A stretch of DNA of 64,000 nt from Paracoccaceae bacterium. Lineage in GTDB: Bacteria; Pseudomonadota; Alphaproteobacteria; Rhodobacterales; Rhodobacteraceae. Numbering within the stretch: the stretch's first letter is position 1; every line of letters begins with the position of its first letter. The notes below the pieces were generated by a model, which made no database searches, had not been told where the DNA came from, and was given only the letters and a program-made list of their open reading frames with translations. Both the position numbers and the translations under genes were made by a program. Location of the stretch: contig OY729418.1 in NCBI GenBank assembly GCA_963422275.1, positions 839,750-903,749 of the forward strand, in the 5' to 3' direction. Positions 1 through 64,000 of this stretch are shown piece after piece.

Positions 1-144
1 CGATGCAGCGCCAAGTCGTGCGCCCGCCACACATGCTTCTGCGATCGGTTCCTGTCGGCGAAGATTTGCTGCCAGCGCCGCCGGTCGTCGGATGGCATCG
101 TGAATGATCGCCTGGTCGCATCTCTTCTCTCCCTTCTGCATCAT
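1..144 (-). CDS. 5' end of an ORF running off the left edge; function unknown (weak resemblance to N-termini of SIS-domain sugar-phosphate isomerase-like proteins)
   Basis: My own minus-strand translation. ATGATG at 144/141 has GAAGGA about 14 nt upstream, and the frame is open to base 1 (MMQKGEKRCDQAIIHDAIRRPAALAANL...). It is co-directional with, and downstream of, the aldolase-like gene. It is absent from the ORF track because fewer than 60 aa lie inside the window. Confidence 0.25.
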   Translation of the reverse strand, partial: MMQKGEKRCDQAIIHDAIRRPAALAANLRRQEPIAEACVAGARLGAAS

Positions 145-448
145 TGCGAAAGGCGCATCCTTCGGGAGGAGAAGAGAAAAACTATCGTCTAGGTTGGCGC
201 GACCGGGTTCGTTACAGGCGCTCAGAAGGGACTGTATCTCGAATACCCGGCAAGCGGCAAAATTAAGACGCGCTTCGGATTTCTGGATGATCAAGAGCAG
301 GAAGCCAGTCGCGACCTAGGTGACGATCGATCACGTTGTCGTCTTCCGACCGCTCGGTTTCCACACGATGGAGAAGCTCCCCAAGGAGCAGCCTGGCCGC
401 GGCCAGATGATCTTGGCACGGACCAAGTTGCAACGCAAGCAGCGGGGG

Positions 449-1438
449 CTACAAATCATGCAGCAGCGCGGGCTCGGTGACTTGGATGTCGTCTTCCAGA
501 CTGCGTTTCGAGGCAATGCCCCTGGCTTTGATGTGGGAATGAAACGCCCGCACCGCCTCCGCAGTGTCGATGTCGCCCTGAACCACCATCCGCATCGTTT
601 TCAGGATCTGCTCCGGATCTTCGCTGAACAGGATCTTCCTGCCGAACAGCGCCACCCGGGCGCCGAACTTTTCGCTCTGCCGAACAAGCTCAAGCGTGTC
701 GCGGGTCGTGCCTGCGCCGCCGCCGAGAACTCCGACAATGAGGTTCCCCGGATCGTAGCGGCACAAATCCTCCATTGCGCGCGGCCCGTTGAAGGGAATC
801 TTCAGGAACTCCGGCCGTTCCGCCCGGGTCAGGCCTGCAAGACAGCGGACGATGCAGTCGTTCACGAAATCCGGAAGATCGTCCTTCGCGATGCCGACGT
901 CGATCTGCGGATTGAACACTTCCAGGAAATAGCGAAGCCCCGTTCCGGAAATGTCGTAAAGAAATCGATGAAAGCAGTTAAGGAACTTCAGGTCGCTGTC
1001 GATGTCGTTGGAAAAAGTAATGGAGTAAAGCCCCAGATCGACCATCCTTGCCGCGACCTCGGCATTCGCCGAGCGGAACTCGCGGGCTGGAGCGGTCTTG
1101 TAGGCCGAGTGGCGTGGACCCCAGATGTCCGTGGCGTCGTTCAACCGAACAGCCGGGGTGACAGCGGAGCCTTCGAACAGCCCCCCTTCCACTAGCCGCT
1201 CGGCCGCCGACATCGACATGAGCATGATGTCGGCAAGCCCGGTCCGGGTGATGTCGCGCATCGCCTGAAGATGCTCCGGAAAAGACCTGAAGCGCCCGGA
1301 CTCGTCCTTCTTCGGGCCGAATGCCACCACGCCGCCGCCCATGTCCCCGTCCTTCGCGTCTGCAATCACGAAATCCGACGGGCGGTATTCTCCGCCGCGG
1401 ATTCTCGCAAGTTTTCGATCCAAGCTTCTGTCCATCAA
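449..1438 (-). CDS. class I aldolase-like TIM-barrel protein (DhnA/FbaB/LsrF-like superfamily); substrate unknown
   Basis: 329-aa ORF, last gene of the sugar ABC operon. It has alternating beta/alpha character and a G-rich phosphate-binding-like stretch (VGVLGGGAGTT). The opposite-strand ORF 320..1195 is an antisense artefact. Confidence 0.6.
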   Translation of the reverse strand: MMDRSLDRKLARIRGGEYRPSDFVIADAKDGDMGGGVVAFGPKKDESGRFRSFPEHLQAMRDITRTGLADIMLMSMSAAERLVEGGLFEGSAVTPAVRLNDATDIWGPRHSAYKTAPAREFRSANAEVAARMVDLGLYSITFSNDIDSDLKFLNCFHRFLYDISGTGLRYFLEVFNPQIDVGIAKDDLPDFVNDCIVRCLAGLTRAERPEFLKIPFNGPRAMEDLCRYDPGNLIVGVLGGGAGTTRDTLELVRQSEKFGARVALFGRKILFSEDPEQILKTMRMVVQGDIDTAEAVRAFHSHIKARGIASKRSLEDDIQVTEPALLHDL

Positions 1439-1502
1439 TGCACCTCGGTTGAATTTCGAAGAAATACGGATAACCCACCCCGCCCGGCTTCCAAGTTTTA
1501 CC

Positions 1503-2342
1503 TCAGATCTTGACGGACCCAGCGGTCATGCCCGCAAAAAAGTATCGCTGCGCGATCAGATAGGCCAGCAGAAGCGGAAGGGAGCCCAGCACGCTCATCG
1601 CCATCATTTCGTTCCACTCGTAGGCATGCTGACCCATCAGCAACTGAATCCCGATCGGCACCGTGCGCATATGCATCGACTTGGTGAGTGTCAAGGCGAA
1701 CAGGAACTCGTTCCAAGCCAGCAGAAAAGTGTATACGCCCGTGGCCACAATGCCCGGAATCGAAACCGGCACGACAACGCGCCAAAGCGCGGTCCAGCTC
1801 GATCCGCCGTCAACCAGCACCGCCTCGTCGAGGTCTCTCGGCAAGGTGTTGAAGTAACCCGTCATCATCAGAATGGCGTAAGGCAGCGTGAACACCATGT
1901 AGGTCAGGATCAGGGCATAGTAGGTGTCGAACAGGCGGAATGCCACAACCAGCCCGAAATACGGGATCAGCAACGTGATTGGCGGAACCGTCTGAGTGCT
2001 GATGATGAAAACGTTCAACGGCTTCTTGAGCCGGAACGAATACCGACTGAAGCTATAGCCTGCCAAGATCGCGATCAGCAGCGTAAGCAGGGTGACCACG
2101 CCTGCGACGAGGTAGCTGTTAATGAAAAACCGTATCTTCGTGGCACTGGCGAAGATTGCCAGATAGGCGCTCAGAGTGAACTCCTTGGGGAGCAGGGTCT
2201 GCGGAACGGCGAATATCTCGGTGTTCGACTTGAGCGAGCTGAAAATCATCCACAGAACTGGAAACATGACGAACACCAGACCAGCGGCAAGCCCCGCATA
2301 GGTGGCGACCGTCAGCCAATCGGTCCGTCGGCGCCCCGGCAT
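1503..2342 (-). CDS. carbohydrate ABC transporter permease (MalG/UgpE-like)
   Basis: 279-aa multi-TM ORF with an EAA-loop-like segment (LDEAVLVDGGSSWTALWRVVVP). It lies 3 bp downstream of the partner permease. Confidence 0.85.
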   Translation of the reverse strand: MPGRRRTDWLTVATYAGLAAGLVFVMFPVLWMIFSSLKSNTEIFAVPQTLLPKEFTLSAYLAIFASATKIRFFINSYLVAGVVTLLTLLIAILAGYSFSRYSFRLKKPLNVFIISTQTVPPITLLIPYFGLVVAFRLFDTYYALILTYMVFTLPYAILMMTGYFNTLPRDLDEAVLVDGGSSWTALWRVVVPVSIPGIVATGVYTFLLAWNEFLFALTLTKSMHMRTVPIGIQLLMGQHAYEWNEMMAMSVLGSLPLLLAYLIAQRYFFAGMTAGSVKI

Positions 2343-2345
2343 CGG

Positions 2346-3305
2346 CTAGTCCCTCGCCTTCTGATGCTTGATGTAGAAGTAGGTTACGCACATCGACAGG
2401 GCTAGAACAACGATCGCGCTCGCCGACGCGAGCGAGAATTGATATTTGGAAAACGCGAGCTTGTAGGTGTACGTGCTCAGCATCTCCGTCGCATGAATCG
2501 GCCCGCCTCCTGTTGTCATCCAGACCAGCGGAAACACCTGCATCGTCCAAATGAAATCAAGAAGCGCGACGCTGATTATGATCGGGACCAGGTGCGGCAG
2601 CGTTATGTGCCAGAACTTTTCGAGTTCGTTGGCGCCGTCGATGCTGGCAGCTTCGTAAAGTTCTCCCGGAACGCCCTGAAGCCCGGCCAGAAGGCTCACC
2701 ATGAATAGCGGATAGCCTGCCCAGATGTTGACGAAAGTCAGCGCGTGAATCGCGGTGCTTGTCGATGCGAACCACTCAATGTTCCGGTCGGTGATGTTCA
2801 ATGCGGCGATTATGCTGTTGATCACTCCGCTCGGATCGAGCAGCAAGCGCCAGATGATCGCAATGATCACCGCCGTGAACAGCCACGGCATGATGTATAG
2901 AATCCGGAAAATGCTCCTGATCGCGGGATTGATCCGGCTCGAGTTCAGCAACACCGCGAAGAACAATCCAAGCAGGAAGTGAAACACGACGCTCATGATC
3001 GTGAAGTACAGGGTGTTGCGGACGGACTGCCAAAACACGTCATCCTGGAAAATGGTCTTGAAATTCTTGAGCCCCACGAATGAAGGGCTTGGCGTCATTA
3101 TTGCGCGGTCGAGGAGCGAATAACGGATCGCGACGATCATTGGAAAAAGCATCAGAACTGAAAAGAGGATAATCGACGGCGCGACGTAAGCGTACGGCGT
3201 CAGCAACCTGATGGTCTTGTAAGACAGCAACCTGGATCGAGGCGTTCTTCGAGAGTTCGTTCCGCCTTGCGCAACTGCAGGTTGCCTGTCCAAGAAGTTC
3301 AACAC
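2346..3305 (-). CDS. carbohydrate ABC transporter permease (MalF/UgpA-like)
   Basis: 319-aa multi-TM ORF with an EAA loop (YEAASIDGANELEKFWHITLP). Confidence 0.85.
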   Translation of the reverse strand: MLNFLDRQPAVAQGGTNSRRTPRSRLLSYKTIRLLTPYAYVAPSIILFSVLMLFPMIVAIRYSLLDRAIMTPSPSFVGLKNFKTIFQDDVFWQSVRNTLYFTIMSVVFHFLLGLFFAVLLNSSRINPAIRSIFRILYIMPWLFTAVIIAIIWRLLLDPSGVINSIIAALNITDRNIEWFASTSTAIHALTFVNIWAGYPLFMVSLLAGLQGVPGELYEAASIDGANELEKFWHITLPHLVPIIISVALLDFIWTMQVFPLVWMTTGGGPIHATEMLSTYTYKLAFSKYQFSLASASAIVVLALSMCVTYFYIKHQKARD

Positions 3306-3413
3306 TTCGCCATGTTTTCGGACGGGTCTGCTCCGCCAAGGTCCGGAATCGAATCAATTCCAATGCCGGGCGGGGTTAGATGCACCGCCCGACATTCGTT
3401 CGCTAGGATATGC

Positions 3414-4658
3414 CTAGAACTCGGCTTCCCACTTCTTCTGGGCCTTGGCCACCGCTTCTTCCACAGTCTGCTTGCCGTCGAGCATCAACTGGATTTCCTC
3501 GTCGAACATCCTCATCAACTCCTCCGCCACAGGAAGGCCGACGAATTCGTTCGCCAAGTATCCCGACTGGAATATCTCGAAGGCTTTTGCGAACAGCGAG
3601 TCGGAAGCCACGAAGTCCGGCTTGGCGTTCACGTTGCCGGGAAACGCATTGGCGATGGAAACGAGCTTGCTGTTGACTTCCTCGCTCATGAGGTAAGCCA
3701 CCAGCTTGAAGGCCTCCTCCTTGTGCTCGCTGTTTTCACTGACCCCAATGCCCCACGACGCATAAGGCAGGCCCCTGCGCCCGTCATAACCATCGACCGC
3801 CGGAAAGTCCGAAATCGTGAAATTCAGGTCTGGATTCCGTTCGCGGATCAAATTGATGTGCGCAAGCGTATCGACCATCATCGCGACCCGGCCGTTCACG
3901 AACTCCTCAACCTTGTCCTGCTCCTTCTTCGCGAAGGTGCCGGGGGATATCAGCCCCTCGTTGTACATGGACTGGATGAACTTCAGAGCGCTTGTCACGT
4001 CTTCGTTCTCCAAGTCGGGCTGACCATCCTTGAGCATGCTCTTGCCGGATGCCCAAACCCAGGACATCACATCGTTCTGGACGCCGTTCGGCGACTGGAG
4101 CGACAGCGGCAGGACCCAGCCGTACTGGTTCGCGGACTCGTCCGTCAGCTTTCTGGCCGCCTCATGGAACTCGCTCCTGTTCGTCGGAGGTGCGACCCCG
4201 GCCGCCTCCAGAAGATCAAGGTTCAGGAAAATCGGATAAATGAACGAAGCAACCGGGAACATGTAGCTGTTTCCGTTCAGCTTGATTATGGCTGCAACCT
4301 GACTGGCGTCGAAATCGGAAGCGGCCATCAAATCGTCGAGCGCGGCGATTGCCCCTTGCTTGGAAAGTCCGTTCACCCAAGCACCATCCAGACCCACGAC
4401 ATCGCTGAGCGTACCGCTTGCTGCCCCAACGACGATTTGATCACGGGTGCTGGAATAGGGTCCGCTGATCAGATTGACCTTGATCCCCGGGTTCGCGGCT
4501 TCGAAATCATCCATAATCCCACGGAACGAGCCTGCAGGCAGCTCCGGCTCCCACCATTGAATGAATTCGATCGTCGTTTGCGCCGACACTTTTACCATGC
4601 CGGAAACCGACACCAGCAATGACGACAACATTACCAATGCAACTTTCTTTATTTTCAT
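3414..4658 (-). CDS. extracellular solute-binding protein of a sugar ABC transporter
   Basis: 414-aa ORF with an N-terminal signal peptide (MKIKKVALVMLSSLLVSVSGMVKVSAQ). It is the first gene of the operon. The large plus-strand ORF 3267..4622 is antisense. Confidence 0.85.
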   Translation of the reverse strand: MKIKKVALVMLSSLLVSVSGMVKVSAQTTIEFIQWWEPELPAGSFRGIMDDFEAANPGIKVNLISGPYSSTRDQIVVGAASGTLSDVVGLDGAWVNGLSKQGAIAALDDLMAASDFDASQVAAIIKLNGNSYMFPVASFIYPIFLNLDLLEAAGVAPPTNRSEFHEAARKLTDESANQYGWVLPLSLQSPNGVQNDVMSWVWASGKSMLKDGQPDLENEDVTSALKFIQSMYNEGLISPGTFAKKEQDKVEEFVNGRVAMMVDTLAHINLIRERNPDLNFTISDFPAVDGYDGRRGLPYASWGIGVSENSEHKEEAFKLVAYLMSEEVNSKLVSIANAFPGNVNAKPDFVASDSLFAKAFEIFQSGYLANEFVGLPVAEELMRMFDEEIQLMLDGKQTVEEAVAKAQKKWEAEF

Positions 4659-4875
4659 CGTTTCCTCCTACTGTAGTTGGGATTTCCGGCTGGAACACCG
4701 GAAACCTGAGGCAATTGGTAAACAGTGGATTTTCCATTGTCAAATTATACCTTGTTCACGCGCGAGCGGTTTCAAGTCTCTCTTCAATGGAAGTGGCATC
4801 CGATCAAGAGCACGCTAAAAACCGATCGAATGTTCCAAAACGCAGCGGAATCTGGACAATTCGCATTCAAGCGGT

Positions 4876-6132
4876 TTGAATGCCGGCCGCATGCATTCAA
4901 TGCCACGCGCACTGCCGGAGAGTTTCATGGGCGAAAGAATCGTTCTCGGCCTCGGAAACAACATCGACTTCGAAACTGTGTGGAATCCCGGGCCAATCGA
5001 GAGGCTGATCATCGAATACAATGTTAAACCCGGAGAGATCGGCACCGAAGGGCCGATCGCGAACGTCCGCGATTTCGTCGTGTCGGTTCTTGGCTTCCTG
5101 AAATCCGGAACAGGCGGAGAGCGACTGCTGGCCTCGCAGGAATTGGCCTACCAGTTGGCGGGCATGTTCGAAGGCAAAATCACCGTCGGCGGGACTCCGT
5201 TTCGGGCGGCGATTGCCATGCACAAGATCGGATACACGCCCGGGCTTCATTTGGTGACAATGAACCATCACGTTCGCCGGTCGATCCCGGACGGCTGCCC
5301 TTGGGTTTGCTCCAACGACGAGAATGGAATCCATCCCCACATCATCGTTCAATTCGCGAAGCACTCTCGCATCCAGGCAGGCGATGTTTCGGTCGAGGCA
5401 AATAGGGCAAACCGCATCATTTATTCCAACGACCCGCATACGACCGATATGAACATCAGCCCACGTTTGGCGTCGTTGGCCGCAGACGCAGAGGTGTTCT
5501 TGATTTCCGGCTTCAACGCGATGCAAAGTGGCAAGCTGCTCGCGGCGAGGCTTGCGACGATTGCGGAAGTCGTCCGCTCGCTTCGCCCCGGAGCGGTGGC
5601 ATTCTACGAAGACGGCTGCTTTCCGCTTCCGGAATTAAGCATTCAGGTCCGCGACGCCCTTTCGAAATTCATTCACATACACAGCTTGAACGAAGACGAG
5701 CTGCAAGGACATTTGAACCGGAACATCCCGTTATTGGATCCCTTTGAAATACTACGGGCATTGCAGGATTTGCGAAAATTGATACCTGTTCCGACCATCA
5801 TTGTTCATACCGCCCAGTGGGCACTTGCATATGGCGCCAATCCCGACCGATACGCGACATCGCTGAAGGCAGGAATACACATGGCCTGCACGCGCATGCG
5901 GCGTGGCGATGACTTCGATCAGCTAGATTATATCGAAACGCAACGAATGCTGCCGCGCACAGATGGCTTGAAATTCGCCGCCGAACTCACCAAACTAGCG
6001 AAGGGTTTGGTTTGTTGCTATCCCAGCATTCAAATCGATGAAGCGGCGGCGACAACAATTGGCTTGGGCGATGCATTCGTCGGAGGCTTCCTGCCCATGA
6101 TTCTGCCGGCTTCCATCCAAACTTTCCCTTGA
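4876..6132 (+). CDS. ribokinase-superfamily sugar kinase, most like the ADP-dependent glucokinase/phosphofructokinase family
   Basis: 418-aa ORF divergent from the ABC operon. Motifs seen: GGTPFRAAIAM (GG-anion-hole-like), HSLNEDE (NxxE) and a C-terminal TTIGLGDAFVGGF (GxGD catalytic motif). The exact start is uncertain because several in-frame ATGs lie at 4876-4912. Confidence 0.55.
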   Translation: MNAGRMHSMPRALPESFMGERIVLGLGNNIDFETVWNPGPIERLIIEYNVKPGEIGTEGPIANVRDFVVSVLGFLKSGTGGERLLASQELAYQLAGMFEGKITVGGTPFRAAIAMHKIGYTPGLHLVTMNHHVRRSIPDGCPWVCSNDENGIHPHIIVQFAKHSRIQAGDVSVEANRANRIIYSNDPHTTDMNISPRLASLAADAEVFLISGFNAMQSGKLLAARLATIAEVVRSLRPGAVAFYEDGCFPLPELSIQVRDALSKFIHIHSLNEDELQGHLNRNIPLLDPFEILRALQDLRKLIPVPTIIVHTAQWALAYGANPDRYATSLKAGIHMACTRMRRGDDFDQLDYIETQRMLPRTDGLKFAAELTKLAKGLVCCYPSIQIDEAAATTIGLGDAFVGGFLPMILPASIQTFP

Positions 6133-6158
6133 GATCAGACCAGTTTTGATGCAACTGG

Positions 6159-6398
6159 GGAACCTCTGAATACAGCCTTCTATGTGGGCGTGGCACTGTG
6201 CATCCGGTGTGCGCCCACTGTCTTGCGCTGCAGCTTTTTTCGAGAGATCACGACCTGCAGCGCCTTCGGCAATTGACCTTTGCAAGCCTTGAATGCGACC
6301 GCAAGAAGCGCCGGACGAGACCACGATCCCGACTTCCGCCGCCAGCTGGAGCGCTGCGGACTGGCGCACCTGCCGTGTTCAGGAGATCAGGGATCATC
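6159..6398 (+). mobile_element. 5' fragment of IS5-family 'type A' element (internally deleted), interrupted by the composite transposon
   Basis: It starts with GGAACCTCTGAATACAGCC, like the copies at 17974, 28674 and (as reverse complement) 62475. It aligns to 28674-29376 of the reference copy with an internal gap and stops exactly at ...GAGATCAGGGATCATC. Confidence 0.8.
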
Positions 6399-6400
6399 TA

Positions 6401-6837
6401 GGTTGTGGACTCATTGATTTTGATCCAGAGGCGGATGGAGGCAATGGCGATTGCGGCGAGGAAGTTTCTTGCGAGCTTGTGATGGCGGGTCGCGATGCCT
6501 CGGAAGTGCTTGAGCTTGTTGAAGAAGCGTCCGACGTGGTTGCGTTGGCGGTACAGGTGCTCAGCCCGCCTCGCGAGCGTCCGATGGCGTGATCCGGACC
6601 CCCTTTTTCCCGCCCACGGCGTGCCGGTGCGCAGGATGTGAAAGATCCCGCTGATCGCTCGCCGGTCGTCCACCCGCGGAACGCCCCGCGGCTTGTCAGG
6701 CGGCAACGGCGAGACGATCGCCCATTCCGCATCCGTCAGATCGTGCCGGCCTCGCATCCTCAAGCTCCCACTGTTTGAAAGCTTGAATCACATCATCGCC
6801 GGAAAGAAAATCCCTTTTCCTTTATGATTACACGACC
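6401..6837 (-). mobile_element. IS427-group (IS5 family) element, copy 1, double-deletion derivative
   Basis: Ends are GGTTGTGGACTCAT... / ...ATGATTACACGACC. The 121-aa ORF 6398..6763 fuses the transposase N-terminus (MRMRGRHDLTDAEWAIVSPLPPDKPRGVPRVDDRRAISGIFHILRTGTPW) to its C-terminus (YRQRNHVGRFFNKLKHFRGIATRHHKLARNF...). Confidence 0.85.
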
Positions 6838-6897
6838 TGGGAGAATTGGAAGAGACCCAGGCCTGATTTCACAGCCCACCGTCATCCTGTTCTTGCC

Positions 6898-7116
6898 GTG
6901 AGGTGCCCTGATTGCGGTCGTGCCCCCGGCGTTTGGTGCCGCCGACCGAGCGGCCATATGGCGAATGATTTTCATACTGGCCGGAAGGCCGAGGCCGACC
7001 GGGTGTTTATAGACCAGCACGGGCCGGATGCGTCCATTGAGCGCGACGGCTGGGTGATTGATCCGCGCGGGCGCGTTGGCATTCGCCCGCAGCCTGAGCA
7101 ACTGGCATTGTTCTGA
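6898..7116 (+). CDS. hypothetical small Zn-ribbon-like protein
   Basis: 72-aa ORF with a GTG start. Its N-terminus has CPDCG...C...H spacing (MRCPDCGRAPGVWCRRPSGH). There is no clear Shine-Dalgarno sequence and coding status is uncertain. Confidence 0.3.
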   Translation: MRCPDCGRAPGVWCRRPSGHMANDFHTGRKAEADRVFIDQHGPDASIERDGWVIDPRGRVGIRPQPEQLALF

Positions 7117-7262
7117 AGCTGGCTGCCGATACTTCCCAGGGCGCGATCTGGTGCGCAGCTCGCGATCCTGGCTAACCAGTTTTCCTTGTGGAGAGGAACC
7201 AACTGGCCTCGCTTCGGCGGGGCTGTTTTCTTGCTATCACTCATAACGGCGCGCTTGCATGA

Positions 7263-7290
7263 TGCTATCATGTCAACTATATTGATAGCA
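7263..7290 (+). promoter_or_regulatory. candidate VapB operator (inverted repeat)
   Basis: TGCTATCA-N12-TGATAGCA is a perfect 8-bp inverted repeat ending 22 bp upstream of the vapB ATG. RHH-type antitoxins typically autoregulate through such palindromes. Confidence 0.4.
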
Positions 7291-7311
7291 CGCTGCAAAG
7301 GAACTTGAACT

Positions 7312-7551
7312 ATGGGCCAAATGACCGTTCGCAACATCCCAGATCCAGAGTATGCCGCTCTGAAACGTGTAGCCGCGTCCAACGACAGGAGCGCGGAGGC
7401 AGAGGTTCGGCATTTGATCGCTCAGCATGTCAATACTCTGGGCGGCGATGGCTTTGGATCAAAACTGGCTAGAAAATACAGCGGCATTGTCGATCAGGAT
7501 TTCCAGTTTGAACGCAGCGAGACAGCTAGCGATCCGGTGAGCTTCGAATGA
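7312..7551 (+). CDS. vapB: type II antitoxin, ribbon-helix-helix / FitA-VapB-like
   Basis: 79-aa ORF with N-terminal MTVRNIPDPEYAALKRVAASNDRSAEAEVRHLI, typical of Arc/RHH antitoxins. An AAAGGA ribosome-binding site is present, and the stop overlaps the vapC start (ATGA). Confidence 0.8.
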   Translation: MGQMTVRNIPDPEYAALKRVAASNDRSAEAEVRHLIAQHVNTLGGDGFGSKLARKYSGIVDQDFQFERSETASDPVSFE

Positions 7552-7988
7552 TTGTTGTTGATACAATGGTTCTCTCTGAGCCTTTCAAGCCCAAGCCCGA
7601 TCCTTTGGTGATCGAGTGGCTTAACCAGCAAGTCTCTACCGAACTGTTTGTGACCACGATCAATCAAGCGGAAATGGAGCATGGGCTTTGGGCCATGCCG
7701 GAGGGGAAACGCCGAGTGCAGTTGCATCGCGGTATCACCGAGCTTTTTGAGGTGGATTTCTCAGGGCGTGTTTTGTCCTTCGATTCCAAAGCGGCACTTA
7801 TGTTCGGCACGAACATTGCCCCTGCCCGGCAGAAGCATGGCAAAGATGCAATTAAGGACATGGATGGAATGATCGCAGCAATTGCAATCAGCCATGATCG
7901 GTGCCGCGTTGCAACGCGGGATCGCCGCCCGTTTGAATTGATGGGTGTTGAAGTGATTGACCCATGGTCAGGCCCTTCCGCCCACTAA
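7548..7988 (+). CDS. vapC: PIN-domain toxin VapC/FitB-like
   Basis: 146-aa ORF with N-terminal MIVVDT (first acidic PIN residue), further acidic positions (..EM.., ..DGMIAAIA.., ..TRD..) and a 4-bp overlap with the antitoxin gene. Confidence 0.85.
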   Translation: MIVVDTMVLSEPFKPKPDPLVIEWLNQQVSTELFVTTINQAEMEHGLWAMPEGKRRVQLHRGITELFEVDFSGRVLSFDSKAALMFGTNIAPARQKHGKDAIKDMDGMIAAIAISHDRCRVATRDRRPFELMGVEVIDPWSGPSAH

Positions 7989-8042
7989 GGGTTGCTGCCG
8001 GGACAAACCATGTCTGAACGCTTTCATCACAAGCCGCTATTA

Positions 8043-8638
8043 GGTTGTGTACTCATTGATTTTGATCCAGAGGCGGATGCAGGCGAGGGCGATTGCGGCG
8101 AGGAAGTTTCTTGCAAGCTTGTGATGGCGGGTCGCGATGCCTCGGAAGTGCTTGAGCTTGTTGAAGAAACGTTCGACGAGGTTGCGGTGGCGGTAGAGGT
8201 GCTCAGCCCGCCTCGCGAGCGCCCGATGGCGTGGTCCGGACCCCCTTCTTTCCGCCCGCGGCGTGCTGGTGGGCGCGCACCACCGAGGAGTAGAGGAGAT
8301 GAAGAGATCCCGGCGAGCCCGCCGCCAGCGCCCCGAACAGGCGCTCCCGCACCCCTTGCCTGGCCCAGCGGTTGCAGACTGTCGCCTGCGGCCCGCAGCG
8401 TTGCGGAAGGTCGCGCCACGGCGTGCCGGTGCGCAGGATGTGAAAGATCCCGCCGATCGCCCGCCGGTCGTCCACCCGCGGAACGCCCCGCGGCTTGTCA
8501 GGCGGCAACGGCGAGATGATCGCCCATTCCGCATCCGTCAGATCGTGCCGGCCCCGCATCCTCAATCTCCCACTGTTTGGAAACTTGAATCACATCAGCG
8601 CCGGAAAGAAATCCCTTTTCCTTTATGAGTACACGACC
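8043..8638 (-). mobile_element. IS427-group element, copy 2, single-deletion derivative
   Basis: Ends are GGTTGTGTACTCAT... / ...ATGAGTACACGACC. orfA (8203..8565) is complete. orfB lacks about 200 bp at the same GGTG-GGTG junction as copy 1. The slippery site is mutated (GGAAAGAAG). Confidence 0.85.
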
Positions 8639-8640
8639 TA

Positions 8641-9331
8641 GCCGAACGAGGGTTCTGCTGAAGGGATGCCACCATCATTTCGGCGCCGTCGTCGGCCAGG
8701 AACGAGAACAATGCGCACGGTCCGGAGATGCACCGGACGAAGAAGGGGAACCGGAGGCATTTCGGGATGAAGCTGCACGTCGTCACCAATCCCTGGGATC
8801 TGGTGCGCCCCACCTAGAGGGAACGGCCGCCAACGTCGCGACCTGACGCTCTCGGACCGGCTTCTGCACGGCGAGGGGAAACAAGTCCGCCCTGACGCCG
8901 GATATCGCTTGATCGGGAAGCGGGCGGAGCGCGCACATCGCGAGGTGGCATGGCACATTGCCATGGACCCCGGCGGGCAGCGCGGCTTCTCTGGCGGAGA
9001 CGGCGGAGGCCGGGGTGCAGCATCCGTTCCGGATCGCGAGGCAGGTGTTCGGATGACAAGGTTCGCTATCGAGGGCTGGAGAGGAACGCGCAGCGGTTTG
9101 CGCTGCTTCCGGGCTTCTCGAACCTGATGATTGCCCAGCCGCACCTGTCATGACAGGGGAGAGGAGAAGTGTGCCCGGAATCTGCCGGACCGGCCCTGCG
9201 GGGGCTGAAACGGCGGCGGTTCCGCCCCGAAAACGCGCATTAGGGGGTTTCTGGACTGCAGAAAACCGGTCGGCGGCCGGGAAGGGCAACTCCGCAGCCA
9301 CAGCCCTAAAAACCCCAAAATTAGAGGTTCC
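8641..9331 (+). mobile_element. 3' fragment of the same IS5-family 'type A' copy that starts at 6159
   Basis: It begins GCCGAACGAGGGTTCTGCTGAAGG, aligning to GCGGAGCAGGGGGTTTTGCTGAAG at 29379 of the reference copy. It ends ...TTAGAGGTTCC followed by CTAA. The translated frame is a degraded transposase C-terminal half. Confidence 0.8.
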
Positions 9332-9366
9332 CTAAGCGACCGTGCAGGCCTTCGTGGTCAGGTTAG

Positions 9367-10116
9367 CTAGCGTTCCGCCCAGCCGGCGAATATGTTTTCG
9401 AGCACAACCACGACATAGTAGAGAACGATCCCCAGAAACGCGAGAGCGATAAGAACCGCGAACATCAGCGGATAGTCCGAATTGGTTTTACCGCTGTCGA
9501 ACAACGCCCCGAGGCCGCGACCATGTGGGCTCACGATTTCCATCAGGTTCGTGCCAATGAAAGCAAGTGTAACGGAGACCTTCAGCGCCCCGAAGAACTC
9601 TGGCAGAGTCTTGGGCAAGGCAATTTTCCAAAAGATCGTGGACTGCGAGGCGCCAAGCGAGCGCAGGATATCTCGATACTCGGGCTCCAACGTCGACAAT
9701 CCGATGGAAACCGAAACGGCAATCGGAAAGAATGAGATCATGAACGCAATCATGATCGTGTTGAAATCGTGTGCGCCAATAAACAGGAGCGCAATGATCG
9801 GCACGACGGTAGCCTTGGGGATGGCGTTGAAACCCACAAGCAACGGATAGAGGGCATCGCGCATGGTACGCCAGAACCCCATGATCATTCCCAGCACGAC
9901 TCCGGCGAGGATGGCGATCAGCAGGCCAACGACCGTGCGCCAAAGCGTCTGCCAGCCCATCACCAGAAAGAGCTTCCAGAATTTCACGACCGCTGCCGGC
10001 AGATCGGATGGCGAAGCCATGATGTAATTCGGCCAATCGTTGACCCAGACCAGTACCTCCCAGAGCCCCAAAAAGACGATCATTGCCGCGACGGGAACGG
10101 CAATTCTGCGAATCAT
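9367..10116 (-). CDS. ABC transporter permease, NitT/TauT (nitrate/sulfonate/bicarbonate) family
   Basis: 249-aa multi-TM ORF that overlaps the upstream ATPase gene by 4 bp. Confidence 0.85.
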   Translation of the reverse strand: MIRRIAVPVAAMIVFLGLWEVLVWVNDWPNYIMASPSDLPAAVVKFWKLFLVMGWQTLWRTVVGLLIAILAGVVLGMIMGFWRTMRDALYPLLVGFNAIPKATVVPIIALLFIGAHDFNTIMIAFMISFFPIAVSVSIGLSTLEPEYRDILRSLGASQSTIFWKIALPKTLPEFFGALKVSVTLAFIGTNLMEIVSPHGRGLGALFDSGKTNSDYPLMFAVLIALAFLGIVLYYVVVVLENIFAGWAER

Positions 10117-10913
10117 GCGGCGGCCTCCACATCCGCCAAGGGCTTGCCTTGGGCGATTTCAATCTGGCGGCGCAAAATGTTCAGCCGCTCGATGGCCTCG
10201 GGTGCGTAGAGATCATCCAGCACGCGCCGGCCAGTCGAAGACACGTTCATCACATACTGTGCCGTTGCCGGCCGTCCCGAAAGCACAACCACCTGATCGG
10301 CCAGAAAGATTGATTCCCTGAGATCGTGAGTGATCAGGACGCCGGTGAAGGGTTCTTCGGCCTTCAAACTGTGCATGGTCATCCAGAGATCTTCGCGGGT
10401 AAAGGCATCGAGCGCTCCGAAGGGTTCGTCCAAGATGAGCACTTCGGGCTGATGGACCAGTGCCCGGCAAAGGGATGCACGTTGGCGCATGCCGCCGGAG
10501 AGTTCTGAAGGGCGCTTGTCCTCGAACCCCTCGAGACCAACGAGGGCAAGCAGTTTGCGGGCCCGATCCTCCTTTTCCCGGCTTGAAAGCTTGGTTGGCA
10601 CGATCTCCAGTGGCAGCAAGACGTTCTTCAGGATTGATCGCCACTCCAACAGCACTGGGTTCTGGAATGCCATTCCGACCGTCGACCGAGGACTCTTGAC
10701 CCTTTCGCCATGCAACCGAACTTCGCCGCAGTCTGGTTTCATCAGCCCTGCAATCAGCCGTGTCAGGGTGGACTTGCCGCACCCTGAAGGACCGACCACT
10801 GCAACGAATCCGCCTTCGGGAATTGACATGCTTAGATCGTGCAGAACCGGCAAAGGCCGGTTGGCTGTGACGTAGGCATGAGTCACACCCCTAATTTCGA
10901 TCAGCCCTGTCAC
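10113..10913 (-). CDS. ABC transporter ATP-binding protein, NitT/TauT family
   Basis: 266-aa ORF with Walker A (GPSGCGKST), the signature LSGGMRQR and Walker B (LILDEPF). Confidence 0.9.
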   Translation of the reverse strand: MTGLIEIRGVTHAYVTANRPLPVLHDLSMSIPEGGFVAVVGPSGCGKSTLTRLIAGLMKPDCGEVRLHGERVKSPRSTVGMAFQNPVLLEWRSILKNVLLPLEIVPTKLSSREKEDRARKLLALVGLEGFEDKRPSELSGGMRQRASLCRALVHQPEVLILDEPFGALDAFTREDLWMTMHSLKAEEPFTGVLITHDLRESIFLADQVVVLSGRPATAQYVMNVSSTGRRVLDDLYAPEAIERLNILRRQIEIAQGKPLADVEAAA

Positions 10914-10972
10914 GGTCCTGTCACGATTTTATTGCTTGCAGACGGGCGGGCCACAGACAGACCCGCATCCGT

Positions 10973-11977
10973 TCAATTGATCATGAACCCACCGCCGTCG
11001 GGCAGGTAGGCATCCGTGAAGTAACGCGACGCATCGGGAGAATTCTGAAACTCGTAGGTCTCAGCCAATTGCTCCAGTGCCATCGCCATACGGGCCGCAT
11101 CGATACCGCCCAACCCATTGGCCTTGACCGACTCCGTCAATACATTCGCGTCGACCGCAAGCAGCAGTCGGCGCTTTTCAAGCGCGGCATCCGCCGCGGG
11201 GTTGCGTTCAACCAACGACGCAATCGCGGCGTCCGGGTTGGCAATCGCGTCCACCCAGCCATCGGCGACGGCTGCCAGGAAACTCTTGACCTTGTCCGGG
11301 TTCGCTGCGGCAAAATCGGTGTTGGCAATGATTGCGTTGCCGTAGAGTGCCAGACCGTAATCGGCCATCAAGATGGTCGAAATGTCATTCTCGGCAATGC
11401 CAAGGCGTACCAGATTCAGAAAGGACGAGAACGAAAATCCGGTGATCGCATCGACTTTGCCTTCAGCGAGCATCGGCTCACGCGTAGGGAAGCCCACTGG
11501 CTCGACAGTGATTTTTGCCATGTCCAGGTCATTGGCCGTCGCGAAGGCAGGAAACTGTGCCCACGCACCGTCCGGCGGCGGCGCCCCCAAAATGCGGCCC
11601 TCCAAGTCCTTTGGCACAGTGACGCCCAGACTCTTGCGGCCAACCACAGCGAAAGGTGGCTTGTCGTATATCATCATGACCGCCGTGACCGGTGCATCAG
11701 GGTTTTGATCCAGAAATTTGATCAGGCTGTTGATGTCTGCAAACCCAACCGGAAACGCGCCGGTTGCGACTTTTGGAATAGCATCGAGCGATCCCTGTCC
11801 CGCACTGATTTCGACGTCAAATCCGGCTTCCGCAAAATGGCCGTTGTCAATGGCGATGAAATAGGGGGCTGAGGGGCCTTCAAACTTCCAGTCCAAGGCA
11901 AAAGGCATCTTTTCCTGAGCGACGGCGACCGTCGCAATAAGGATACCGGCAACAGCCAGAATAATTCGGTGAAACAT
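10973..11977 (-). CDS. periplasmic substrate-binding protein, NMT1/THI5-like (NitT/TauT family)
   Basis: I moved the start to Met57 of the tracked ORF (MFHRIILAVAGILIATVAVAQE, a signal peptide), which is preceded by AAGGAG 8 nt upstream. Confidence 0.8.
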   Translation of the reverse strand: MFHRIILAVAGILIATVAVAQEKMPFALDWKFEGPSAPYFIAIDNGHFAEAGFDVEISAGQGSLDAIPKVATGAFPVGFADINSLIKFLDQNPDAPVTAVMMIYDKPPFAVVGRKSLGVTVPKDLEGRILGAPPPDGAWAQFPAFATANDLDMAKITVEPVGFPTREPMLAEGKVDAITGFSFSSFLNLVRLGIAENDISTILMADYGLALYGNAIIANTDFAAANPDKVKSFLAAVADGWVDAIANPDAAIASLVERNPAADAALEKRRLLLAVDANVLTESVKANGLGGIDAARMAMALEQLAETYEFQNSPDASRYFTDAYLPDGGGFMIN

Positions 11978-12639
11978 GGGGGAATTCTCCTTATGTGGTG
12001 ATTTGTTGACTAATCTCCCGCCTCGCTTGCGATACAACCTGTCAACGCCTGGACCGTGAATTCGAGGTGCAACAGTAGCATTGGAGCGTCCTATTTGGCA
12101 ATGGCATTGCCTCAAGGAAACAGGACATTTCCTTGCTAAAGGCACTTGACAATATACGATGTCGTTTCAACCCGCCGGGCGGGTTCCCGAACCTCTCGTC
12201 GTTCGTGCAGGCGGCGATGACGTACCGCCTCAGCGCCGTCGGGGAGTCCCCTATTGTTTCTCTAATCGGTTTGGCGGCGCAAGGCCGAAGCAATGCCAGA
12301 TCCTGTGCAGTGTCCAGCGCATGGCGGCCCGGGGTGTGCCCGAAACGGTATGCGAGAGCATGTCCCCGACATTATTTCTCCGCGACCTACACGTTGCCCG
12401 GTGGCAGACGGCGTCGACACACAGGCCGCCCACCCTTCCCTTATACAGTGCTTCTGCCCACCGTTGCGTCGGTATCGATCTCCTCAAGACACCGACGGTC
12501 TTCTACCCCGACAGTGAACGATCCCCGCGCACATTGCGGAGACTCCTTCAAGATGGGTCGCGTTTGGACGCCCAATCGGTATCCGTTTCGCGCTGTACAC
12601 TGCCGCCCCGCATGGGATTCATTTGCTTCAAATACAAAG

Positions 12640-14310
12640 CTAGAACAGCCCCTCAATCTGTCCAAAGTCGTTCAGGCGAATAGATTCGGCCGCGGGAACT
12701 CTCGGAAGCCCCGGCATGGTCATTATCTGCCCGCAGATCGCAACCACGAAACCGGCCCCCGCAGATAGCCGCACCTCTCGGACCGGCAGCTTGTGCCCTG
12801 TCGGGGCGCCTCGCAAACTCGGATCCGTGGTGAAACTGTACTGCGTCTTGGCCATGCATACCGGGAGGTCTCCGTAGCCATCATCCTCCCAGTGCTTGAG
12901 TTGATCGAGAATTTTCTGGTCCGCCTGAACTTCGTCTGCACGGTAGATGCTGCGGGCAACCGTTTCGATCTTCTCGAAGAGGCCCATCTCGTCGGGATAG
13001 AGAGGCGCGTACTGCGCGCTGCCGCCCTCCACAAGCTCCACGACTTTCCGGGCCGCTTCCTCTGCGCCTTTTCCGCCGTTAGCCCAATGCCGGCATATGC
13101 AAGCGTCGACGCCCAACTCTGCACAGTAGTCCTTGATCGCTTGCACCTCCGCGTCGGTGTCGGTCACAAAATGGTTGATGCCGACAATTGCGGGCACACC
13201 GAATTTTGCCACGTTTTCGATATGGCACCCCAGATTGGCGCATCCCCTGCTCACGGCATCGACATTCTCGGCGGCAAGATCGGCTTTCGCCACGCCACCG
13301 TTCATTTTCAGCGCGCGGACGGTCGCCACGATCACGACCGCTTTCGGCGCCAGCCCGGCCTTGCGGCACTTGATGTTGAAGAACTTCTCTGCCCCAAGAT
13401 CCGCACCGAATCCAGCTTCGGTTACGACGTAATCGGCAAGCTTGAGGGCCGTCGTCGTGGCGACCACCGAATTGCACCCGTGCGCGATGTTGGCGAATGG
13501 CCCGCCATGAACGAAGGCTGGATTGTTTTCCAGCGTCTGAACCAGATTGGGTTGCATCGCCTGTTGCAGCAAGACCGTCATCGCTCCTTCGGCGTTGACG
13601 TCCCGGCAATAGACGGGCGAGCGATCACGCCGATAGGCCACAATGATGTCCCCGAGACGTTTCTGCAGATCGTCAAGATCCGTGGCGAGGCAAAGTATTG
13701 CCATGACTTCAGAAGCCACGGTGATGTCGAATCCGGCCTCCCGTGGAAAGCCGTTCGCGACTCCGCCGAGTGACGTGGTGATCTGCCGAAGCGCCCGATC
13801 GTTCATGTCCAGCACGCGACGCCAGGCAACCCTTCGAGTATCGATCTCCTGCTTGTTTCCCCAGTAGACATGATTGTCGATCATCGCTGCGAGAAGGTTG
13901 TGCGCCGATGTTATGGCATGGAAATCTCCGGTGAAGTGAAGATTCATTTCCTCCATGGGCACCACCTGCGCCTGACCGCCGCCTGCCGCGCCTCCCTTCA
14001 TCCCGAAGCATGGACCGAGCGAGGCCTCGCGAATGCATAGCATCGCGTTCTTTCCGATCGCGTTGAGGCCGTCGCACAATCCGACTGTCGTCGTGGTCTT
14101 CCCTTCGCCTGCCGGTGTCGGATTGATGGCTGTCACCAGTACCAAATTGCCGTCATGGCGATCCTGCACCGACTTTATGAACTGTTCGGAAACCTTGGCC
14201 TTGTCGTGTCCGAACGGGAGAAGATGCTCTTGCGGAATGCCGAGTCTTTCTCCAATTTCCTGAATTGGCTTCTTGTTGGCCTTGCGTGCAATCTCGATGT
14301 CTGTTGCCAT
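12640..14310 (-). CDS. fhs: formate--tetrahydrofolate ligase
   Basis: 556-aa ORF with the characteristic N-terminus ([22 protein letters not shown]), the P-loop region ([14 protein letters not shown]) and full-length collinearity with FTHFS. Confidence 0.95.
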
Positions 14311-14341
14311 TCATTCACTCCTTGGGTGTCATCAAGACGAT

Positions 14342-15259
14342 CTATTCGCCCAATTTTGTTCCGACTTTCAGATCGGTCTGGGCCACCCATTCTCCTGCAG
14401 CGACCTTCGCACCGCCGCTGGGTCGCACTCGCTTGGCAAGTATTCGTCCGCCTGCCGCCTGAATCGCGATTCCACCTTTGTCGACTGCCATGACTTCTCC
14501 CGGGCTTCCGGCACCCTCTGTCTTGGCGGCATCGAAGATCTTCAGTTCTTCGCCGCCAACGGTGGTCCAAGCCCCCGGCGCAGGGTTGGTTCCACGGATC
14601 AGGTTGTACACGTCGTCAGCAGGCTTGGCCCAATCGATTTCGGCATCTGACTTGCGGCACCAAGATTCGTATGTTGCCTTGCTTTCATCCTGTTGCAGTC
14701 GTGGAGGATTGCCTGTCCTGAAGAGGTCGCAGACTTCCAGAACTGAATCGACGCCGGCAGGGTAGATTTTCTTGAAGTAGAGATCGATCACCGTGTCGTC
14801 CGGACCGATATCACATTCCCACTGAAGAAGGACGTCGCCCTCGTCCAGCCCGTCGGTTGGATAGAACCAGCTGAAACCCGATTTCCTCGATCCCTGGATG
14901 ATCGGCCAGTTGACCGCGCTAGGTCCTCGGTGCAATGGCAAGAGCGACGGATGGAAGCAAATCGATCCCATCTTGGGAATGTCTCGCACCTCTTCCGGAA
15001 CGAACAGGACGACGTAGGCCATGACCATTAAATCAGCGTCATGCGATCGAAGTGTCTCGATCACTTCCGGGTCCTTGAATTTTGGAGGCTGGAATACCGG
15101 CAACCCCTTCGCCAAGGCGAATTCCTTGAGCGGGTCTGTTGGCCTGCCTTCCTTGTCAGGCGCGCAGTAGACCGCAGCGACTTCGTCCTTGCCAGCTGCA
15201 AGAATCTTTTCGAGCGCGTCCTTGCCGAACGCCTGCTGGCCCATCACGATTAATTGCAT
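14342..15259 (-). CDS. formyltransferase-fold protein resembling the N-terminal hydrolase domain of 10-formyl-THF dehydrogenase (Fmt-like N and C domains)
   Basis: I moved the start to MQLIVMGQQAFGKDALEKIL, which follows GAGAGGAAG. Motifs seen: HPSLLPLHRGPSAVNWPII (formyltransferase catalytic His/Asp region) and a C-terminal Fmt-C-like beta-barrel. It lies 31 bp upstream of fhs. Confidence 0.75.
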   Translation of the reverse strand: MQLIVMGQQAFGKDALEKILAAGKDEVAAVYCAPDKEGRPTDPLKEFALAKGLPVFQPPKFKDPEVIETLRSHDADLMVMAYVVLFVPEEVRDIPKMGSICFHPSLLPLHRGPSAVNWPIIQGSRKSGFSWFYPTDGLDEGDVLLQWECDIGPDDTVIDLYFKKIYPAGVDSVLEVCDLFRTGNPPRLQQDESKATYESWCRKSDAEIDWAKPADDVYNLIRGTNPAPGAWTTVGGEELKIFDAAKTEGAGSPGEVMAVDKGGIAIQAAGGRILAKRVRPSGGAKVAAGEWVAQTDLKVGTKLGE

Positions 15260-15387
15260 TTCAGGCTTCCTCTCATTCAACCGCTTTTTCATTGTCAATG
15301 TGCTTGCGCCGACCGCCCTTTCCAAACCGGCTCAAGTGTCAAACTGGATGATTCGTCAATGGTGCCCGACTAGCGGAATTCTCCTGA

Positions 15388-15417
15388 CCCGCTGCGGGGC
15401 AGCGCGGGCTTTTCTTC
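15388..15417 (+). terminator. orphan terminator-like hairpin plus T-run on the plus strand
   Basis: CCCGCTGC-GGG-GCAGCGCGGG is followed by CTTTTCTTC. No plus-strand gene lies upstream, so it sits antisense to the 5' leader of the fmt-like/fhs operon. Confidence 0.3.
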
Positions 15418-15633
15418 AAAGGTTCCGCAAAGTCCAAGCCCTAAACCAGGGTTTTGCGGCGTGCCTGAAATTGCGGAAAGATAAAACGGGCGCGAGCGCA
15501 AATCCTCGCATCGGGAGGCAAGCGTGTGCATCAAATTCGGAAGGGACGGCTTCCATCCAGCGACCTGTTGTATCGCTTCCACCGTCGCGCTTTCACCAAA
15601 GCGGGTCACGGGCCGTTTCCAAGGCCACGCTCA

Positions 15634-16350
15634 TCAGCGCCCTGCTTCCAAATCCTCAGATTCTCCAACGAAAAATTTCCATGTGCGCCGCACGTAATCA
15701 TGCAGCCTCAACGTGTGTCCCCTAACCAAGTCAGAGGCAAGTTCCTCATTCCTTGCTTCAATGGCCTCTATGATTTTCATGTGATCGACAACAGAACGGT
15801 CCGCACGCGATGTGTCGCGCATTGCACGACGCCGGATCGGTTTCAAGTGGGTGAACAGTTCCTCGCCGAGCTCTTGGAGCTTCTGGCAATTCGACAGTCG
15901 CATTATCGTTCCGTGAAACTTGATGTTGGCTTCCGAGTATTCGCTGAGGTTCGCCTTTGCCTCGTCCTCGGGAAACTGCATCCCGATCTGCCGAAGCATC
16001 GCGATGTCTTCGCCAGTCGCGACCGCGCAGGCCAGCCGTGCGGCCATGCTTTCGAGAGCTGCCCAGACAATTATCATCTCGAGGACTTCCCGCTTGCTTT
16101 TCCTGTTGATGAATATCCCTCTACGAGGCTTGATCGTAATGAACCCTTCCTGCTCCAGCCGGGTCAGCGCGTCACGGAGCGGCGTACGCGACACGCCAAG
16201 CTGTTTCGCCATCTTGCGCTCATCCAGCCGCAGGTCGGCAGACTCGCTGTAGACATCCACTTCAAGGACCGCCTCCCTCAACGCCGCATAAGTGAGATCA
16301 TTGAGCAGGAAATTGCTTTCGATTGGCTCAAGCCTAACTGAGGTTGCCAT
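15634..16350 (-). CDS. GntR-family transcriptional regulator (FadR/FCD subfamily)
   Basis: 238-aa ORF with a winged-HTH segment (ERKMAKQLGVSRTPLRDALTRLEQEGFI) followed by a helical FCD-like C-terminal domain. Confidence 0.85.
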   Translation of the reverse strand: MATSVRLEPIESNFLLNDLTYAALREAVLEVDVYSESADLRLDERKMAKQLGVSRTPLRDALTRLEQEGFITIKPRRGIFINRKSKREVLEMIIVWAALESMAARLACAVATGEDIAMLRQIGMQFPEDEAKANLSEYSEANIKFHGTIMRLSNCQKLQELGEELFTHLKPIRRRAMRDTSRADRSVVDHMKIIEAIEARNEELASDLVRGHTLRLHDYVRRTWKFFVGESEDLEAGR

Positions 16351-16382
16351 TCAGTTACCTAAGATTTGCGCGTTGTTTCGCA

Positions 16383-16643
16383 TTAACTTGCCTTTTGTGG
16401 TATACCATAGACCAGTGAAGCTTTTTGCACAACCGGCAAGCGAGCGGTTTTCGGAGCCGTAACGTCAAAAATCGGCATTTCCCAAGGTGGCAACGCGGCC
16501 GCAGCGAGGTACTCGTTGGGCTCAGATAATCCTACGGCGAGTGGACCATCCCCGACGTGCCCAAAGCATTCCGCATCCATAATGCCAAGCTGCAAGCGTT
16601 GATGAGCAAACCGAATTCCTTCGGAGGAGCACAATACGTGCAC
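16383..16643 (-). CDS. hypothetical ORF, no recognisable family; may be non-coding
   Basis: 86-aa tracked ORF that overlaps the presumed GntR promoter/operator region. No ribosome-binding site or motif was recognised. Confidence 0.15.
   Translation of the reverse strand: MHVLCSSEGIRFAHQRLQLGIMDAECFGHVGDGPLAVGLSEPNEYLAAAALPPWEMPIFDVTAPKTARLPVVQKASLVYGIPQKAS
16398..16407. promoter_or_regulatory. candidate GntR-type operator palindrome
   Basis: TGGTATACCA is a perfect palindrome of the GT-N-AC type, 48 bp upstream of the GntR start codon. Confidence 0.35.
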
Positions 16644-16670
16644 GGGTCTGACCTTGGTATCACAGCGTAG

Positions 16671-16943
16671 TCACATTAGAAGCAGTGAAATCGGTAACAC
16701 CCCCAGCACGGTGTAGCAGTGGTGCAACCGCGATTCCACTTGCGTAGAGGTATCGCGCTTGAAACTACTATTACCGTAATGACCTCGTTCCGGGGCATAT
16801 TGCCTAACCACCATTGAATCTGCAATGGAGTGTCTCACTGTAGTTGGCTGATTTTCCACAGGCCCAATCTGGGTACCGACGGTTTCCCAGCGATGCACTT
16901 GCACACCAATTCGTCGGAAGATCGCCGCTGGTGCTTTGATCAA
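16671..16943 (-). CDS. hypothetical ORF, possibly the 3' part of a gene truncated by the adjacent IS remnant
   Basis: The frame stays open upstream of the first Met to about 17040, directly abutting the type B IS end. Composition looks less GC-rich than neighbouring genes. No motif was recognised. Confidence 0.2.
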   Translation of the reverse strand: MIKAPAAIFRRIGVQVHRWETVGTQIGPVENQPTTVRHSIADSMVVRQYAPERGHYGNSSFKRDTSTQVESRLHHCYTVLGVLPISLLLM

Positions 16944-17051
16944 GCTTCCTTCAGCTTGCCAAAGAGGTTTTGAGGCATTTCCCTCAAGGCACGGATTCCG
17001 TGATTCTTTGCCAATGGGTCGCCGCCATGTAAATTCACTTGAAGTTGTGAA

Positions 17052-17330
17052 TATATAAGACTGTTGCGAAAGCGGCGTTTTTCTCTACATTTCACCTTCT
17101 GGAGCCGGTTTCACGTCTAGCGGTTGGCCGATCGGTGGTTGCAATGCCTCTCGGCAGCGGTCTTGGCGCCCAAAGGCGTGGTTTCAGGTCGCGACGCACT
17201 CGATCCAGCTGGCTGCCTTGAGCAGGGCCAGGCCATTGCCTTCAGGTTCGTCTCCGTCTACACGGCCTGCCGCCCCACTCGTTCCCTTGGAACTTGGTTC
17301 TGCGCATCGGCGTGAAGTCACACAGAACAA
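17052..17330 (-). mobile_element. 3' remnant of IS5-family 'type B' element
   Basis: The minus strand reads ...GAAGGCAATGGCCTGGCCCTGCTCAAGGCAGCCAGCTGGATCGAG...AAACCACGCCTTTGGGCGCCAAGACCGCTGCC...CGCAACAGTCTTATATA. This aligns to the 3' end at 55975-56195, including the terminal CGCAACAGT motif. Confidence 0.6.
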
Positions 17331-17424
17331 GCAAGGAGGCCACGAAATGCCTGCGGAGAGCCCGTCACAAGCCTTGTGTCGAGATCAAGCCGAATTGGTA
17401 TCACTGAGAGGTTAAAGAGAAGGC

Positions 17425-17955
17425 ATGAAGTTCAAGAATGACGCCTACAATCTCGACGAAGACGTTGAGGCACTAGTCAATACCGTGAACTGCGTTGGCG
17501 TCATGGGACGCGGTGTTGCTCTCAAGTTCAAGAAAAAATACCGGAAAAACTACAAAGACTACAGGGAGGCTTGCAAGAAAGGTCAAGTCAAACCCGGACT
17601 CATGCACATACACGATTTCGAGCTCGGCCGATTGCCGATCGATCCAAAGCCAAAGCCCCGCTATATCATCAATTTTCCGACCAAGCGGCATTGGCGGAGC
17701 CCGAGCAAAATCGCGGATATCGAGAGCGGCCTCAAGGACCTCGCCAAGCAAATTCAAGAGCTGCAAATCCAATCCATTGCAATCCCCGCGCTCGGCTGCG
17801 GCAACGGCGGTCTTGATTGGCCCGAGGTTCGCAAGCTTATCGAGACGGAGTTGCATGGTGTCACAAAAAAATGCGAAATTTTAGTGTTCGAACCCGGCGG
17901 CGAAAAAATACAAAACTTGCGTGACGTCACTGAGACCGAGGCGCGGAAGAGATAA
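17425..17955 (+). CDS. stand-alone macrodomain (ADP-ribose binding/hydrolase) protein
   Basis: 176-aa ORF with NTVNCVGVMGRGVALKFKKKY and IPALGCGNGGLDW, the two glycine-rich loops typical of macrodomains. An AAGAGAAGG ribosome-binding site is present. Confidence 0.85.
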   Translation: MKFKNDAYNLDEDVEALVNTVNCVGVMGRGVALKFKKKYRKNYKDYREACKKGQVKPGLMHIHDFELGRLPIDPKPKPRYIINFPTKRHWRSPSKIADIESGLKDLAKQIQELQIQSIAIPALGCGNGGLDWPEVRKLIETELHGVTKKCEILVFEPGGEKIQNLRDVTETEARKR

Positions 17956-17973
17956 AGGGCGAATGGCGTTTAG

Positions 17974-18666
17974 GGAACCTCTGAATACAGCCTGATTTTG
18001 GGCGTGGCGTTGTGCATCGGGGGCGTGCCTGCCATTTTGCGCCACGCCTTTCTTTCGGGGGATCACGACACGCAGTGCCTTCGGCAATTGACCTTTGCCA
18101 GCCTCGAATGCGGTCGCAAGACGCGCCGCGAGATCTTTCCGGAGCGGATGGACGGCCTGATCTCTGAGCGCGCCTGGAGTCCCGCACTGCGCCGGTCTGT
18201 CCCAAGGGCGGCGGCAAGAGGCGACAGCCGCATCCGCTGTCGGTGATGCTGCGCGTGCACTGCGTTCAGCTGTTCTGCAACCTGAGCGACCCGGCGATGG
18301 AGGACCAGCTTGCGAGGCGGAAACGGCGAAAGCCAGGGTGCGGGCACGGGTGGAGCATCCGCTCCGGATCGCGAGCAGGTGTTCGGCTGCGACATGGTTC
18401 GCCATCGAGGGCTGGAGAGGAACGTGCAGCGGCTTGCGCTGCTTCCGGCATTCTCGAACCTGATGATTGCCCGGCCGCACTTGTCGTGACAAGGGCGAAG
18501 CGTGTCCAGAATTTGCCGGACCGGCCCTGCGGGGGCTGAATCGGCAGCGGTTCCGCCCCGAAAACGCTCGTTTGGGGCTTTCGGGCCGCAAAAAAACCGG
18601 CCGATGCAACTAGGAGGGACAGTTTTCGCAGCCAAAACCAGAAAAATTTCCCAAATCAGAGGTTCC
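17974..18666 (+). mobile_element. IS5-family 'type A' element, internally deleted copy without matching target duplication
   Basis: GGAACCTCTGAATACAGCC...CAAATCAGAGGTTCC, only 693 bp against about 1.23 kb for the full copies. The flanks are TTAG (left) and CAAA (right). Confidence 0.85.
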
Positions 18667-18864
18667 CAAACTTATCGAAACACAGCTTGGTGGGCAAGTT
18701 CACCGAATACGGGTGAGACACCATTACAGATGCCCAGAACGAACCCCTCGACCGAATTAAGGGTATTGTCCAACGGTCAATGCCTGCGCTTTGCCTGAAT
18801 TCCGTCGGAGCGGTCACAGATGCCGAGAAACGCCTGTGGAGGCTCATCGCAACTGCGCTGAAGG

Positions 18865-20091
18865 CTAGATGGACAATCCAAGCATGAGTCTGGGCACATC
18901 TCCCGTCAGCCCTGCGGATTCCCGCGCCAGCGCCTGCCGGAACCAAGGCAACTCGTTAACTGCCAGCATGCCTGCTCCCCGCGCTAGCCTAAGAAACGGG
19001 CCATCATTGGAGAACATGCTGTTGAGTCCATCGATCAACAGCGCGAGCGAGACCGAGTCAAACCTGCGCCACCGCTGGTAACGCTCGAGCACAAGAAGGC
19101 TTCCCAAGTCCTCTCCACGTCGTCTTGCAAGCACAATCACCTCAGCAAGCGCCGCCACATCCCGCAACCCCAGATTCAGGCCCTGACCCGCCAAAGGATG
19201 AACCGCACGGGCGGCATCGCCCACAAGGACGACCCGCTTCGCCACAAGCGAATCCGCGATCGAAAGACGCAGGGGCCAGACGAAACGCGGGCCAGCGATC
19301 GTCACCCGGCCTAGAAATTCACCGAACCGGGGACGCAGCTCCCCAAGAAATCCGCCATCATCAAGGGACGCAATTCGACGGGCGTTTGCGGACTGCTCAG
19401 TCCACACGATAGAAGATCGGTTGCCTTTGAGCGGGAGTATCGCCAATGGACCGGCGGGCATGAACAACTGGTGCGCGACACCGTCATGCGGCCGCTCATG
19501 CTGCACGGCGCACACAATGGCAGACTGACCGTAGTCCTTTCCGGTTCGGCCGATCCCAGCATTGGACGCCACTCGGCCATCGCGGCCGTCGCATCCTGCA
19601 AGAATGTATGCGGAAAGTGACCGACCGGAGTCAAGACAGATCTTCATGTCGCCGTCGCGGGCTTCATGTCCGGTGATGCGATCAGGGGCAATTTGCCTTA
19701 TCCTGCCGTTCTTTGCGAGCGCTTTCGAAACTGCGCTTCGCAGGTGCCGATCCTCGACCATTTGCCAAACCCCGGTTTCTCCGGTTTCGGCGAGATCGAT
19801 GCCAAAAGCTCCAAATCCAGCACCCTCCCCAGGTCTCCCGTCGGACACTTCGAAGGCGGCTATCTCTTGGCAATTGTCGCGCAGCGCTTCCCACAGTCCG
19901 ACCGACTCAAGCAATCGGCGAGAGGAAAGCGACATCGCGTAGGCTCGGCCGTCGAATTCCGGGGAAAGCCGGTCGCTCGAATGGAGCGAGTTCACGACCA
20001 GCGTCGTTACACCCTCTCGAGAAAGGGCCAGCGCGAGGACGGAGCCAGTAATTCCGGAACCCGCAATCACCACTTCAGCATCAAAGCCCAT
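18865..20091 (-). CDS. FAD-dependent ubiquinone-biosynthesis hydroxylase (UbiH/UbiF/VisC/Coq6 family)
   Basis: I moved the start to MGFDAEVVIAGSGITGSVLALAL (GxGxxG dinucleotide fold). The C-terminal part has LVGDAARAVHPLAGQGLNLGLRD, a flavoprotein monooxygenase fingerprint. Confidence 0.85.
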   Translation of the reverse strand: MGFDAEVVIAGSGITGSVLALALSREGVTTLVVNSLHSSDRLSPEFDGRAYAMSLSSRRLLESVGLWEALRDNCQEIAAFEVSDGRPGEGAGFGAFGIDLAETGETGVWQMVEDRHLRSAVSKALAKNGRIRQIAPDRITGHEARDGDMKICLDSGRSLSAYILAGCDGRDGRVASNAGIGRTGKDYGQSAIVCAVQHERPHDGVAHQLFMPAGPLAILPLKGNRSSIVWTEQSANARRIASLDDGGFLGELRPRFGEFLGRVTIAGPRFVWPLRLSIADSLVAKRVVLVGDAARAVHPLAGQGLNLGLRDVAALAEVIVLARRRGEDLGSLLVLERYQRWRRFDSVSLALLIDGLNSMFSNDGPFLRLARGAGMLAVNELPWFRQALARESAGLTGDVPRLMLGLSI

Positions 20092-20177
20092 TTGTCCAGT
20101 ATGCAGGAGATCCCCGCGTTGTCCAATCTTGAATCCGAAGATAGCATGTTCAACATTCGAACGTTCGGAGCAATCAG

Positions 20178-21515
20178 ATGCACAATGATTGGTTGACCTG
20201 CCCTGCCTGCGATCTAGGCCGCGGAATTGGGGCTGGCGAGATAGATCCGGTCGAGTTGACCGAAGCATTCCTTGACGCGATCAAGTCCGGTCCGGATTCC
20301 AGCATGATCTACACGCATGTTACGGTCGGACGCGCACGTTCCGAGGCACGTGAGGCGGCTGAGCGGGCGAAGCGAGGCGAGAGAAAATCGTTGCTCGATG
20401 GAGTCCCCGTTTCATGGAAAGACTTGTATGACATCGAGGGAATCCCGACAGAAGCGGGATCTGCGCTGCTGAAGGGCAACGTCGCCGAACAAGATGCCAG
20501 CGCAGTTGAGACGGCGTCCTCGTGCGGGATGGTCTGCCTCGGGAAAACCCACATGACGGAGTTGGCGTTCTCGGGCTTGGGTGTCAATCCGGTCACCGAA
20601 ACTCCGCCAAACGTCAACAACGCCGATTGGGTGCCGGGTGGTTCATCGTCAGGCGCGGCAGCGTCAGTGGCATTCGGTCTGGCAGCCGCAGGAATTGGTT
20701 CCGATACAGGCGGGTCGGTGCGGGTGCCGGCCGCCTGGAACGATCTGGTCGGTTTCAAGCCCACCAAAGGCATGATTCCGACAGACGGAATGCAGCCGTT
20801 GTGCAGGCGGTTTGACACCATTGGGCCACTGACAAGAACTGTCGAGGATGCAGAAGCTTTGTATGCGTTGCTTTCCGGAGCGGAAGACCATTGTGAACCA
20901 ACGCTTGAGCGAGAAGCGTCGCAAATGAGCTTCCTCATCCTGGAGAATGTTGCGATGGAAGATTTGCGACCGGAACCGGCGGCGGGGTTCGAGAGGGCAG
21001 TCAGGAGACTGGAAATGGCAGGAGCAGCTTTCGAAGCCGCAAATGTATCAGCTGCAAGCGAAGCCTCGGATATGTCTGGAAGTATCTATTCCGTCGAAGC
21101 CTATGCAATGTGGGGTGACTTGATCGAGCAGAATCCAAGCCTGATGTTCGGGGAAATTCTCCGCCGGTTTCGCTCGGGGGCCAGCACCTCTGGCGTGAAT
21201 TATGTCAGGTCAACATACCGGCTTGAAGAATTAAGGCAGGAATACCTGCACGCAGTCTCGGAGTTCGATGTCGTTGCCATTCCAACCAGCCCGATCCTGC
21301 CTCCTGAAAGAGAGCGTCTTCTCGCCGACGGCGATTTCTTCGCGAAGGAGAATCTTCTTGCCCTCCGAAACACGCGAATTGGCAATCTCATGGAGGTGCC
21401 CTCGATCACCTTGCCGACGGGGACACCTTCAACCGGCTTGCTGCTGTTGGGCAAGCCCTACGAAGACGACCTGCTCCTCAGCACAGCAAGAACTGTGGAG
21501 CGCATACTTGCCTGA
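20178..21515 (+). CDS. amidase-signature family amidase
   Basis: 445-aa ORF with the amidase signature GGSSSGAAASVAFGLAAAGIGSDTGGSVRVPAA. Confidence 0.85.
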   Translation: MHNDWLTCPACDLGRGIGAGEIDPVELTEAFLDAIKSGPDSSMIYTHVTVGRARSEAREAAERAKRGERKSLLDGVPVSWKDLYDIEGIPTEAGSALLKGNVAEQDASAVETASSCGMVCLGKTHMTELAFSGLGVNPVTETPPNVNNADWVPGGSSSGAAASVAFGLAAAGIGSDTGGSVRVPAAWNDLVGFKPTKGMIPTDGMQPLCRRFDTIGPLTRTVEDAEALYALLSGAEDHCEPTLEREASQMSFLILENVAMEDLRPEPAAGFERAVRRLEMAGAAFEAANVSAASEASDMSGSIYSVEAYAMWGDLIEQNPSLMFGEILRRFRSGASTSGVNYVRSTYRLEELRQEYLHAVSEFDVVAIPTSPILPPERERLLADGDFFAKENLLALRNTRIGNLMEVPSITLPTGTPSTGLLLLGKPYEDDLLLSTARTVERILA

Positions 21516-21544
21516 CCGAGGGTCTCCTCGGGCTCGCTTGAATC

Positions 21545-22575
21545 TCTGAAATTTGCCTTTCGAAAATTGCCAGTCCATTCCACCGGTCTCCTGGTTGCAA
21601 GCGCCTGTCATGGTGTTCGATTGAGGGAGAGGACGATGGATTTCTTCGTGATGGCGGCGGCCGAGCGCGTGGACCGGAACAGTGCCCTGCGAAAGGTCGG
21701 CACACCGATGGACTGGCAGCACCTGGAACGTGCCACTGCGATGTCGACCTGACGGTCCGGGTTCTTCTCCTCGGCCAGTGGCATTCGCTGTCGGACCGGG
21801 AATTCGAGCAGGCGCTGACGGTGCGCCTCGGCTTCATGCTGTCCGTCGGCCGCGGTCGGCGATCGAGCGCTGTGCTGCGCGGTCTTAACGAGGCGCTTCT
21901 GTCCGAGGTCAACAGCCAGTTGCAGGAACGCGGCCTGAGGCCGGGAACGCGCCGGTGGCGGTGGTTGGCGCGGCCATCGTAGAGAGCGCGGCGCGACCGC
22001 GGCATCATATCGAGGTTGTAGCCAAGGGTCGCGCCGAGGACGAGGCGCCGCGCTTCCCGGCCCTGGGGTGTCCGACTGCACGGGGCGAAGGGCGCTCGCC
22101 GACAAGGGGCTGTCCATCGCCGTCAACCGCGCCTGCCTGACCGAGGCGGGGATCATGTTCCGGGCTTCCCGGGGACATCCCCTGTCCCGGCACCGCCGCC
22201 GGTTCAACCGGCTGGCGTCGCGGCGGCGATGGGTCGTGGAGCAGACCTTCGGCACCCTGAAGCGGCTCTTCAGGGCGGCACGGTCCTGGTTCATGGGGCA
22301 GCAGGCAGTGGAGGCGAAAACGGCCATGAAGGCGATGGCCCCGACCCTGCTCAAGGCAGTCAACCGGATCGAGCTGTCTGCGGCTTGAGGGCCGGAGTCT
22401 GTCCCGAACCTGCCCGATGCGGCGCATCGGGGACTGAAACCGCGCTTTTTGGGGCCAAAACCGCGTCTGGAAGGCGCCGCAGCCACCCATCGGCGATCAC
22501 CAGGCACTCAGCCGGCTCCGAACGGCGAAATGCAGAGAAAAATGCCCGCTTTAGAAATAGTCTTTAGTCTGGAAT
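21545..22575 (+). pseudogene. degenerate IS5-family 'type B' element (transposase in pieces)
   Basis: The 5' part MDFFVMAAAERVDRNSALRKVGTPMDWQHLE (21632 onward) and the 3' part ...ADKGLS...RRRWVVEQTFGTLKRLF... (ORF 22068..22388) are in different frames. A noncoding tail of about 190 nt follows, homologous to 56030-56195. Confidence 0.65.
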
Positions 22576-22690
22576 TTGCAATTCTGCCACAGGTGCTCGG
22601 GCTGTCGCGGAATAGCCAGCCCTTTTGGCATTGAAACTTTCAAGCGCTTGGCCTACTATCTGCATGAACGAGGCGACATGATCTCGGAAC

Positions 22691-23884
22691 ATGAGGCAAA
22701 GTATGATGTTTCCCGAGCGGTTTCGTGAACTGCCCGAGTATGCGTTTTCCCGGTTGCGCTCGTTGCTGGATGGTCATCCTGCAGGCGCAGAGACATTAGA
22801 AATGTCGATCGGCGAGCCTCGGCACGAATTTCCCAAATGGATCGTGCAGGAGATTCTGGAGAACGTCGAGAGCTTTGGAAGGTATCCGGCCAATTTTGGC
22901 GACTCGAATCTCCTTGGGGCCATCTCGGACTGGATTCGATTCCGCTACGGAGTGTCCGTTGATCCCGAAACTCGAATTGTTGTCCTGAATGGAACACGCG
23001 AAGGTATGTTCAACGTCTGCATTGCACTCTGCCCGGAGAGAAAGAATGGCGCTCAGCCGCGAGTGCTGATTCCGAATCCGTTCTACCAAGTGTATTCCGC
23101 CGCTGCGCTAGCCGCCGGCGCGAAGCCTGTTTGCGTGCCTGCCAACGAAGACAACTCGCATCTGCCGGACTACGCGGCACTTCCATCCGACATCCTGCAG
23201 ACCACATCAATCCTCTACATTTGTTCACCCTCGAATCCACAGGGTGCGGTCGCCACGAGCGATTATCTGGCCGGTCTGATCGAGCTGGCCGAGAAGCATG
23301 ATTTTCGGGTGTTCGCCGACGAATGCTACTCCGAGATCTATCGTGGCGAGGCGCCTGTTGGCATCCTTGAGGTCGCCGCGGCCAAGGGTGTCGACTCGGA
23401 GCGAGTTGCTGCCTTCCATTCCCTCTCCAAGCGGTCCAACGTTCCCGGGCTGAGATCGGGCTTCGTTGCCGCCGGTCCCAAGGCTACGCAGCAGATCAAG
23501 ATGATGCGCGCATATTCGGGGGCACCGCTGCCGACACCAGTGCAGAAAGCATCCGAGAGCCTCTGGAAGGACGAGATCCATGTCGATAAGAATCGGGAAT
23601 TGTACCGGAAAAAATTTGAAGTCGCGGATGCAATTCTAGGAGGAGTCGAAGGTTACCGCCCGCCAGATGCAGGGTTTTTTCTCTGGCTGAGAGTCGACGA
23701 CGGTGAGTCGGCGGCTTTGAAGCTTTGGACCGAAACTGGCGTTCGGGTGTTGCCTGGCGCCTATCTTGGGCGCGAGGCCAATGGCCGGAATCCAGGAAGC
23801 GGCTACATCCGCATCGCCCTTGTCGCCGAGGAAGAGGAGGTCCGGCGCGGCTTGGAGCAGGTCAGGGGCTGCCTGTACAAATAG
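22691..23884 (+). CDS. class I/II PLP-dependent aminotransferase (DapC/aspartate aminotransferase-like)
   Basis: 397-aa ORF with the PLP-lysine region SLSKRSNVPGLRSGF and NPxNPxG (SPSNPQGAV). Confidence 0.8.
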   Translation: MRQSMMFPERFRELPEYAFSRLRSLLDGHPAGAETLEMSIGEPRHEFPKWIVQEILENVESFGRYPANFGDSNLLGAISDWIRFRYGVSVDPETRIVVLNGTREGMFNVCIALCPERKNGAQPRVLIPNPFYQVYSAAALAAGAKPVCVPANEDNSHLPDYAALPSDILQTTSILYICSPSNPQGAVATSDYLAGLIELAEKHDFRVFADECYSEIYRGEAPVGILEVAAAKGVDSERVAAFHSLSKRSNVPGLRSGFVAAGPKATQQIKMMRAYSGAPLPTPVQKASESLWKDEIHVDKNRELYRKKFEVADAILGGVEGYRPPDAGFFLWLRVDDGESAALKLWTETGVRVLPGAYLGREANGRNPGSGYIRIALVAEEEEVRRGLEQVRGCLYK

Positions 23885-23905
23885 CAAGTAAAGGATAGCA
23901 ACATA

Positions 23906-26536
23906 ATGGCATTCAATGCACGACAACGAGACCCCTTGATCGACAGCGACTGGAAGCTGTACATCAAGCGCAGGAGCAAGGAGTTGTTCGGACTCTTTCT
24001 GCTGTCAGCCGCGGTCGCGTTCGGAATGCTGTTATACTCATATTCTCCGAAAGATCCGGGACTGTTTTCGGTCACCAGCGCCCCGGCTCAAAACCTGCTC
24101 GGAGCGAGAGGGGCGGCGATCGCAAGTCCGCTGATGATAACGATCGGACTTGCCTCTTGGACGATCGTGACGTTTCTCGTTGCGTGGGGCTTAAGGTTCA
24201 CCTTGCACGCCGGAGAAGGCGCTTTTCTCAATCGCCTGATTTTCCTGCCGATGTTGGTCGCGAGCGCGTCGGTTGGCTTGGCCTCGGTGGAACACTTGCC
24301 CTCGTGGCATCATCAATTCGGGCCGGGCGGAATGTTCGGGGACACAATACTAGGTGCAACGGTGTACGCTTGGCCAGGGGAACGTCAAACCGGCTTCAAG
24401 ATCGTCACTGCTGCGTTCTGGTCCCTGATCGCTTTGTTCCTGCCCATCGTGTTGGGCTTGACGTTTTCCGGAATCCGAAAGACTGCCGCAGCGGTCGGAA
24501 CGCTGCCCAAGCGGGCGATTGCTGGGGGAAGGTTTGAGCGAGCGAGATCCCGAAATGCGCTGGACGCAGAGCACGGCTCGCCGCTTCCCCAATCGGAATC
24601 GGATACCCAGCAGGTGCCGGAGCCAAAAGCTCAAGAGAGGATTCCGAGCGGAATGGCGCTGCAGATGCAGCAACCGGAAACAAATTTGAAGGACGGCTTT
24701 CCGCTGGACGAATTCATCGAGGGCGCTCCCGAAAAGCGCGGCGCGTTGAAACGCCTCCTCGGCGGCATTTCCTTGGCAGCATCCCAATTGGGCACGTTCG
24801 GCTTGAACACGGGAGACGCCGACGACACATGGTCCGCAAAGTCAACTCGCCGTGCCAGGCAGTTAACGCTCACCCGATCCGGCAATGCCAAGTCCGTGGA
24901 AGAGCCTTCGACTCTTGGTGCCGAACCTCAAATGCCAGTTATCCGCGCCACTCCCAGAAAGCCGCGGAAGCAGAGTCGAAAAGCCACGAAGGAGAAACAT
25001 CCAACGCTTCCCCTGGAGAAAAACTCGTCGGGGTACGAAGGGCCTCCCCTGAATCTTTTGCAGGAACCTTTGCAGAAAATTACGAAGAGTCAAAGCAGCA
25101 AGGCATTGGAAAGCAACGCCCGCATGCTGGAGGGTGCGCTTGAGGACTACGGGGTCAGGGGCGCAATTGAGACCGTGCGGCCTGGGCCTGTGGTCACCCT
25201 TTACGAGCTTGCGCCGGCACCAGGAATAAAGGCATCCAGAGTCATCAGTCTTTCCGAAGACATAGCAAGGTCCATGAGCGCTCTCTCGGCAAGGATCTCG
25301 ACGGTTCCGGGACGGTCGGTAATCGGCATCGAGCTGCCGAACCACGATCGGGAGACGGTGTTTCTCAATGAACTGCTTTCCTCTCAAGATTTCGGGGATT
25401 CAAAAATGAATCTTCCCATCGCATTGGGAAAGGACATTGGCGGTGATCCCGTGGTGGTCGATCTGGCGTCCATGCCCCACATGCTGATCGCGGGAACGAC
25501 CGGGTCCGGGAAATCGGTGGGAATCAACACAATGATACTGAGCCTGCTGTACAGGCTGTCCCCCGACAACTGCCGATTCATCATGATTGATCCGAAAATG
25601 CTGGAATTGAGCGTTTACGACGGAATTCCGCACCTCCTGTCGCCGGTGGTCACCGATCCGAAGAAAGCGGTCGTCGCGCTCAAGTGGGTGGTCGCCGAAA
25701 TGGAGGAGCGATACCGGCTGATGTCCAAGATCGGCGTCCGGAACATCGGCGGATACAACGCAAGGGTGCACGCAGCCCTGGAGCGTGGCGAAAAGCTCAC
25801 GCGCACGGTGGCAGTCGGCTTCGACCAAAGTACGGGCGAGCAGATCTTCGAGACGGAAGAGTACGAGCCGAAGAAGCTGCCGTTCATCGTCGTCATTGTC
25901 GACGAAATGGCCGACCTGATGCTGATTGCCGGAAAGGATATCGAGGCCTGCATTCAACGTCTCGCGCAAATGGCCCGAGCTTCCGGAATCCACCTTATCA
26001 TGGCGACGCAGCGGCCATCCGTGGACGTGATCACCGGAACCATCAAGGCCAACTTTCCGACGCGCGTATCGTTTGAGGTCTCGTCCAAGGTCGACAGCCG
26101 CACAATTCTCGGTGAACAAGGGGCGGAACAGCTTCTTGGAAAGGGTGACATGCTGTACATGTCGGGAGGCGGCAAGATCAGCCGCGTGCATGGCCCGTTC
26201 GTATCCGATGACGAGATCGAGAAAATCGTGAACCACCTCAAGTCCCTGGGACGGCCGGACTACCTCTCCGAGATAATCGAGGGACCGGATGAAGCCACCG
26301 CTGCGCAACGCGATCAAATGCTCGGCCTCTCCGCGGATGGATCCTCGGAAAACGAGGAGTATGACAAGGCTGTCGCAATAGTGCTGGGAGATCGCAAGTG
26401 TTCGACCTCCTACATCCAGAGAAAACTGGGAATCGGTTACAACAAGGCGGCCCGACTGGTTGAGCGGATGGAAGAGCAAGGATTGGTGAGCGCGGCAAAC
26501 CACGTAGGGAAGCGTGAAATACTCGTGCCAGAGTGA
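23906..26536 (+). CDS. ftsK: DNA translocase FtsK
   Basis: 876-aa ORF with N-terminal TM segments, a low-complexity linker, a motor domain with Walker A (GTTGSGKSV) and Walker B ([10 protein letters not shown]), and a C-terminal gamma domain ([24 protein letters not shown]). Confidence 0.95.
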
Positions 26537-26540
26537 TGCA

Positions 26541-27257
26541 ATGAATGCAGATTTCCAAATCAACCGAGCAGCGCACCTGAAATGCAGTGCGCGCGTCCTC
26601 GCTCACTGCATGCTGGCCGCTGCCACGGCATTCGCGGTCGCGATCGACACCAAAGCGGAGACACTGGGCTCCGGCAGCCGGGAGGCGAGCGGTCAAGGCA
26701 TAGCCGAACTGCCTGACAGCGAAACGGTCCCGCCGGTCCGAATTGAGGATCTTTCCGAATACTTGCGTGGAATCGACACGCTCGTCGCAACGTTTTCACA
26801 AGAGAATGCCGACGAAACGATGTCGTCAGGCACGATATACATAGACCGTCCGTTCCGGGCGCGACTCTCCTACAGCCCGCCCAATCCTGCACTCATTATC
26901 GCGAATTCCGGACAGGTGGCCGTGTTTGACCGGAAATCGAACACCGGACCGAACCTGTACTCGCTCAGGAGAACCCCGCTTTACGGCATTCTTTCGAGAA
27001 AGGCGGATCTTGCCAATCCCAGATATCTAATCGGGCACTTCGTCGAAGGGGAAATTAGCGAAGTTCACCTTCGTGCCAAGAGAAATGACGACAGGGCCAT
27101 GATCAAGCTGATTTTCCACAATCGCCCGGTTTCATTGCGTGGGTGGGAGGTCATTGACGAGTTTGGAAACAAGGTTTCGGTAACGCTGGGCAACATCCTT
27201 TACGGTCCTGAGCTGGACCGGGTCATCTTCGATATCGACAAGGAGGCGGAAAGCTAG
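26541..27257 (+). CDS. lolA: LolA-like outer-membrane lipoprotein carrier protein
   Basis: I moved the start to MNADFQ... after the ftsK stop. It has a signal-like N-terminus, a LolA-type core (FSQENADETMSSGTIYIDRPFRARLSY) and conserved ftsK-lolA synteny. The stop codon abuts an IS-end-like sequence. Confidence 0.75.
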   Translation: MNADFQINRAAHLKCSARVLAHCMLAAATAFAVAIDTKAETLGSGSREASGQGIAELPDSETVPPVRIEDLSEYLRGIDTLVATFSQENADETMSSGTIYIDRPFRARLSYSPPNPALIIANSGQVAVFDRKSNTGPNLYSLRRTPLYGILSRKADLANPRYLIGHFVEGEISEVHLRAKRNDDRAMIKLIFHNRPVSLRGWEVIDEFGNKVSVTLGNILYGPELDRVIFDIDKEAES

Positions 27258-27272
27258 GAAACCTCTGAATTT

Positions 27273-27705
27273 CTTATGCACATGGTTCCGGCGACACAAG
27301 GCATTGTGTCCGGGATGTCGGATGATGGGATGTTCGCATGACATTCTTGATGTGGGACCGTCCCATGACCAAAATCCCCGCCAGCCTCATCGCCTTCCAG
27401 CGCCTGTTCCCCGACGACGACGCCTGCGGCCAAGACCGCGGGTGGCAGCTGAAGACCAAGCCGAGCAGCTTCGAGTGCGCCCGTTGCCATCGGCAAACCT
27501 CGGCAACCGCCGGCCCCTCCTGCACCAAACCAGGCTGTCGCTCACGATCTGGTTCTGGGCCGCCTGTCTGATGGCCACTCATTCCAGCGACATCTCCGCC
27601 CTGCAATTGCAGAAGCGGCTCGGGACCGGGTCCTGTTCCTGCAGGCTCTGCGCGCCAAACCTCGCCCCTGCCGCATCTTGATCAAACCGGGACCAAATGC
27701 ATAAG
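27273..27705 (+). mobile_element. MITE-like deletion derivative of an IS1595-family element (MITE-A)
   Basis: Terminal inverted repeats are CTTATGCACATGGTTCCGG / CCGGGACCAAATGCATAAG. The interior encodes only a frameshifted transposase N-terminus (MTKIPASLIAFQRLFPDDDAC...C.RC). It is preceded by GGAAACCTCTGAAT, resembling a solo type A IS end. Confidence 0.7.
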
Positions 27706-27783
27706 CAGTTCTTTGGAATACAAACGCCGGCATTTGCGATCTTCGTTATACCAATGTTCAGGTTGAGGTGCTAAATTAGACAA

Positions 27784-28002
27784 ATGAGCAAAAACCATGC
27801 ACCAAAACGCTCCGCCGTCTCCGGCCGGTATGTCACCAAGGCAATTGGCGCGCGGAAAGCGGAGAAGTTCTCCGCGGTGGAAGGCGTGGTTCTCACCCGG
27901 AAAAATGATGAGCGATACAGAACACTGAAGTTGAGCGGACTGAAGGGCGATGCATTGCGGTCCGCCATTACTGGTTCGTTCAAATCCAGCAAACGCAAAT
28001 GA
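27784..28002 (+). CDS. small antitoxin-like partner of Fic (VbhA/FicA-like position)
   Basis: 72-aa ORF whose stop overlaps the fic ATG (ATGA). It contains ...KFSAVEGVVL..., a Glu-Gly resembling the inhibitory (S/T)xxxE(G/N) helix, but with the Ser one residue closer. Confidence 0.6.
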   Translation: MSKNHAPKRSAVSGRYVTKAIGARKAEKFSAVEGVVLTRKNDERYRTLKLSGLKGDALRSAITGSFKSSKRK

Positions 28003-28589
28003 GCCGGTATGATGCGGTTGAAGATCCCCTCTGCTACCCCGGTACGACCGTCCTAAGAAACAAGGCCGACATCCGCGACCAGGATGTTCTCGATCAGTTC
28101 GAATATCTCATGTTCGAGACCCGGGCGGAAGAGGATTTGCCTCCGGGCGATCTGGACTATGTGCACTACCGGGCCATCCACCACCATTTCTTTCAGGACG
28201 TTTATGATTGGGCAGGCGAGATCCGGCAGATCCGCACGGCTAAAGACGGCAATCGGTTCTGCCACCCGGAATACATCGATACGGAGATGGAAAAGCTGTT
28301 TGCGCAACTCGTTCAGGAGGATCATCTCCGCGGAATCGACGACCTCAGCAAGTTTGCCAAGCGGGCGGCTCACTATATCGCCGAAATCAACGCAATCCAT
28401 CCGTTCCGCGAGGGAAACGGCCGATGTCAACTGACACTCTTCAACCTGCTTCTCAGGGCGTCAGGCCGCGAATTCGACGAAGACCGGCTAGTCCCCGAGC
28501 GATTCATGAATGCGATGATCGCCAGTTTTCATGGTGACAATTCCCAGCTTGCCCTTGCGATCGAGGCAATAATCATCCCGGCTCCCTAG
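27999..28589 (+). CDS. fic: Fic-domain protein (AMPylase-type toxin)
   Basis: 196-aa ORF with the Fic motif HPFREGNGRCQL. The canonical form is HxFx(D/E)GNGRxxR, so the final Arg is replaced by Leu here. Confidence 0.9.
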   Translation: MSRYDAVEDPLCYPGTTVLRNKADIRDQDVLDQFEYLMFETRAEEDLPPGDLDYVHYRAIHHHFFQDVYDWAGEIRQIRTAKDGNRFCHPEYIDTEMEKLFAQLVQEDHLRGIDDLSKFAKRAAHYIAEINAIHPFREGNGRCQLTLFNLLLRASGREFDEDRLVPERFMNAMIASFHGDNSQLALAIEAIIIPAP

Positions 28590-28696
28590 AACCGGGCCTG
28601 CGACCAGGAATGCTCGTCGCGTTCACCGGCCTTGAGAAACGCCGTTATCGCAGTCAAGTTGAACAATGCCTAGGGAACCTCTGAATATAGCCTGAA

Positions 28697-28908
28697 TTGC
28701 TTATGCACTTGGTTCCGGTGACACAAGGTATTGTATCCGGGATGTCGGATGATGGAATGTTTGCATGACATTCTTGACGTGGAACCGTCCCATGACCGAA
28801 ATCCCCGCCAGCCTCGTCGCCTTCCAGCGCCTGTTCCTGCAGGCTCTGCGCGCCAAACCCCACCCCTGCCGCATCTTGATCAAACCGGAACCAAGTGCAT
28901 AAGCAGTT
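28697..28908 (+). mobile_element. 212-bp MITE of the IS1595-derived family (MITE-B) nested in the IS5-type left end
   Basis: A 20-bp perfect terminal inverted repeat (GCTTATGCACTTGGTTCCGG), flanked by AGCCTGAA / AGCCTGAT (7/8 match). The uninterrupted site is visible in the copy at 62440-62475. Confidence 0.75.
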
Positions 28909-28919
28909 AGCCTGATTTT

Positions 28920-29939
28920 GTGCGTTGCATTGCGCATCCGGTGCGCGCCCGCGAATCGATGCGCGGCTTTCTTTTGGGGGATCACGACATGCAACGCCTT
29001 CAGCAATTGACCTTTGCCAGCCTCCAATGCGATCGCAAGAAGCGCAAGACGCGCCGCGAGATCTTTCCGGAGCGGATGGACGGCCCGATCCCCTGGGAGC
29101 GCCTGGAGGCAAGCATTGCGCCAGCGTATCCGAAGGGCGGCCGCAAGGGGCGACAGCCGCATCCGCTGTCGGTGATGCTGCGCGTGCACTGCGTTCGGCC
29201 GTTCTGCAATCTGAGCGACCCGTTGATGGAGGACCGGCTTGCGAGGCGGAGAGCATCCGGCGCTTTGCCGGGGCGGTGCTTGAGAAGGTTCCGGGCGAGA
29301 CGACGATCCCGACTTCCGCCACCGGCTGGAGAGCCGCGGACTGGCGCACCAGCTGTTCGGGAGATCAGGGATCACCTGGCGGAGCAGGGGGTTTTGCTGA
29401 AGAAGGGCGGCATCGTTGACGCCACCATCATCTCGGCGCCATCGTCGACCAAGAACGAGAGCAACGCCCGCGACCCGGAGATGCACCAGACCAGGAAGGG
29501 GAACCAGTGGCATTTCGGGATGAAGCTGCACATCGGCATCGACACCCGGGGTCTGGTGCACCACCTGGAGGGAACGGCCGCGAACGTTCACGACCTGACG
29601 CCTTCGGGCCAGCTTCTGCACGGCGAGGAGGAGCAAGTCCGGGGTGACTCTGGATACCGCGGGATCGGCAAGCGCGCGGAGCACGCGCATCGCGCGGTGT
29701 CGTGGCAGATTGCCCTGCCCCCGGGCCAGCGCCGGACGCTGGCGCCGGGCAGCGCCGCGGCCAGGGCGGAGAAGGCGAAGGCCCGGGTGCGGGCGCGGGT
29801 GGAACATCCGTTCCGGATCGTCAAGCGGGTGTTCCGCTGCGACATGGTTCGCCATCGGGGTCTGGAGAGGAACGTGCAGCGGCTTGCGCCGCTTCCGGGC
29901 TTCTCGAACCTGATGATTGCCCAGCCGCACCTGTCATGA
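28920..29939 (+). pseudogene. IS5-family DDE transposase, frameshifted
   Basis: The 339-aa ORF has good N- and C-terminal thirds (..RREIFPERMD.., ..[39 protein letters not shown]..). The middle (LARRRASGALPGRCLRR...) is out of frame relative to the copy at 61429-62444. Confidence 0.85.
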
Positions 29940-30119
29940 CAAGGGATCAGTGTGTCCGGAATTTGCCGGACCGGCCCTGCGGGGGCTGAACCGGCGGCGG
30001 TTTTGTCCCGAAAACGCGCATTTGCGGCTTCCGGACCGCCGAAAACCGACCGGCGCAGCCAGGAAGGGCGGTTTCCGCAGCCAAAACCAGAAAAACCCTC
30101 CAAATCAGAGGTTCCCTAG

Positions 30120-30758
30120 GGAAAGGTTGCCGTCCTTCTTCACCTCCATCTGGGCAAACTTGCCCCGTTTGTTTAACCAGATGCAAGAGTTGCCCGTCTT
30201 CAGGATGTCCCCCTGACCGCAAAAATCGCTTTTCCGCCCGCCGAGTTTCTCAAAGTTCCAGTAATGGATCCCAAAGAAGTAATCGTCGTCGCCGCTACCA
30301 TCATCTTCCACTCTAAGGCCGCTCCATCGATCGAGAAGCCTGGGAATTCTCTCTACTAAACACTCCGGGTCGACTTCGCTCCAATCCACGCTAGTGACAG
30401 AAGTGCCGGTGCCCCATGGTTTTGATGTGCCGTCCTCGTATTCGAGTTCAACGGCGGCGAAATTACGAACGAGGATCATTTTTCCTTCACGGAAATGCAC
30501 GGAATCCTCCATGCTCTTGAGGAACTTTTCAACCGATCCGGGTGTCATTTTTTTTGGCTGTGTAGTTGCCATTCTCATCCGGGAACATGTGATAAATTGA
30601 CCCTTCGGCTTGGAGCACGCTGCCCTTGGCCGGGTTCTTTCGCACCGCTTTCATGATCCCGGCGGAGCCGTCCACCGGAGGGTTCTTCAGCGAAGTTTTA
30701 CTGTTCTGTCCGCCGCAGGCGGACAGGGCGAGAGCGGTCGCGGCGATGCGGCTTTCAT
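30120..30758 (-). pseudogene. lipoprotein gene disrupted by two frameshifts and by the IS5-type insertion
   Basis: ATG at 30758, then a 1-nt shift gives ...IAATALALSACGGQ (lipobox). The frame breaks again at an A8 run (T8 on the plus strand, 30548-30555) into tracked ORF 30105..30578. The reading frame resumes left of the IS (28669 down to the stop at 28623). Confidence 0.5.
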
Positions 30759-31452
30759 TAGGCTGTCTTCTTTCGTGGATTGCCGACGCCTGCCGGAAAG
30801 GACACCGGCCCTTGGGGGCTTTCGCCCTTGACGTGGTGCGCTAGTTCGGTATGGTCAGCGCTTCGCGGGACTGCGGTGCCAGCTGGCTTCCCCTTTCTGG
30901 CCGCGCGGCAGCCGGGGGAAGCAAATCATGCATTTATCCTCCATCGACCCGGCCGCGCAAGAGGCCGGCGGGGCAGCCGCCTTCGGAAAGTCAAAACTGT
31001 CGCGAAATGCTCCCGTCAGGTCATGGACATGGAGAGGTTGACAGGCTCCGCAAGCTGTCATCGGCAATCGCTGACCGAACCGCAGCGAAATTTGATGCAT
31101 GCGCAGAGAGAGAGAGCATCTATCCCAGCCAGCATTCGAAATCTTGATTGCCTCCTTGGCGGCGGGCGCAACGCAGTCAGTGCCGATAACCGCGAGCAGC
31201 CTAACATTGAACGCCGAGGAGGACAAAGCTGCTTCCTTGCCGTACAAAGCGGAGGCGAAGGTCGGGTCCATCGGTTGGCATTTTCCGATGCAATCTGACC
31301 CTTGCGCGCTTCAGAGGCTGGCAAGACCGTCGCTTGCAGCAAGTGAGTCCGATTCGAGGACAAGGATCAAGCTAACCAGCTTATCACGCTCGTCCGACTG
31401 CAGTGCATCTTTGGCGGTCAAGCGATCGCAAAAGTCGATCGAGTCCATATCC

Positions 31453-31725
31453 TTAGACAAGTGCAACGCGCTCGGCATCGAGGACAAGCCGAAGAAGGTA
31501 GCCGGCCAAACGCACGTGAGGAACGTATTGTCGCAGGCTTCGAGGAAATCCAGCGCTTCGTTTGCGCAAGTTGTTTTGCGCGCGGCAATTGCTTTTCAAC
31601 TTAACGGCGGCACATTGCCGCAAGGTTTTCATGCCACTGTCCTTGCCGGCTGCGTTATCCGGTCCTTGTTCAGTTCCACATCGAGCATCCAGTGCATCAT
31701 GTTGTTGCCCTGTCCCTGACCTCAC
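31453..31725 (-). pseudogene. C-terminal fragment of an ISAs1-family transposase
   Basis: Two adjacent frames read ..MHWMLDVELNKDRITQ.. and ..KTLRQCAAVKLKSN..LRKRSAGF.. . These resemble the ISAs1 C-terminus (LHW.LDV.F.ED..R.....N...LR..A.NLLK....KRK.AGWD). No upstream DDE part is present. Confidence 0.4.
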
Positions 31726-31883
31726 GCTGTTGCCAGACCCGGCCAGCTTGCATCTCCTGCAGCCAATCGACGTCCACGCTTTTCGCCCGTGTCCGCATCC
31801 AAGTGCTTGAAAGCGCTCTTACTCTCCAGATCCTTCAAGCAGGCTTAATCTTTGCGAGAGTGCCAGGCACTGGTATCAGTCCA

Positions 31884-32450
31884 TTAGCACCTGCTGAGCT
31901 GACGGCTGTACATCTTCTGCCGTTCGACCAGTCTGTCTGCAACCTTCACGAGCCAGCGCTTCGACTGGTAAGATTGCCGTGCAAACCCGGAATGCCCTTC
32001 GTGATAGGCGAGATATTGGTTTCTCACGTCGTTTTTCGGCACGCCGAATTTCTTTGCCGTGATGTCGATGTACCATCCGATGAAATCGGACGCATCTTTG
32101 AAGTTGGTACGCTTTGCTCTTCGCTTGCCGGTCGACTTCTTGTACCACTCCCAAGTGCCGTCAAGCACCTGCGCGTAACCGAATGCCGACGACACCCGCC
32201 CGACGGGAACGATTCCGAGCCAAGTTTTCATCGGCGTCCGGGCCCATCGCTCGAATTTGCTCTCCTGCCAGATGATCGCCATCTGTACCGATGTCGGAAC
32301 TTTCCAGCGGCGTTCAACCGCACGCATGCTGGATTTCCACTGAGGTTTCTGCTTCAGAATCGAGCAGGCGTCATCGAGGGCTTTGGGCGCGCCAAAGTTG
32401 GCGACCGAACATCCTGCAAGCAATGCAATAACTGTGAATATTTTCAGCAT
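31884..32450 (-). CDS. lipoprotein with lytic transglycosylase (SLT-like) domain
   Basis: I moved the start to MLKIFTVIALLAGC (lipobox). It contains IIWQESKF (catalytic Glu-Ser) and FGYAQVLDGTW motifs. Confidence 0.75.
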   Translation of the reverse strand: MLKIFTVIALLAGCSVANFGAPKALDDACSILKQKPQWKSSMRAVERRWKVPTSVQMAIIWQESKFERWARTPMKTWLGIVPVGRVSSAFGYAQVLDGTWEWYKKSTGKRRAKRTNFKDASDFIGWYIDITAKKFGVPKNDVRNQYLAYHEGHSGFARQSYQSKRWLVKVADRLVERQKMYSRQLSRC

Positions 32451-32707
32451 TACACTTATCGGTCCCCAACAAAGCCGCAACACGACCGTATAATAAATGA
32501 CGGACGAGGCAAGTTTACACGTCAACAACTTGATTTCAAGCATGTTCAAGACAATCTTGGACAGGCTTGGCGGACATTCACGATTCACATTCCCTTCCCT
32601 GTGGATGCAAACCAAAATAAAGTTGCCTCGCTCTGGCGCGGACTGTGTACACTTGTCGGCGCAGCACTATTCCGGGTTCGGACACTGGCCACCCGCTGCC
32701 ACAGGAC

Positions 32708-33808
32708 ATGCAAACAATGGACATTGCCCCGGGGACAGACGATCTGATCGCGCGTGCGCTGAATGACCTGCGCCTTGGATTGCCCATCGTCATTCGCGAC
32801 GGGAGCGCTGGAATTTCATCACTGGCTGTCGAGTCCGCGAAAGGCGGGAGGCTGAAACTCCAATTGGCAGCGAAAGCGCCAGCCACGCTTGCACTCACGA
32901 GGCGCCGCGCCGAAACCTTGAAGGCAAGGTCCTACGATGGCACCATTTCGCGCATTCATGTTCCGCGAGGCGCGTCGCCGAAATGGATGCAGGCCGTCGC
33001 TGATCCGTCTCGTGACCTGGACTACCCGATGAAAGGGCCGTTCAAGGAGGTTAGAGAGGGCTCCGCTGACCTGCACCGCGCGGCCGTGTCGCTTGCCCGC
33101 AGGGCCAGACTCCTCCCGGCTGTGCTGAGCCATCCCGTCGAAGACGCCATGGCATTTGCAGTTCGCAACAGGCTTACCTGTTTGGAGTATGACTCGATTC
33201 GGCCAGTCCCCGGCAAATTCCGGCCACCCGTTCAGGTCGTCGACGCGCAATTGCCGATAGCCGCTTCCGAGCATGCCCGCATTTACGTGTTCCGCACAGA
33301 AGATCTGTCCGAGGAGCATTGCGCAGTGGAAATCGGGCAAGTTCCCCGCAACGAGCCAGTCCTTGCGCGCCTGCATTCCGCGTGTTTCACTGGCGACGTG
33401 CTCGGTTCGCTGAAATGTGACTGTGGCCCGCAACTCGGAAGCGCACTGGAACGAATGGCTGAGGTCGGCAGTGGGGTCCTGCTGTACCTGAACCAAGAGG
33501 GACGCGGAATTGGCTTGGTCAACAAGGTCAGGGCGTACGTCCTGCAGGACCAGGGATTCGACACAGTTGACGCGAACCACCGTCTCGGCTTTGAGGACGA
33601 TGAGCGCGATTTCCGGATCGGAGCCGAAATTCTCAAGTCGCTTGGACACATCTCGGTGCGCCTTCTGACGAACAATCCGTCCAAGGTGCAGATGATGGAG
33701 ACTCACGGAATAAACGTTGTGGAGCGCGTGCCACTGATTTCAGGCAAAACGGCCTTCAACGAGAGGTATCTTTCGGTCAAGGCGCGAAAGAGCGGCCACA
33801 AGCTTTGA
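32708..33808 (+). CDS. ribA: GTP cyclohydrolase II with N-terminal extension
   Basis: The C-terminal half carries the Zn site and core motifs CFTGDVLGSLKCDCGPQL, LNQEGRGIGL and RLLTNNP. The start is uncertain (ATG at 32708 or 32717). Confidence 0.85.
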   Translation: MQTMDIAPGTDDLIARALNDLRLGLPIVIRDGSAGISSLAVESAKGGRLKLQLAAKAPATLALTRRRAETLKARSYDGTISRIHVPRGASPKWMQAVADPSRDLDYPMKGPFKEVREGSADLHRAAVSLARRARLLPAVLSHPVEDAMAFAVRNRLTCLEYDSIRPVPGKFRPPVQVVDAQLPIAASEHARIYVFRTEDLSEEHCAVEIGQVPRNEPVLARLHSACFTGDVLGSLKCDCGPQLGSALERMAEVGSGVLLYLNQEGRGIGLVNKVRAYVLQDQGFDTVDANHRLGFEDDERDFRIGAEILKSLGHISVRLLTNNPSKVQMMETHGINVVERVPLISGKTAFNERYLSVKARKSGHKL

Positions 33809-34323
33809 TGCACGCGCCGAGCGATCTATTCGTGACAGAGTGGGAAGCGCGCCTGCTTGGCAGGAGAATGCCGTGCGCGACGGGAAGGGGCGGAATTCGG
33901 CGCGACAAGCGCGAGGGGGATGGGGCGACGCCCGCCGGAGTGCACCGGATCACGGGAGCATTCTATCGGCCGGACCGGATTCCAGCGTGGCAAGTCCCCG
34001 CCGGAATTCCAGTGCGTCCGTTTCAAGGCTGGTCGGACGACTCTGGCGATCCCCAGTACAACAAACTGATCCGCCAGCGCCTCGATCACGCATTCAGCCA
34101 TGAACGTCTCTTCCGCTCCGACCCGCTCTACGACATAGTGCTGCTGACCGACTACAATCGCGCAGACCCGGTTCCCGAACTGGGGTCGGCAATATTTCTC
34201 CACACTTGGAGAAGCCCGCGGTCCCCGACTGCTGGCTGCATCGCATTCGACAGAAGCGACCTCGTCTGGATCGCACAACACTTGACAATTGAAACGCATC
34301 TGATCGTGAAGGGAAGAACTTGA
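33805..34323 (+). CDS. L,D-transpeptidase catalytic-domain (YkuD) protein
   Basis: 172-aa ORF with GSAIFLHTW...TAGCIAF (catalytic His/Cys motif). It overlaps the ribA stop by 4 bp. Confidence 0.8.
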   Translation: MMHAPSDLFVTEWEARLLGRRMPCATGRGGIRRDKREGDGATPAGVHRITGAFYRPDRIPAWQVPAGIPVRPFQGWSDDSGDPQYNKLIRQRLDHAFSHERLFRSDPLYDIVLLTDYNRADPVPELGSAIFLHTWRSPRSPTAGCIAFDRSDLVWIAQHLTIETHLIVKGRT

Positions 34324-34339
34324 TTCCGGGACGGTCGCC

Positions 34340-35026
34340 CTACGTTCCCGGCGTCGGTCGCGCACCAAATATCGCAGTGCCGATACGGACGTGCGTTGCA
34401 CCAAGCCGTACCGCTGTTTCGAAGTCACCGCTCATTCCCATGCTCAGGAACTGCAAGCCATTGCGCTCCGCGAGCTTGGCTAGCAGACCGAAGTGAAGCG
34501 CCGGCTCCTCGTCGAGGGGCGGGATGCACATCAATCCCCTGAGCGGCAAACCGAGTTTTCGGATGCTGTCGACGAAGCCGTCCGTCTCTTGCGGAATAAC
34601 GCCAGCCTTCTGCAACTCCTCTCCCGTATTGACCTGCACGAAGAGATCCGGGCAGGATCCCAGTTCCTGAGCCAAGCCCGCGATTCTCTGGGCTAGCTTG
34701 AGGCGATCAATTGAATGGATTGCGTCAAACAACTCCATCGCGGCGCGCGCCTTGTTGGACTGAAGTGCCCCGACAAGATGAAGCTCTACACACTCATGTT
34801 CGCTCCGAAGCTCGGGCCACTTCCCGACGGCTTCTTGGACTCGGTTCTCTCCGAACAGTAGATGCCCTTTAGCGAGAACTGTCCGGACCCTGTCGATTGG
34901 CTGAAGCTTCGCAACCGCGATCACGCTTGTTGACCCTGCGACTCGTCCAGACGCGGTCTCGGCCGACCGCACGCGTTCGGAGATTTCAATGAGTGACACT
35001 GTCTTCAAGCCTCTTCGGTCGGTCAC
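34340..35026 (-). CDS. yggS: YggS-family pyridoxal-phosphate homeostasis protein
   Basis: 228-aa ORF with FGENRVQE, HLVGALQSNKA and MGMSGDFE motifs. Confidence 0.85.
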   Translation of the reverse strand: MTDRRGLKTVSLIEISERVRSAETASGRVAGSTSVIAVAKLQPIDRVRTVLAKGHLLFGENRVQEAVGKWPELRSEHECVELHLVGALQSNKARAAMELFDAIHSIDRLKLAQRIAGLAQELGSCPDLFVQVNTGEELQKAGVIPQETDGFVDSIRKLGLPLRGLMCIPPLDEEPALHFGLLAKLAERNGLQFLSMGMSGDFETAVRLGATHVRIGTAIFGARPTPGT

Positions 35027-35160
35027 TCGCAGTTCCCGGAAACATCTAGCAAAACCCCTTGAACGATTCGATCGCTGTTTGACGATTGGTTATCCCCCAT
35101 CCTTGCTTTACACTGCGGGCAGGGGTAGGAGAATGCGGTATTCTAACTGTGAGGCCCTTA

Positions 35161-35616
35161 ATGAGGAATTTTGCGACTTTCCGGTTTGCGCTTGCGGTTC
35201 TGCTGGCCCTTTCGCTTGCCGCCTGTGCTGGCAAGGAGGGCACTGAAACTCCGAAGAAGCAGGACGAGAAGCGCAACACGATCTGGGAACTTTTTGACAA
35301 CAAAGACGATCCGCACACAAGTTTTCAGGTCAACAAATACATTTGGAACGCCACGCTCGAAGTTCTGGATTTCCTTCCGATCGAGACCATTGACCCGTTT
35401 ACGGGCGTCATCGTTACCGGATGGGGAACCGCGCCAGGAAGCAATGTCGCCTACAGAGCCACCATAATCGTGAAGGATCCGGCACTTGACGCGCGCTCGT
35501 TGCGCATTTCGCTCGCAACGAAAAACGGTCCGGCGAGTGCGGAAACCGTCCGTGAAGTTGAAAACGCGATTCTAACCCGCTCCAGGCAACTTCGCATGGC
35601 AGACGACCGACTATAG
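35161..35616 (+). CDS. DUF3576-type lipoprotein
   Basis: I moved the start to [22 protein letters not shown] (lipobox). The core [31 protein letters not shown] is typical of the family, which sits upstream of leuS in alphaproteobacteria. Confidence 0.7.
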
Positions 35617-35665
35617 CTTGCGGCCGGAATCTGTGACCCGCGGAAAGTCAGGGGGATCGAAGGCG

Positions 35666-38227
35666 ATGCCCAGCAATGAATTCGTTGATTTCGAGCCGTT
35701 CTGGCAGGAGGCATGGAGCAAGGCCGGCGCATTCAAGGCATCTCGCAGCGCCGAGCGCCCAAAATACTACGTACTCGAGATGTTTCCGTATCCATCCGGC
35801 AAGATCCATATGGGGCATGTGCGGAACTACACGATGGGAGACGTGGTCGCGCGCTACCGAATGGCCAACGGATTCAACGTCCTGCATCCGATGGGATGGG
35901 ACGCCTTCGGAATGCCCGCCGAAAACGCCGCAATGGAGAAGGGAATACATCCCGGTCAATGGACCCGTTCCAACATCGCCGACATGCGAAACCAGCTGAA
36001 GCCGCTGGGACTGTCCATTGACTGGACCCGCGAGTTGGCAACGTGCGATCCGGAATACTACGGTCAGCAACAGTCGATGTTCATCGACATGATGGAAGCA
36101 GGCTTGGCTTACCGGAAGAACGCCGTGGTCAACTGGGATCCAGTCGACAGGACCGTGCTCTCCAACGAGCAAGTGATCGATGGAACTGGGTGGCGATCCG
36201 GCGCCCCTGTCGAGCAAAAGGAGCTGGCACAATGGTTCTTCCGCATCAGCGATTTCTCGGAAGAGCTGCTCGAGGCAATTGACGGCCTTTCCGATTGGCC
36301 CGACAAGGTGCGTCTCATGCAGCGGAACTGGATCGGGAAGTCGCGCGGGCTAGAATTCGATTTCGAGACCGTAGGAGCGCCTCCGGGCCACGATACGCTG
36401 CGCGTGTACACGACTCGCCCCGACACTCTATGGGGCGCGACGTTCGCTGCCGTTTCACCCGACCATCCACTTGCACGCGACGCATGCAAGACGAACGCCG
36501 CCCTCGCGGGCTACATTTCCACCTGCCGCCGAACCGGAATCTCGGAAGCCGATCTGGAAACGGTCGAGAAAACTGGAATGGATACCGGCGTCAGGGTGCG
36601 CCATCCGCTTGACCCGGGCATCACCCTGCCCGTTTGGGTCGCCAATTTCATTCTCATGGATTACGGAACCGGCGCGATTTTCGGGTGCCCGGCGCACGAC
36701 CAGCGGGATCTGGAATTCACGCGCAAGTACGGTCTTCCCGTAATCGACGTGTTTGTGGGCAAGGATTCCGATCAGTTCGTCGACGACGTGGCATATGTCC
36801 CGCCGAAGGACGAAACGGTCAGGTACTTGAGGCCGATCGCCGGGAAGGAGTGGCAAACCGGAGAGGAAGCTGTCACGGCGGCGATCGAATACTGCGAAGC
36901 TAGGGGTTTCGGTGCCGGCGTGGTCAAGTATCGATTGCGCGACTGGGGAATCAGTCGACAGCGGTACTGGGGTTGCCCAATCCCGGTGGTTCACTGCAGG
37001 AAGTGCGGCGTGGTTCCCGAAAAGAAGGAAAACCTTCCTGTCGTCCTGCCTGAAGACGTGAGTTTTGACAAGCCCGGAAATCCGCTTGACCGCCATGACG
37101 CCTGGCGTGAATGCGCCTGTCCCAGCTGCGGAGCGAAGGCGAAGCGGGAAACCGACACGATGGACACGTTCGTGGACAGTTCGTGGTATTTTGTTCGATT
37201 CACCGCACCAAGAGCGAATGTGCCGACGGTAATGGAGGATGCCGAATACTGGATGAACGTCGACCAGTACATCGGGGGCATCGAGCATGCCATCCTGCAC
37301 CTGCTCTACTCCCGGTTTTTCGCTCGCGCGATGAACATTGCGGGCCATCTGCCCGCAAAGGCCATCGAGCCGTTCGATGCCCTGTTCACCCAAGGCATGG
37401 TGACTCACGCAATCTATCAGACAAGAGACGAACGAGGGCGTCCGGTTTACCACTTTCCCGAAGACGTGGAAGTCGGCACGGACGGGGCCAAGCTCAAAGC
37501 CACTGGAGAACCGGTGGAGACAGTTCCGTCGGCAAAGATGGCAAAATCCAAGAAGAACGTCATCGATCCCAAAGACTTGATCGCCCGCTACGGCGCCGAC
37601 ACTGCGAGGTGGTACATTATTTCGGATTCACCTCCAGACCGGGACGTGGAGTGGACCACGACCGGTGTCCAGGCTGCATCGAAGCATCTTCAGCGCGTGC
37701 TGCGCCTGGCAACAAAAGCATCGAATGAGTCTGGCAGTGGAGACCCGTCTTCCAATTCCGGCTTGGAGGTGGCTGTGCATCGAACGATCGACGAGGTGAC
37801 AAGGGGAATCGAGACATTTGCGTTCAACAAGTCCGTCGCAAAGCTCTACGAGTTGTTCAACACTCTCAGCAAATCGGAAGCAGGCGGTGCCGCGAAGAGA
37901 AGAGCCATGAAGACTCTGGCCGTTCTTATGTCTCCAATCACGCCGCATCTTTCAGAACAGATCTGGAATCTCCTCGGCGGCGCAGGTCTTGTCGTCCAGC
38001 AGAGCTGGCCGGAGGCCGATCCAAAGATCATCGAGGAGAATCTGATTGTTATCCCGATTCAGGTCAACGGAAAGCGGAGATCGGAAATCAGGGTTCATCG
38101 AGGGGCGCAAGCCGAGGAAGTGGAGCATCTCGTGCTCGAGAACGACGTGGTGACAAGGATTCTTGCTGGGCGAAGCCCCAAGAAACTCATCGTTGTTCCC
38201 GAAAGGATCGTCAATGTGGTTGCCTAG
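35666..38227 (+). CDS. leuS: leucine--tRNA ligase
   Basis: HIGH ([11 protein letters not shown]) and KMSKS (KMAKSKKN) motifs, a CP1 editing domain and a Zn-binding CxxC pair. I moved the start to [14 protein letters not shown]. Confidence 0.95.
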
Positions 38228-38714
38228 CCCAAAGCTGCTATTGCTGATTGCCGGCTTGCTGTCACTTTGTGGGTGTGGATATCAACCAGTCTACAAGAAG
38301 AATGAACCGGGCGGCATGTCGCTGGGCGAATTCGAAGTGACCGTGGCCGGCAGTGGACGCGATGCCTTCATTATTGAGGAGTTGCTTCAAAACCGCCTCG
38401 GGCAGGCTGGAGTCGCGCCTGACTACACCCTGTCCCTATCGCTATGGGTGCGCGATCGAGAGATTGCCATCGGTGGCGCAGGCGGCATAGACCGGACTGC
38501 CACCGATGGAACCGCGTGGTTCAGGGTTCATGATCGGGCAAGCGGGCGGAAGTTGCTCTCAGGTGAGGTGTCAGGTTCCGTCTCCTGGTCGTACAAGGAT
38601 AAAATTACAGGAGCTGCGATGCCGTGGAGGGATGCCAGAAATCGCCTGCTGACGCAGATCGCGGAGCGGATAGCCACCCGCCTGATTGCATCCTCCGAAA
38701 GCTGGAGAGAGTGA
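38214..38714 (+). CDS. lptE: LptE-like LPS-assembly lipoprotein
   Basis: The start [21 protein letters not shown] (lipobox) overlaps the leuS 3' end. Size and the leuS-lptE-holA synteny support the call. Confidence 0.7.
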
Positions 38715-39736
38715 AACTCTCGAACCGCGGGGCGGACCGCCACTTCGCCGATCCAGACCGTTCGAAGGCAGGCACATTGATATATGGCTTTGATCCATTG
38801 TGGGTCGAGGATCGGAAGGACAAACTGATCTCCGCACTCGTTGGACCGCTGGGCAAAGCTGACCTCAGAGTCCGCGACATCAGCAGCGACCAGCTCCGAA
38901 GCAACCCGAACAGTCTCGGTCTGGCAATCAAGGAAATCGGGCTTTTCTCATCGGGACAAAGGGTGGTGTGCATCGAGAACCCAAGCGATTCAACAGCAGC
39001 GCTGATCGGCTCCGCCCTAGACGCACATCAAGCGGGAGACGCCTGGCTCGTCGTGACCGCAAGAAGCCTGCGGCCAGCATCAAAGCTGAGGAAGACCTTC
39101 GAGACACATGCAAACGCCCTTGCCGCAGCGGTCTATGCTGACGCGATCTCGAACAGAGAAATTGAAGATATGCTGAGACTCTTCGATCTAGGGGCATTGT
39201 CTTCCGATGCGTCAAGGAAAATCTTCGCGCTAGGCCGTGAAATGCCACCGCAACTGTTTCGGCAACTGCTTGAGAAAATCCGGCTATTCAAGCTCGGTGA
39301 CGATGAGCCGCTGACCTGCGAGGAAGTGGAGGCTTGCGCACCCGATACCGGACAGGTGGTGCTGGACAGCCTGCTCGATGCGGTTGCAGACCGGCAACTC
39401 AAAACGGTTGTTGAAAAATTTCGCCAAGTCGAGGCTCAGGGAATCAAACCGGCCACGATTTGCGTTGCGACAAAGAGGATTTTCAAGAACATCTATGCGG
39501 TCGCCTGTGATCCGGAAGGCCCTGTCGAGGGGGTCAAGCGCTTGAGGCCGCCAGCATTCGGACCTAGGCGAGACAGTTTAATCAGGCGCGCCAAGGCTTG
39601 GGGGCCACAAGGTGCAGAGAAGGCCCTGCTTCATCTTTCCGAAGCGGACAGAACGATCAGGTCGGACATGCCCGTGCCTCCGCGAGTGATAATGGAGAGA
39701 TCCCTGCTGCGGGTCGCGATGATGGGACCTCGATGA
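38711..39736 (+). CDS. holA: DNA polymerase III subunit delta
   Basis: A GTG start overlaps the lptE stop (GTGA). It is about 341 aa, in the conserved synteny position, with an N-terminal ..LIYGFDPL.. segment like delta-subunit N-termini. Confidence 0.75.
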   Translation: MKLSNRGADRHFADPDRSKAGTLIYGFDPLWVEDRKDKLISALVGPLGKADLRVRDISSDQLRSNPNSLGLAIKEIGLFSSGQRVVCIENPSDSTAALIGSALDAHQAGDAWLVVTARSLRPASKLRKTFETHANALAAAVYADAISNREIEDMLRLFDLGALSSDASRKIFALGREMPPQLFRQLLEKIRLFKLGDDEPLTCEEVEACAPDTGQVVLDSLLDAVADRQLKTVVEKFRQVEAQGIKPATICVATKRIFKNIYAVACDPEGPVEGVKRLRPPAFGPRRDSLIRRAKAWGPQGAEKALLHLSEADRTIRSDMPVPPRVIMERSLLRVAMMGPR

Positions 39737-40329
39737 CAGTGCAGGTTATCGGCCACATTCGCAGCCGCGCGTTTCGGGTTGTCTGGATGCTCGAGGAACT
39801 TGGCAAGGCGTACGAGCATGTGTCGGCCAGACCTCATTCCAAGGAGGTTCTTGCCTGCAACCCGTCCGGGAAGATCCCGGTTCTTCAAGACCGCGGCATC
39901 ACCATTGCCGACAGCACCGCGATACTCGGCTATCTTTCCGATTCGCATGGACGCTTCACCCACTCGTGCGGGTCCGAGATACGCGTGCGCCAAGATTCCT
40001 GGACATACCTGCTGCTCGACGAATTCGACGCATGCATGTGGGCTGCCGCCAAGCACAGCTTCGTCCTGCCCGATGAATGGAGGGTTCCGGACCTGAAACC
40101 TACCTTGAAATGGGAATTCCAGTGCGCTGCGTCATCGCTGGCAAAGCGGCTCGGCGCAGGCCCGTACCTCACGGGAGACGAGTTCACGGTGCCGGACATC
40201 ATCCTCACGCACTGCTGCGATTGGGCGGAACTGGCAAAGTTCGAGGTTTCGGAGCCAAAGATTCTTGCCTACCTCGACCGCACGCGCTCGCGCCCCGCCT
40301 ATCGGCGGGCCGCTGCAAAGAGGCAATAG
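39733..40329 (+). CDS. glutathione S-transferase
   Basis: The start MTVQVIGHIRSRAFRVVWMLEELG overlaps the holA stop (ATGA). It has a thioredoxin-fold N-domain (KIPVLQD..ITIADSTAILGYL). Confidence 0.8.
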   Translation: MTVQVIGHIRSRAFRVVWMLEELGKAYEHVSARPHSKEVLACNPSGKIPVLQDRGITIADSTAILGYLSDSHGRFTHSCGSEIRVRQDSWTYLLLDEFDACMWAAAKHSFVLPDEWRVPDLKPTLKWEFQCAASSLAKRLGAGPYLTGDEFTVPDIILTHCCDWAELAKFEVSEPKILAYLDRTRSRPAYRRAAAKRQ

Positions 40330-40367
40330 GTCTCGATCCCTCGATAAAAGCCGCTGCATTCCCACGA

Positions 40368-41090
40368 TTCAACCGTTGCGCAAATTGACGAGTCCGTTCA
40401 CTTCGCCAACTTGAACCACCGGAATCAGGTCCCAATCGCCGCTCATGCCCAAGGTTGCAGGAATCGAAACGCGCAATGAATCAGCATCCTGCCGATTTCA
40501 TCACGGACGCAGCAACCTTGAAGCCGTTGCGTCCGGACCGCCAATCGCAGGAGCCCCATTCGGGATCAAAGCGAAGCGAAAGCATGCCAAGACGTTGCAC
40601 CAATTCTCTTCGGTTTGCATTTGTCCCGTACCTTTTGCTCACGCGACCTGCCGGTTCTTCGCTACAGCATCAAACAAAGCGAGGCTTTCTGCATTGCCGG
40701 AACACTTTCCGGAAGGCTCAATTCGTGAATTGCAGGCAGCGCCTGGCCATGGCCGGTGCACGGTGACAGCCGTCGAGGTGCTTGTGGCGATGCCCGGAAG
40801 CCTCGCAGGAAGGCTTTGATCGGGCTGTGGCAGCCGTTCGAAGAGCATCAGTGCGGCTTGCGCTTCAGCATCCGCTATCCCTTCCGGTTCACGCGATTCG
40901 ACAGTAGAGAGGCTGGCAAAACTCCTGCGGACCAACGGTCCAAGCTGGAGAAATCACAATGCCTGCAAGACCGGTGCCGTTCAAAGCTGACGGGAATGGG
41001 CCTCCGCTCGGCGGGCAAGACTGAACTCTCCTGGTGCCCAACCGAGTGGTCCGAATCCATCAAGGTTCAAAGCGAGATATGCGAGAATTG
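40368..41090 (-). pseudogene. possible decayed gene read across three frames; family not recognised
   Basis: Protein-like stretches on the minus strand (..LNLDGFGPLGWAPGEF.. / ..GLAGIVISPAWTVGPQEF.. / ..EGIADAEAQAALMLFERLP.. / ..SIPATLGMSGDWDLIPVVQVGEVNGLVNLRNG*) are separated by frame changes and stops. Confidence 0.25.
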
Positions 41091-41311
41091 AACTTGCCTG
41101 GCGCCTTTGGACTCGAAATTGCCTGCCTCGTGCCAACTCCGTGCACTTTCGCCTCGAGTGCGCGTGCCTTCCGTTCGCAATGTTTGAATCTAGGCGATCT
41201 GGGATATAAATGACTCAGCAGTTCGAAACTTGATCGTCATTCGCGATTGCGGCCAATGCCAAGATAGAATTGCCGTGCACGGTCAATACATCCTTGCAAA
41301 GAGAAAAGGCC

Positions 41312-42439
41312 ATGAAAAGATACTTGTTGACGGCTGGCATTGCCGGTTTCCTGACAATTTCCGGCAACCCATTGCTCGCAGACATCACGGCCGATGAAGT
41401 AGTGGAGTTTATCGAGACCAAACTGTCCAAGTTTCAACTCTTCGATTTCAATTATGAGAACAAATTCGAAACCGATCAGGGCGTGACGCTGTCTGGAGCA
41501 ACCATAAAAAACGGTTCTCTATTTCCCGTCGAGTTCGAGACCTCTTTCGATATAGCCGTGTTTGAGGAATCCGAGAATGGCGCAGTCTCGATAAGCGTTT
41601 CAAGCCCTATTCGCACTCTCACCAAGGTCCCAGATGCGAATGGAATAACGGACACCGTATCCTCTTTCCATCACGAGGGTTACAATATTCATGTTCAGGA
41701 GGAGAATTCCAAGTTCAGGTTCAGACTTGTTGAGCGCAACGCTAGAGTCACCGCAGGATCGAAAACCATGATGGAATTCTCCGCGGCGGAAACTCAAATT
41801 GATGTTCGCATCACGCCGCCGATTGAGATTTCCTGGCGGGGCGACCAGTACGAAACGAAATTGGGCAGTGACCGCATGACGGATGGAGTCTCGATCGGCG
41901 TCATGCGGTCAAATGGGGATATCGAGATCCAAGAGTCACCGGAAGGAGTGATTTCCGGAAAAATTCTTTTCGAAGCTGACTCCATTGAGATCGGTGAGGA
42001 TCTGCTGGCACGGATAGCTCCTGATTTAAATGGACTGTTTCGTGATCCCTCATCGTTCATCGCTGACTTTTCGATGGTTGCGAAGCGGGTGAACGAAGAC
42101 GAATTTTCCACAGCCTCGATCAAATTTCACGAGGTGCGCGCGAACGCCGCCGGAGTCCGGTTGCTCCTGACTGGAGACCTTGCTGTTTCCGACTTTGAAT
42201 CGATGCCGGAAAGGCTGCGCACATTGGGCCAGGTGACAATGGTTGTCGACGGCGGTGCAGAGCTTTTGACGAGGCTGAAGCAAATCCCTGGCAAAAACGC
42301 GCTGCTGCTTGCCGCAGGACTGAAATTCATTTTTGGACATGGAGCGCCTGGTCCTGGGGGAGAAGACAGCAAGCTATTCAATATCGAGTTCACAAGCGAT
42401 GGAAAAATCTGGGTCAATGACATTGATCTGGGCCAATAG
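41312..42439 (+). CDS. hypothetical secreted protein (possibly DUF2125-like)
   Basis: I moved the start to MKRYLLTAGIAGFLTISGNPLLA (signal peptide). It is a 375-aa beta-rich sequence with no catalytic motif recognised. Confidence 0.65.
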   Translation: MKRYLLTAGIAGFLTISGNPLLADITADEVVEFIETKLSKFQLFDFNYENKFETDQGVTLSGATIKNGSLFPVEFETSFDIAVFEESENGAVSISVSSPIRTLTKVPDANGITDTVSSFHHEGYNIHVQEENSKFRFRLVERNARVTAGSKTMMEFSAAETQIDVRITPPIEISWRGDQYETKLGSDRMTDGVSIGVMRSNGDIEIQESPEGVISGKILFEADSIEIGEDLLARIAPDLNGLFRDPSSFIADFSMVAKRVNEDEFSTASIKFHEVRANAAGVRLLLTGDLAVSDFESMPERLRTLGQVTMVVDGGAELLTRLKQIPGKNALLLAAGLKFIFGHGAPGPGGEDSKLFNIEFTSDGKIWVNDIDLGQ

Positions 42440-42559
42440 GAAGGCTTGGGAGCGCTTCGGTCGAGCAGCCCAACTGCAGTGGCAAACTGCCAAGAACTCG
42501 CTCAAGCTGAGGCGACTTGAGTGCGCAATTTGGAATTTAGACGAAAAGATGAGGTTGTG

Positions 42560-43900
42560 ATGGTGAATCTTGCTGACTTGGCAGAACAGTTGCTCGATGA
42601 AGCCAACCGAGCCGGGGCAGATGCAGCGGATTCCATCGCGGTCAAGGACCATTCCCTGCAAGTGGACGTGCTCAACGGTGCCCTAGAGCAGGGCGAGCGG
42701 TCAGAAGGGGCCGACGCGGGACTTCGCGTGTTTGTCGGAAACCGGCAGGCGTGCGTGTCTGGAACGGACATGCGAAAAAGCGCCCTCGCCGAGATGGCCA
42801 TGCGCGCCGTCGCGATGGCCAAGGAAGCACCGGAAGATCGCTACGCCGGCCTTGCCGACGCGGACCAGCTTGCCGTGCAAATCAGTCTTGCCCCTCTCGA
42901 AATGCAGGACCCGACGAGTGCGCCTTCTCCCACAGAATGCGAAAGAATGGCCTTGGAGACCGAGACCGCCGCACTGGCGGTCCAGGGCGTTTCAAAAGTC
43001 GACACCGCCGCAGCCGGCTGCGGCGAGTACGCGGTGCATCTTGCCGCCACAAACGGATTCTCGAACGGATACAGGCGAACCTACAGGTTCATCGCCTGTT
43101 CGGCGATTGCCGGAGACAGCCTGAAAATGGAAAGCGACTACCGAAGCGAGATGCGGGTCTTCGCATCGGACCTGCCTTCCCCCTCCGAAATCGGAACCAC
43201 CGCCGGCGAGCGCGCCGTTTCCAGAGTCAGGCCTTCGAGACCTCGCACAGGAGCTTTTCCCGTCATTTTCGATGAACGGGTCGCGGCAAGTCTCGTCGGG
43301 CATCTGCTCTCCGCTGCAAACGGCACGGCTGTCGCGAGGGGATCCAGCTGGCTCGAATCGCTTGGATCAAAGGTGCTTCCCGAATGCATCGATCTCGTGG
43401 AGGAGCCACAGCGGCCTAGATCCATGGTGTCGCGTCCCTTCGACGCGGAAGGCCTGCCTTCCGTGAAGAGGAGCATTGTCAGCCAAGGAAACCTGAAGAC
43501 CTGGATTCTCGACTTGGCAACGGCCAGAAAGCTGGAAATGGAAAGCACGGGGAATGCCTCTCGCAGCACGTCCGCGCCGCCCAGTCCTTCCGTCAGCAAC
43601 GTCTCATTGACTCAAGGCGACAGGAGCAAGATCGACTTGATGCGCGAAATGGGTACCGGTTTGCTGGTTGATTCGCTGATCGGCCTGACGATCAATCCCA
43701 CAACCGGCGACTACTCGCGCGGTGCATCGGGATTCTGGGTGGAAGGGGGAGAAATCGTCGGGCCGGTTTCGGAACTCACGATCGCAGGCAACCTGAAGCA
43801 GATCCTGAAGTCGATTGTTCCAGCCAATGACGCCAGACCGTTCGCGAATTTTCGAGTGCCAAGTTTGCTTGCAGAGGGATTGGTAATCGCTGGTGAATAG
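42560..43900 (+). CDS. pmbA: PmbA/TldE metalloprotease component
   Basis: About 446 aa from MVNLADLAEQLLDEA. The C-terminal ..INPTTGDYSRGASGFWVEGGEIV.PV.E.TIAGNL.. is typical of TldD/PmbA proteins. Confidence 0.85.
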   Translation: MVNLADLAEQLLDEANRAGADAADSIAVKDHSLQVDVLNGALEQGERSEGADAGLRVFVGNRQACVSGTDMRKSALAEMAMRAVAMAKEAPEDRYAGLADADQLAVQISLAPLEMQDPTSAPSPTECERMALETETAALAVQGVSKVDTAAAGCGEYAVHLAATNGFSNGYRRTYRFIACSAIAGDSLKMESDYRSEMRVFASDLPSPSEIGTTAGERAVSRVRPSRPRTGAFPVIFDERVAASLVGHLLSAANGTAVARGSSWLESLGSKVLPECIDLVEEPQRPRSMVSRPFDAEGLPSVKRSIVSQGNLKTWILDLATARKLEMESTGNASRSTSAPPSPSVSNVSLTQGDRSKIDLMREMGTGLLVDSLIGLTINPTTGDYSRGASGFWVEGGEIVGPVSELTIAGNLKQILKSIVPANDARPFANFRVPSLLAEGLVIAGE

Positions 43901-44092
43901 GGCCAACCTGCCAGAATCGCCCAAAGTGAGCAAAACAGCGACCCGCTCGGATCCTTGACAGTCCACCGAAGCGCCGGCTTTCTGGCGCACTCGCACAAGT
44001 TTGCGGCGCCGAAGTTTCGGTGACGTGCAAAATCTCCCGTCTGGCCAGCAAACTCTGGCTAAAGCCAGTTGCATCCAACAGTGCCAGCGGGC

Positions 44093-45763
44093 CTATTTCT
44101 GCTCGGTCTCGGCACTCTCGTTCGAGATCGCCTTCACGCCAGCGGATCCCTTCGCATCCTTCATCCCGCTGCCCATGGAAAGGCCAAGCTCCTCGCCGAG
44201 CGTCTTCAATGCCGGTAGCTGAACGGCCATTCCGAGAATCGAGTCCAGCGCCTGGTTCACGGGCGTCTTGGTGTTTTCGTCTCCGCCCGTGGCGCTCCCG
44301 AGGCCGGATACGTTGTGAATCCTGATCGAGTCGATGCGTTCCGCTGGCTTGACCATCTCGGCGAGCGCCTTTGGCAAGACTTCGATCCGCGCGATCTCCT
44401 CCTTCATCTCGATCAGGCGTGCATCAAGCGCGTTTTCAGCCTCATGCAACGCCCTGCTACCCTCAGCCTCCGCAAGCAAGGCTTCCCGTTTCGCGGCTGC
44501 CCTCTCCCGTTCGGAATCCGCCTCGGCTTTTGCAGCATGCAGGCGCGCCTCCGCATGGTAGACGGACGCATCCTTCTCGGCCTTGGCCAAGGTCAGCAGG
44601 CGGGTGCCGTCAGCTTCAGCCTTTTGTTCGGCATCGAGCAACGCCAGCATCTTGTTGCGCTCCGCCTCGGCCTGCCGGTGCGCTGTCACTATTGACGCTT
44701 CAGCCCTCGCCGCTTCCGCGCGGGCAAGGTCTGCGGCGGCCTTTGCCGCGCTTTCCGTCTCGGCCTTCTTGGCGATGGCGATGTGACGTTCCTGCTGCTG
44801 AACCTGAAGGTCGCGCTCCTTGGCGATCTCCGCGGCCTGGATTTCCAGATCGCGCATGATTTCGACCGCTCTCACTGCTTGGTTGCAGGCAACCTCAGCC
44901 TCCCTTATCGATTGATCCTTTGCAATTCGCGCGGCCTCGGACTCCTCCTCCGCCGTCGCCCGTCGTCGCGCGATCTCTGCGGACTGGGCAGCGCGCAATG
45001 TCTCAATTTCCTGCTGCTGGCTTATTCTTGCCTGCTCCTCGTCCTGCTCGATCTCCAGCTTGCGGCGCGTGGCCTCCATTGAGGACAAGCGTACCGACAC
45101 CTCCGCGTCGGCGTCGATCGCCGCCCGCTCTTTCTTGGATTTTGCGATCACCTCCGCCAGCTTTCTCATTCCGACCGCATTGAACGCGTTGTTCTCGTCC
45201 AGCGTGGCAAACGGCGTTTGATCGAGTGATGTCAGGGACACGGACTGCACCCGGATCCCGTTTTCGGCGAGGTCGGCGGTGATCAGGCCGCGAACTGACC
45301 TGACAAATTCGGCGCGCCCTTCATGAACCTCGTCCATCGTCATTTGCGCGGCGATTGCCCGCAGCGCGTCCACAAGCTTGCCTTCGATGATTTCGCGCAG
45401 CTTGTCGGCGTTGAAGGTTCGGTCTCCCAAGGTCTGGGCTGCCTTGGACACCGCATCGGAATTGGCCTCCACCGCAACGGAAAAACTGGCCCCAATGTCC
45501 ATCCGGAGACGGTCCTTCGTGATCAGGCTTTCCTCCCCGGAGCGTTTCACCTCGAGCCGAAGCGTGCGCATGTTGATCTCGGTCACGTCATGAAAATACG
45601 GCAACGCGACCGCGCCGCCTGCCATGATAACCTTTTGCCCGCCGACGCCTGTCCTGATCAGGCTTACTTCCCGTGTCGCCTTTCGATAGAGCCTCGCCAG
45701 CACGACGATCACGGCAATGGCCACAACGACGGCGCTTGTTGCTGCCGCCCAGAATCCAGACAT
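44093..45763 (-). CDS. flotillin-like SPFH/band-7 protein (YqiK-type)
   Basis: 556-aa ORF with an N-terminal TM helix, an SPFH domain and a long Ala/Glu-rich coiled-coil (..AEAERNKMLALLDAEQKAEADG..). Confidence 0.85.
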   Translation of the reverse strand: MSGFWAAATSAVVVAIAVIVVLARLYRKATREVSLIRTGVGGQKVIMAGGAVALPYFHDVTEINMRTLRLEVKRSGEESLITKDRLRMDIGASFSVAVEANSDAVSKAAQTLGDRTFNADKLREIIEGKLVDALRAIAAQMTMDEVHEGRAEFVRSVRGLITADLAENGIRVQSVSLTSLDQTPFATLDENNAFNAVGMRKLAEVIAKSKKERAAIDADAEVSVRLSSMEATRRKLEIEQDEEQARISQQQEIETLRAAQSAEIARRRATAEEESEAARIAKDQSIREAEVACNQAVRAVEIMRDLEIQAAEIAKERDLQVQQQERHIAIAKKAETESAAKAAADLARAEAARAEASIVTAHRQAEAERNKMLALLDAEQKAEADGTRLLTLAKAEKDASVYHAEARLHAAKAEADSERERAAAKREALLAEAEGSRALHEAENALDARLIEMKEEIARIEVLPKALAEMVKPAERIDSIRIHNVSGLGSATGGDENTKTPVNQALDSILGMAVQLPALKTLGEELGLSMGSGMKDAKGSAGVKAISNESAETEQK

Positions 45764-45957
45764 TGACTATCTCCCCAAAATCAGCTTCGCGCGCGGGATT
45801 AAATCAATCTGTCGACTGATCTCCAACCGGTCGCAACGGTCAAATTCCAAAACGCTCGGACACGCCGGGCGAAATCAACACGGGAAACCCGGGGCAGCGA
45901 CAGCACAATCCTCCGGTCCCCTGTCCTCGGACCGACAGGAAATGTCCTGCGATGCGT

Positions 45958-47877
45958 TCATTGCTTTCTCGCCAACACGAAGTCATACTCCACGCAATGG
46001 CACGGTGAAGGAGCCATCTTTCCGTCAGGAAAGCGCAGATTGGATCTCTTTTGGAACGGCATGATCAGGCTCTGCTTCACGCCAAATACGGGATCGCTAT
46101 CGAGAAATTCGTCGCCCTCAATGAAAAGCATCGTGGTCAGCCGATTGAACCCCGGAGCCTCAATCCGGACATGCACATGCCCGGGCCTCATCGGCGACCG
46201 GCTTGCAGATTTCAACAACAGGCCAACTGTTCCGTCATCCGGAATCGGGTAACTTGTCGGCATGATCGAGGTAAACCAAAAGCGCCCATGATCGTCGCTT
46301 CGGAACAGGCCGCGAAGCGCCTGGCCTTCCCGGCCAGGCATCATGATGTCATACGAACCGTCGTCGTCGGAATGCCAGATGTCGACCTTGGCCCCGTGGA
46401 CCGGATTGCCTTCCGTATCCAGCACCCTTGCGTTGAAGTACAGGGGATCACCCTTGATTCCACTGGAAATGTCCGCGCCGTTCTCGAAACTCGCACGTTC
46501 CTCCACATAAAACGGTCCCAAAACCGAGTTTTCCGTGGCGCCGTCCGGAAATCGGTTGTTGATCAGGTCGACCCGGGCTGTGGCCCCCATCACGTCCGAA
46601 AAGAGCATGAATTCCTGTCGACCATCCTTGCAAAGATGGCCGGTTTTGGTCAAGAAATCGATCCCCCACTCCCACTCCTCCTCGGTTGGTTCGATCTCCT
46701 CAAGAAAAGCGTGCAAGTGGCGGGCAAACGCGTTCATTACCTTTTTCGCTCTCGGCGCAGGGGCGTTCTTCATCGTTGCGAGAACGGCGTTGGTGAGATT
46801 CTCCTCTCTGATGTCGCGCCCGTGGCCATCATGCGCTCGGACCGGCGCGGGCGAAGGCTCATCCGCAGACTTTTCGGCATAAAACTCCATTACGAACTCC
46901 GATGGCGGGTTCCCCGGCCAATGTATCACGGCCTCGCGAAACGCTTCGCGGCTGAACAGGCGGCTGGCGTAGCCCGCGACATTAAGACGTTCCATTTTGT
47001 TGAGCGGGTGACCGCCTGCCCACGCGAACTCCATTCCGAGCCATTTCAGCCGGAACAAGCTTACGGACCAATGGATGTCCGCAAGCGTGAAAGTGTCGGC
47101 GCAAATCCATTCCCGGCCATCGGCAAGGCGATTGTCCAGATCTGCCACGGCCGCGAGTATCTCGTTCGTCGCGTCGATCATCATGGATGGCGTGCGAACG
47201 TAGCTTCGTGCGGCGGCCTCCTTCCGTATCTTGGCGTCGTATGCAGCAATGAGGTCGGAACGGCCCACTGCCAAGGATCGCCCTTCCATCAGTTTCATTA
47301 TCTTGTAGTCATGCACTCTGGGCATGCTTTCCTGCAGCTTCTTCGGGCGAAAATCCCCCTCTGGATGCGCCCCGTACAGCACCGCAACGTGAGGCGTGCC
47401 ATCCACTATCGCCACTTCCCGGTCTATTTCCCCTCTGAGGCGGCTTGGCGCCAGATCGGGTCCGCCGCCGCAAACGCGGTTGATGTGCTCGCAGATGGCA
47501 CGGCTGTCGACAAGCACCTGCCCGATTTCATGGTCAACCAAGGTCGGGACCACGCAAGGATCGAAGCCTTCTGTCGAAATCGAGGAGCGACCCGTGTACC
47601 CATTGACCATTTCTCGGCCAGTCCCGCCCCGCATCCGAAGGCGAACATAATCGGGATGATAATTCTCCATGCTTGGCGGCAGAATCCCGATGTCATGACT
47701 GATATACGCAGCTCGTTTCTCGGCCAGCGAGGTTCGCACCTTGTGCGAGCAGATTGACAAGGCGAAGTGGTAGAGTTCAAGGCGGCGCGGGCCCGTTCCG
47801 ATCAGGCGATTTCGCGCCGGGTCCGCAAGCGGCACGTTTGCAGCGGCAACAATTCCCTCCAAAGACTGGTCCAGCAT
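45958..47877 (-). CDS. fusion protein: N-terminal GST-fold (PcpC/zeta-like reductive dehalogenase-type) domain plus C-terminal intradiol ring-cleavage dioxygenase (hydroxyquinol/catechol 1,2-dioxygenase-type)
   Basis: 639-aa ORF with an AAGGAGGAA ribosome-binding site. The N-terminal part has LYHFALSICSHKVR, NYHPDYVRL, VPTLV and ADIHWSV. The C-terminal part has DIWHSDDDGSYD and MRPGHVHVRI (Fe-ligand region). The plus-strand 568-aa ORF is antisense. Confidence 0.8.
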   Translation of the reverse strand: MLDQSLEGIVAAANVPLADPARNRLIGTGPRRLELYHFALSICSHKVRTSLAEKRAAYISHDIGILPPSMENYHPDYVRLRMRGGTGREMVNGYTGRSSISTEGFDPCVVPTLVDHEIGQVLVDSRAICEHINRVCGGGPDLAPSRLRGEIDREVAIVDGTPHVAVLYGAHPEGDFRPKKLQESMPRVHDYKIMKLMEGRSLAVGRSDLIAAYDAKIRKEAAARSYVRTPSMMIDATNEILAAVADLDNRLADGREWICADTFTLADIHWSVSLFRLKWLGMEFAWAGGHPLNKMERLNVAGYASRLFSREAFREAVIHWPGNPPSEFVMEFYAEKSADEPSPAPVRAHDGHGRDIREENLTNAVLATMKNAPAPRAKKVMNAFARHLHAFLEEIEPTEEEWEWGIDFLTKTGHLCKDGRQEFMLFSDVMGATARVDLINNRFPDGATENSVLGPFYVEERASFENGADISSGIKGDPLYFNARVLDTEGNPVHGAKVDIWHSDDDGSYDIMMPGREGQALRGLFRSDDHGRFWFTSIMPTSYPIPDDGTVGLLLKSASRSPMRPGHVHVRIEAPGFNRLTTMLFIEGDEFLDSDPVFGVKQSLIMPFQKRSNLRFPDGKMAPSPCHCVEYDFVLARKQ

Positions 47878-48677
47878 TCCATTCCTCCTTGAATTACGCC
47901 GCAGCTCTGTTGATTAAAGTGCACGCGCCATTCACATGGGATGACAGGATATGCCCAAATCATGGCCCTTTCAAGTTTGACTGGCACCTTCATGATCGAT
48001 CGTTACAATACGCAACTCTCCGCGATGCCAAGGTGCCGTCTCCAAGTCGTCCGCCCGGCCAGTTTCCCGAGATTGCGCCGCTACCGAACATCGTCGACGA
48101 GACGATCAAGGGCACAAAGGAATCCTGGTCCGGGAACATTGAGAACATTGCAACTTGCTCCAGCTACGCTGTCATGTCGAAACGAATTCGGTGACAGCGG
48201 CCTGAATGGCAATGGCATTCACTTGACAATTTGGCGTCGATTCCTTCAGGAGCCACGCTTTTCCCTATGGGAAGTCCTGCCTTCCAGTTGTGAATCCAGC
48301 AGCACCGTGCTTTCGTCCGCACCCCTCTTGCTATATTCCCTGACCAGCTATGCGACCGTCTCGGGCAAAGCTCACGTCCGCCCGCTCCACAATCCAAGAT
48401 ATCGTCGCGCCAGTATCGAGCAACTGCTCTTGAAATCGGTCTGCAGTTTCTCGTCTCCGGCCGTCCGCAGCGCTTCCGGCGCTTGCCTTGAGATATTGCA
48501 CAACGCCGCGTTGCTCCGTCTCGCGTGATGCAGGTCGAACAGCTTTGCCAATTGGAAGCCGGACCCACCAATTGCTGAATGCCATTGGCCTGCAAGGGTG
48601 CCCGGCAGCACTGGCAGAGAATCGAGTGAACGGCGCAACAAAGAAGGTTGCGAAACGAACATCGATCATGGACAGAC

Positions 48678-49057
48678 GCACTGTCAGGCCTTGGAGTTTG
48701 TCTGACGTTCAGTTGGGAAAGCGCCGGATAGATTTCTTCATGGCGATGGTTGCCAGGCGCGTGGCCCCAAAAAATGCGCTTCGCAAGGTGAATGCCTGGT
48801 GTACTGGCCACGGCGGGCGTGAGTCATGGGTGCCGCGGCACCGAGACGGAACTGAACCTCAAGGTGGTGATTCTGACTCGCTCAAGGCCGCCGAAGCGGA
48901 TTGACCAAGCTCCAGCCTGAGCGCTGGAGTCTGTCCCGTGCGGGCAGAGCCTGCGTGCCTGAAACTGCGAACGCCCGCGCCAAACCATTTCCGGCGGAGC
49001 CAGAACTGGTTCCGAAAACCGCAAAAGCGCGCATCAGGCGGCTCTCGCAACGGTCTT
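48678..49057 (+). mobile_element. MITE-like internal-deletion derivative of the IS5-family 'type B' element
   Basis: The 5' part ..RRIDFFMAMVARRVAPKNALRKVNAW matches MDFFVMAAAERVDRNSALRKV of 21632. The 3' tail ..CTGGAGTCTGTCCC..CTGAAAC..CGCAACGGTCTT matches the tails at 22385 and 56030. Confidence 0.6.
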
Positions 49058-49185
49058 CAGCATTAAATTGTTTCAGCTAATTCGACAGTCACTCGCAAAT
49101 CAAGATCAGATACTGCTCCTTGCGCACCATGTGCGCTTGCACTAGAGTCAGCACCAAGATCCCAGCAGAACTTGTGCCTCGCAGA

Positions 49186-49515
49186 ATGCTAAACATGAGA
49201 GTGCCCCTGATTTTGACTTGCTTGGTTGCTGCCACTGCGAGTCCTGTAACGGCGGATTTGAAATCTTTCGGCGGAAAAGAGTTCGGCATTGTCCCTCGAC
49301 AAGGCATGATCGCGTGCGTTCCAGAAAGATCGGAAACTACCGCCTGCCCAAAGCAGCGATCATCGGAAGGTGACCGCAACGCACTTTCCGCAAAGGGGCG
49401 CTTGCCGCTCCGCGTTTCGGGCGTAGCCAAGATGGGAGTGAGCTATAACGGTGACAATTGGCATACAGTCCGCCAGTTCAACATCAGATTCCATTTTTCC
49501 GGAACGATCGACTGA
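49186..49515 (+). CDS. hypothetical small secreted protein
   Basis: Signal-peptide-like start (MLNMRVPLILTCLVAATASPVTA). There is no clear ribosome-binding site, and it sits between two mobile-element remnants. Confidence 0.3.
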   Translation: MLNMRVPLILTCLVAATASPVTADLKSFGGKEFGIVPRQGMIACVPERSETTACPKQRSSEGDRNALSAKGRLPLRVSGVAKMGVSYNGDNWHTVRQFNIRFHFSGTID

Positions 49516-49653
49516 TGGCTTCGCTTCGTTTACCCGCGGTTGGCGATTTCACTTGCAAAGCCCGTCTGCCGTGAATCGACTGCTGACAGTCCGGGCATCT
49601 CATGCCGTCGTCGGGTAGCCGCCGTGCATTCGAATGGGAATTATATACGGGTT

Positions 49654-50322
49654 CTAACCAAGCAGGTCTAGAAGCTGACTCCGAATCGGCTCGATCTTGA
49701 TCAACTCGGACAGCAGAAACTCCACGTTGTCGGGGCCGTCAGCACGACGCGTTTCGACAATTTCATCGTAGTCGATCTCCAGAAGTTCACAGAACTCGCG
49801 GCCGGTCATTGCCTCTTCGAAGGCGATCTTCCGTTTAAAGCCGTCCCATATCGCTTGCCGGCCACTCTGATTAAAGGCGCAGAAGTGCGCTTGGAACCGA
49901 TACTGGATGTGCGGTGCGGTGCGCTCGATGAACCCGTGCATAGCTTGGTGTTCCGCACTGGCCTTTTTGGTATCGAACACATGACCATCCTTCAGCTCGA
50001 CGATATGGCAGTTCTGCACGCCGCCGCGGCGCTTGAACACCATGAAGTCCGGTTCCGATCCGGCGAAGTCCAAGGTAGCACTATGCTTGATCTGACGTTT
50101 GCGGGCAAGCAACACGCCCTCGGGCATGATCTCCTGTTCGAGAAAAGCGTCTAGGTTTGGGATGTTCGGCACCAAGGCCGCGATCATCTTCTCCAGTTCC
50201 GACCCCGATGAGATCACGGCGGACTGTACCTTGCTGACAAGTTCGCCGAGTGCAGCGTTGCCAAACAGGCGTTCGTAGGAGCCTGATGTGTTCTTGGGTT
50301 TGGCGTCCCGAAGTCGAGCCAT
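49654..50322 (-). CDS. putative type II restriction endonuclease (PD-(D/E)xK)
   Basis: 222-aa ORF, 4 bp downstream of the methyltransferase gene. It has a candidate catalytic motif ..EPDFMVF..(17 aa)..VELKDG.. . Its stop codon abuts the left inverted repeat. Confidence 0.6.
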   Translation of the reverse strand: MARLRDAKPKNTSGSYERLFGNAALGELVSKVQSAVISSGSELEKMIAALVPNIPNLDAFLEQEIMPEGVLLARKRQIKHSATLDFAGSEPDFMVFKRRGGVQNCHIVELKDGHVFDTKKASAEHQAMHGFIERTAPHIQYRFQAHFCAFNQSGRQAIWDGFKRKIAFEEAMTGREFCELLEIDYDEIVETRRADGPDNVEFLLSELIKIEPIRSQLLDLLG

Positions 50323-50326
50323 GAGG

Positions 50327-51103
50327 TTAGCCGTTTAGGTCGCAGCCAAGGAAATTTCGTCGCTGTTTCTTCGCGGCCTGGAGCACGGAAAACGAGCCAG
50401 CCGCCGGATCGATTACGAAATCGCCCTCGTGGCTCACAGCGGCTATGAGTTCGCCTTGCAGGTCCACTGGCTTCGCGTGTGGATGGTCGCGTTGCGACAC
50501 CTGCTCCTTAATCACGTCCGGAATGTTGTGAACTTTCCAGACGCCTTTCGCCTTGCGCGGCTGCTTTTGCAGGACGACGCAGTATTCCGCCCGCCGACGG
50601 GTGCGGTAGCCCATGCCGAACGTGCCCTTGTCCCACGTCACCAAATCCACAATGTCGAGGCTCGTCCCGTCGAACCACGAGCGCACGCCTTGGCAAAGGT
50701 GGAACTTGTCCACCCACAGGAACAGATGGCCGGAGGGGATCAGGGCGCGGTTTATTTCGCGCACGAAGTTGCCGATCATGTTGTCGCCCATCTGCGCCAA
50801 GGCGCACCGGCGCTTGCCGCGACCCCTGCCTTCGTTCCCGTAAGACAGCTTTTCGAGGACGCCCCGATATTGCGGGTCGAGGAAAGCTACGGGAATGGCT
50901 TTGCTCGGTAGCATGGACAGGAAATCGAGTCCGTCCATTTCGAGCCGGGTGTTTCGCTTAAGCGCACTAGGCAACGGGAAGGGCGGCGTTTGAATGACTC
51001 TTTGGTCCGAGAACACCGCCGTCGTGTTGATAGGCTCTGCAAGCTGTTGGGCATGGCGTGGCACGGTGTTCCTCTCAACCGGCTGTGAGCGTCTTGTGGC
51101 CAA
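50327..51103 (-). CDS. beta-class N6-adenine/N4-cytosine DNA methyltransferase
   Basis: 258-aa ORF. Motif IV (FLDPQY) near the N-terminus and motif I (FVIDPAAGSFSV) near the C-terminus give the beta-class order. It overlaps the transposase 3' end by 29 bp. Confidence 0.85.
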   Translation of the reverse strand: MATRRSQPVERNTVPRHAQQLAEPINTTAVFSDQRVIQTPPFPLPSALKRNTRLEMDGLDFLSMLPSKAIPVAFLDPQYRGVLEKLSYGNEGRGRGKRRCALAQMGDNMIGNFVREINRALIPSGHLFLWVDKFHLCQGVRSWFDGTSLDIVDLVTWDKGTFGMGYRTRRRAEYCVVLQKQPRKAKGVWKVHNIPDVIKEQVSQRDHPHAKPVDLQGELIAAVSHEGDFVIDPAAGSFSVLQAAKKQRRNFLGCDLNG

Positions 51104-51995
51104 TTACGCCACGGGCGTCGCGCAAACTCTGGTCGATGCGGGCCTTGGCGTCGTAATTGCGCCGCTTGCGTCGAATGGCGAACTTGTCCGCATAGAGGCA
51201 CATTTGCTTCTCGGAGAAGTGATGAAAGGTAATCACGCAGTCTTGCTTCAGGAGCGTCCAGAGGGATTCGATCCCATTCATATGGGCCTTCTCGCGGCAA
51301 GCCTTGTGGTCGTCCAGGTAGATCATCGAACCAAGCTTGACCTCGGAAGGCACCGCACCTTGCAGGTGCGCTGCGCCTGTCCCGTCAATCGGATGAACCT
51401 CGATGCGCCCGGACCTGCGCTCGCGCATTCCAATGATCGGCTGCTTACCGAAGATTCCGTGCCCGGCTCGGAGCTTCTTCGAGGCATGCTTGTTCTTCTC
51501 ACACTCACCGATGTACGTCTCGTCAACATCGACTTCGCCGGCCATCGGACCGCTAGTGCCTGACTTGTTCAGCCACATCTCACGGATTTGCTGAGCCAGA
51601 TACCATGTGGTTCTCTGCGTGCACCCGAGACCGCGGGCCATTTGGCAACTTGAGATCGACTTCTTGGCAACGACCATGAGATAGACCGCGCAGAGATGCT
51701 TGCACGGCGACAGGTTAGCCAAATAAAACGCCGCCTGGTCGTGACGAAGAAGTGCTTGCGGCAATCCTTGCAGCGATAGATCTGTCGTTTCCCGTTCTTG
51801 ACCCGGCTGATCCGAACGCTTCCGCAATGCGGGCAGCAAGACTTGCCGCTCCATCGCATCCGCTTGATATGCTCCTGCGCATCCTTGTCTGTCGGGAATC
51901 GCGTTATAGAATCCCAAACGTTTATAATTTCGATCTTGCTGCGCTTCGCTATCTCCCATGGCTAGAAACATAGAGATATTAAACGCTAATGCCAA
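51075..51995 (-). pseudogene. IS1595-family transposase with two frameshifts
   Basis: The Zn-ribbon segment RWSGKSCCPHCGSVRISRVKNGKRQIYRCKDCRKHF lies in a different frame (ORF 51569..51859) from the flanking parts (..FYNAIPD.. and ..AAFYLANLSPCKHLCAVYLMVVAKKSISSCQMARGLG..VDVDETYIG..). Confidence 0.8.
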
Positions 51996-52084
51996 GAGAC
52001 ATAATTTCTTTTTGTTTCATAGTCTTAAGGGGTTTCTAACTTGAAACATACATAATTTCCATTCGAATAGTTGCGCTTTTGCCC

Positions 52085-53116
52085 CTAACCAAATGGAACA
52101 TCCAGCTTCTCATGCTGTTCAACGGCTGCCGCTCCAGTTTCAAGTGTCATGGCAGACTCATGAATTGATGTGTATTGACCGGCTGGACGGTAGCTATACA
52201 AGTATTCGTCAAGAATCGATTCAAGAGCGATCGGATCGATGCCGAAATCCGCGAATGTACCGTCTTCACCTCCCACAACATTGTCCTTGGCCAGTTGGCG
52301 AATTTGGTCAAGAGTCAAGATCTTGTTCTTTATGAGATCTCCGCTCACTGCTTGGCAAAAATCCAGAACCGCGGCCATGGGCCGAACGGCCCCAGCCGGA
52401 AGGCCAAGGACGATCCTGCGGCGCCGAACGATGCGCAGCATGAGGTGCACGAGTTCACGAAACGTCGCCATGTCCGGCCCCCCCAGTTCATAGATGCCGG
52501 GTTCAACCTCGCCGTTCACGGCACTGACGGCAGCGCGCGCCACATCATCTACATAGACGGGCTGGAATCGTGTTTCGGCTCCGACTAGCGGAATAACCAA
52601 GGAGCGACGCGCCATGCTTCCGAACCGGTTGAAGAACTGATCCTCAGCACCAAAAATGACGGATGGCCTCAATATAACCGCATTACTGAAAATTGAGCGT
52701 GCCGCGTCTTCGCCAGCAGCCTTGCTCCTAGCGTATGCACTCGGACTGTTCATGTCCGCACCAATAGCCGAAACATGGACAAGACTCTCGGCTCCCTCCT
52801 CAGCCGCCGCCGCCGCAATGTGCCCCGCTGCCTTGGAATGGACGGAATCAAACTTTTGGCGACGGGTTTCGGCAAGTATTCCAACACAGTTCACCACTGC
52901 ATCGGCGTTGCGGACGGATTCACGAACCGAACTCTCGTAGCGCACGTTTGCCAGAACGGGTTCAACCTGTCCTGGAACTCCGTAGGGGCGCACAAATATT
53001 GCCTCGTTCGGGTTGCGGACAGCCACGCGGACGCGTTCTCCGTCCTTTGCAAGCCTTCGAGCGATGTAGCGACCAAGAAATCCCGATCCGCCGAAAACCA
53101 CAACGATTCTGGACAA
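52085..53116 (-). CDS. NAD(P)-binding epimerase/dehydratase-fold protein, complex I NDUFA9-like
   Basis: Rossmann motif VVVFGGSGFLG. The likely TTG start at 53116 follows GGAGG. The tracked ATG at 53248 adds an implausible 44-aa leader. Confidence 0.75.
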   Translation of the reverse strand: MSRIVVVFGGSGFLGRYIARRLAKDGERVRVAVRNPNEAIFVRPYGVPGQVEPVLANVRYESSVRESVRNADAVVNCVGILAETRRQKFDSVHSKAAGHIAAAAAEEGAESLVHVSAIGADMNSPSAYARSKAAGEDAARSIFSNAVILRPSVIFGAEDQFFNRFGSMARRSLVIPLVGAETRFQPVYVDDVARAAVSAVNGEVEPGIYELGGPDMATFRELVHLMLRIVRRRRIVLGLPAGAVRPMAAVLDFCQAVSGDLIKNKILTLDQIRQLAKDNVVGGEDGTFADFGIDPIALESILDEYLYSYRPAGQYTSIHESAMTLETGAAAVEQHEKLDVPFG

Positions 53117-53326
53117 GTTCGCCTCCAACGAAATGCTGCGCCAAGGTATCGAAAACGAACGTCGCAGGCAACGGGAAATCGAGATGCGTGATCGAAGGAG
53201 AACTGCTGGCCATGGCCCATCGCTCGGCCCGAATGCGGAAAACAGCATTGAGCGAAATCATGTGGCCGACAGGTGGTTGTTTGACACTTGGCGAGGATTG
53301 AACTAAATGATGCGCAGTTGCAGGTT

Positions 53327-53413
53327 GCCCAGATGGCGGAATTGGTAGACGCGCTAGCTTCAGGTGCTAGTGCCTGTATGGGCGTGGAGGTTCGAGTCCT
53401 CTTCTGGGCACCA
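53327..53413 (+). tRNA. tRNA-Leu (anticodon CAG)
   Basis: Folded by hand. The acceptor stem is GCCCAGA/TCTGGGC. The D-arm contains AATTGGTAGA. The anticodon stem is CTAGC/GCTAG with loop TTCAGGT. The variable arm is 15 nt, the T-arm is GGAGG-TTCGAGT-CCTCT, and the CCA end is encoded. Confidence 0.95.
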
Positions 53414-53530
53414 GCAATACACGCCACGAAAATCAAATCCCGTCTGTCCGGTGCATCCAGGTTGCCGCATGACTTGCGGATTACCCCTCTTGGATGAGAC
53501 AAGCGCGTTCAAAGTCGGGCGTTTGGCGAA

Positions 53531-54175
53531 TTGCATCGCGCAAGGCAACAAGGACAATTGAGTTTGCGGACATTCCTGCACCAAAGAGATCTTCCAGACG
53601 GCTTTCAATACGGCCCGGTCGTGGCCATCGACACCGAAACGATGGGACTCAACCACGCTCGGGACAGGCTGTGCCTGGTACAGCTCACATCTGGCGATGG
53701 ACGGACAGATCTGGTCCAGATCATGAGGGGGCAGACCGCTGCGCCAAATCTTGTCAGTCTGCTCTCGGACCCTGACACACTAAAGCTCTTTCACTATGCC
53801 AGATTTGACATAACGGTGCTGCGCGTGACATTCGATGTCATTGTCGCACCAGTCTATTGCACCAAGGTCGCATCCAGACTCGTCCGCACATATTCGGATC
53901 AGCATGGATTGAAGGCAATCGTTCAGGAACTGCTCGGATTCGAAATCAACAAGGAAGAACAGTCGTCTGACTGGGGGGCCAAGCATCTGACCGAAAAGCA
54001 AATTAAGTACGCCGCCAGCGACGTGATTCATTTGCACGCAATCCGCAAAGAGCTGGACCTGAGGCTTGAGCGCGAAGGTCGCGCAGGCCTTGCAAAGGCC
54101 TGTTTCGAATTTCTTCCCTTCAGAGCGGAACTGGACATTGCGGGCTGGGGCAATCAGGACATCTTCAGGCACTGA
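53531..54175 (+). CDS. rnd: short RNase D-like 3'-5' exonuclease (DEDDy)
   Basis: 214-aa ORF with Exo motifs VAIDTETMGL, LFHYARFDI and YAASDVIHL. Confidence 0.8.
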   Translation: MHRARQQGQLSLRTFLHQRDLPDGFQYGPVVAIDTETMGLNHARDRLCLVQLTSGDGRTDLVQIMRGQTAAPNLVSLLSDPDTLKLFHYARFDITVLRVTFDVIVAPVYCTKVASRLVRTYSDQHGLKAIVQELLGFEINKEEQSSDWGAKHLTEKQIKYAASDVIHLHAIRKELDLRLEREGRAGLAKACFEFLPFRAELDIAGWGNQDIFRH

Positions 54176-54181
54176 TCCGAA

Positions 54182-54205
54182 GCACCACCCCAAAGAGGGT
54201 GGTGC
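54182..54205 (+). terminator. stem-loop downstream of rnd
   Basis: GCACCACCC-CAAAGA-GGGTGGTGC is a 9-bp perfect stem starting 7 nt after the stop codon. No T-run follows. Confidence 0.35.
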
Positions 54206-54619
54206 GCGCCAGTTCGCAGACTCCCGAAACGGTTCGGCGGATTCCCAGTCATCCCGACCATACATGGATTGTGCCTGGGTGATTGTGCCTGGGTTTTCGT
54301 TGAAGTTCTGGATTTGCGTGCGTTCGGTTTGGGGTTGTTTCGAGCAGATGCAATGCACCTCTTCCCCGACATTGGCGTACAGAGATGTCTGGTCCGCGCG
54401 CCTTTGAGGCGGAACTGAACTCCAAGGCAGTGGTCTTGAACTTGCTCAAGATCACGAACAACGGGATCCAAAGCCGCTGCTGCACGCACCCGCAGAACCA
54501 GACATGAGGCTGACTTCCAAAACGATCTTGCACCAAGAACACGACTGTTGCGAAATGCGCCCCGGCCCTTGACATGTCGCGCCGAAGGGTTGCAAGCGCT
54601 TGTCATAACGTTCGATTGA

Positions 54620-55140
54620 GGGAGAGATCGATGGATTTCTTCATGACCGTGGTGGATGAGCGCGGCAAGCAGATTTCCACCCACCTGTACGGTCAGGAAA
54701 TCATCACCGAGACCTTGTACCATCTGCAAGGCCGACCTTCTGCTGAAGGGCGAAGGCGAGGTTGCCGACAACATCGTGGGCGAACCGGAACATTCCACGC
54801 TTGCCAACGACGCCTTCCCGTCCCGCAAGTTCGACTTCATGCTGTCCAACCCGCCTTGCGGAAAGACCTGGAAGGCCGATCTGGAGCGAATGGACGGCAA
54901 GAAGGGCATACGCGACCCGCGTTTCCTGATCGAGTATGGGGGTGACCTAGACTTCTCTCTGGTCACACGATCCAGCGACGGACAGATGTTGTTTCTCGCC
55001 AACATGCTCTCGAAGATGAAGCAGGACACCAAACTCGGCAACCGCATCGCCGAGGTCCACAACGGAAGCTCGCTGTTCACCGGCGATGCTGGCCAAGGGG
55101 AGAGCAACATCCGCCGCTGGATCATCGAGAGCGACTGGCC
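54620..55140 (+). pseudogene. hsdM: internal fragment of a type I R-M N6-adenine methyltransferase (HsdM-like)
   Basis: Two frames read ..LYGQEIITETLY.. then ..ICKADLLLKGEGEVADNI..FDFMLSNPPCGKTWKADLERM..SLVTRSSDGQMLFLANMLSKMK..SLFTGDAGQGESNIRRWIIESDW. It is cut on the right by the IS427-like copy. Motif IV reads NPPC instead of NPP(Y/F). Confidence 0.7.
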
Positions 55141-55141
55141 A

Positions 55142-55947
55142 GGTCGTGGACTCATTGATTTTGATCCAGAGGCGGATGCAGGCAAGGGCGATTGCGGCGA
55201 GGAAGTTTCTTGCGAGCTTGTGATGGCGGGTCGCGATGCCTCGGAAGTGCTTGAGCTTGTTGAAGAAGCGTTCGACGAGGTTGCGCTGGCGGTACAGGTG
55301 ATCGGGCACCGAGCGCTGCTCCCGGCGGTCCCGTTGGGTCGGGATGTGGGGGCAAGAGCCATGGTCAGCGACGGTGTCCCGGGCCGGCTCAAGGCCGTCA
55401 AGGAGGGCCGGCACGGCAGCCTTGTCGGAGGCTTGGCCCGGAGTGAGCACGAAGCGGCGCGGCAGGCCAAGGCCGTCGACGACGACGTGGATTTTGGTGC
55501 TCAACCCGCCTCGCGAGCGTCCGATGGCGTGATCCGGACCCCCTTTTTTCCGCCCGCGGCGTGCTGGTGGGCGCACACCACCGAGGCGTCGAGGAAATGA
55601 AGAGACCCCGGCGAGCCCGTCGCCAGCGCCCCGAACAGGCGCTCCCGCACCCCTTGCCTGGCCCCGCGGTTGCAGCGGTTGCAGACTGTCGCATGCGGCC
55701 CGCAGCGTTCCGGAAGGTCGCGCCACGGCGTGCCGGTGCGCAGGATGTGAAAGATCCCGCTGATCGCCCGCCGGTCGTCCACCCGTGGAACGCCCCGCGG
55801 CTTGTCAGGCGGCAACGGCGAGATGATCGCCCATTCCGCATCCGTCAGATCGTGCCGTCCCTGCATCCTCAATCTCCCACTGTTTGGAAGCTTGAATCAC
55901 ATCAGAGCCGGAAAGAAAATCCCTTTTCCCTTTATGAGTACAGGACC
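55142..55947 (-). mobile_element. IS427-group element, copy 3 (most complete; two overlapping ORFs with A-AAA-AAG slippery site)
   Basis: orfA is 55501..55872 and orfB is the in-IS part of 54947..55726. GGAAAAAAGGGGG on the minus strand (55541-55553) gives ..AGGKKG (frame 0) or ..KKGGPDHAIGRSRGG (frame -1). Ends are GGTCGTGGACTCAT / ATGAGTACAGGACC. Confidence 0.85.
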
Positions 55948-56382
55948 TGGCCGTGGAGACGGAAACGGCACTGAAGGCAATGGCGCTTGACCTGCTCAAG
56001 GCGGCCAGCCGGATCGAGCTTGCTGTGACCTGAGAGCCGGAGTCTGTCTGGAACTTGCCCGATGCGGTGCATCGGGGGCTGAAACCGCGCCTTTGGGCGC
56101 CAAGGTCGCTACCGGAAGGCACTGCAGCCACCGCCAAGCGCGCAATTAGCTCCAGACGGCGAAATGCGGAGAAAAGCGCCCGCTTCCGCAACAGTTTTGT
56201 CTTCAAATTAAAGTTCCTGCACGAGTCTCTTGCCTTGCTGGAACATGCCGGAGCGAATGAAAAAGGCGGTGATGACAAGGTGCAACTTCAACATTTGCAA
56301 TTGCGGAAAGCGCAATGGCGGATTATTGTCTGGAAATCAAAACAAGAACAAACGTCATAGGCAGTGAGGCAGTTTCGGGACA

Positions 56383-57357
56383 ATGGCGGAACCGATTCCT
56401 GGTGCATCTCTTTCCATTGGATGTAATGTCATCAGGAAAGAAGCGAATGCGCTCCTCAGGCTAGCAGACGAACTGGATGATTCATTTGTCAAGACGGTCG
56501 ACCTTCTTTCGGAAACAACCGGAAAGGTGGTCGTGTCCGGAATGGGAAAATCCGGGCATGTCGGCAGGAAGATCGCGGCCACGCTGGCCTCGACCGGAAA
56601 GCCGGCCCATTTTGTCCATCCTGCGGAGGCAAGTCACGGTGACTTGGGCATGCTGGCGGCAAACGATGCGGTTATCGTGATCTCGAACTCCGGCGAGACT
56701 CCGGAGTTGGCGAATGTTATCGCTCATGCGAAGCGGTTGATGATTCCGCTGATCGGGATTTCGGGAAAGGCCGATAGTACATTGATGCGGCAGGCAGACA
56801 TAGGGATTTTGCTTCCTGAAGTCGGAGAAGCCTGCGAGAGCGATATCGTACCCACAAACTCCACGACAATGACACTCGCGCTTGGTGACGCGATAGCTGT
56901 TGCCTTGATGGGCAAGCATGGCTTCACCCCGGAATCCTTCCGCGACTACCATCCGGGCGGCAGGCTTGGATCCCGTCTTTCACGCGTCAGGGATCTGATG
57001 CATGAGGGAGCCACGATGCCCTTGATCGACGAAGATGCAAGCATGCCCGAAGCTCTGCTGCTCATGACGCAAAAGGGATTTGGCGTCGCCGGTGTCGTAT
57101 CTGAATCTGTACGCCTTGCGGGCATCATCACGGACGGCGATCTTCGTCGGCATATGGATGGCTTGCTCGGGAACACGGTCTCCGACGTCATGACACGTGA
57201 CCCTTTGACGATTGCTCCTGGAGCTCTCGCAGAAGAGGCCATTGCGCTCATGAATGAGCAAAAGGTAACCTGCCTGTTCGTCGTCGATCCGGAGGGCAAC
57301 GGAGAAGTGACGGGCATTCTGCACATCCATGACTGCCTGAGGGCTGGGGTTCTCTAG
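56383..57357 (+). CDS. kdsD: arabinose-5-phosphate isomerase (KpsF/GutQ family: SIS domain plus two CBS domains)
   Basis: 324-aa ORF with the SIS motif VVVSGMGKSGHVGRKIAATLASTG and tandem C-terminal CBS domains. Confidence 0.9.
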   Translation: MAEPIPGASLSIGCNVIRKEANALLRLADELDDSFVKTVDLLSETTGKVVVSGMGKSGHVGRKIAATLASTGKPAHFVHPAEASHGDLGMLAANDAVIVISNSGETPELANVIAHAKRLMIPLIGISGKADSTLMRQADIGILLPEVGEACESDIVPTNSTTMTLALGDAIAVALMGKHGFTPESFRDYHPGGRLGSRLSRVRDLMHEGATMPLIDEDASMPEALLLMTQKGFGVAGVVSESVRLAGIITDGDLRRHMDGLLGNTVSDVMTRDPLTIAPGALAEEAIALMNEQKVTCLFVVDPEGNGEVTGILHIHDCLRAGVL

Positions 57358-57362
57358 CGGTC

Positions 57363-58019
57363 ATGGCACAGATTGATCGATACTCGCTGTTTGTATCGAG
57401 AGCCCGATTTGCGCTGGTGTCCATAGCAGTGATTCTGCTCGCTGCACTTGTATACTTCATTGATCCGCTGCCGCCGCAGACTAGTGGCAGCACGGAACCA
57501 AACTGTCCAATCATAGGGTTCAATTTTGAAAGTGCCGCCCGCGGCAACACGACAATTGCGATCAAGGCCGAGTGCGTACAGTACAATAACGCCAACAAAA
57601 GCAAAATCCCGCTATCAAAGCCGACAATTGTTCTAAGCGATGGCGAGTTCCTGCATCAGCTTACCGCTCCAACTGCCACTGTATTTCTTGACGAAAAGAA
57701 ATTGAAAATGAAGAGTGCCTCGATGTCTGGATACAGTGGCGCCATCACATTGTGGGCAGAAAGCTTTGCGGCCGAATTCAAGGACCTTATCACCGTGGAC
57801 GGGGAAGAAATCAATTTCGTCTTCGAAGGCGGTAGCGGCTGCGCCAGGAAATTTCGTGTGGAGCTGCAGGAAGCCTCCAACGGGACAACCCCAAGCGGCT
57901 TGTTCGAGTTTCGCGATGGCGTGAGACTGACATATGATACAGTGAGTCGGGGAAGGGACTTCGCAAGCGACCACGAAGCCGACGTGGAACCGGAGGCGGC
58001 CTGCCTTGACAAAATTTGA
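57363..58019 (+). CDS. lptC: LptC-like membrane-anchored LPS export protein
   Basis: 218-aa ORF with an N-terminal TM anchor (FALVSIAVILLAALVYF) and a beta-rich periplasmic part. It occupies the position between kdsD and lptA. Confidence 0.55.
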   Translation: MAQIDRYSLFVSRARFALVSIAVILLAALVYFIDPLPPQTSGSTEPNCPIIGFNFESAARGNTTIAIKAECVQYNNANKSKIPLSKPTIVLSDGEFLHQLTAPTATVFLDEKKLKMKSASMSGYSGAITLWAESFAAEFKDLITVDGEEINFVFEGGSGCARKFRVELQEASNGTTPSGLFEFRDGVRLTYDTVSRGRDFASDHEADVEPEAACLDKI

Positions 58020-58790
58020 TCACAGCGCACCGGAGGAATGCGCCCGAGTTGACTATTGGCTGTGCTGCAGGTTGCCCTGAATTGGAATCGGGGACAGGGC
58101 CGGATTGATTTCTTCGCGTCAAAGATTGCCGGGCGCACTGTATCAGACAGCGCGCCTCGCGAGGGACGCCATGAAAGACTGGCGACGTATGGTACGGAAC
58201 CCCGGTTTAGCGTGCGCCGGGAACCAAGAAGCCGTCGAAAAAACGGTCTTGCCATAGAATGTTTCTGCATTAGGTTGCAGTGCGAGAGGCGCCGCTCGAT
58301 TGAGGAGCGGCAGAAGCAAGTACATAGTTTAGATGGTCTCGCGCAGGAGAATGCTGTTGTCATCGCAACATTCGATATCAAGACAAAACACGCGAATGGC
58401 ACAAAGCGGCTCGGACAGTTGTCCAGACAGCAGATGGGCAATGCCAGTGGGGGCGCATGAAGTCTTTGAGGCAGCAGTGCGGGCTAATTGCGGTCTGGAT
58501 GTGGAAGTCGCCCCGAACCCACTCCTCTTTAGACCAGTCGAGCGCCGCGGTGATCGGGGAGAGCCACTTGACACTGTCTTCACCGTTCGCTCTCGGCAAG
58601 CAAGGCGCCAAACGACAGCTAGCGCTCCTTGTGATGCAAGTCCGGCAGTGGTGTGCTGATCAGAGCTTTAAAGGTCGTGCCACATTCCCTGCACTGGCAG
58701 CGGCGCAGGATTCGCGTCTTTCCGAGCGGCAAGCCCGCCGAAAATCCACGGAACTGAGCAGCAATTGGGTTGACGCATCCCGAATTCTTC
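58020..58790 (-). pseudogene. decayed IS1595/ISXO2-like transposase remnant between lptC and lptA
   Basis: Minus-strand frames read ..RILRRCQCRECGTTFKALISTPLPDLHHKER (Zn-ribbon), ..LQPNAETFYGK (compare ..ADETFF..) and ..RRTLNRGSVPYVASLSWRPSRGALSDTV (compare ..KRGLS.EQ..VL.A.DR.G...D.V). They are separated by stops and frameshifts. Confidence 0.4.
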
Positions 58791-58880
58791 CTGCTGCAAT
58801 GCTCATTGATGTGGTTTCATTGTTGAGGGCGATGCCTTATATCAGCATCAGCGTCAGATACTCACAAGGAGTTACCAAAA

Positions 58881-59342
58881 ATGTTCAAATTCATGCAGAT
58901 TTCGCTCGCAGTTCTTTTGTCCGCCTCGGCCGCAATTTCCGAGGATAGTCAAGCCAAGATGATTCTTGGCGCTGGAGAGGATGGATCGGACCCGATCGAA
59001 GTCACAGCCAACACCGCAAGTTTCAGCTCCAAGAACAACGTTACAATGTTTTCGGGCGGTGTCTCCGTAGTTCAAGGAACTATAGAGCTGTTCGCAGATC
59101 AAGTGATTGTGCAGGGCACTTCCGAAGACGCCTTGGAAATGGTTAGAGTCGATTTCCTGAACAATGTGCGGCTCCAGACCGGCATAGGATTCGCGACCGC
59201 CGATTCGGGCTCGTATGAATTTAGCGAAGATTTAATAAAGCTTACTGGGAATGTTGTTTTGGGAGCCCACGACGAGGATGCCACGGCCACCGGAGAGGTA
59301 TTGCTCTACAATTTCGAGAGTGGCACGGTGTCCTTAGACTAA
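58881..59342 (+). CDS. lptA: LptA (OstA-like periplasmic LPS transport protein)
   Basis: 153-aa ORF with a signal peptide (MFKFMQISLAVLLSASAAIS) and OstA-N beta-jellyroll-like repeats (..ANTASFSSKNNVTMFSGGVSVVQG..ADQVIV..). Confidence 0.7.
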   Translation: MFKFMQISLAVLLSASAAISEDSQAKMILGAGEDGSDPIEVTANTASFSSKNNVTMFSGGVSVVQGTIELFADQVIVQGTSEDALEMVRVDFLNNVRLQTGIGFATADSGSYEFSEDLIKLTGNVVLGAHDEDATATGEVLLYNFESGTVSLD

Positions 59343-59369
59343 AGCAGATGGAGCGACGGCTCTGAGTGG

Positions 59370-60113
59370 ATGATGACTGATGAAGAAGGCGATACCTACA
59401 ACAGACTGATTGTCCGGCACATTTCAAAGAGCATCCGCCGTTTTCCCATTCTCAAAGATGTTAACCTTTACCTGAAAAGAGGTGAGATCGTCGGCATGCT
59501 AGGTCCAAACGGAGCTGGCAAGACTAGCATTTTCTACGCAATTGCGGGACTGATGCTACCAGATTCCGGCAAGATTGCCATCGACGGCCATGACGTATCC
59601 CGTTATCCGATGTACCGAAGATCGAGACTTGGCCTCGGCTATCTTCCGCAGGAAGTGTCGATCTTTCGCGGTCTCACCGTGGAAGACAACATCCGAGCCA
59701 TACTTGAGATCCGCGTACGAGATTCAGATCAACGCGAATTGGAACTCCAGAGACTTCTGCACGAATTTTCACTCATCCATTTGCGAAAGGTGCAGGCGAT
59801 TTCACTTTCAGGAGGAGAACGACGGAGAGTGGAAATCGCCCGCTGCCTCGCGGCCCGCCCCCGCTACATTCTTCTTGACGAACCATTCGCTGGCATCGAC
59901 CCGATTGTCATCAACGACATTCGGACTATGGTGCTGAAACTTCGGACTTACAATATCGGTGTACTCATCACCGACCACAACTTCCACGAAGTGCTGACAA
60001 TCGTCGACAGAGCTTACGTGATGTTCGGCGGCTCCATTCTTGCGAACGGCACTCCGGAAGAAATCAAGAAGAACGAGAGCGTTCGCCGCATCTATTTCGG
60101 AAATAGCCATTAG
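59370..60113 (+). CDS. lptB: LPS export ABC transporter ATP-binding protein
   Basis: Walker A (GPNGAGKTS), signature LSGGERRRVEIAR, Walker B (ILLDEPFAGIDP) and an H-loop (ITDHN). Confidence 0.9.
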   Translation: MMTDEEGDTYNRLIVRHISKSIRRFPILKDVNLYLKRGEIVGMLGPNGAGKTSIFYAIAGLMLPDSGKIAIDGHDVSRYPMYRRSRLGLGYLPQEVSIFRGLTVEDNIRAILEIRVRDSDQRELELQRLLHEFSLIHLRKVQAISLSGGERRRVEIARCLAARPRYILLDEPFAGIDPIVINDIRTMVLKLRTYNIGVLITDHNFHEVLTIVDRAYVMFGGSILANGTPEEIKKNESVRRIYFGNSH

Positions 60114-60392
60114 GGTCAAATACGCTTGGCAATCGCCGAACGAATTCAAGCCAAGAGACCGGAATGCCCACAGGGCCGGGCACGACAAAAAGCAAGACTG
60201 TTCCGAGCGAACTGGCCAACCGCCGGAAAAAGATAATGACACCGCCGTCGAACCGGTATAGGATCGGAAAGGACTCGGTCCCAGGATGATTCGGCGGCAT
60301 AGCCATATTGCCGGAATTGCGGCCGGAGGACATTTTCCGACGAATTCACAGAGTATCGAGGCTTCCGATGCCTGCATTTGCGCGAGGTTTCC

Positions 60393-60995
60393 ATGCAGTA
60401 CAACATTTGCGGACGACACATACACATCGGAGAGAACCTTAATGCACACGTTAAGCAGCACCTTGACCAGATCGTAGGGAAATACGCCGCGCGCCCGACC
60501 TCGGCGCACATCACCTTTTCAAAGTCGGCTCGCCAGCTAACCTGCGAAGTGACGGTGCATCTGTCAACGGGACTATCGGCTCAGGCGAAGTCGAATGCCG
60601 TGGAAATCTATGCCGCCTTCGACTCTTGCTGCGAGAAGCTTGAAAAGCAGCTGCGACGATACAAGCGTCGACTGAAGAATCACCACAAGACGCGTTCATC
60701 CCCCATAGAGTCCATCGAGGTGCCTTCGTATATCCTCGAATCGCATGACGAGCATGTCGAGGTCGACGAACCTGAATCATTGCAACCCGTGATAATCGCC
60801 GAAATTGAAACGAAAGTACCCACTCTTATCGTCGGGGAGGCGGTAATGCAGATGGAGTTGTCGGGCGCATCGGTGCTGGTGTTCCGAAACCAGGCGCACA
60901 ACGGCGTCAATGTCGTGTACAGACGCGACGACGGCAATATCGGCTGGATCGATCCGCGGCAATCCGCCGCCATGGACAGCGCAGGCCAAGCGTGA
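60393..60995 (+). CDS. hpf: ribosome hibernation-promoting factor, long form
   Basis: The start MQYNICGRHIHIGENLNAHV is typical of the HPF/YfiA N-domain. A C-terminal dimerisation-domain-like segment (..VLVFRN..NVVYRRDDGNIGWI) follows. Confidence 0.85.
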   Translation: MQYNICGRHIHIGENLNAHVKQHLDQIVGKYAARPTSAHITFSKSARQLTCEVTVHLSTGLSAQAKSNAVEIYAAFDSCCEKLEKQLRRYKRRLKNHHKTRSSPIESIEVPSYILESHDEHVEVDEPESLQPVIIAEIETKVPTLIVGEAVMQMELSGASVLVFRNQAHNGVNVVYRRDDGNIGWIDPRQSAAMDSAGQA

Positions 60996-61251
60996 CAGTT
61001 CATTTGACCGCCGAACGAACAATCGGGAAGCATGTTGTCTGTGAACGATCCACCAATTCAAAGCAAGGAGCAACCTTCCTGCATTTGACTGCGGACCAGT
61101 GACCCGTGTCGGAGAATGGAGACCGCTCGGATTCACGTCGCTAACTTGCGTCGAGCAACGGAAACCAGGTTCGTCCGGTTTCCGTGAAACTGACGGTCCG
61201 GAAGGTACATCTCCGTCGTCCAGAGCACTTTGTCTGGGACCTGCAGCCTAA

Positions 61252-62475
61252 GGAACCTCTGATTTGGAGGGGTTTTTTTGGTTTTGGCTGCGGATTTTGC
61301 CCTTCCCGGCTGCACCGGTCGGTTTTCGGCGGTCCGGAAGCCGCAAATGCGCGTTTTCGGGGCGAAACCGCCGCCACTTCAGCCCCCGCGGGGCCGGTCC
61401 GGCAAATTCCGGACACACTTCTCCCCTGTCATTGCAAGTGCGGCTGGGCAATCATCAGGTTCGAGAAGCCCAGAAGCAGCGCAAGCCGCTGCACGTTCTT
61501 GTCCAGACCCCGATAGCGAACCATGTCGCAGCCGAACACCCGCTTGATGATCCGGAACGGATGCTCCACCCGCGCCCGCACCCGGGCCTTCGCCTTCTCC
61601 GCCCTGGCCGCGGCGCTGCCCGGCGCCAGCGTCCGGCGCTGGCTCGGGGGCATGGCAATCTGCCACGACACCTCGCGATGCGCGTGCTCCGCGCGCTTGC
61701 CAATCCCGCGGTATCCAGAGTCACCCCAGACTTGCTCCTCCTCGCCGTGCAGAAGCCGATCCGAAGGCGTCAGGTCGTGAACGTTCGCGGCCGTTCCCTC
61801 CAGATGGTGCACCAGACCCCGGGTGTCGGTGCCAATGTGCAGCTTCATCCCGAAATGCCACTGGTTCCCCTTCTTGGTCTGGTGCATCTCCGGATCGCGG
61901 GCGTTGCTCTCGTTCTTGGTCGACGATGGCGCCGAAATGATGGTGGCGTCAACGATGGTGCCCTTCTTCAGCAAAACCCCCCGCTCGGCCAGGTGATCCC
62001 TGATCTCCCGAACAGCTGCTGCGCCAGTCCGTGGTTCTCCAGCCGATGGCGGAAGTTGAGGATCGTCGTCTCGTCCGGAACCTTCTCAAGACTCACCCCG
62101 GCAAAGCGCCGGATGCTCTCCGCCTCGTAAAGCTGGTCCTCCATCAACGGGTCGCTCAGGTTGTAAAACAATTGAACGCAGTGCACGCGCAGCATCACCG
62201 ACAGCGGATACGGCTGTCGCCCCCTGCGGCCGCCCTTCGGATACACCGGCGCAATGCGGGCCTCCAGGCGCTCCCAGGGGATCAGGCTGTCCATCCGCTC
62301 CAGAAAGATCTCGCGGCGCGTCTTGCGCTTCTTGCGATCGTATTCGAGGCTGGCAAAGGTCAATTGCTGAAGGCGCTGCATGTCGTGATCCCCAAAAAAA
62401 GGCGTGGCGCAAAATAACAGGCGCGCACCGGATGCGCAATGCAACGCCCAAAATCAGGCTATATTCAGAGGTTCC
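61252..62475 (-). mobile_element. IS5-family 'type A' element, full-length copy; transposase split over two frames
   Basis: GGAACCTCTGAT...ATTCAGAGGTTCC is flanked by CTAA at 61248-61251 and 62476-62479. ORFs 61968..62444 and 61429..61974 join at ..LAQQLF / EIRDHL.. with a 1-nt frame offset. Confidence 0.9.
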
Positions 62476-64000
62476 CTAATGCCGCACGTCCATTCCAGGT
62501 CTGGGTTGGCTTGGAACCTGTCCACTCGCGAAATGTAGCGAAGAAGCTGCCGCTTCGACCGATCCGCCACCTCGACAAGCCGGGCAAAGAAACTTGCTGG
62601 CAGCAATGAATTCACTCGTGATCGCTTCAAGGATTCCGCCGTCCGAACCATTCGAAACAGCACCTCCTGTTTCACGGCACAATCTGGCCTCTATCTCGCT
62701 TTTTGCAGAACCATGCGGGAATCGAGCCGCCAGCGTCTGGCGCGCCAGTCTCGGTCCGAGCTTGTCATACAGCATCTCCCGCAAGGCCACATCCTCAGGC
62801 GTGGTCGAGAGAGACCATATCTCGGCAGGACCAAGTGTCAGGTAGAGAAGTTGCCGACACTCGCCTTCCTTGTGCCTGAAAATGCACCACACTGGAGTGC
62901 CGCCCTTCGAAGGACCTGCCAGTCTGGTCTTGAGAATGGACTGTTCATGGTCCGTCAGCCCAAACATTTCTCGGAGACAGCGGATGGAATTGCTCGACGG
63001 CGGGCTGAAAACGAAAATTGAGGAGGCCATTTCGAGCACGGAGTTCTCGAAATCCTCCGGCAACTGGGAGGCGAGTGCGATTCTGACATTGTGCTTCCGT
63101 CCCTCCCTGATGTCCTGCAATACCTGCTGTTGAATGCCAGGAATTCGACCAGCACGGTGAAATTCGTCCATGCAAAACAGCTTTGGAGATCTTCTCAGGC
63201 TTTCCGAACGACGTACATGGTAGCTTTCGTAAATTTCAGGCATGTGGCCGGAAATCACGGCAGCCCGAATCTCTTCCACGTCGAGCATCCAATCCCGCAT
63301 CACTATGTGCCTTGCGAGCATGAACATTGCAGCAGCCTGTCGACGTGCACCGTCTCCGCCATCCCCAGACGTCACCTCGTCCAGGTCCAGCGCCACAACG
63401 CTGGCAACCCCCAGATTGAACAGCGTTGGACCCGATAGGATGACGAAGTCTCTTGACGCTTCCGAAATCCTTCTATGGAAGCTGGCGAGCACCGGTTGGC
63501 GGTTCGATCCATCAGTCGCGTCTCCGTACAGCGATATAACCTGTTCCGAATGACTGGCGGAAACCAGATCGGATAACACGGGCACGGCACGCGATTGCGC
63601 CATTGCCGCCTCCGCCACGCGGCCCGCAGCAAACAGGGCATCAGCTGCCTCCCACCAACTTGGACAGGTGCGGCACTGGAAATCTATTTCCTTGAAGGCA
63701 GAATCGACTGCGGGCACTTCGCCCGCGATGTACCTTTTCGGGTTGCGGTCGTCGCAGACATCTTCGTAAGCGAGGTCCACCACCGCCCCTATAAGTCCTG
63801 TCAGCGCGCCCGTCATGCCCGGCTTGCCGTCGCAGCAAAGCACGATAAGAAAATTGACGAGAAACGATCGTTCAGACGCGAACGGCTTGCGCATTCCGAG
63901 ACATGTGTCGAAGACATTGACAGCGTGCTTGGGCGTCATCTTCAGCTTGAAGTGACCGGCTTCATGACGCCGCCGTGCCGGAAGCGCCTCCCTTATGAGT
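62476..64000 (-). CDS. C-terminal part of an ICE-type conjugative transfer ATPase (VirB4/TraC-like, PFL_4706-type); 5' end outside the window
   Basis: The frame is open to the window edge. It has a Walker B-like FCMDEFH and the C-terminal ..LGPAEIWSLSTTPEDV..FPHGSAKSEIE.. typical of ICE conjugative ATPases. The stop codon lies in the CTAA target duplication of the IS. Confidence 0.7.
   Translation of the reverse strand, partial: LIREALPARRRHEAGHFKLKMTPKHAVNVFDTCLGMRKPFASERSFLVNFLIVLCCDGKPGMTGALTGLIGAVVDLAYEDVCDDRNPKRYIAGEVPAVDSAFKEIDFQCRTCPSWWEAADALFAAGRVAEAAMAQSRAVPVLSDLVSASHSEQVISLYGDATDGSNRQPVLASFHRRISEASRDFVILSGPTLFNLGVASVVALDLDEVTSGDGGDGARRQAAAMFMLARHIVMRDWMLDVEEIRAAVISGHMPEIYESYHVRRSESLRRSPKLFCMDEFHRAGRIPGIQQQVLQDIREGRKHNVRIALASQLPEDFENSVLEMASSIFVFSPPSSNSIRCLREMFGLTDHEQSILKTRLAGPSKGGTPVWCIFRHKEGECRQLLYLTLGPAEIWSLSTTPEDVALREMLYDKLGPRLARQTLAARFPHGSAKSEIEARLCRETGGAVSNGSDGGILEAITSEFIAASKFLCPACRGGGSVEAAASSLHFASGQVPSQPRPGMDVRH

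Follow-up and report, generated by a model that had tools for sequence, protein, structure and literature searches.

Paired insertion sequences (IS) that flank an unrelated passenger are well known from Tn903, whose arms are IS903 and likewise belong to the IS5 family, and from Tn9, which has directly repeated IS1 arms. In both, the outer ends are the ends of the transposon and one target duplication surrounds the unit. In integron mobilisation units, MITE-flanked integrons and mobile insertion cassettes, a passenger is enclosed by deleted elements that have kept their ends but not their transposase, and a helper acts in trans. Tn3-family transposons are among the carriers of type II toxin-antitoxin pairs (Lima-Mendez et al. 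2020, PMC7157771), and IS870 is described as taking its stop codon from the target (Fournier 1993, as cited in PMC13630536). The locus described here lies in a 64,000-nt stretch of contig OY729418.1 from a Paracoccaceae bacterium (the window). As in Tn903 and Tn9, its passenger lies between two copies of one IS; the outer ends of both copies are intact. This 2238-bp unit (6401–8638) is probably a composite transposon with non-autonomous arms that moved as one. Gene-capturing transposons of this kind are known, and the unit illustrates them cleanly without any new mechanism.

The unit interrupts positions that adjoin in uninterrupted IS5-type copies. The left half of the interrupted relic ends with ...GGGATCATC-TA (6399–6400), and the right half starts with TA-GCCGAACGAGGG (TA 8639–8640, followed by IS5-type sequence from 8641). 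Two uninterrupted copies (29320–29450; 61920–62050, reverse-complemented) read through this point without a break as ...GGGATCACC-TG-GC(G/C)GAGC..., so the relic halves abut with 2 bp doubled. In the alignment, the target is contiguous in both intact copies, and one target duplication (TA) surrounds the whole unit. The adjacency of 6398 and 8641 and the TA on both outer sides had been claimed in a preliminary description of this DNA, and both claims hold. The left TA, together with C6398, provides the minus-strand transposase frame of the left arm with a TAG stop codon.

The host relic is a degenerate IS5-group element on the plus strand. Its left part (6159–6398) corresponds to IS5 positions ~1–160 and 400–487, is internally deleted and is 80–88% identical to the copies at 17973–18133, 28919–29377 and 62476–61991. 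Its right part (8641–9331) is ~79% identical to 29418–30118 and 61950–61246. Degenerate copies of the relic's own 4-bp target duplication, CTGG (6155–6158) and CTAA (9332–9335), border the two parts; the flanks of intact IS5-type copies are CTAG or TTAG, and at the position of CTGG, the unoccupied site AACTAGTCAG is present in sister contig L022. Sister contig ctg5722l (L021) carries the same relic, adjoining the same permease gene. The left part is just 89% identical to this orthologous relic, whereas 9017–9335 is 99.5% identical to it, which indicates that recombination once passed through the region. The host relic is an endpoint of recombination or deletion, with ~22 kb rearranged relative to the sister strain. 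The L021 relic lacks IS5 positions ~278–914 and is uninformative on the unoccupied site because this deletion covers the insertion point; no unoccupied IS5 site was found in the sister strain. The adjoining loss of ~22 kb relative to that strain ends at the relic that hosts the unit.

The left arm, L (6401–6837, minus strand), is a 437-bp non-autonomous IS5-family derivative that is placed in the IS427 group by its features. The right arm, R (8043–8638, minus strand), derives from the same IS, is likewise non-autonomous and measures 596 bp. All sequence statements of the preliminary description were checked, and just one coordinate changes: the inner end of L, implied there at ~6840, is at 6837. 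Both arms have the orientation described earlier, which they share with copy 3 (55142–55947, minus strand; 806 bp), the longest copy of this IS within the window; the transposase of all three is on the minus strand. Exactly 55301–55499 of copy 3 (199 bp) is absent from both arms. The common junction reads GGTA(C/G)AGGTG followed directly by CTCAGCCC, with GGTG microhomology at 6556–6559 in L and at 8198–8201 in R. The preliminary description had called the arms identically deleted. This is correct for the 199-bp deletion and its GGTG junction, but the arms are 94.7% identical (23 of 436 positions differ), and L lacks a further 169 bp of copy 3, at a 19-bp repeat (6614–6632). These differences suggest that L and R were already separate representatives of an older lineage that carried the deletion, or that exchange took place later. 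The deletions are reticulate: L has both, R has only the 199-bp deletion, and the copy in contig L019 has only the 169-bp deletion. No gene-conversion tract was detected around the shared deletion, and L, R and copy 3 differ at evenly scattered positions without obvious mosaic blocks.

On the coding strand, the slippery region is GGAAAAAAGGGGG in copy 3, GGGAAAAAGGGGG in L and GGAAAGAAGGGGG in R. The A6G slippery site, noted earlier as lost, is gone from both arms, with A5G in L and AAAGAAG in R. Neither arm has a catalytic core or a frameshift site, and neither can encode a transposase. L retains an ORF of 119 aa, which was called as protein P0147 on the deposited source contig (4,794,520 bp). 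In OrfA of R, a TTG start is possible, and the gene caller begins at an ATG two codons downstream. The outer inverted repeats of the unit, GGTTGTGGACTCAT and GGTCGTGTACTCAT, are intact. At the inner sides, R is preceded by a further TA (8041–8042) and L is followed by TG (6838–6839).

The IS family of the arms matches NCBIfam transpos_IS5_3, and the Pfam domains DUF4096 and DDE_Tnp_1 cover its N-terminal and C-terminal parts, respectively. Copy 3 contains AAAAAAG, the A AAA AAG motif of a -1 frameshift. Fusion of its two frames at this motif gives ...AAGGKK joined to GGPDHAIGRSRGG, which is colinear with single-ORF relatives of 255 aa. Against NCBIfam NF033580 (cut-off 110 bits), the fused copy 3 protein scores 233 bits and the 255-aa relative P0002 scores 314 bits. 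Copy 3 keeps the A6G slippery site and lacks 42 bp in frame, corresponding to 14 aa (ADRGYDARAILKLI, which includes DRGYD). A full-length IS is hence ~848 bp, that is, the 806 bp of copy 3 plus the missing 42 bp; members of the IS427 group measure 800–1000 bp. The ends of the IS are GGT(T/C)GTG(G/T)ACTCAT, with short terminal inverted repeats beginning with GG, and the element as delimited runs GG...CC.

The target duplication of the IS427 group is 2–4 bp and typically TA. In the copies here, TA was observed at most ends examined. The whole unit, R and the copy in contig L020 have TA on both sides, whereas copy 3 is flanked by CA and TG, the L019 copy by CA and TA, and L by TG on its inner side. 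The inner TG of L and the left CA of copy 3 and the L019 copy imply that the target preference is not strict, or that the true ends are AGG...CCT. An AGG...CCT element inserted between T and A without any duplication would be equally compatible with the sequence. Like members of the IS870/IS427 group, the IS is ~850 bp long, encodes its transposase in two frames joined by an A6G frameshift, has short inverted repeats that begin with GG, inserts at TA in a CTAG context and takes its transposase stop codon from the target (here CC followed by TAG). The likeness drawn here is one of features, and unlike in that group some copies lie outside TA or CTAG.

All three copies in the window (L, R and copy 3) are defective, and no working transposase was detected there. 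The preliminary description had presumed that copy 3 served as the helper. This candidate is ruled out by its 14-aa deletion, which removes DRGYD. Copy 3 is a poor helper because of the 42-bp deletion, the lack of a stop codon and the CA/TG flanks. Among the proteins of the source chromosome are many further deletion derivatives of the IS, at least one complete OrfB (P0063), and P0136, a fused copy that is frameshifted C-terminally.

Between the arms, all features lie on the plus strand. As described previously, they include a Zn-ribbon ORF followed by vapB and vapC, which match Pfam Phage_zn_bind_8, FitA-like_RHH and PIN, respectively. The passenger starts with the last nine codons and the stop of an orf214-like gene cut by L (6838–6866), in which the TG at 6838–6839 sits in a Leu codon. 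The Zn-ribbon ORF (6898–7116; E = 5.8e-9) has AGG at the native ATG position (6859–6861), where native relatives begin with MPDFTAHRHPVLAVRCPDCG. The Zn-ribbon gene is therefore N-terminally truncated or dead. A candidate terminator hairpin with a T tract (7204–7235), identified by consensus match, is located between this ORF and the vapB promoter region. The vapB/fitA-like gene (7312–7551; E = 3.6e-12) encodes a ribbon-helix-helix (RHH) antitoxin, and the vapC/fitB-like gene (7548–7988) encodes a full-length PIN-domain toxin. The antitoxin gene is directly upstream of the toxin gene and overlaps it at ATGA (7548–7551), which is the gene order of VapBC/FitAB-type pairs. Residues 1–141 of VapC align with FitB (PDB 2H1O; E = 5e-21), with D5, E42, D106 and D124 of VapC opposite D5, E42, D104 and D122, the PIN active-site residues of FitB. 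The vapBC (FitAB-like) operon is complete, its promoter region included, and probably yields an active toxin-antitoxin pair. A promoter scan, uninformative for this organism, gave no sigma-70 consensus match in the passenger. The passenger ends with the first 11 codons of orf158, cut by R (8010–8042), which terminate with the TA at 8041–8042.

This 1.2-kb passenger corresponds to one continuous piece of a locus that is uninterrupted in other contigs, and it extends from the inner end of L to that of R. Metagenome contig L001 is 99.5% identical to 7255–8042 (4 mismatches in 788 bp) and encodes an identical VapB protein. The match ends exactly at the TA before R (8042), after which L001 continues into an intact 158-aa orf158 (L001 756–1232). 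On the other side, contigs L015 and L023–L028 cross the boundary of L without an IS and with continuous orf214 sequence. The native order is ParB-like, orf214, Zn-ribbon, vapB, vapC and orf158, in a region that resembles a conjugative element; the ParB/orf214/Zn-ribbon context is seen in L023–L028. The donor locus had one TA at the site where R first inserted, and this is the inner TA of R. The native target of R is A-TA-T, and that of L is probably C-TG-G. The preliminary description had regarded TA duplications on the inner side of each arm as a sign of independent insertion. Such a TA is present at R, and L001 identifies it as the native-target TA rather than the trace of an independent insertion into the IS5 element. 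The original observation is confirmed, and contigs independent of the window now support its core interpretation. A Tn3-family origin of vapBC, suggested by L015, was rejected. The ORF preceding the Zn-ribbon gene in L015 matches the DDE domain of the Tn3 transposase at profile positions 118–235 only and is chimeric, and its window-homologous tail belongs to an unrelated 214-aa gene present in L023–L028.

A single transposition event, as first proposed, is the most economical reading of this arrangement. An IS427-group IS would have decayed in this Paracoccaceae lineage into many internal-deletion derivatives, one of which would have lost 199 bp of its catalytic core between two GGTG motifs. 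Two members of this deleted lineage would have inserted in the same orientation into the ParB-like/orf214/Zn-ribbon/vapB/vapC/orf158 locus, L landing in the final codons of orf214 and R at a TA in codon 11–12 of orf158. A transposase from elsewhere would then have acted on the outermost termini of the unit (the left end of L and the right end of R), and the whole 2238-bp segment would have moved to a TA (context CTAG) in an already degenerate IS5-group element, duplicating the TA. The arms are 94.7% alike, compared with 99.5% identity between the passenger and the native locus, which suggests that the arms were already separate copies of the deleted lineage at two sites. The 199-bp-deleted element would therefore have moved after the loss of its catalytic core.

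The sequence does not separate this transposition from a history of homologous recombination, in which a solo deleted IS at the relic TA would have received, by recombination, a circle that carried the passenger and had been excised elsewhere through recombination between its L-like and R-like arms. Good substrates are abundant, as the genome is dense in copies of the IS that are 94–96% identical, and the host relic is already marked by the recombination or deletion event of ~22 kb. The reticulate deletions among L, R and the L019 copy also fit exchange between copies, and the window is without a working transposase. We nevertheless consider recombination unlikely, since it takes more steps than a single transposition and still requires a two-armed donor structure. 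In addition, no solo insertion is present at the same site in the other IS5-type copies (window 29377, window 62000 and L022 16406–16741, all uninterrupted), and L, R and copy 3 differ evenly along their length, with no obvious mosaic blocks. A misjoin across IS repeats by the long-read metagenome assembler, producing a chimeric nest, is very improbable. The source is indeed a metagenome-derived 4.79-Mb contig and the region is packed with repeats, but a false join would give neither the base-exact IS5 adjacency with a 2-bp duplication nor junctions exactly at the IS termini on all four sides; the ORF of L was called on the deposited contig, and the arms are readily distinguished in accurate long reads because of their 23 differences. 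Despite the TA on both sides of R (8041–8042 and 8639–8640), the independent insertion of L and R into sequence already there, without movement of a unit, is scarcely credible, because the inter-arm DNA is from a different locus and not IS5, the IS5 sequence continues at the base right after the unit, and the inner TA of R is the single native-target TA in L001.

The preliminary description had also proposed a search for the same vapBC flanked by these arms at other sites. One occurrence was found: the 2238-bp unit is present at one site only, and the exact VapC protein is encoded on just two contigs. The deletion-junction pattern GCGGTASAGGTGCTCARCCCGCCTCG had no match in 185,579 species-representative genomes and none in the JGI metagenomes; this absence is weak evidence because the source chromosome is not in either collection. 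A protein search with the junction-spanning ORF of R found the junction peptide ARRAEHLYRQRN only in the ORF of L (P0147), and megablast of 6100–9400 against a plasmid collection gave no match. Exact-protein look-ups of P0063, of the OrfA of R (from its TTG start) and of the Zn-ribbon ORF were likewise negative. The single occurrence, together with the absence of an unoccupied site, lowers the certainty about the mode of movement and leaves that about the structure unaffected.

The locus provides a well-documented natural case of a toxin-antitoxin operon cut from one mobile region and moved, with base-level reconstruction possible for the target site and for the two junctions on the donor side. 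The presence of the same core deletion in two copies from two original sites suggests that, in this marine alphaproteobacterium, which is uncultured, IS derivatives without a transposase are mobilised in trans, and the whole IS family is visibly decaying through many different microhomology deletions. These data add detail to known processes and leave the understanding of them unchanged. A broader role in these IS-saturated Paracoccaceae genomes, in which paired transposase-less derivatives would be a recurrent vehicle that captures and moves addiction and defence cassettes with the help of a few surviving intact copies, and in which the captured vapBC might protect the repeat-rich region from the IS-mediated deletions seen beside it, is speculative and seems doubtful.

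Compared with Tn903 and Tn9, the unit differs in that both arms are without transposase capacity, and its cargo is a toxin-antitoxin pair instead of the resistance or catabolic gene of classical composite transposons. Compared with MITE-type units, whose arms are short and anonymous, those described here are long (437 and 596 bp) and arose recently by deletion from an IS that can be identified. In Tn3-family transposons, the toxin-antitoxin pair lies within the transposition module beside the resolvase and transposase genes, whereas here it is plain cargo from a neighbouring locus. The closest relative of the cargo considered here is FitAB of Neisseria gonorrhoeae (PDB 2H1O, 2BSQ), with which the toxin aligns over its full length at moderate identity only. 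The two systems have the four acidic PIN residues and a FitA-like RHH antitoxin in common.

Judged by its structure, the 2238-bp unit at 6401-8638 is a composite transposon. Reading the sequence of 5900-9600 and comparing 6100-9400 with the whole window by self-BLAST reveals the following order: the left part of an IS5-type relic (6159-6398), TA (6399-6400), IS arm L (6401-6837, 437 bp), the passenger (6838-8042), IS arm R (8043-8638, 596 bp), a second TA (8639-8640) and the right part of the relic (8641-9331). Both arms belong to the IS427 group of the IS5 family. They carry transposase remnants on the minus strand, as does copy 3 (55142-55947, 806 bp), the longest copy in the window, and all three lie in one common orientation. 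All coordinates of the preliminary description were correct but one: on its inner side, L ends at 6837 and not ~6840.

Both relic edges were aligned with two uninterrupted IS5-type copies (29320-29450 and, reverse-complemented, 61920-62050). Both of these copies read ...GGGATCACC-TG-GC(G/C)GAGC... with no break, and the relic reads ...GGGATCATC-TA-(unit)-TA-GCCGAAC.... The alignment places the unit between neighbouring bases with 2 bp present twice, which bears out the earlier proposal that the flanks are adjacent in intact copies. The relic TA corresponds to TG in the other IS5-type copies, and together with its neighbours forms CTAG. The relic itself terminates in GGAACC...GGTTCC repeats. 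Next to these are CTGG (6155-6158) and CTAA (9332-9335), both of which differ by a single base from the CTAG beside intact copies.

A three-way alignment of L, R and copy 3 shows that the copy 3 segment 55301-55499 (199 bp) is missing exactly from both arms, with the junction GGTA(C/G)AGGTG/CTCAGCCC common to L and R and GGTG microhomology. The identical deletion of about 200 bp in the preliminary description is thus confirmed, as is its claim that both arms have lost the slippery site: on the coding strand, the AAAAAAG of copy 3 is AAAAAG in L and AAAGAAG in R. A further 169 bp is missing from L between two imperfect 19-bp direct repeats (overlap at 6614-6632). Pairwise identity over shared columns is 94.7% for L/R, 95.4% for L/copy 3 and 95.6% for R/copy 3, and the differences are distributed evenly over the aligned length. 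In the arm ORFs Pfam recognises DUF4096 and, of the DDE domain, just the final quarter; neither arm is capable of transposase production. The transposase frame ends with ACC/TAG in L and ACC/TAA in R, which indicates that the target supplies the stop codon, as described for IS870 in work cited in PMC13630536.

Fusion of the two frames of copy 3 at the A6G site yields a 244-aa protein that matches NCBIfam transpos_IS5_3 as well as thousands of proteins named 'IS5 family transposase', of which almost all have 255 aa. In the alignment, a 42-bp in-frame deletion removes 14 residues (ADRGYDARAILKLI). The DRGYD stretch within these residues contains the second catalytic aspartate of IS5-family transposases; the downstream Y-x2-R-x3-E-x6-K motif is kept. 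Copy 3 also lacks a stop codon, its frame running into the flank, and is flanked by CA and TG instead of TA/TA. Because of these three features copy 3 is a poor candidate for the helper in trans that it had been presumed to be. The full-length element would be ~848 bp. In the region of copy 3 (54588-56200), GGCC is present on both sides of the CA/TG flanks. One neighbour is a DNA-methylase-like gene fragment, recognized by eye from an NPPCG motif. The other is the 3´ end of another IS5-family element (homologous to 22304-22564), whose 5´ end is at 54588-54664 (homologous to 21593-21669). The arrangement resembles a second structure of nested or passenger-carrying type.

The IS family is represented by many different internal-deletion versions of the transposase on the 4,794,520-bp source contig, which carries the VapC and VapB of the window. 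These are P0013, P0024, P0072, P0139, P0145, P0149, P0151, P0152 and P0153. P0136 on this contig is a fused copy with a C-terminal frameshift, P0063 is one copy with a complete second frame, and P0147 is the ORF of L itself. Further IS copies with other deletions are found on two contigs of the same metagenome (ENA ERZ21742408), L019 (9894-10511 and 12804-13148) and L020 (9754-10526). Outside the unit, the L020 copy is flanked by TA/TA and the L019 copy by CA/TA, and the partial L019 copy has TA at its sole preserved end. The 169-bp deletion of L is also present in the L019 copy, which is without the 199-bp deletion, indicating that it recurs at the 19-bp repeat or that copies exchange sequence. 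Both IS ends are kept across this swarm of derivatives, and several breakpoints recur, among them the 19-bp repeat close to the frameshift site and the GAGCAC site, which points to hot spots of deletion or to sequence exchange among copies.

The passenger comprises a Zn-ribbon ORF (6898-7116, Pfam Phage_zn_bind_8), an antitoxin gene (7312-7551, FitA-like RHH) and a toxin gene (7548-7988, PIN). An alignment with FitB (PDB 2H1O; E = 5e-21) covers the entire toxin, and 4/4 acidic residues are conserved. An exact-protein look-up of VapC identified the metagenome contig ctg4145l (L001), in which 1-788 equals window 7255-8042 with 4 mismatches and the match stops at the TA directly before R. Beyond it, L001 carries an intact 158-aa gene, of which the window retains only the first 11 codons (8010-8042); a single TA within this gene was therefore the target of R. 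On the other side, the homology of a Rhodobacteraceae contig found with VapC (L015) begins at the L boundary and spans the Zn-ribbon gene and vapBC, with no IS there. The Zn-ribbon protein led to six metagenome loci (L023-L028) whose homology likewise begins at this boundary. Upstream of it, the sequence in all seven runs on as the end of a 214-aa gene, which is preceded by a ParB-like gene. Of the 214-aa gene, the window retains the final nine codons plus the stop (6838-6866), and the inner TG of L lies in a Leu codon whose third base varies in relatives (CTC, CTT, CTG). Judged from these loci, the passenger is a single uninterrupted 1.2-kb stretch of a conjugative-element-like locus, with its ends at the insertion points of L and R. 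In relatives, the ATG of the Zn-ribbon gene overlaps the upstream stop codon (ATGCCTGA). In the window 6859-6861 is AGG, leaving GTG at 6898, farther downstream, as the sole start. The gene is thus truncated or dead and is probably inactive cargo.

The simplest account of the unit involves three steps. Two members of the 199-bp-deleted lineage would have inserted either side of Zn-ribbon-vapBC; transposase from another copy would then have acted on the outer left end of L and the outer right end of R; and the 2238-bp unit would have integrated at TA in the IS5 relic. Transposition of the unit is considered likely. In the main alternative, a circle, once excised, would have entered by recombination a solo copy that was already present at the TA. 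This route would yield the same product and is considered less likely. A solo insertion at this position is absent from every other available IS5-type copy. The arms (5.3% divergent, compared with 0.5% between passenger and native locus and ~1% between the surrounding chromosome and the sister strain) are no recent copies of each other and were already separate. The same core deletion at two original sites would mean at least one earlier move of the deleted element in trans. Alternatively, gene conversion could have passed the deletion between the arms, but no tract is visible in the three-way alignment. Misassembly or other routes are highly improbable.

The sister-strain contig ctg5722l (ENA ERZ21742408) matches the window over 1-6156 at 99.3% (L022) and over 9017-17476 at ~99% (L021), and contains ~22 kb between these blocks that is missing from the window. 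In L022, the site beside an ADP-dependent kinase gene is unoccupied (AACTAGTCAG, CTAG); the window relic starts there (AACTGG/GGAACC). Compared with the L021 relic at the same site, the right part (9017-9335) is 99.5% identical and the left part (6159-6317) only 89%. This difference, with the missing ~22 kb, indicates that the window relic either combines two IS5-type copies or marks where an IS-mediated deletion ended. In L021 the relic has lost IS5 positions ~278-914 and is therefore uninformative as to an earlier empty state of the insertion point. L001 1506-6301 (the native vapBC neighbourhood) and L021 14632-20750 (the sister region by the relic) are rich in defence-like genes, including an HSP70/MreB-like 838-aa protein with partners, BrxC/PglY-like, GmrSD and AAA_15/AAA_21 pairs; AbiEi/AbiEii genes occur in L019. 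Such neighbourhoods indicate that the elements treated above lie in defence or mobile islands. Elsewhere in the window, a 217-bp MITE-like element (28692-28908) with 24-bp terminal inverted repeats, A(T/C)TGCTTATGCACTTGGTTCCGGT, and an apparent 8-bp duplication, TAGCCTGA, lies inside an otherwise intact IS5-type copy (28674-30117). A longer relative of ~440 bp (27273-27710; region 27255-27710) contains, by eye only, a putative IS1595-type zinc-ribbon fragment and abuts a short IS5-type left-end fragment.

With its transposase-less arms, the unit falls among gene-carrying units whose borders are non-autonomous derivatives. A literature search for vapBC-carrying composite transposons yielded plasmid surveys only. 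The value of the unit lies in an unusually complete reconstruction, with both donor junctions and the target site, and in the evidence that it offers for trans mobilisation of a core-deleted IS. Toxin-antitoxin pairs are documented on Tn3-family transposons within the transposition module (PMC7157771); in contrast, vapBC is ordinary cargo here.

Follow-up and report, generated by a model that had tools for sequence, protein, structure and literature searches.

The window analysed here, a stretch of 64,000 nucleotides from contig OY729418.1 of a Paracoccaceae bacterium, raises the question of whether a single polypeptide unites a GST-type dehalogenase with a ring-cleaving dioxygenase and, if so, what such a protein would do. 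An earlier note, made from the sequence letters, had claimed one polypeptide and this is borne out. The complete gene occupies 45958..47877 on the minus strand, begins with ATG, has zero internal stops and ends at the stop codon 45958-45960, giving a protein of 639 aa. A strong Shine-Dalgarno sequence, read directly as AAGGAGGA, is located 5 nt before the ATG (47883..47890, minus strand), while the sole promoter-like match (47974-47946) is at chance level and the region upstream of the gene gave zero Rfam hits. All the motifs quoted in the note (LYHFALSICSHKVR, NYHPDYVRL, VPTLV, ADIHWSV, DIWHSDDDGSYD and MRPGHVHVRI) are present in the translation, and Pfam places GST_N_2, Dioxygenase_N and Dioxygenase_C above their cut-offs with GST_C_2 just under. 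The note had named a frameshift or stop between two separate genes as grounds against its claim; the frame is continuous in the window, the fusion is likewise encoded in a single frame in 13 species-representative genomes, and the same architecture, at 625-653 aa, recurs in about 50 independent sequence clusters.

The C-terminal half (residues 356-639; 45961..46812, minus strand), in which a complete intradiol dioxygenase core had been recognised from about residue 350, is identified by its homology as a hydroxyquinol 1,2-dioxygenase, and its predicted activity is the conversion of hydroxyquinol to maleylacetate. Both Dioxygenase_N (residues 375-447, 83.6 bits) and Dioxygenase_C (454-636, 117 bits) score far above the Pfam cut-offs. 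The top five PDB matches are all hydroxyquinol 1,2-dioxygenases (1tmx, 8r2x, 8r2v, 8r2w and 3n9t; 218-260 bits); in the same search catechol and chlorocatechol dioxygenases reached at most 112 bits, and the NCBIfam equivalog models for catechol and chlorocatechol enzymes are far under their cut-offs for this half. Identity to 1tmx is 45% (E 4.5e-76), with the GSYD, SYPIP and GHVHV segments of the fusion aligned to GFYD, YPIP and HLHF and all four iron ligands in place. These Fe(III) ligands, Tyr509, Tyr543, His567 and His569, are kept in 28 of the 29 family members. A Foldseek search recovered only the dioxygenase half, and its top hits were again all hydroxyquinol dioxygenases.

For the N-terminal half the note had claimed a GST fold over about residues 30-330 and a likeness to PcpC and zeta-like GSTs. 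The fold is well founded, as homology to the LinD family spans residues 20-334 (46876..47820, minus strand) and GST_N_2 is found at residues 41-134 (31.8 bits, cut-off 25), although GST_C_2 at residues 236-291 falls just short of its threshold (24.1 bits, cut-off 24.9). The GST reductive-dehalogenase type also stands; the signal for PcpC-like and zeta-like enzymes is marginal, and LinD is demonstrably closer. Authentic LinD aligns over its full length (query 20-334 with LinD 32-344 of 346) at 45% identity and E 8e-89, whereas the zeta-class model TIGR01262 (maiA), for which the cut-off is 171 bits, scores only 13.6 bits. Eight annotated linD genes were matched by tblastn (E 1e-78). Its best solved relatives in the PDB search are GDAP1 structures (residues 31-319, E 6e-10), and the AF2 model, with pLDDT mostly >90, has the expected beta-alpha and helical elements of a GST-like protein. 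In the N-domain tree LinD groups with P0091-P0096 (SH-aLRT 99) and the fusion N-domains form a different clade (SH-aLRT 96), so that the GST domain of the fusion should not be regarded as a LinD ortholog.

The motifs of the LinD-family domain are S41-x-C43 (FALSICSHKVR), the cis-Pro segment VPTL (110-113) and D124-S125, and in pairwise alignment FALSICSHKVR pairs with FVFSVCSQKVR of LinD, S-I-C standing against S-V-C. Ser41 is invariant (29/29), VPTL and Asp124 vary little or not at all among the family members, and 23 of 29 retain Cys43. Cys43, Lys46 and Ser125 are retained or lost jointly, which indicates that they act as one functional unit; all three are present in the window protein and lost in 6 of the 29 members. 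These losses, together with the lineage L019 in which the GST half has been dropped entirely, suggest that the GST step is dispensable or altered in some lineages. PcpC is a GST-type reductive dehalogenase in which a catalytic Cys resolves the glutathionyl adduct (PMC3205185, PMC6922536), and in DrcA, the Dictyostelium DIF-1 reductive dechlorinase, whose substrate is a natural halogenated phenolic, a pocket Cys converts a glutathione transferase to a reductive dehalogenase (PMC3205185). The catalytic role of Cys43 is taken from these two enzymes and is putative for the fusion and for LinD alike.

Between the two halves is a poorly conserved linker (residues 335-355; 46813..46875, minus strand), predicted to be disordered and with pLDDT <50 over about 16 residues (336-351) of the AF2 model. 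Identity to homologs is 24-43% in the linker compared with 46-74% in the GST domain and 43-80% in the dioxygenase, which indicates that both halves are under constraint, with the GST domain conserved like many enzymes. The AlphaFold monomer (pTM 0.58) gives no defined inter-domain orientation from which facing active sites could be read.

The fusion family is rare, patchy and alphaproteobacterial. Among 1.84 billion representatives searched exhaustively, only one covers both halves, and the fusion is a previously uncharacterised combination of known enzyme kinds, no GST::hydroxyquinol dioxygenase fusion having been found described or characterised in the literature searched. On the evidence of the two domain trees, which agree (SH-aLRT 96 and 99), the fusion arose once. 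A sister clade of stand-alone genes was considered as the pre-fusion state and rejected, the context of P0058 being without a dioxygenase; the stand-alone LinD-like genes P0072 and P0084 also have unrelated contexts. The name prefixes RHO, IRC and SB suggest that several of the carrier MAGs are sponge-derived, a source not confirmed in the text of PMC8163846. Thetidibacter halocola, another carrier, is catalogued under a species and strain-type entry, not as a MAG, and appears to be culturable.

In relatives of the window genome the fusion belongs to an operon of conserved order, namely LysR, maleylacetate reductase, LIV-type ABC importer, permease::phenol-hydroxylase, LinD-like::dioxygenase fusion and flotillin. 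The reductase, a maleylacetate-reductase-type Fe-ADH, is in the operon of most relatives, and the hydroxylase stop overlaps the fusion start by 1-4 nt. The permease-tethered hydroxylase is a phenol ortho-hydroxylase of the HbpA/TfdB family, matching 2-hydroxybiphenyl 3-monooxygenase at E 7e-189 and 2,4-dichlorophenol 6-monooxygenase at E 1.5e-158; an overlap between the stop of a hydroxylase of this type and an unfused LinD-like gene occurs outside the family as well, in the unrelated cluster L087. Flotillin is directly downstream of the fusion in 17/17 loci with sequence there, and the fusion-linked copies are 69-83% identical to one another but 56-60% identical to flotillins of same-family genomes that do not carry the fusion. 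As clues to the substrate, the binding protein of the cluster has no solved relative in a structure search and the flanking genes offer none. In two Albidovulum MAGs the fusion is preceded by HpaB hydroxylase, flavin reductase, DUF1028 and LysR genes. This arrangement was considered as an ancestral state and set aside, the functional tie of the HpaB/flavin reductase/DUF1028 trio to the fusion being uncertain; in the window genome the trio adjoins kynureninase at 3.72 Mb.

The window locus itself departs from this order. The note had stated that the gene stands alone, and it is true that its partners are missing from the window locus and that the LysR of the operon is absent from the window genome. 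However, a flotillin gene (SPFH/Band_7 and Flot by Pfam; 44093..45763, minus strand) follows it in the same orientation after 194 bp, relatives have the operon, and the enzyme genes are still intact elsewhere: the fusion and flotillin are at 0.886 Mb, and importer, hydroxylase and reductase are at 2.15 Mb, 1.26 Mb away. Upstream of the fusion, where relatives have the hydroxylase and transporter genes, 1.8 kb (47878..49653) contain no credible gene and no Pfam hit. The earlier description of about 0.8 kb of non-coding DNA followed by an IS remnant fits what was found, namely a decayed copy of a genome-dispersed repeat at 48682-48937, with weak matches (70-85%) at dozens of genomic sites, and beyond it, from ~49.6 kb, an IS1595 element with a restriction-modification pair. 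Decayed hydroxylase or transporter genes were sought in 47878-49700 with the cluster genes (tblastn, blastn and tblastx) and gave no match; the operon was therefore not pseudogenised in place. A traceable IS-mediated break was likewise discarded as an explanation, the repeat remnant being on the window side only and the junctions at cluster-kdtA (2.145 Mb) and DUF1028 (3.718 Mb) being repeat-free. The window genome is IS-rich and its operon has been broken up with every enzyme gene still intact, an illustration that such a genome can scatter an operon and keep all of its enzyme genes. Severed from operon and regulator, the window fusion may be poorly expressed or heading to loss.

We propose, with a probability of about 0.6, that the fusion is a bifunctional enzyme in which glutathione-dependent dehalogenation or reduction of a (halo)hydroxyquinol is followed by ring cleavage, and the family probably completes the degradation of (halogenated) phenolics. 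The protein would be cytoplasmic and would carry a hydroxyquinol-type catabolic pathway through its final aromatic steps. After import, a phenolic substrate would undergo hydroxylation to a (halo)hydroxyquinol or to the corresponding quinone, upon which the GST domain would employ glutathione in the manner of PcpC and DrcA, the thiolate displacing halide or adding to the quinone. Resolution of the S-glutathionyl adduct would fall to Cys43, and regeneration of the enzyme to a second glutathione. The reduced, dehalogenated hydroxyquinol could then be converted to maleylacetate by the attached dioxygenase, and maleylacetate to 3-oxoadipate by the Fe-ADH, with the tether holding an auto-oxidisable, toxic intermediate near its consumer. 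A glutathione synthetase gene is present in the window genome. The repeated fusion of hydroxyquinol dioxygenases to pathway neighbours is a precedent that we count in favour of this proposal, whereas the operon partner of linD, linE, encodes a non-intradiol (chloro)hydroquinone dioxygenase and counts against the pairing of a dehalogenase with an intradiol enzyme. The note had held the two activities to be consecutive in known pathways, but LinD feeds LinE and not an intradiol enzyme, so that the joining of two consecutive steps is something we infer and not a matter of precedent. Other bacteria process chlorohydroxyquinol with their hydroxyquinol dioxygenases and maleylacetate reductases, no separate dehalogenase being involved, and dehalogenation is thus not strictly required.

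It is possible, though we hold it to be a good deal less probable than bifunctional dehalogenation, that no halogen is involved and that the GST domain acts with glutathione as a redox keeper which returns hydroxyquinol to the dioxygenase, either by re-reducing the 2-hydroxy-1,4-benzoquinone that arises when hydroxyquinol auto-oxidises, or by cleaving S-glutathionyl-hydroxyquinol adducts that form spontaneously. The pathway would then be one for non-halogenated compounds of the resorcinol, hydroquinone or dihydroxybenzoate type. In agreement with such a role, in PcpC and DrcA a Cys-dependent release from the GS-adduct makes up the second half-reaction (PMC3205185), the cluster contains a single hydroxylase and no other dehalogenation gene, and TsdC, from the resorcylate pathway, is among the best dioxygenase matches. 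Beside the importer in L003 there is also a gene for Amidohydro_2, the fold to which resorcylate decarboxylases belong, and in Thetidibacter an FMN quinone-reductase gene is beside the cluster. On the other hand, among characterised proteins the N-half is closest to LinD, a true dechlorinase, and the partner hydroxylase is nearest to enzymes for 2-substituted and chlorinated phenols. The sequence offers nothing that separates the redox role from dehalogenation.

An unlikely but more far-reaching extension is that the operon specifies a membrane-organised assembly from import to ring cleavage, which would pass the reactive (halo)quinone or hydroquinone from transporter to cleavage without releasing it. 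The elements of such an assembly would be the permease fused to the first hydroxylase, the LinD-type dehalogenase fused to the dioxygenase, and the dedicated flotillin as a possible scaffold; in nature it could act on the brominated or chlorinated phenolics that occur in marine or sponge settings. If this were true, the LinD-type domain would mark an unrecognised pathway for natural organohalogens in Rhodobacterales.

Still less probable, in our estimation, is that the GST half has no catalytic function and serves as a module for dimerisation, solubility, regulation or docking to membrane or flotillin, in the manner of GDAP1, SspA or Ure2p, leaving catalysis to the dioxygenase. The best solved relatives are indeed GDAP1 proteins, GST-fold proteins whose enzymatic activity is weak or undemonstrated, and the sub-threshold GST_C_2 score, the loss of Cys43, Lys46 and Ser125 in some members and the disappearance of the domain from L019 would all be explained. 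Yet Ser41, VPTL and Asp124 have been preserved family-wide, the motif aligns with that of an active enzyme, LinD, at 45% identity, and conservation of the N-half matches that of many enzymes. That the single frame is an artefact of assembly or sequencing which joins two adjacent genes can be dismissed as extremely improbable: apart from the P0095 match, by which frameshifted gene calls of such a kind are known to exist in databases, no support for it was found, and against it are the continuous frame, a 99% identical copy on a separate 158-kb contig, the single-frame species representatives and the equal length and architecture of the ~50 clusters from independent assemblies, and a linker that has no conserved stop or start codon signal.

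To our knowledge nearly all instances of LinD and PcpC come from sphingomonads that degrade pesticides. The fusion family sets a LinD-type domain in an operon that is conserved and self-contained in marine-type alphaproteobacteria and ties it physically to hydroxyquinol cleavage. Should both halves prove active, the fusion would be a natural one-polypeptide answer to an unstable and toxic intermediate; it would also provide bioremediation or biocatalysis with a compact part and point towards the substrates that GST-type dehalogenases have in nature. The permease::hydroxylase fusion and the constant flotillin also offer a tractable test system for the membrane organisation of catabolic pathways in bacteria.

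Comparison with known systems helps to define what is particular to the fusion. LinD, the 2,5-dichlorohydroquinone reductive dechlorinase of Sphingobium UT26 (pCHQ1), is like the N-half in its length of ~340 aa, its S-x-C-S-x-K-V-R motif and its membership of the GST superfamily, use of glutathione by the fusion being predicted from this homology; LinD is however unfused, its gene sharing an operon with that of LinE, whereas the fusion domain is covalently joined to an intradiol dioxygenase. PcpC, the tetrachlorohydroquinone dehalogenase of Sphingobium chlorophenolicum, is ~250 aa and zeta-like, and is set apart from the N-half by this size and by the maiA score. DrcA has the GST fold in common with the fusion but is of the Ure2p-like class, unfused, and without a meaningful sequence relationship. 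On the dioxygenase side, 1TMX of Nocardioides simplex, TsdC of Rhodococcus jostii (8R2X) and PnpC (3N9T) are 40-45% identical to the fusion over the whole enzyme and share with it Dioxygenase_N, Dioxygenase_C and the 2-Tyr/2-His iron site. They are stand-alone proteins of ~290 aa, while the fusion has ~355 extra residues before the N-terminal helical domain, which mediates dimerisation in hydroxyquinol dioxygenases. Other hydroxyquinol dioxygenases (HQD) have been fused as maleylacetate reductase::HQD, FAA hydrolase::HQD and HQD::FAD hydroxylase, and in these as in the LinD-type fusion an enzyme of the same pathway is joined, the partner being mostly N-terminal; the 150 best hits include, as representatives at 50% identity, at least five or six maleylacetate reductase fusions but only one LinD-type fusion.

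The fusion gene (window 45958-47877, reverse strand) is a single, uninterrupted ORF of 639 codons which begins with ATG, 5 nt downstream of a strong ribosome-binding site read from the sequence (AAGGAGGA). In its translation Pfam identified GST_N_2 at residues 41-134, GST_C_2, slightly below cut-off, at 236-291, Dioxygenase_N at 375-447 and Dioxygenase_C at 454-636. The claim of the earlier note that one polypeptide unites a GST-type region and an intradiol dioxygenase is therefore upheld, and all of the motifs that it cited are present. The AlphaFold model (pLDDT 85, pTM 0.58) predicts a disordered linker at residues 336-351; it fixes no orientation between the domains and so speaks neither for nor against active sites that face each other. 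Identity to homologs is 46-74% in the GST half and 43-80% in the dioxygenase half but just 24-43% in the linker; judged from these alignments, both halves are under constraint.

In the search of databases for this architecture that had been proposed, word indexing retrieved about 50 clusters of 625-653 aa with identical architecture and 48-73% identity to the fusion, and also a 99% identical copy on a different contig; in an exhaustive HMMER search of 1.84 billion representatives only one matched both halves, the remaining matches covering one half each. A scan of 185,579 species genomes found the full-length gene in about 13 among the best 80 loci listed, all of these carriers being Alphaproteobacteria (Boseongicola, Albidovulum, Silicimonas, Paracoccaceae, Hyphomicrobiales and 'Rhizobiaceae group' MAGs). 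Thetidibacter halocola is a further carrier, and in the window's own family the fusion occurs in only one of 36 other genera sampled, in an Albidovulum MAG (locus L018; family Paracoccaceae). The dioxygenase domains of the fusions form one clade (SH-aLRT 99), in which the only stand-alone member nested is L019:10022-10882, 88% identical to the C-half of the fusion homolog P0046. A divergent Fe-ADH gene lies just ~240 bp from it; the locus leaves no space for a GST half, and therefore an apparent secondary loss is indicated. On the evidence of these searches and trees the fusion is real, rare and of single origin. Literature searches turned up no description of a GST::hydroxyquinol dioxygenase fusion, and the database names of family members are generic ('dioxygenase', 'GST C-terminal domain-containing protein', 'hydroxyquinol 1,2-dioxygenase'). 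The two domains themselves, like the logic of the pathway, are already known.

The C-half (residues 356-639) is, as the earlier note had it, a complete dioxygenase of the hydroxyquinol type. Against solved structures it scored 218-260 bits with five hydroxyquinol 1,2-dioxygenases and 112 bits or less with catechol and chlorocatechol enzymes, and hydroxyquinol dioxygenases also ranked first in a fold search with the fusion model. The iron ligands Y509, Y543, H567 and H569 align with the corresponding motifs of 1TMX, and all four are kept in 28 of 29 fusion-family members. One member, P0053, has lost three of them (Y>F, Y>E, H>N) and retains Ser41 and Cys43 in its GST half.

The view of the N-half (residues 20-334) as a PcpC-like GST is in part correct. 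The GST fold is supported by a match of residues 31-319 to GDAP1-class GST-fold proteins among solved structures, and homology is to the LinD family: eight annotated linD genes were matched in tblastn against plasmids (44.7% identity, E ~1e-78), and LinD of Sphingobium UT26 aligned pairwise at 45% identity (E 8e-89), with FALSICSHKVR of the fusion paired with FVFSVCSQKVR of LinD. Because this alignment spans LinD residues 32-344 of 346, the N-half is a complete LinD-family protein and is not PcpC-sized; the zeta-class model gave just 13.6 bits, and it is by size and this score that PcpC is set apart. A tree built from 91 LinD-like sequences puts the fusion N-domains in a single clade (SH-aLRT 96), whose 'stand-alone' rows are truncated gene calls only, and authentic LinD in a separate one; by this phylogeny the N-half belongs to the LinD family but is not orthologous to LinD. 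Ser41 is invariant in the alignment of 29 members (A1). Cys43 and Lys46 are both gone in six of these (P0031, P0035, P0037, P0043, P0050 and P0051), five of which also lack Ser125, and in the aligned sequences Cys43, Lys46 and Ser125, all in the region of the GST active site, vary as a set of three.

In relatives the usual gene order is a divergent LysR, a maleylacetate-reductase-type Fe-ADH, a periplasmic binding protein, two ABC ATPases, a permease, a permease::FAD hydroxylase, the GST::dioxygenase fusion and a flotillin, with the hydroxylase stop and fusion start codons sharing 1-4 nt. The permease::hydroxylase (960-990 aa) comprises a LivM-type ABC permease (BPD_transp_2) and an HbpA/TfdB-family flavoprotein phenol hydroxylase (FAD_binding_3 + Rng_hyd_C) in one protein, so that transporter subunit and first catabolic enzyme form one covalent chain. 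Its FAD part matches 2-hydroxybiphenyl 3-monooxygenase (E 7e-189) and 2,4-dichlorophenol 6-monooxygenase (E 1.5e-158), both ortho-hydroxylases of substituted phenols. It is retained in most carriers of the GST::dioxygenase (L001:7116-10001; also L007-L016), exists as two separate genes in L003 and L017, and in the window's own genome (990 aa) lies on the reverse strand at C1:2145525-2148494 (L005:8523-11495). No further catabolic gene was seen in the flanks of the Boseongicola cluster. With this second fusion and an obligate flotillin partner, the surrounding operon makes the case a little more interesting than a domain fusion by itself would be.

In the window only the fusion and flotillin genes of the cluster adjoin. 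The 1.8 kb upstream is devoid of genes, and nothing of the cluster genes is left in it; a decayed dispersed repeat lies at 48682-48937 and beyond it an IS1595 element carrying a restriction-modification pair, much as the earlier note described. The Fe-ADH, binding protein, ATPases, permease and permease::hydroxylase are intact at 2,145,525-2,153,358 of the own genome, where kdtA and lpxK come next; the cluster's LysR has no ortholog anywhere in that genome and no remnant beside the Fe-ADH gene (L005:16444-17122). The statement that the gene stands alone, with neither maleylacetate reductase nor LysR, thus holds for the regulator and, flotillin apart, for the window, but not for relatives, with their conserved operon, nor for most partners, including the Fe-ADH, which are encoded elsewhere in the genome. 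Immediately upstream of the fusion, two Albidovulum MAGs have a trio of genes: one for an HpaB-type hydroxylase, one for a flavin-reductase::LysR-substrate-domain protein and one for DUF1028. In the own genome the trio occupies a third site, C1:3718333-3722171 (L108:8331-12172), beside a kynureninase gene. A ~600-800-bp element at window ~55141-55950 has more than 60 copies (90-96% identity) over the 4.79-Mb genome, one of them 3.5 kb from the transporter/hydroxylase cluster.

The flotillin gene (Band_7 + Flot; window 44093-45763, reverse strand) is directly downstream of the fusion; the same holds at all loci examined, including those with every other gene rearranged. Since Albidovulum too has the pair apart from the cluster (54 kb), the two form the most stable unit. 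Fusion-linked flotillins share 69-83% identity across orders and 56-60% with flotillins of fusion-less genomes of the same family, and this higher cross-order likeness suggests co-transfer and a functional tie.

With the chemistry of PcpC and DrcA as a model for the GST-domain steps (PMC3205185, PMC6922536), glutathione bound by the GST domain would probably attack the product of the hydroxylase, either displacing a halide or adding to it, and Cys43 would free the reduced aromatic from the glutathione adduct. The tethered dioxygenase would then cleave hydroxyquinol to maleylacetate, which the Fe-ADH would reduce. Glutathione synthetase is encoded in the own genome. A comparable gene pair occurs in a Pseudomonadota MAG (L087:6319-9164), where a LinD-like gene, here unfused, overlaps the stop codon of a hydroxylase gene (FAD_binding_3 + Rng_hyd_C). 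That cluster also encodes a second GST, along with an FAA hydrolase and a dioxygenase of the glyoxalase fold; by its gene content the cluster, unrelated to the fusion operon, couples the same hydroxylase-LinD pair to another way of opening the ring. Going by domain composition, precedent for fusing hydroxyquinol dioxygenase to pathway neighbours is plentiful (P0105, P0139, P0144, P0196, P0112, P0209, P0182 and P0090), the partner being a maleylacetate-reductase-type Fe-ADH in several representatives, an FAA hydrolase in one and an FAD phenol hydroxylase in one. The 767-aa P0095 (HpaB N-domain, garbled stretch, LinD-like N-half) is probably a frameshifted call merging adjacent HpaB and LinD-like genes.

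The invariance of Ser41, the joint residue loss, the hydroxylase-LinD pair and the fusion precedents together support a real catalytic role for the GST half; its alteration or loss in some lineages counts against over-reading that role. It is possible, though rather unlikely, that the GST half uses glutathione to reduce quinones or adducts and does no dehalogenation, a role that the sequence does not tell apart from dehalogenation. A non-catalytic module is a still more doubtful reading because the glutathione-site residues are conserved. That the single reading frame is an assembly artefact can in practice be dismissed, given the many clusters of the same architecture and the near-identical copy on another contig. 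The known partnership of LinD likewise calls for restraint in reading the fusion. The earlier note took the two fused activities to be consecutive in known pathways, which does not fit LinD: the known partner of LinD is LinE, which is not an intradiol enzyme, whereas that of the GST half is an intradiol dioxygenase.

Follow-up and report, generated by a model that had tools for sequence, protein, structure and literature searches.

A probable immobilised transporter IS with a Type II restriction-modification operon between its terminal repeats in a Paracoccaceae bacterium, and its relatives

In the window, by which we mean the whole stretch of 64,000 nucleotides analysed from a Paracoccaceae bacterium (contig OY729418.1), positions 49636 to 52060 form a transposable unit of 2425 bp, the minus strand of which codes for an IS1595-type transposase (tnp), a beta-class DNA methyltransferase (M) and a PD-ExK Type II restriction endonuclease (R). 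These three co-directional ORFs had been placed in a preliminary description at 51075-51995, 50327-51103 and 49654-50322, respectively, and were confirmed at those positions, with Pfam domains in the first two.

The methyltransferase gene (50327-51064, minus strand) is an intact ORF of 245 aa that starts with a GTG at 51064. A TTG at 51103 gives an ORF of 258 aa, and the methylase start had originally been described as overlapping the 3' end of tnp; however, a database protein of 245 aa that is 100% identical to the window M (P0121) backs the GTG start, which is separated from the tnp stop codon (51075-51077) by a spacer of 10 nt. Pfam domain N6_N4_Mtase (PF01555) was found within 50327-51103, and the PADLOC profile MTase_II (PDLC03271) matched M with an E-value of 2e-84. 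Near the N terminus, the DPQY of M aligns to the DPPY of M.MboIIA, and motif I is close to the C terminus; in the 258-aa ORF, residues at about 76-79 form motif IV and those at about 233-244 motif I, so that the order of motif IV, target-recognition region and motif I is that of M.MboIIA. The motif I region aligns to those of MboIIA, RsrI and CcrM. M has, therefore, the motif order of the beta class as well as the motif IV and AdoMet motif I of a Type II methyltransferase.

The gene for the candidate Type II restriction endonuclease (49654-50322, minus strand) is an intact ORF of 222 aa, separated from M by 4 nt. Searches in Pfam, NCBIfam and PDB sequences gave no matches for R, and the only informative ones were the PADLOC profile, the fold search and tblastn against plasmids. 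The REBASE-derived Type II profile REase_II (PDLC03487) matched R over its full length with an E-value of 2.2e-41, the PADLOC profile lengths being 227 and 228. With an AlphaFold model of pLDDT 89, the best PDB match was EcoO109I (1WTD; Foldseek probability 0.96, 12% identity, TM-score of about 0.4), a resemblance at the level of the restriction-endonuclease fold only and not of family membership, followed by other PD-(D/E)xK nucleases. The PD-ExK signature comprises E42, P91-D92 (EPD90-92) and E109-x-K111, which are invariant as far as a homolog from Campylobacter with 35% identity. As in Type II systems, a separate endonuclease with its own nuclease site is linked to M, and both genes were adjacent in about 75 of 80 loci of the genome scan. 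These data, from sequence and structural modelling, support the identification of the 222-aa protein as a restriction enzyme, as had been proposed from its PD-ExK residues. With regard to its specificity, an analysis of 8 diverged elements for avoidance of palindromes and degenerate palindromes revealed no absent motif; GANTC, with 38 occurrences where 85 were expected, was too mildly depleted to be read as specific.

The transposase gene is a pseudogene of the IS1595 family (51075-51952, minus strand). Partial matches to DDE_Tnp_IS1595 were obtained in ORF 51075-51995 (PF12762, 1.1e-17; NF033547, 3.9e-27), and Zn_ribbon_IS1595 (PF12760, 3.2e-07) was found at 51569-51859 in a frame other than that of the DDE part. 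In intact relatives both domains are complete and in frame, with the DDE domain covering 2-153 of 153. DNA alignment to the intact 311-aa transposases of three of these relatives (L003, L032 and L035) placed three lesions: the start codon is changed from ATG to ATA (51952-51950), 1 nt is missing between 51734 and 51733, and 57 nt are missing in frame between 51293 and 51292, in the part of the gene that separates the second D from the E. The decay of the transposase noted previously was thus corroborated, but with a single frameshift, plus the start loss and the 57-nt deletion, instead of the two frameshifts that had been counted. A programmed frameshift was also considered and rejected, since intact relatives encode one continuous ORF. 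The functional transposase of an autonomous element is absent from the window copy, which, judged by its sequence, is a relic with a dead transposase.

Upstream of tnp, a consensus scan identified a sigma-70-like promoter candidate, TTGGCA-17-TATGTT (51967-51995, minus strand). L003, L032 and L035 share its -35 and -10 hexamers as well as the TTTCTAGCCATGG that follows. Promoter-type consensus matches in this region numbered 2, against 1.5 expected by chance, and the support for the candidate comes from its conservation across elements; it is probably the promoter of the tnp-M-R operon.

Regarding the ends, arms at 49628-49647 and 52049-52068 matched at 18 of 20 positions, and the 17-nt core of the inverted repeat was found nowhere else in the window, with an expectation of 0.02. 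The terminal inverted repeat of the preliminary description is therefore real, although its outer 8 nt are not part of it. These 8 nt, ATTCGAAT, are their own reverse complement and hence also form a perfect 8-bp direct repeat (49628-49635 and 52061-52068). Because copies in relatives are flanked at precisely this point by 8-bp direct repeats of unrelated sequence, ATTCGAAT corresponds to the target-site duplication that had been reported as missing, its junction being identical in a sister strain. This explains an annotation trap, in which a palindromic target duplication can pass for additional inverted repeat. The true ends of the element begin at GGGAATTAT. At the nuclease end, the terminal inverted repeat GGGAATTATATACGGGTTC (49636-49654, plus strand) has no mismatch in its first 13 nt to the family terminus GGGAATTATATAC, and it pairs with the degenerate repeat GGAAATTATGTATGTTTCA at the transposase end (52042-52060, minus strand), which has 3 mismatches in the same 13 nt. 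The nuclease stop codon (49654-49656), described earlier as touching the left repeat, is located inside it. The window element has, consequently, both the 8-bp target-site duplication and the short terminal inverted repeats of the IS1595 family. The insertion point at ATTCGAAT lies 17 bp downstream of a complex-I NDUFA9-like gene. An exact 22-nt scan of the reconstructed site in metagenome contigs retrieved no empty site for this insertion. The gap of 1.75 kb on the left side of the element contained no ORF with a Pfam match; comparisons with Rfam (even at E<=1) and with plasmids were likewise negative, and tandem repeats were absent.

The sister strain (L091), which is the only close relative of the window copy, has the same ancestral insertion. 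Its nuclease gene is destroyed and its methylase gene is intact, and therefore 'addiction' does not keep R indefinitely; the loss of R with retention of M may represent the expected escape route from an addiction module. The post-segregational selection suggested in the preliminary description is thereby partly weakened, even though relatives have commonly lost tnp and retained the R-M pair. This end state of an orphan M in the sister strain, which relatives also show (for example the outer M genes of L003 and L035), raises the question of whether the cargo in the window is itself a relic, with M as an orphan methyltransferase, an open nuclease ORF that is silent or inactive, and no working R-M system. 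The candidate status of the promoter at the transposase end and a 6-aa N-terminal deletion in the window M relative to its homologs point in the same direction. We nevertheless regard such a relic cargo as unlikely, because every family-invariant residue is kept in R and because, since the split of both strains, only 5 derived amino-acid changes have occurred in the window R, against roughly 16-19 in the dead R of the sister and 5 in the window M. Pairwise dN/dS values, which are rough given that dS was saturated (>1) in most comparisons, were 0.04-0.13 for the window R against relatives; 0.10-0.14 for M against relatives with an intact tnp and up to 0.18 against those without tnp; and 0.11-0.29 (mostly 0.21-0.29) for the repaired window tnp, compared to 0.07-0.11 among intact transposases. 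As their ORFs are intact and conserved, R and M would be functional in the window copy. The family presents the whole decay series, from an active element through a dead transposase with a presumably live R-M pair (the window copy) to an orphan methylase (the sister strain).

A different role for the 222-aa protein, as an accessory nuclease that cleaves element ends in the manner of TnsA while the methylase regulates transposition, was rejected as highly improbable. TnsA of Tn7 is a restriction-endonuclease-fold protein and the R stop codon lies within the terminal repeat, which would suit such a role; however, IS1595 relatives transpose without a nuclease gene of this kind, the match to the Type II profile is full-length, the fold search gave no TnsA-like match, and tight M-R pairs without a transposase are found across phyla and on plasmids. 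Among the latter, conjugative plasmids of Campylobacter coli/jejuni (NZ_CP027635.1) contain a homologous M-then-R pair (WP_002784932.1, 'DNA methyltransferase'; WP_200408904.1, 'restriction endonuclease'), the R of which is 35% identical to the window R over 98% of its length and retains all catalytic residues. Unlike the window element, this pair has neither a transposase nor inverted repeats. The same was true of the distant homologs from Poribacteria and Dehalococcoidia, without a transposase or a recognisable inverted repeat, and therefore the R-M pair also exists outside the IS.

Many genomes contained related copies of the tnp-M-R unit, which occupied more than 20 unrelated sites and had the same termini but new 8-bp duplications. 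Perfect duplications of 8 bp flanked around 18 other insertions, which had the terminus GGGAATTATATAC in common; independent insertions included L003 (duplication CAATGAAG), L030 (TTACGAAA), L031 (TTTTTTTA), L032 (CTTTTTTA), L035 (TTCAAAAA), L037 (CAAATTTA), L045 (TTTTTTCG) and L085 (TAAAGTTT), as well as about 10 copies in Ruegeria, also with perfect 8-bp duplications. One Ruegeria MAG contained at least 19 loci with a 2748-bp unit, 26-bp perfect inverted repeats and unique flanks, and the 12 uninterrupted full-length copies that were compared differed by 0-1 nt. At these 19 loci, M was intact in all, R in 17 and the 341-aa tnp ORF in 15. In-silico excision of the unit and one copy of the duplication in L003 and L035 restored intact host ORFs. 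Furthermore, the end of the repeated unit was always located just past the nuclease gene and never between tnp and M. As judged from these junctions, the whole tnp-M-R unit demonstrably transposes in relatives, and passenger genes that lie inside the inverted repeats and move with the transposase are those of a 'transporter IS' (tIS).

Multi-copy loci, fresh duplications, excision and the 10-nt spacer between tnp and M support the original proposal that a Type II R-M pair is the cargo of an IS1595-family element with a decayed transposase. We therefore consider it very likely, with a probability of about 0.9, that the window element is an immobilised tIS of the IS1595 family with a two-gene Type II R-M operon between its terminal inverted repeats. 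The chance proximity of an ordinary IS1595-family IS to a resident chromosomal R-M pair, with a fortuitous repeat past the nuclease gene, would be compatible with the many genomes and the Campylobacter plasmids in which this pair lacks an accompanying transposase, but it is rendered exceedingly improbable by the identity of that repeat to the family terminus (13 of 13 nt), the 8-bp duplication bracketing all three genes, the 10 nt between tnp and M, and the recurrence of the unit with new duplications at sites where excision restores host ORFs.

In the active form, as relatives show, the Zn-ribbon/DDE transposase mobilises the entire tnp-M-R unit, inserting it into A+T-rich 8-mers with duplication of 8 bp. 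One promoter in the transposase-proximal end would transcribe the three genes as an operon with spacers of 10 and 4 nt, M (beta class, probably N6-adenine) would protect host sites and R would cut unmodified DNA; the cargo would therefore provide defence and possibly stabilise the element. The window copy inserted 17 bp downstream of the NDUFA9-like gene, duplicating ATTCGAAT, before the split from the sister strain. Decay of its transposase and of one terminal repeat has since left the unit unable to move on its own, with M and R still open and conserved.

IS1595 elements with passenger genes are known, as are R-M units bounded by inverted repeats with 8-bp duplications. Siguier, Gagnevin and Chandler (cited in PMC2853133) reportedly delimited in 2009 an ISNwi1 subgroup of IS1595, with passenger-carrying members termed 'ISNwi1+' in ISfinder. 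We take this subgroup, following ISfinder reviews, to have ends of the consensus ggnnatTAT and a catalytic motif of the DDE-K type. The window ends GGGAATTAT and GGAAATTAT fit these presumed features, as does the motif NGIESLWxLLK (K at +7 after E), and by its termini and catalytic motif the element probably belongs to an ISNwi1-like subgroup. Presumed shared traits are a transposase with a Zn ribbon and a DDE domain, encoded in intact relatives by one ORF of about 310 aa, an 8-bp target duplication, short inverted repeats beginning with GGnnATTAT, a D-D-E triad with a K seven residues after the E, and passengers between the transposase and one inverted repeat. In contrast to ISNwi1 as we presume it to be, the cargo here is a complete Type II R-M operon and the window copy is a pseudo-element.

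The tIS category has been recognised for the IS1595 and IS66 families (bioRxiv 10.1101/2021.05.26.445724). Within the former, such elements have inverted repeats of about 25 bp and direct repeats of 8 bp, and tISCpe8 and MTnSag1 carry lincosamide resistance (PMC5704250). Similarly to the window element, they combine an IS1595-type transposase with cargo inside such repeats; however, their cargo is an antibiotic-resistance gene with a mobilisation function, their hosts are Firmicutes and their transposases are of another lineage. Furuta, Abe and Kobayashi (2010) described R-M units with a 65-bp inverted repeat in X. oryzae and a 26-bp one in N. gonorrhoeae, both with an 8-bp duplication, the latter unit having a degenerate COG3677 transposase inside (PMC2853133). 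As in the window, R-M genes lie within imperfect inverted repeats flanked by an 8-bp target duplication and, in the Neisseria case, together with a decayed transposase. Those units are single relic copies in which no active relative was identified and their R-M types differ, whereas the window family includes intact transposases and a multi-copy burst.

The family with the IS was present in Alphaproteobacteria, Gammaproteobacteria, Spirochaetota and Chloroflexota, and the R-M pair alone in Poribacteria and others. Between the Ruegeria and L003 elements, transposases were 47% identical, with 83% for M and 81% for R. Elements of the family had landed twice inside resident homologous orphan methylase genes, which could be a sign that R-M systems sharing one specificity compete. 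No relative of the element was found among IMG/VR viral contigs. Full-text literature searches on IS1595 with R-M, tIS or sponge, the coverage of which stopped short of key ISNwi1 sources, retrieved no description of the element family. Only tentatively do we suggest that these elements represent a previously undescribed and currently active lineage of self-transposing R-M systems that spans several phyla, bursts to about 20 identical intact R-M copies within a single genome, swaps its R-M module between transposase backbones and has twice entered homologous orphan methylase genes.

R-M systems have long been argued to be selfish mobile elements, and natural examples with a working transposase of their own are few. 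The window copy is an ordinary relic, yet it points to a family in which a whole R-M operon transposes. If the tentative reading of an active, self-transposing lineage holds true, the family would demonstrate in nature that R-M systems spread as autonomous transposons, and would be one vehicle behind the enrichment of R-M systems known from sponge microbiomes. The L003-type and Ruegeria-type elements provide concrete material for transposition and methylome experiments. As a separate observation, many of the host record names point to sponge symbionts.

Three minus-strand ORFs of the same direction were found within bases 49400-52400, at the coordinates first proposed for a transposase (tnp), a methylase (M) and a 222-aa candidate nuclease (R). 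Pfam recognized an N6_N4 DNA methylase (50327-51103, minus strand), an IS1595-type DDE transposase (51075-51995, minus strand; profile positions 2-87 and a second fragment only) and, in an overlapping ORF of a different frame, the IS1595 zinc ribbon (51569-51859), with NCBIfam concurring. The terminal inverted repeat (IR) of the preliminary description is real: its arms (49628-47 and 52049-68) agree in 18 of 20 positions, and its 17-nt core occurs twice in 64 kb, against 0.02 occurrences expected. The outer 8 nt, ATTCGAAT, are their own reverse complement and therefore also form a perfect 8-bp direct repeat. Since independent insertions of related units carry perfect 8-bp duplications, the element spans 49636-52060 (2425 bp) and is flanked by the target duplication ATTCGAAT, which had been reported as missing; the 10 outer nucleotides noted as identical are indeed so, but comprise this duplication plus GG rather than IR throughout. 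The R stop codon, described as touching the left repeat, lies inside it and, with spacers of 10 nt between tnp and M and 4 nt between M and R, no room is left for an IS end between transposase and cargo, the arrangement that would have placed the R-M pair outside the element. With termini of the form GGnnATTAT and a DDE-K motif, the element may belong to the ISNwi1 subgroup.

Transposition of the whole unit was evident in relatives. The 222-aa protein had 797 homologs, every one unnamed, whose contexts shared the tnp-M-R trio at unrelated chromosomal sites. In locus L003, the unit has termini GGGACTTGTATAC... and GGGACTTACATAC..., with CAATGAAG at both flanks. A scan with one genome per species yielded 80 loci, in which ends and duplications were located by script. 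Perfect 8-bp duplications were present in L030 (TTACGAAA), L031 (TTTTTTTA), L032 (CTTTTTTA), L035 (TTCAAAAA), L037 (CAAATTTA), L045 (TTTTTTCG) and L085 (TAAAGTTT), as well as in about 10 copies from a Ruegeria sp. MAG, and the A+T content of these independent-insertion duplications was 62-100%. Intact transposases contained complete Zn_ribbon_IS1595 and DDE_Tnp_IS1595 domains. Deletion in silico of the unit and one duplication copy restored an uninterrupted 252-aa ORF in both L003 and L035, giving a precise in-silico empty site in each. Taken together, fresh duplications at unrelated sites and restored ORFs bear out the proposal that the R-M pair is cargo of an IS1595-family element, with M and R moving together with the IS.

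In L003 (2924-6197) and L035 (2125-5434), the unit has inserted independently, at different codons, into a resident homologous methylase gene without a nuclease partner. Two hits on so small a target look non-random, and could reflect either nesting in older copies or rivalry among R-M systems that share one specificity.

The search of related genomes for further copies showed at least 19 distinct tnp-M-R loci, on 10 contigs, in the Ruegeria sp. MAG (NZ_CBDAQX01). Here, the unit measures 2748 bp, with perfect 26-bp IRs (GGGAATTATATACTTAAGTAACATTT) and unique flanks, and 12 uninterrupted full-length copies that were compared differed by 0-1 nt. Over the 19 loci, the 341-aa transposase was intact in 15, M in all and R in 17. 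The 8-bp duplication was perfect in most copies, a few being broken by other insertions; some had swapped flanks, suggesting recombination between copies, and an additional ORF of ~58 aa follows the R gene. Compared with the L003-type elements (L003, L032, L035), the Ruegeria element (L013) is 81-83% identical in R-M and only 47% in the transposase, which suggests that the R-M module was swapped between IS backbones; the first 13 terminal nucleotides are the same or almost so.

With regard to the cargo, R had no match in Pfam, NCBIfam or PDB sequence searches, so that the Pfam part of the HMM check proposed for it gave nothing, whereas the PADLOC Type II REase profile PDLC03487 was matched over its full length (E=2.2e-41). 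Its confident AlphaFold model (pLDDT 89) had EcoO109I as best fold match in the PDB (probability 0.96), followed by N.BspD6I, FokI, PaqCI, cap-snatching nucleases and Cap4, all of them PD-(D/E)xK folds, at low TM-scores. Residues E42, E90-P91-D92 and E109-L-K111 are invariant even in a 35%-identical Campylobacter plasmid homolog, which is annotated as 'restriction endonuclease' and lies directly behind a homologous methylase. These data agree with the original assignment of R as a PD-ExK nuclease. M matched PADLOC MTase_II (PDLC03271; 2e-84); near the N terminus, its DPQY is the counterpart of DPPY in M.MboIIA by alignment, and motif I is found close to the C terminus, a motif order that is of the beta class. 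The aspartate with which the motif opens points to N6-adenine as the probable target. The cargo is thus a candidate Type II R-M pair. A search for avoided palindromes and degenerate palindromes in 8 diverged elements turned up no absent motif; GANTC occurred 38 times against 85 expected, too mild a shortage to be taken as a sign of specificity.

The window copy itself is a relic. Alignment of tnp with three intact relatives located three lesions. The start codon is lost (ATG>ATA, 51952-50); one nucleotide is missing between 51734 and 51733, so that the zinc ribbon and the DDE part no longer share a frame; and 57 nt are deleted in frame between 51293 and 51292, with loss of the conserved stretch that separates the second D from the E. 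The transposase is therefore decayed as claimed, though not through two frameshifts. The tnp-side IR has 3 mismatches in 13 nt against the family terminus, and the R-side IR none. Nor does the methylase start overlap tnp: M begins at GTG 51064, 10 nt past the tnp stop, a start favoured both by homologs and by a database protein of 245 aa with 100% identity. Window M (50327-51064) has this GTG in place of ATG and lacks six residues (ATDTLT-like) of a variable N-terminal region present in the sister strain and most 251-aa homologs. A sigma-70-like candidate, TTGGCA-17-TATGTT (51995-51967, minus strand), keeps both its position and its sequence from element to element and is likely the promoter of the three-gene operon, in which case we infer that the dead tnp would still be useful as a leader. 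Both hexamers and TTTCTAGCCATGG, just upstream of the tnp start, are strongly kept in the window (51953-51995) and in the diverged L003, L032 and L035, and this block may serve the operon as promoter or as regulatory site.

The sister strain (contig L091, ena ERZ21742408 ctg5722l, 9100-12900; orthologous to window 49628-52126, flanks 97-98.6% identical) shares this insertion down to the junction of IR, duplication and flank, which is identical; the insertion therefore predates both strains. There, R is dead (stop at codon 3, 1.9-kb insertion, 83-bp deletion), a 545-bp deletion has fused the 3' end of the NDUFA9-like gene with internal tnp sequence, and M is intact (251 aa). Outgroup-polarized derived changes numbered 5 (window) versus roughly 16-19 (sister) in R, and 5 versus 9 in M. 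By these counts R is constrained in the window lineage, and the sister indicates that R can be lost while M persists, a classical escape from an R-M system. Between the window and relatives, dN/dS values, which are rough because dS is saturated, were 0.04-0.13 for R, 0.10-0.14 for M against intact-tnp relatives (up to 0.18 against tnp-less ones) and 0.11-0.29, mostly 0.21-0.29, for repaired tnp, compared with 0.07-0.11 for tnp among intact relatives. Loss of tnp with R-M kept, the pattern first noticed in the window, recurs in L001/L010, L002/L014, L037 and L082, and several tnp-less loci retain a recognizable R-side IR. In L027, L049 and L087, an intact-looking R ORF adjoins a truncated methylase (27 or 97 codons left) or none; such an R would be lethal unless a same-specificity methylase is encoded elsewhere in the genome.

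IS1595-family elements with passenger genes (transporter IS, tIS) are an accepted category (bioRxiv 10.1101/2021.05.26.445724), with ~25-bp IRs and 8-bp repeats (PMC5704250). Furuta et al. 2010 described R-M units bounded by IRs and 8-bp duplications, as in the window element, one of them with a decayed COG3677 transposase (PMC2853133); for R-M or M genes associated with IS, they also refer to an IS1595 paper. Our literature search, outside whose scope this cited paper lay, found no account of the present tnp-M-R family. The element thus adds to a known kind, that of passenger-carrying IS1595 elements and IR-bounded R-M units, and its interest lies in the active relatives rather than in the window copy. 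Locus L090, on plasmid pGW6_1 of Methylocystis rosea, may be a further passenger-carrying relative: its annotated IS1595-family transposase (~2890-3876), which shares 43% identity with that of Ruegeria, has a similar terminus (GGGGACATATATAC) ahead and small hypothetical genes behind, with no partner IR found within 3 kb.

Record names in the 80-locus scan (Poribacteria, Poriferihabitaceae, Spongia_Bin9, 'cymbastelae') suggest, by themselves, that many hosts are sponge symbionts; enrichment of R-M systems and transposases has been reported in sponge microbiomes (PMC11410982; PMC5099237). No relative of the element was found among IMG/VR viral contigs.

As to the neighbourhood, tRNA-Leu(CAG) (53327-53413) was rejected as insertion site, lying 1.26 kb off with the NDUFA9-like gene between, and no sign of a tRNA-targeted island was seen there. 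The 1.75-kb stretch that separates the dioxygenase/GST-fusion gene from the element (47880-49627) is ~97% conserved in the sister strain. It has no convincing ORF and no tandem repeats, and searches for Pfam domains in its ORFs, for Rfam families (even at E<=1) and for similar plasmid sequences found nothing. Another IS, of ~816 bp (55137-55952), is bounded by terminal inverted repeats of 19 nt (GGCCAGGTCGTGGACTCAT / ATGAGTACAGGACCTGGCC), matches IS4/IS5-type DDE_Tnp_1 as well as DUF4096, and reaches a very high G+C locally (up to 0.71); fragments of a second copy form part of the 1.9-kb insertion in the sister R gene.
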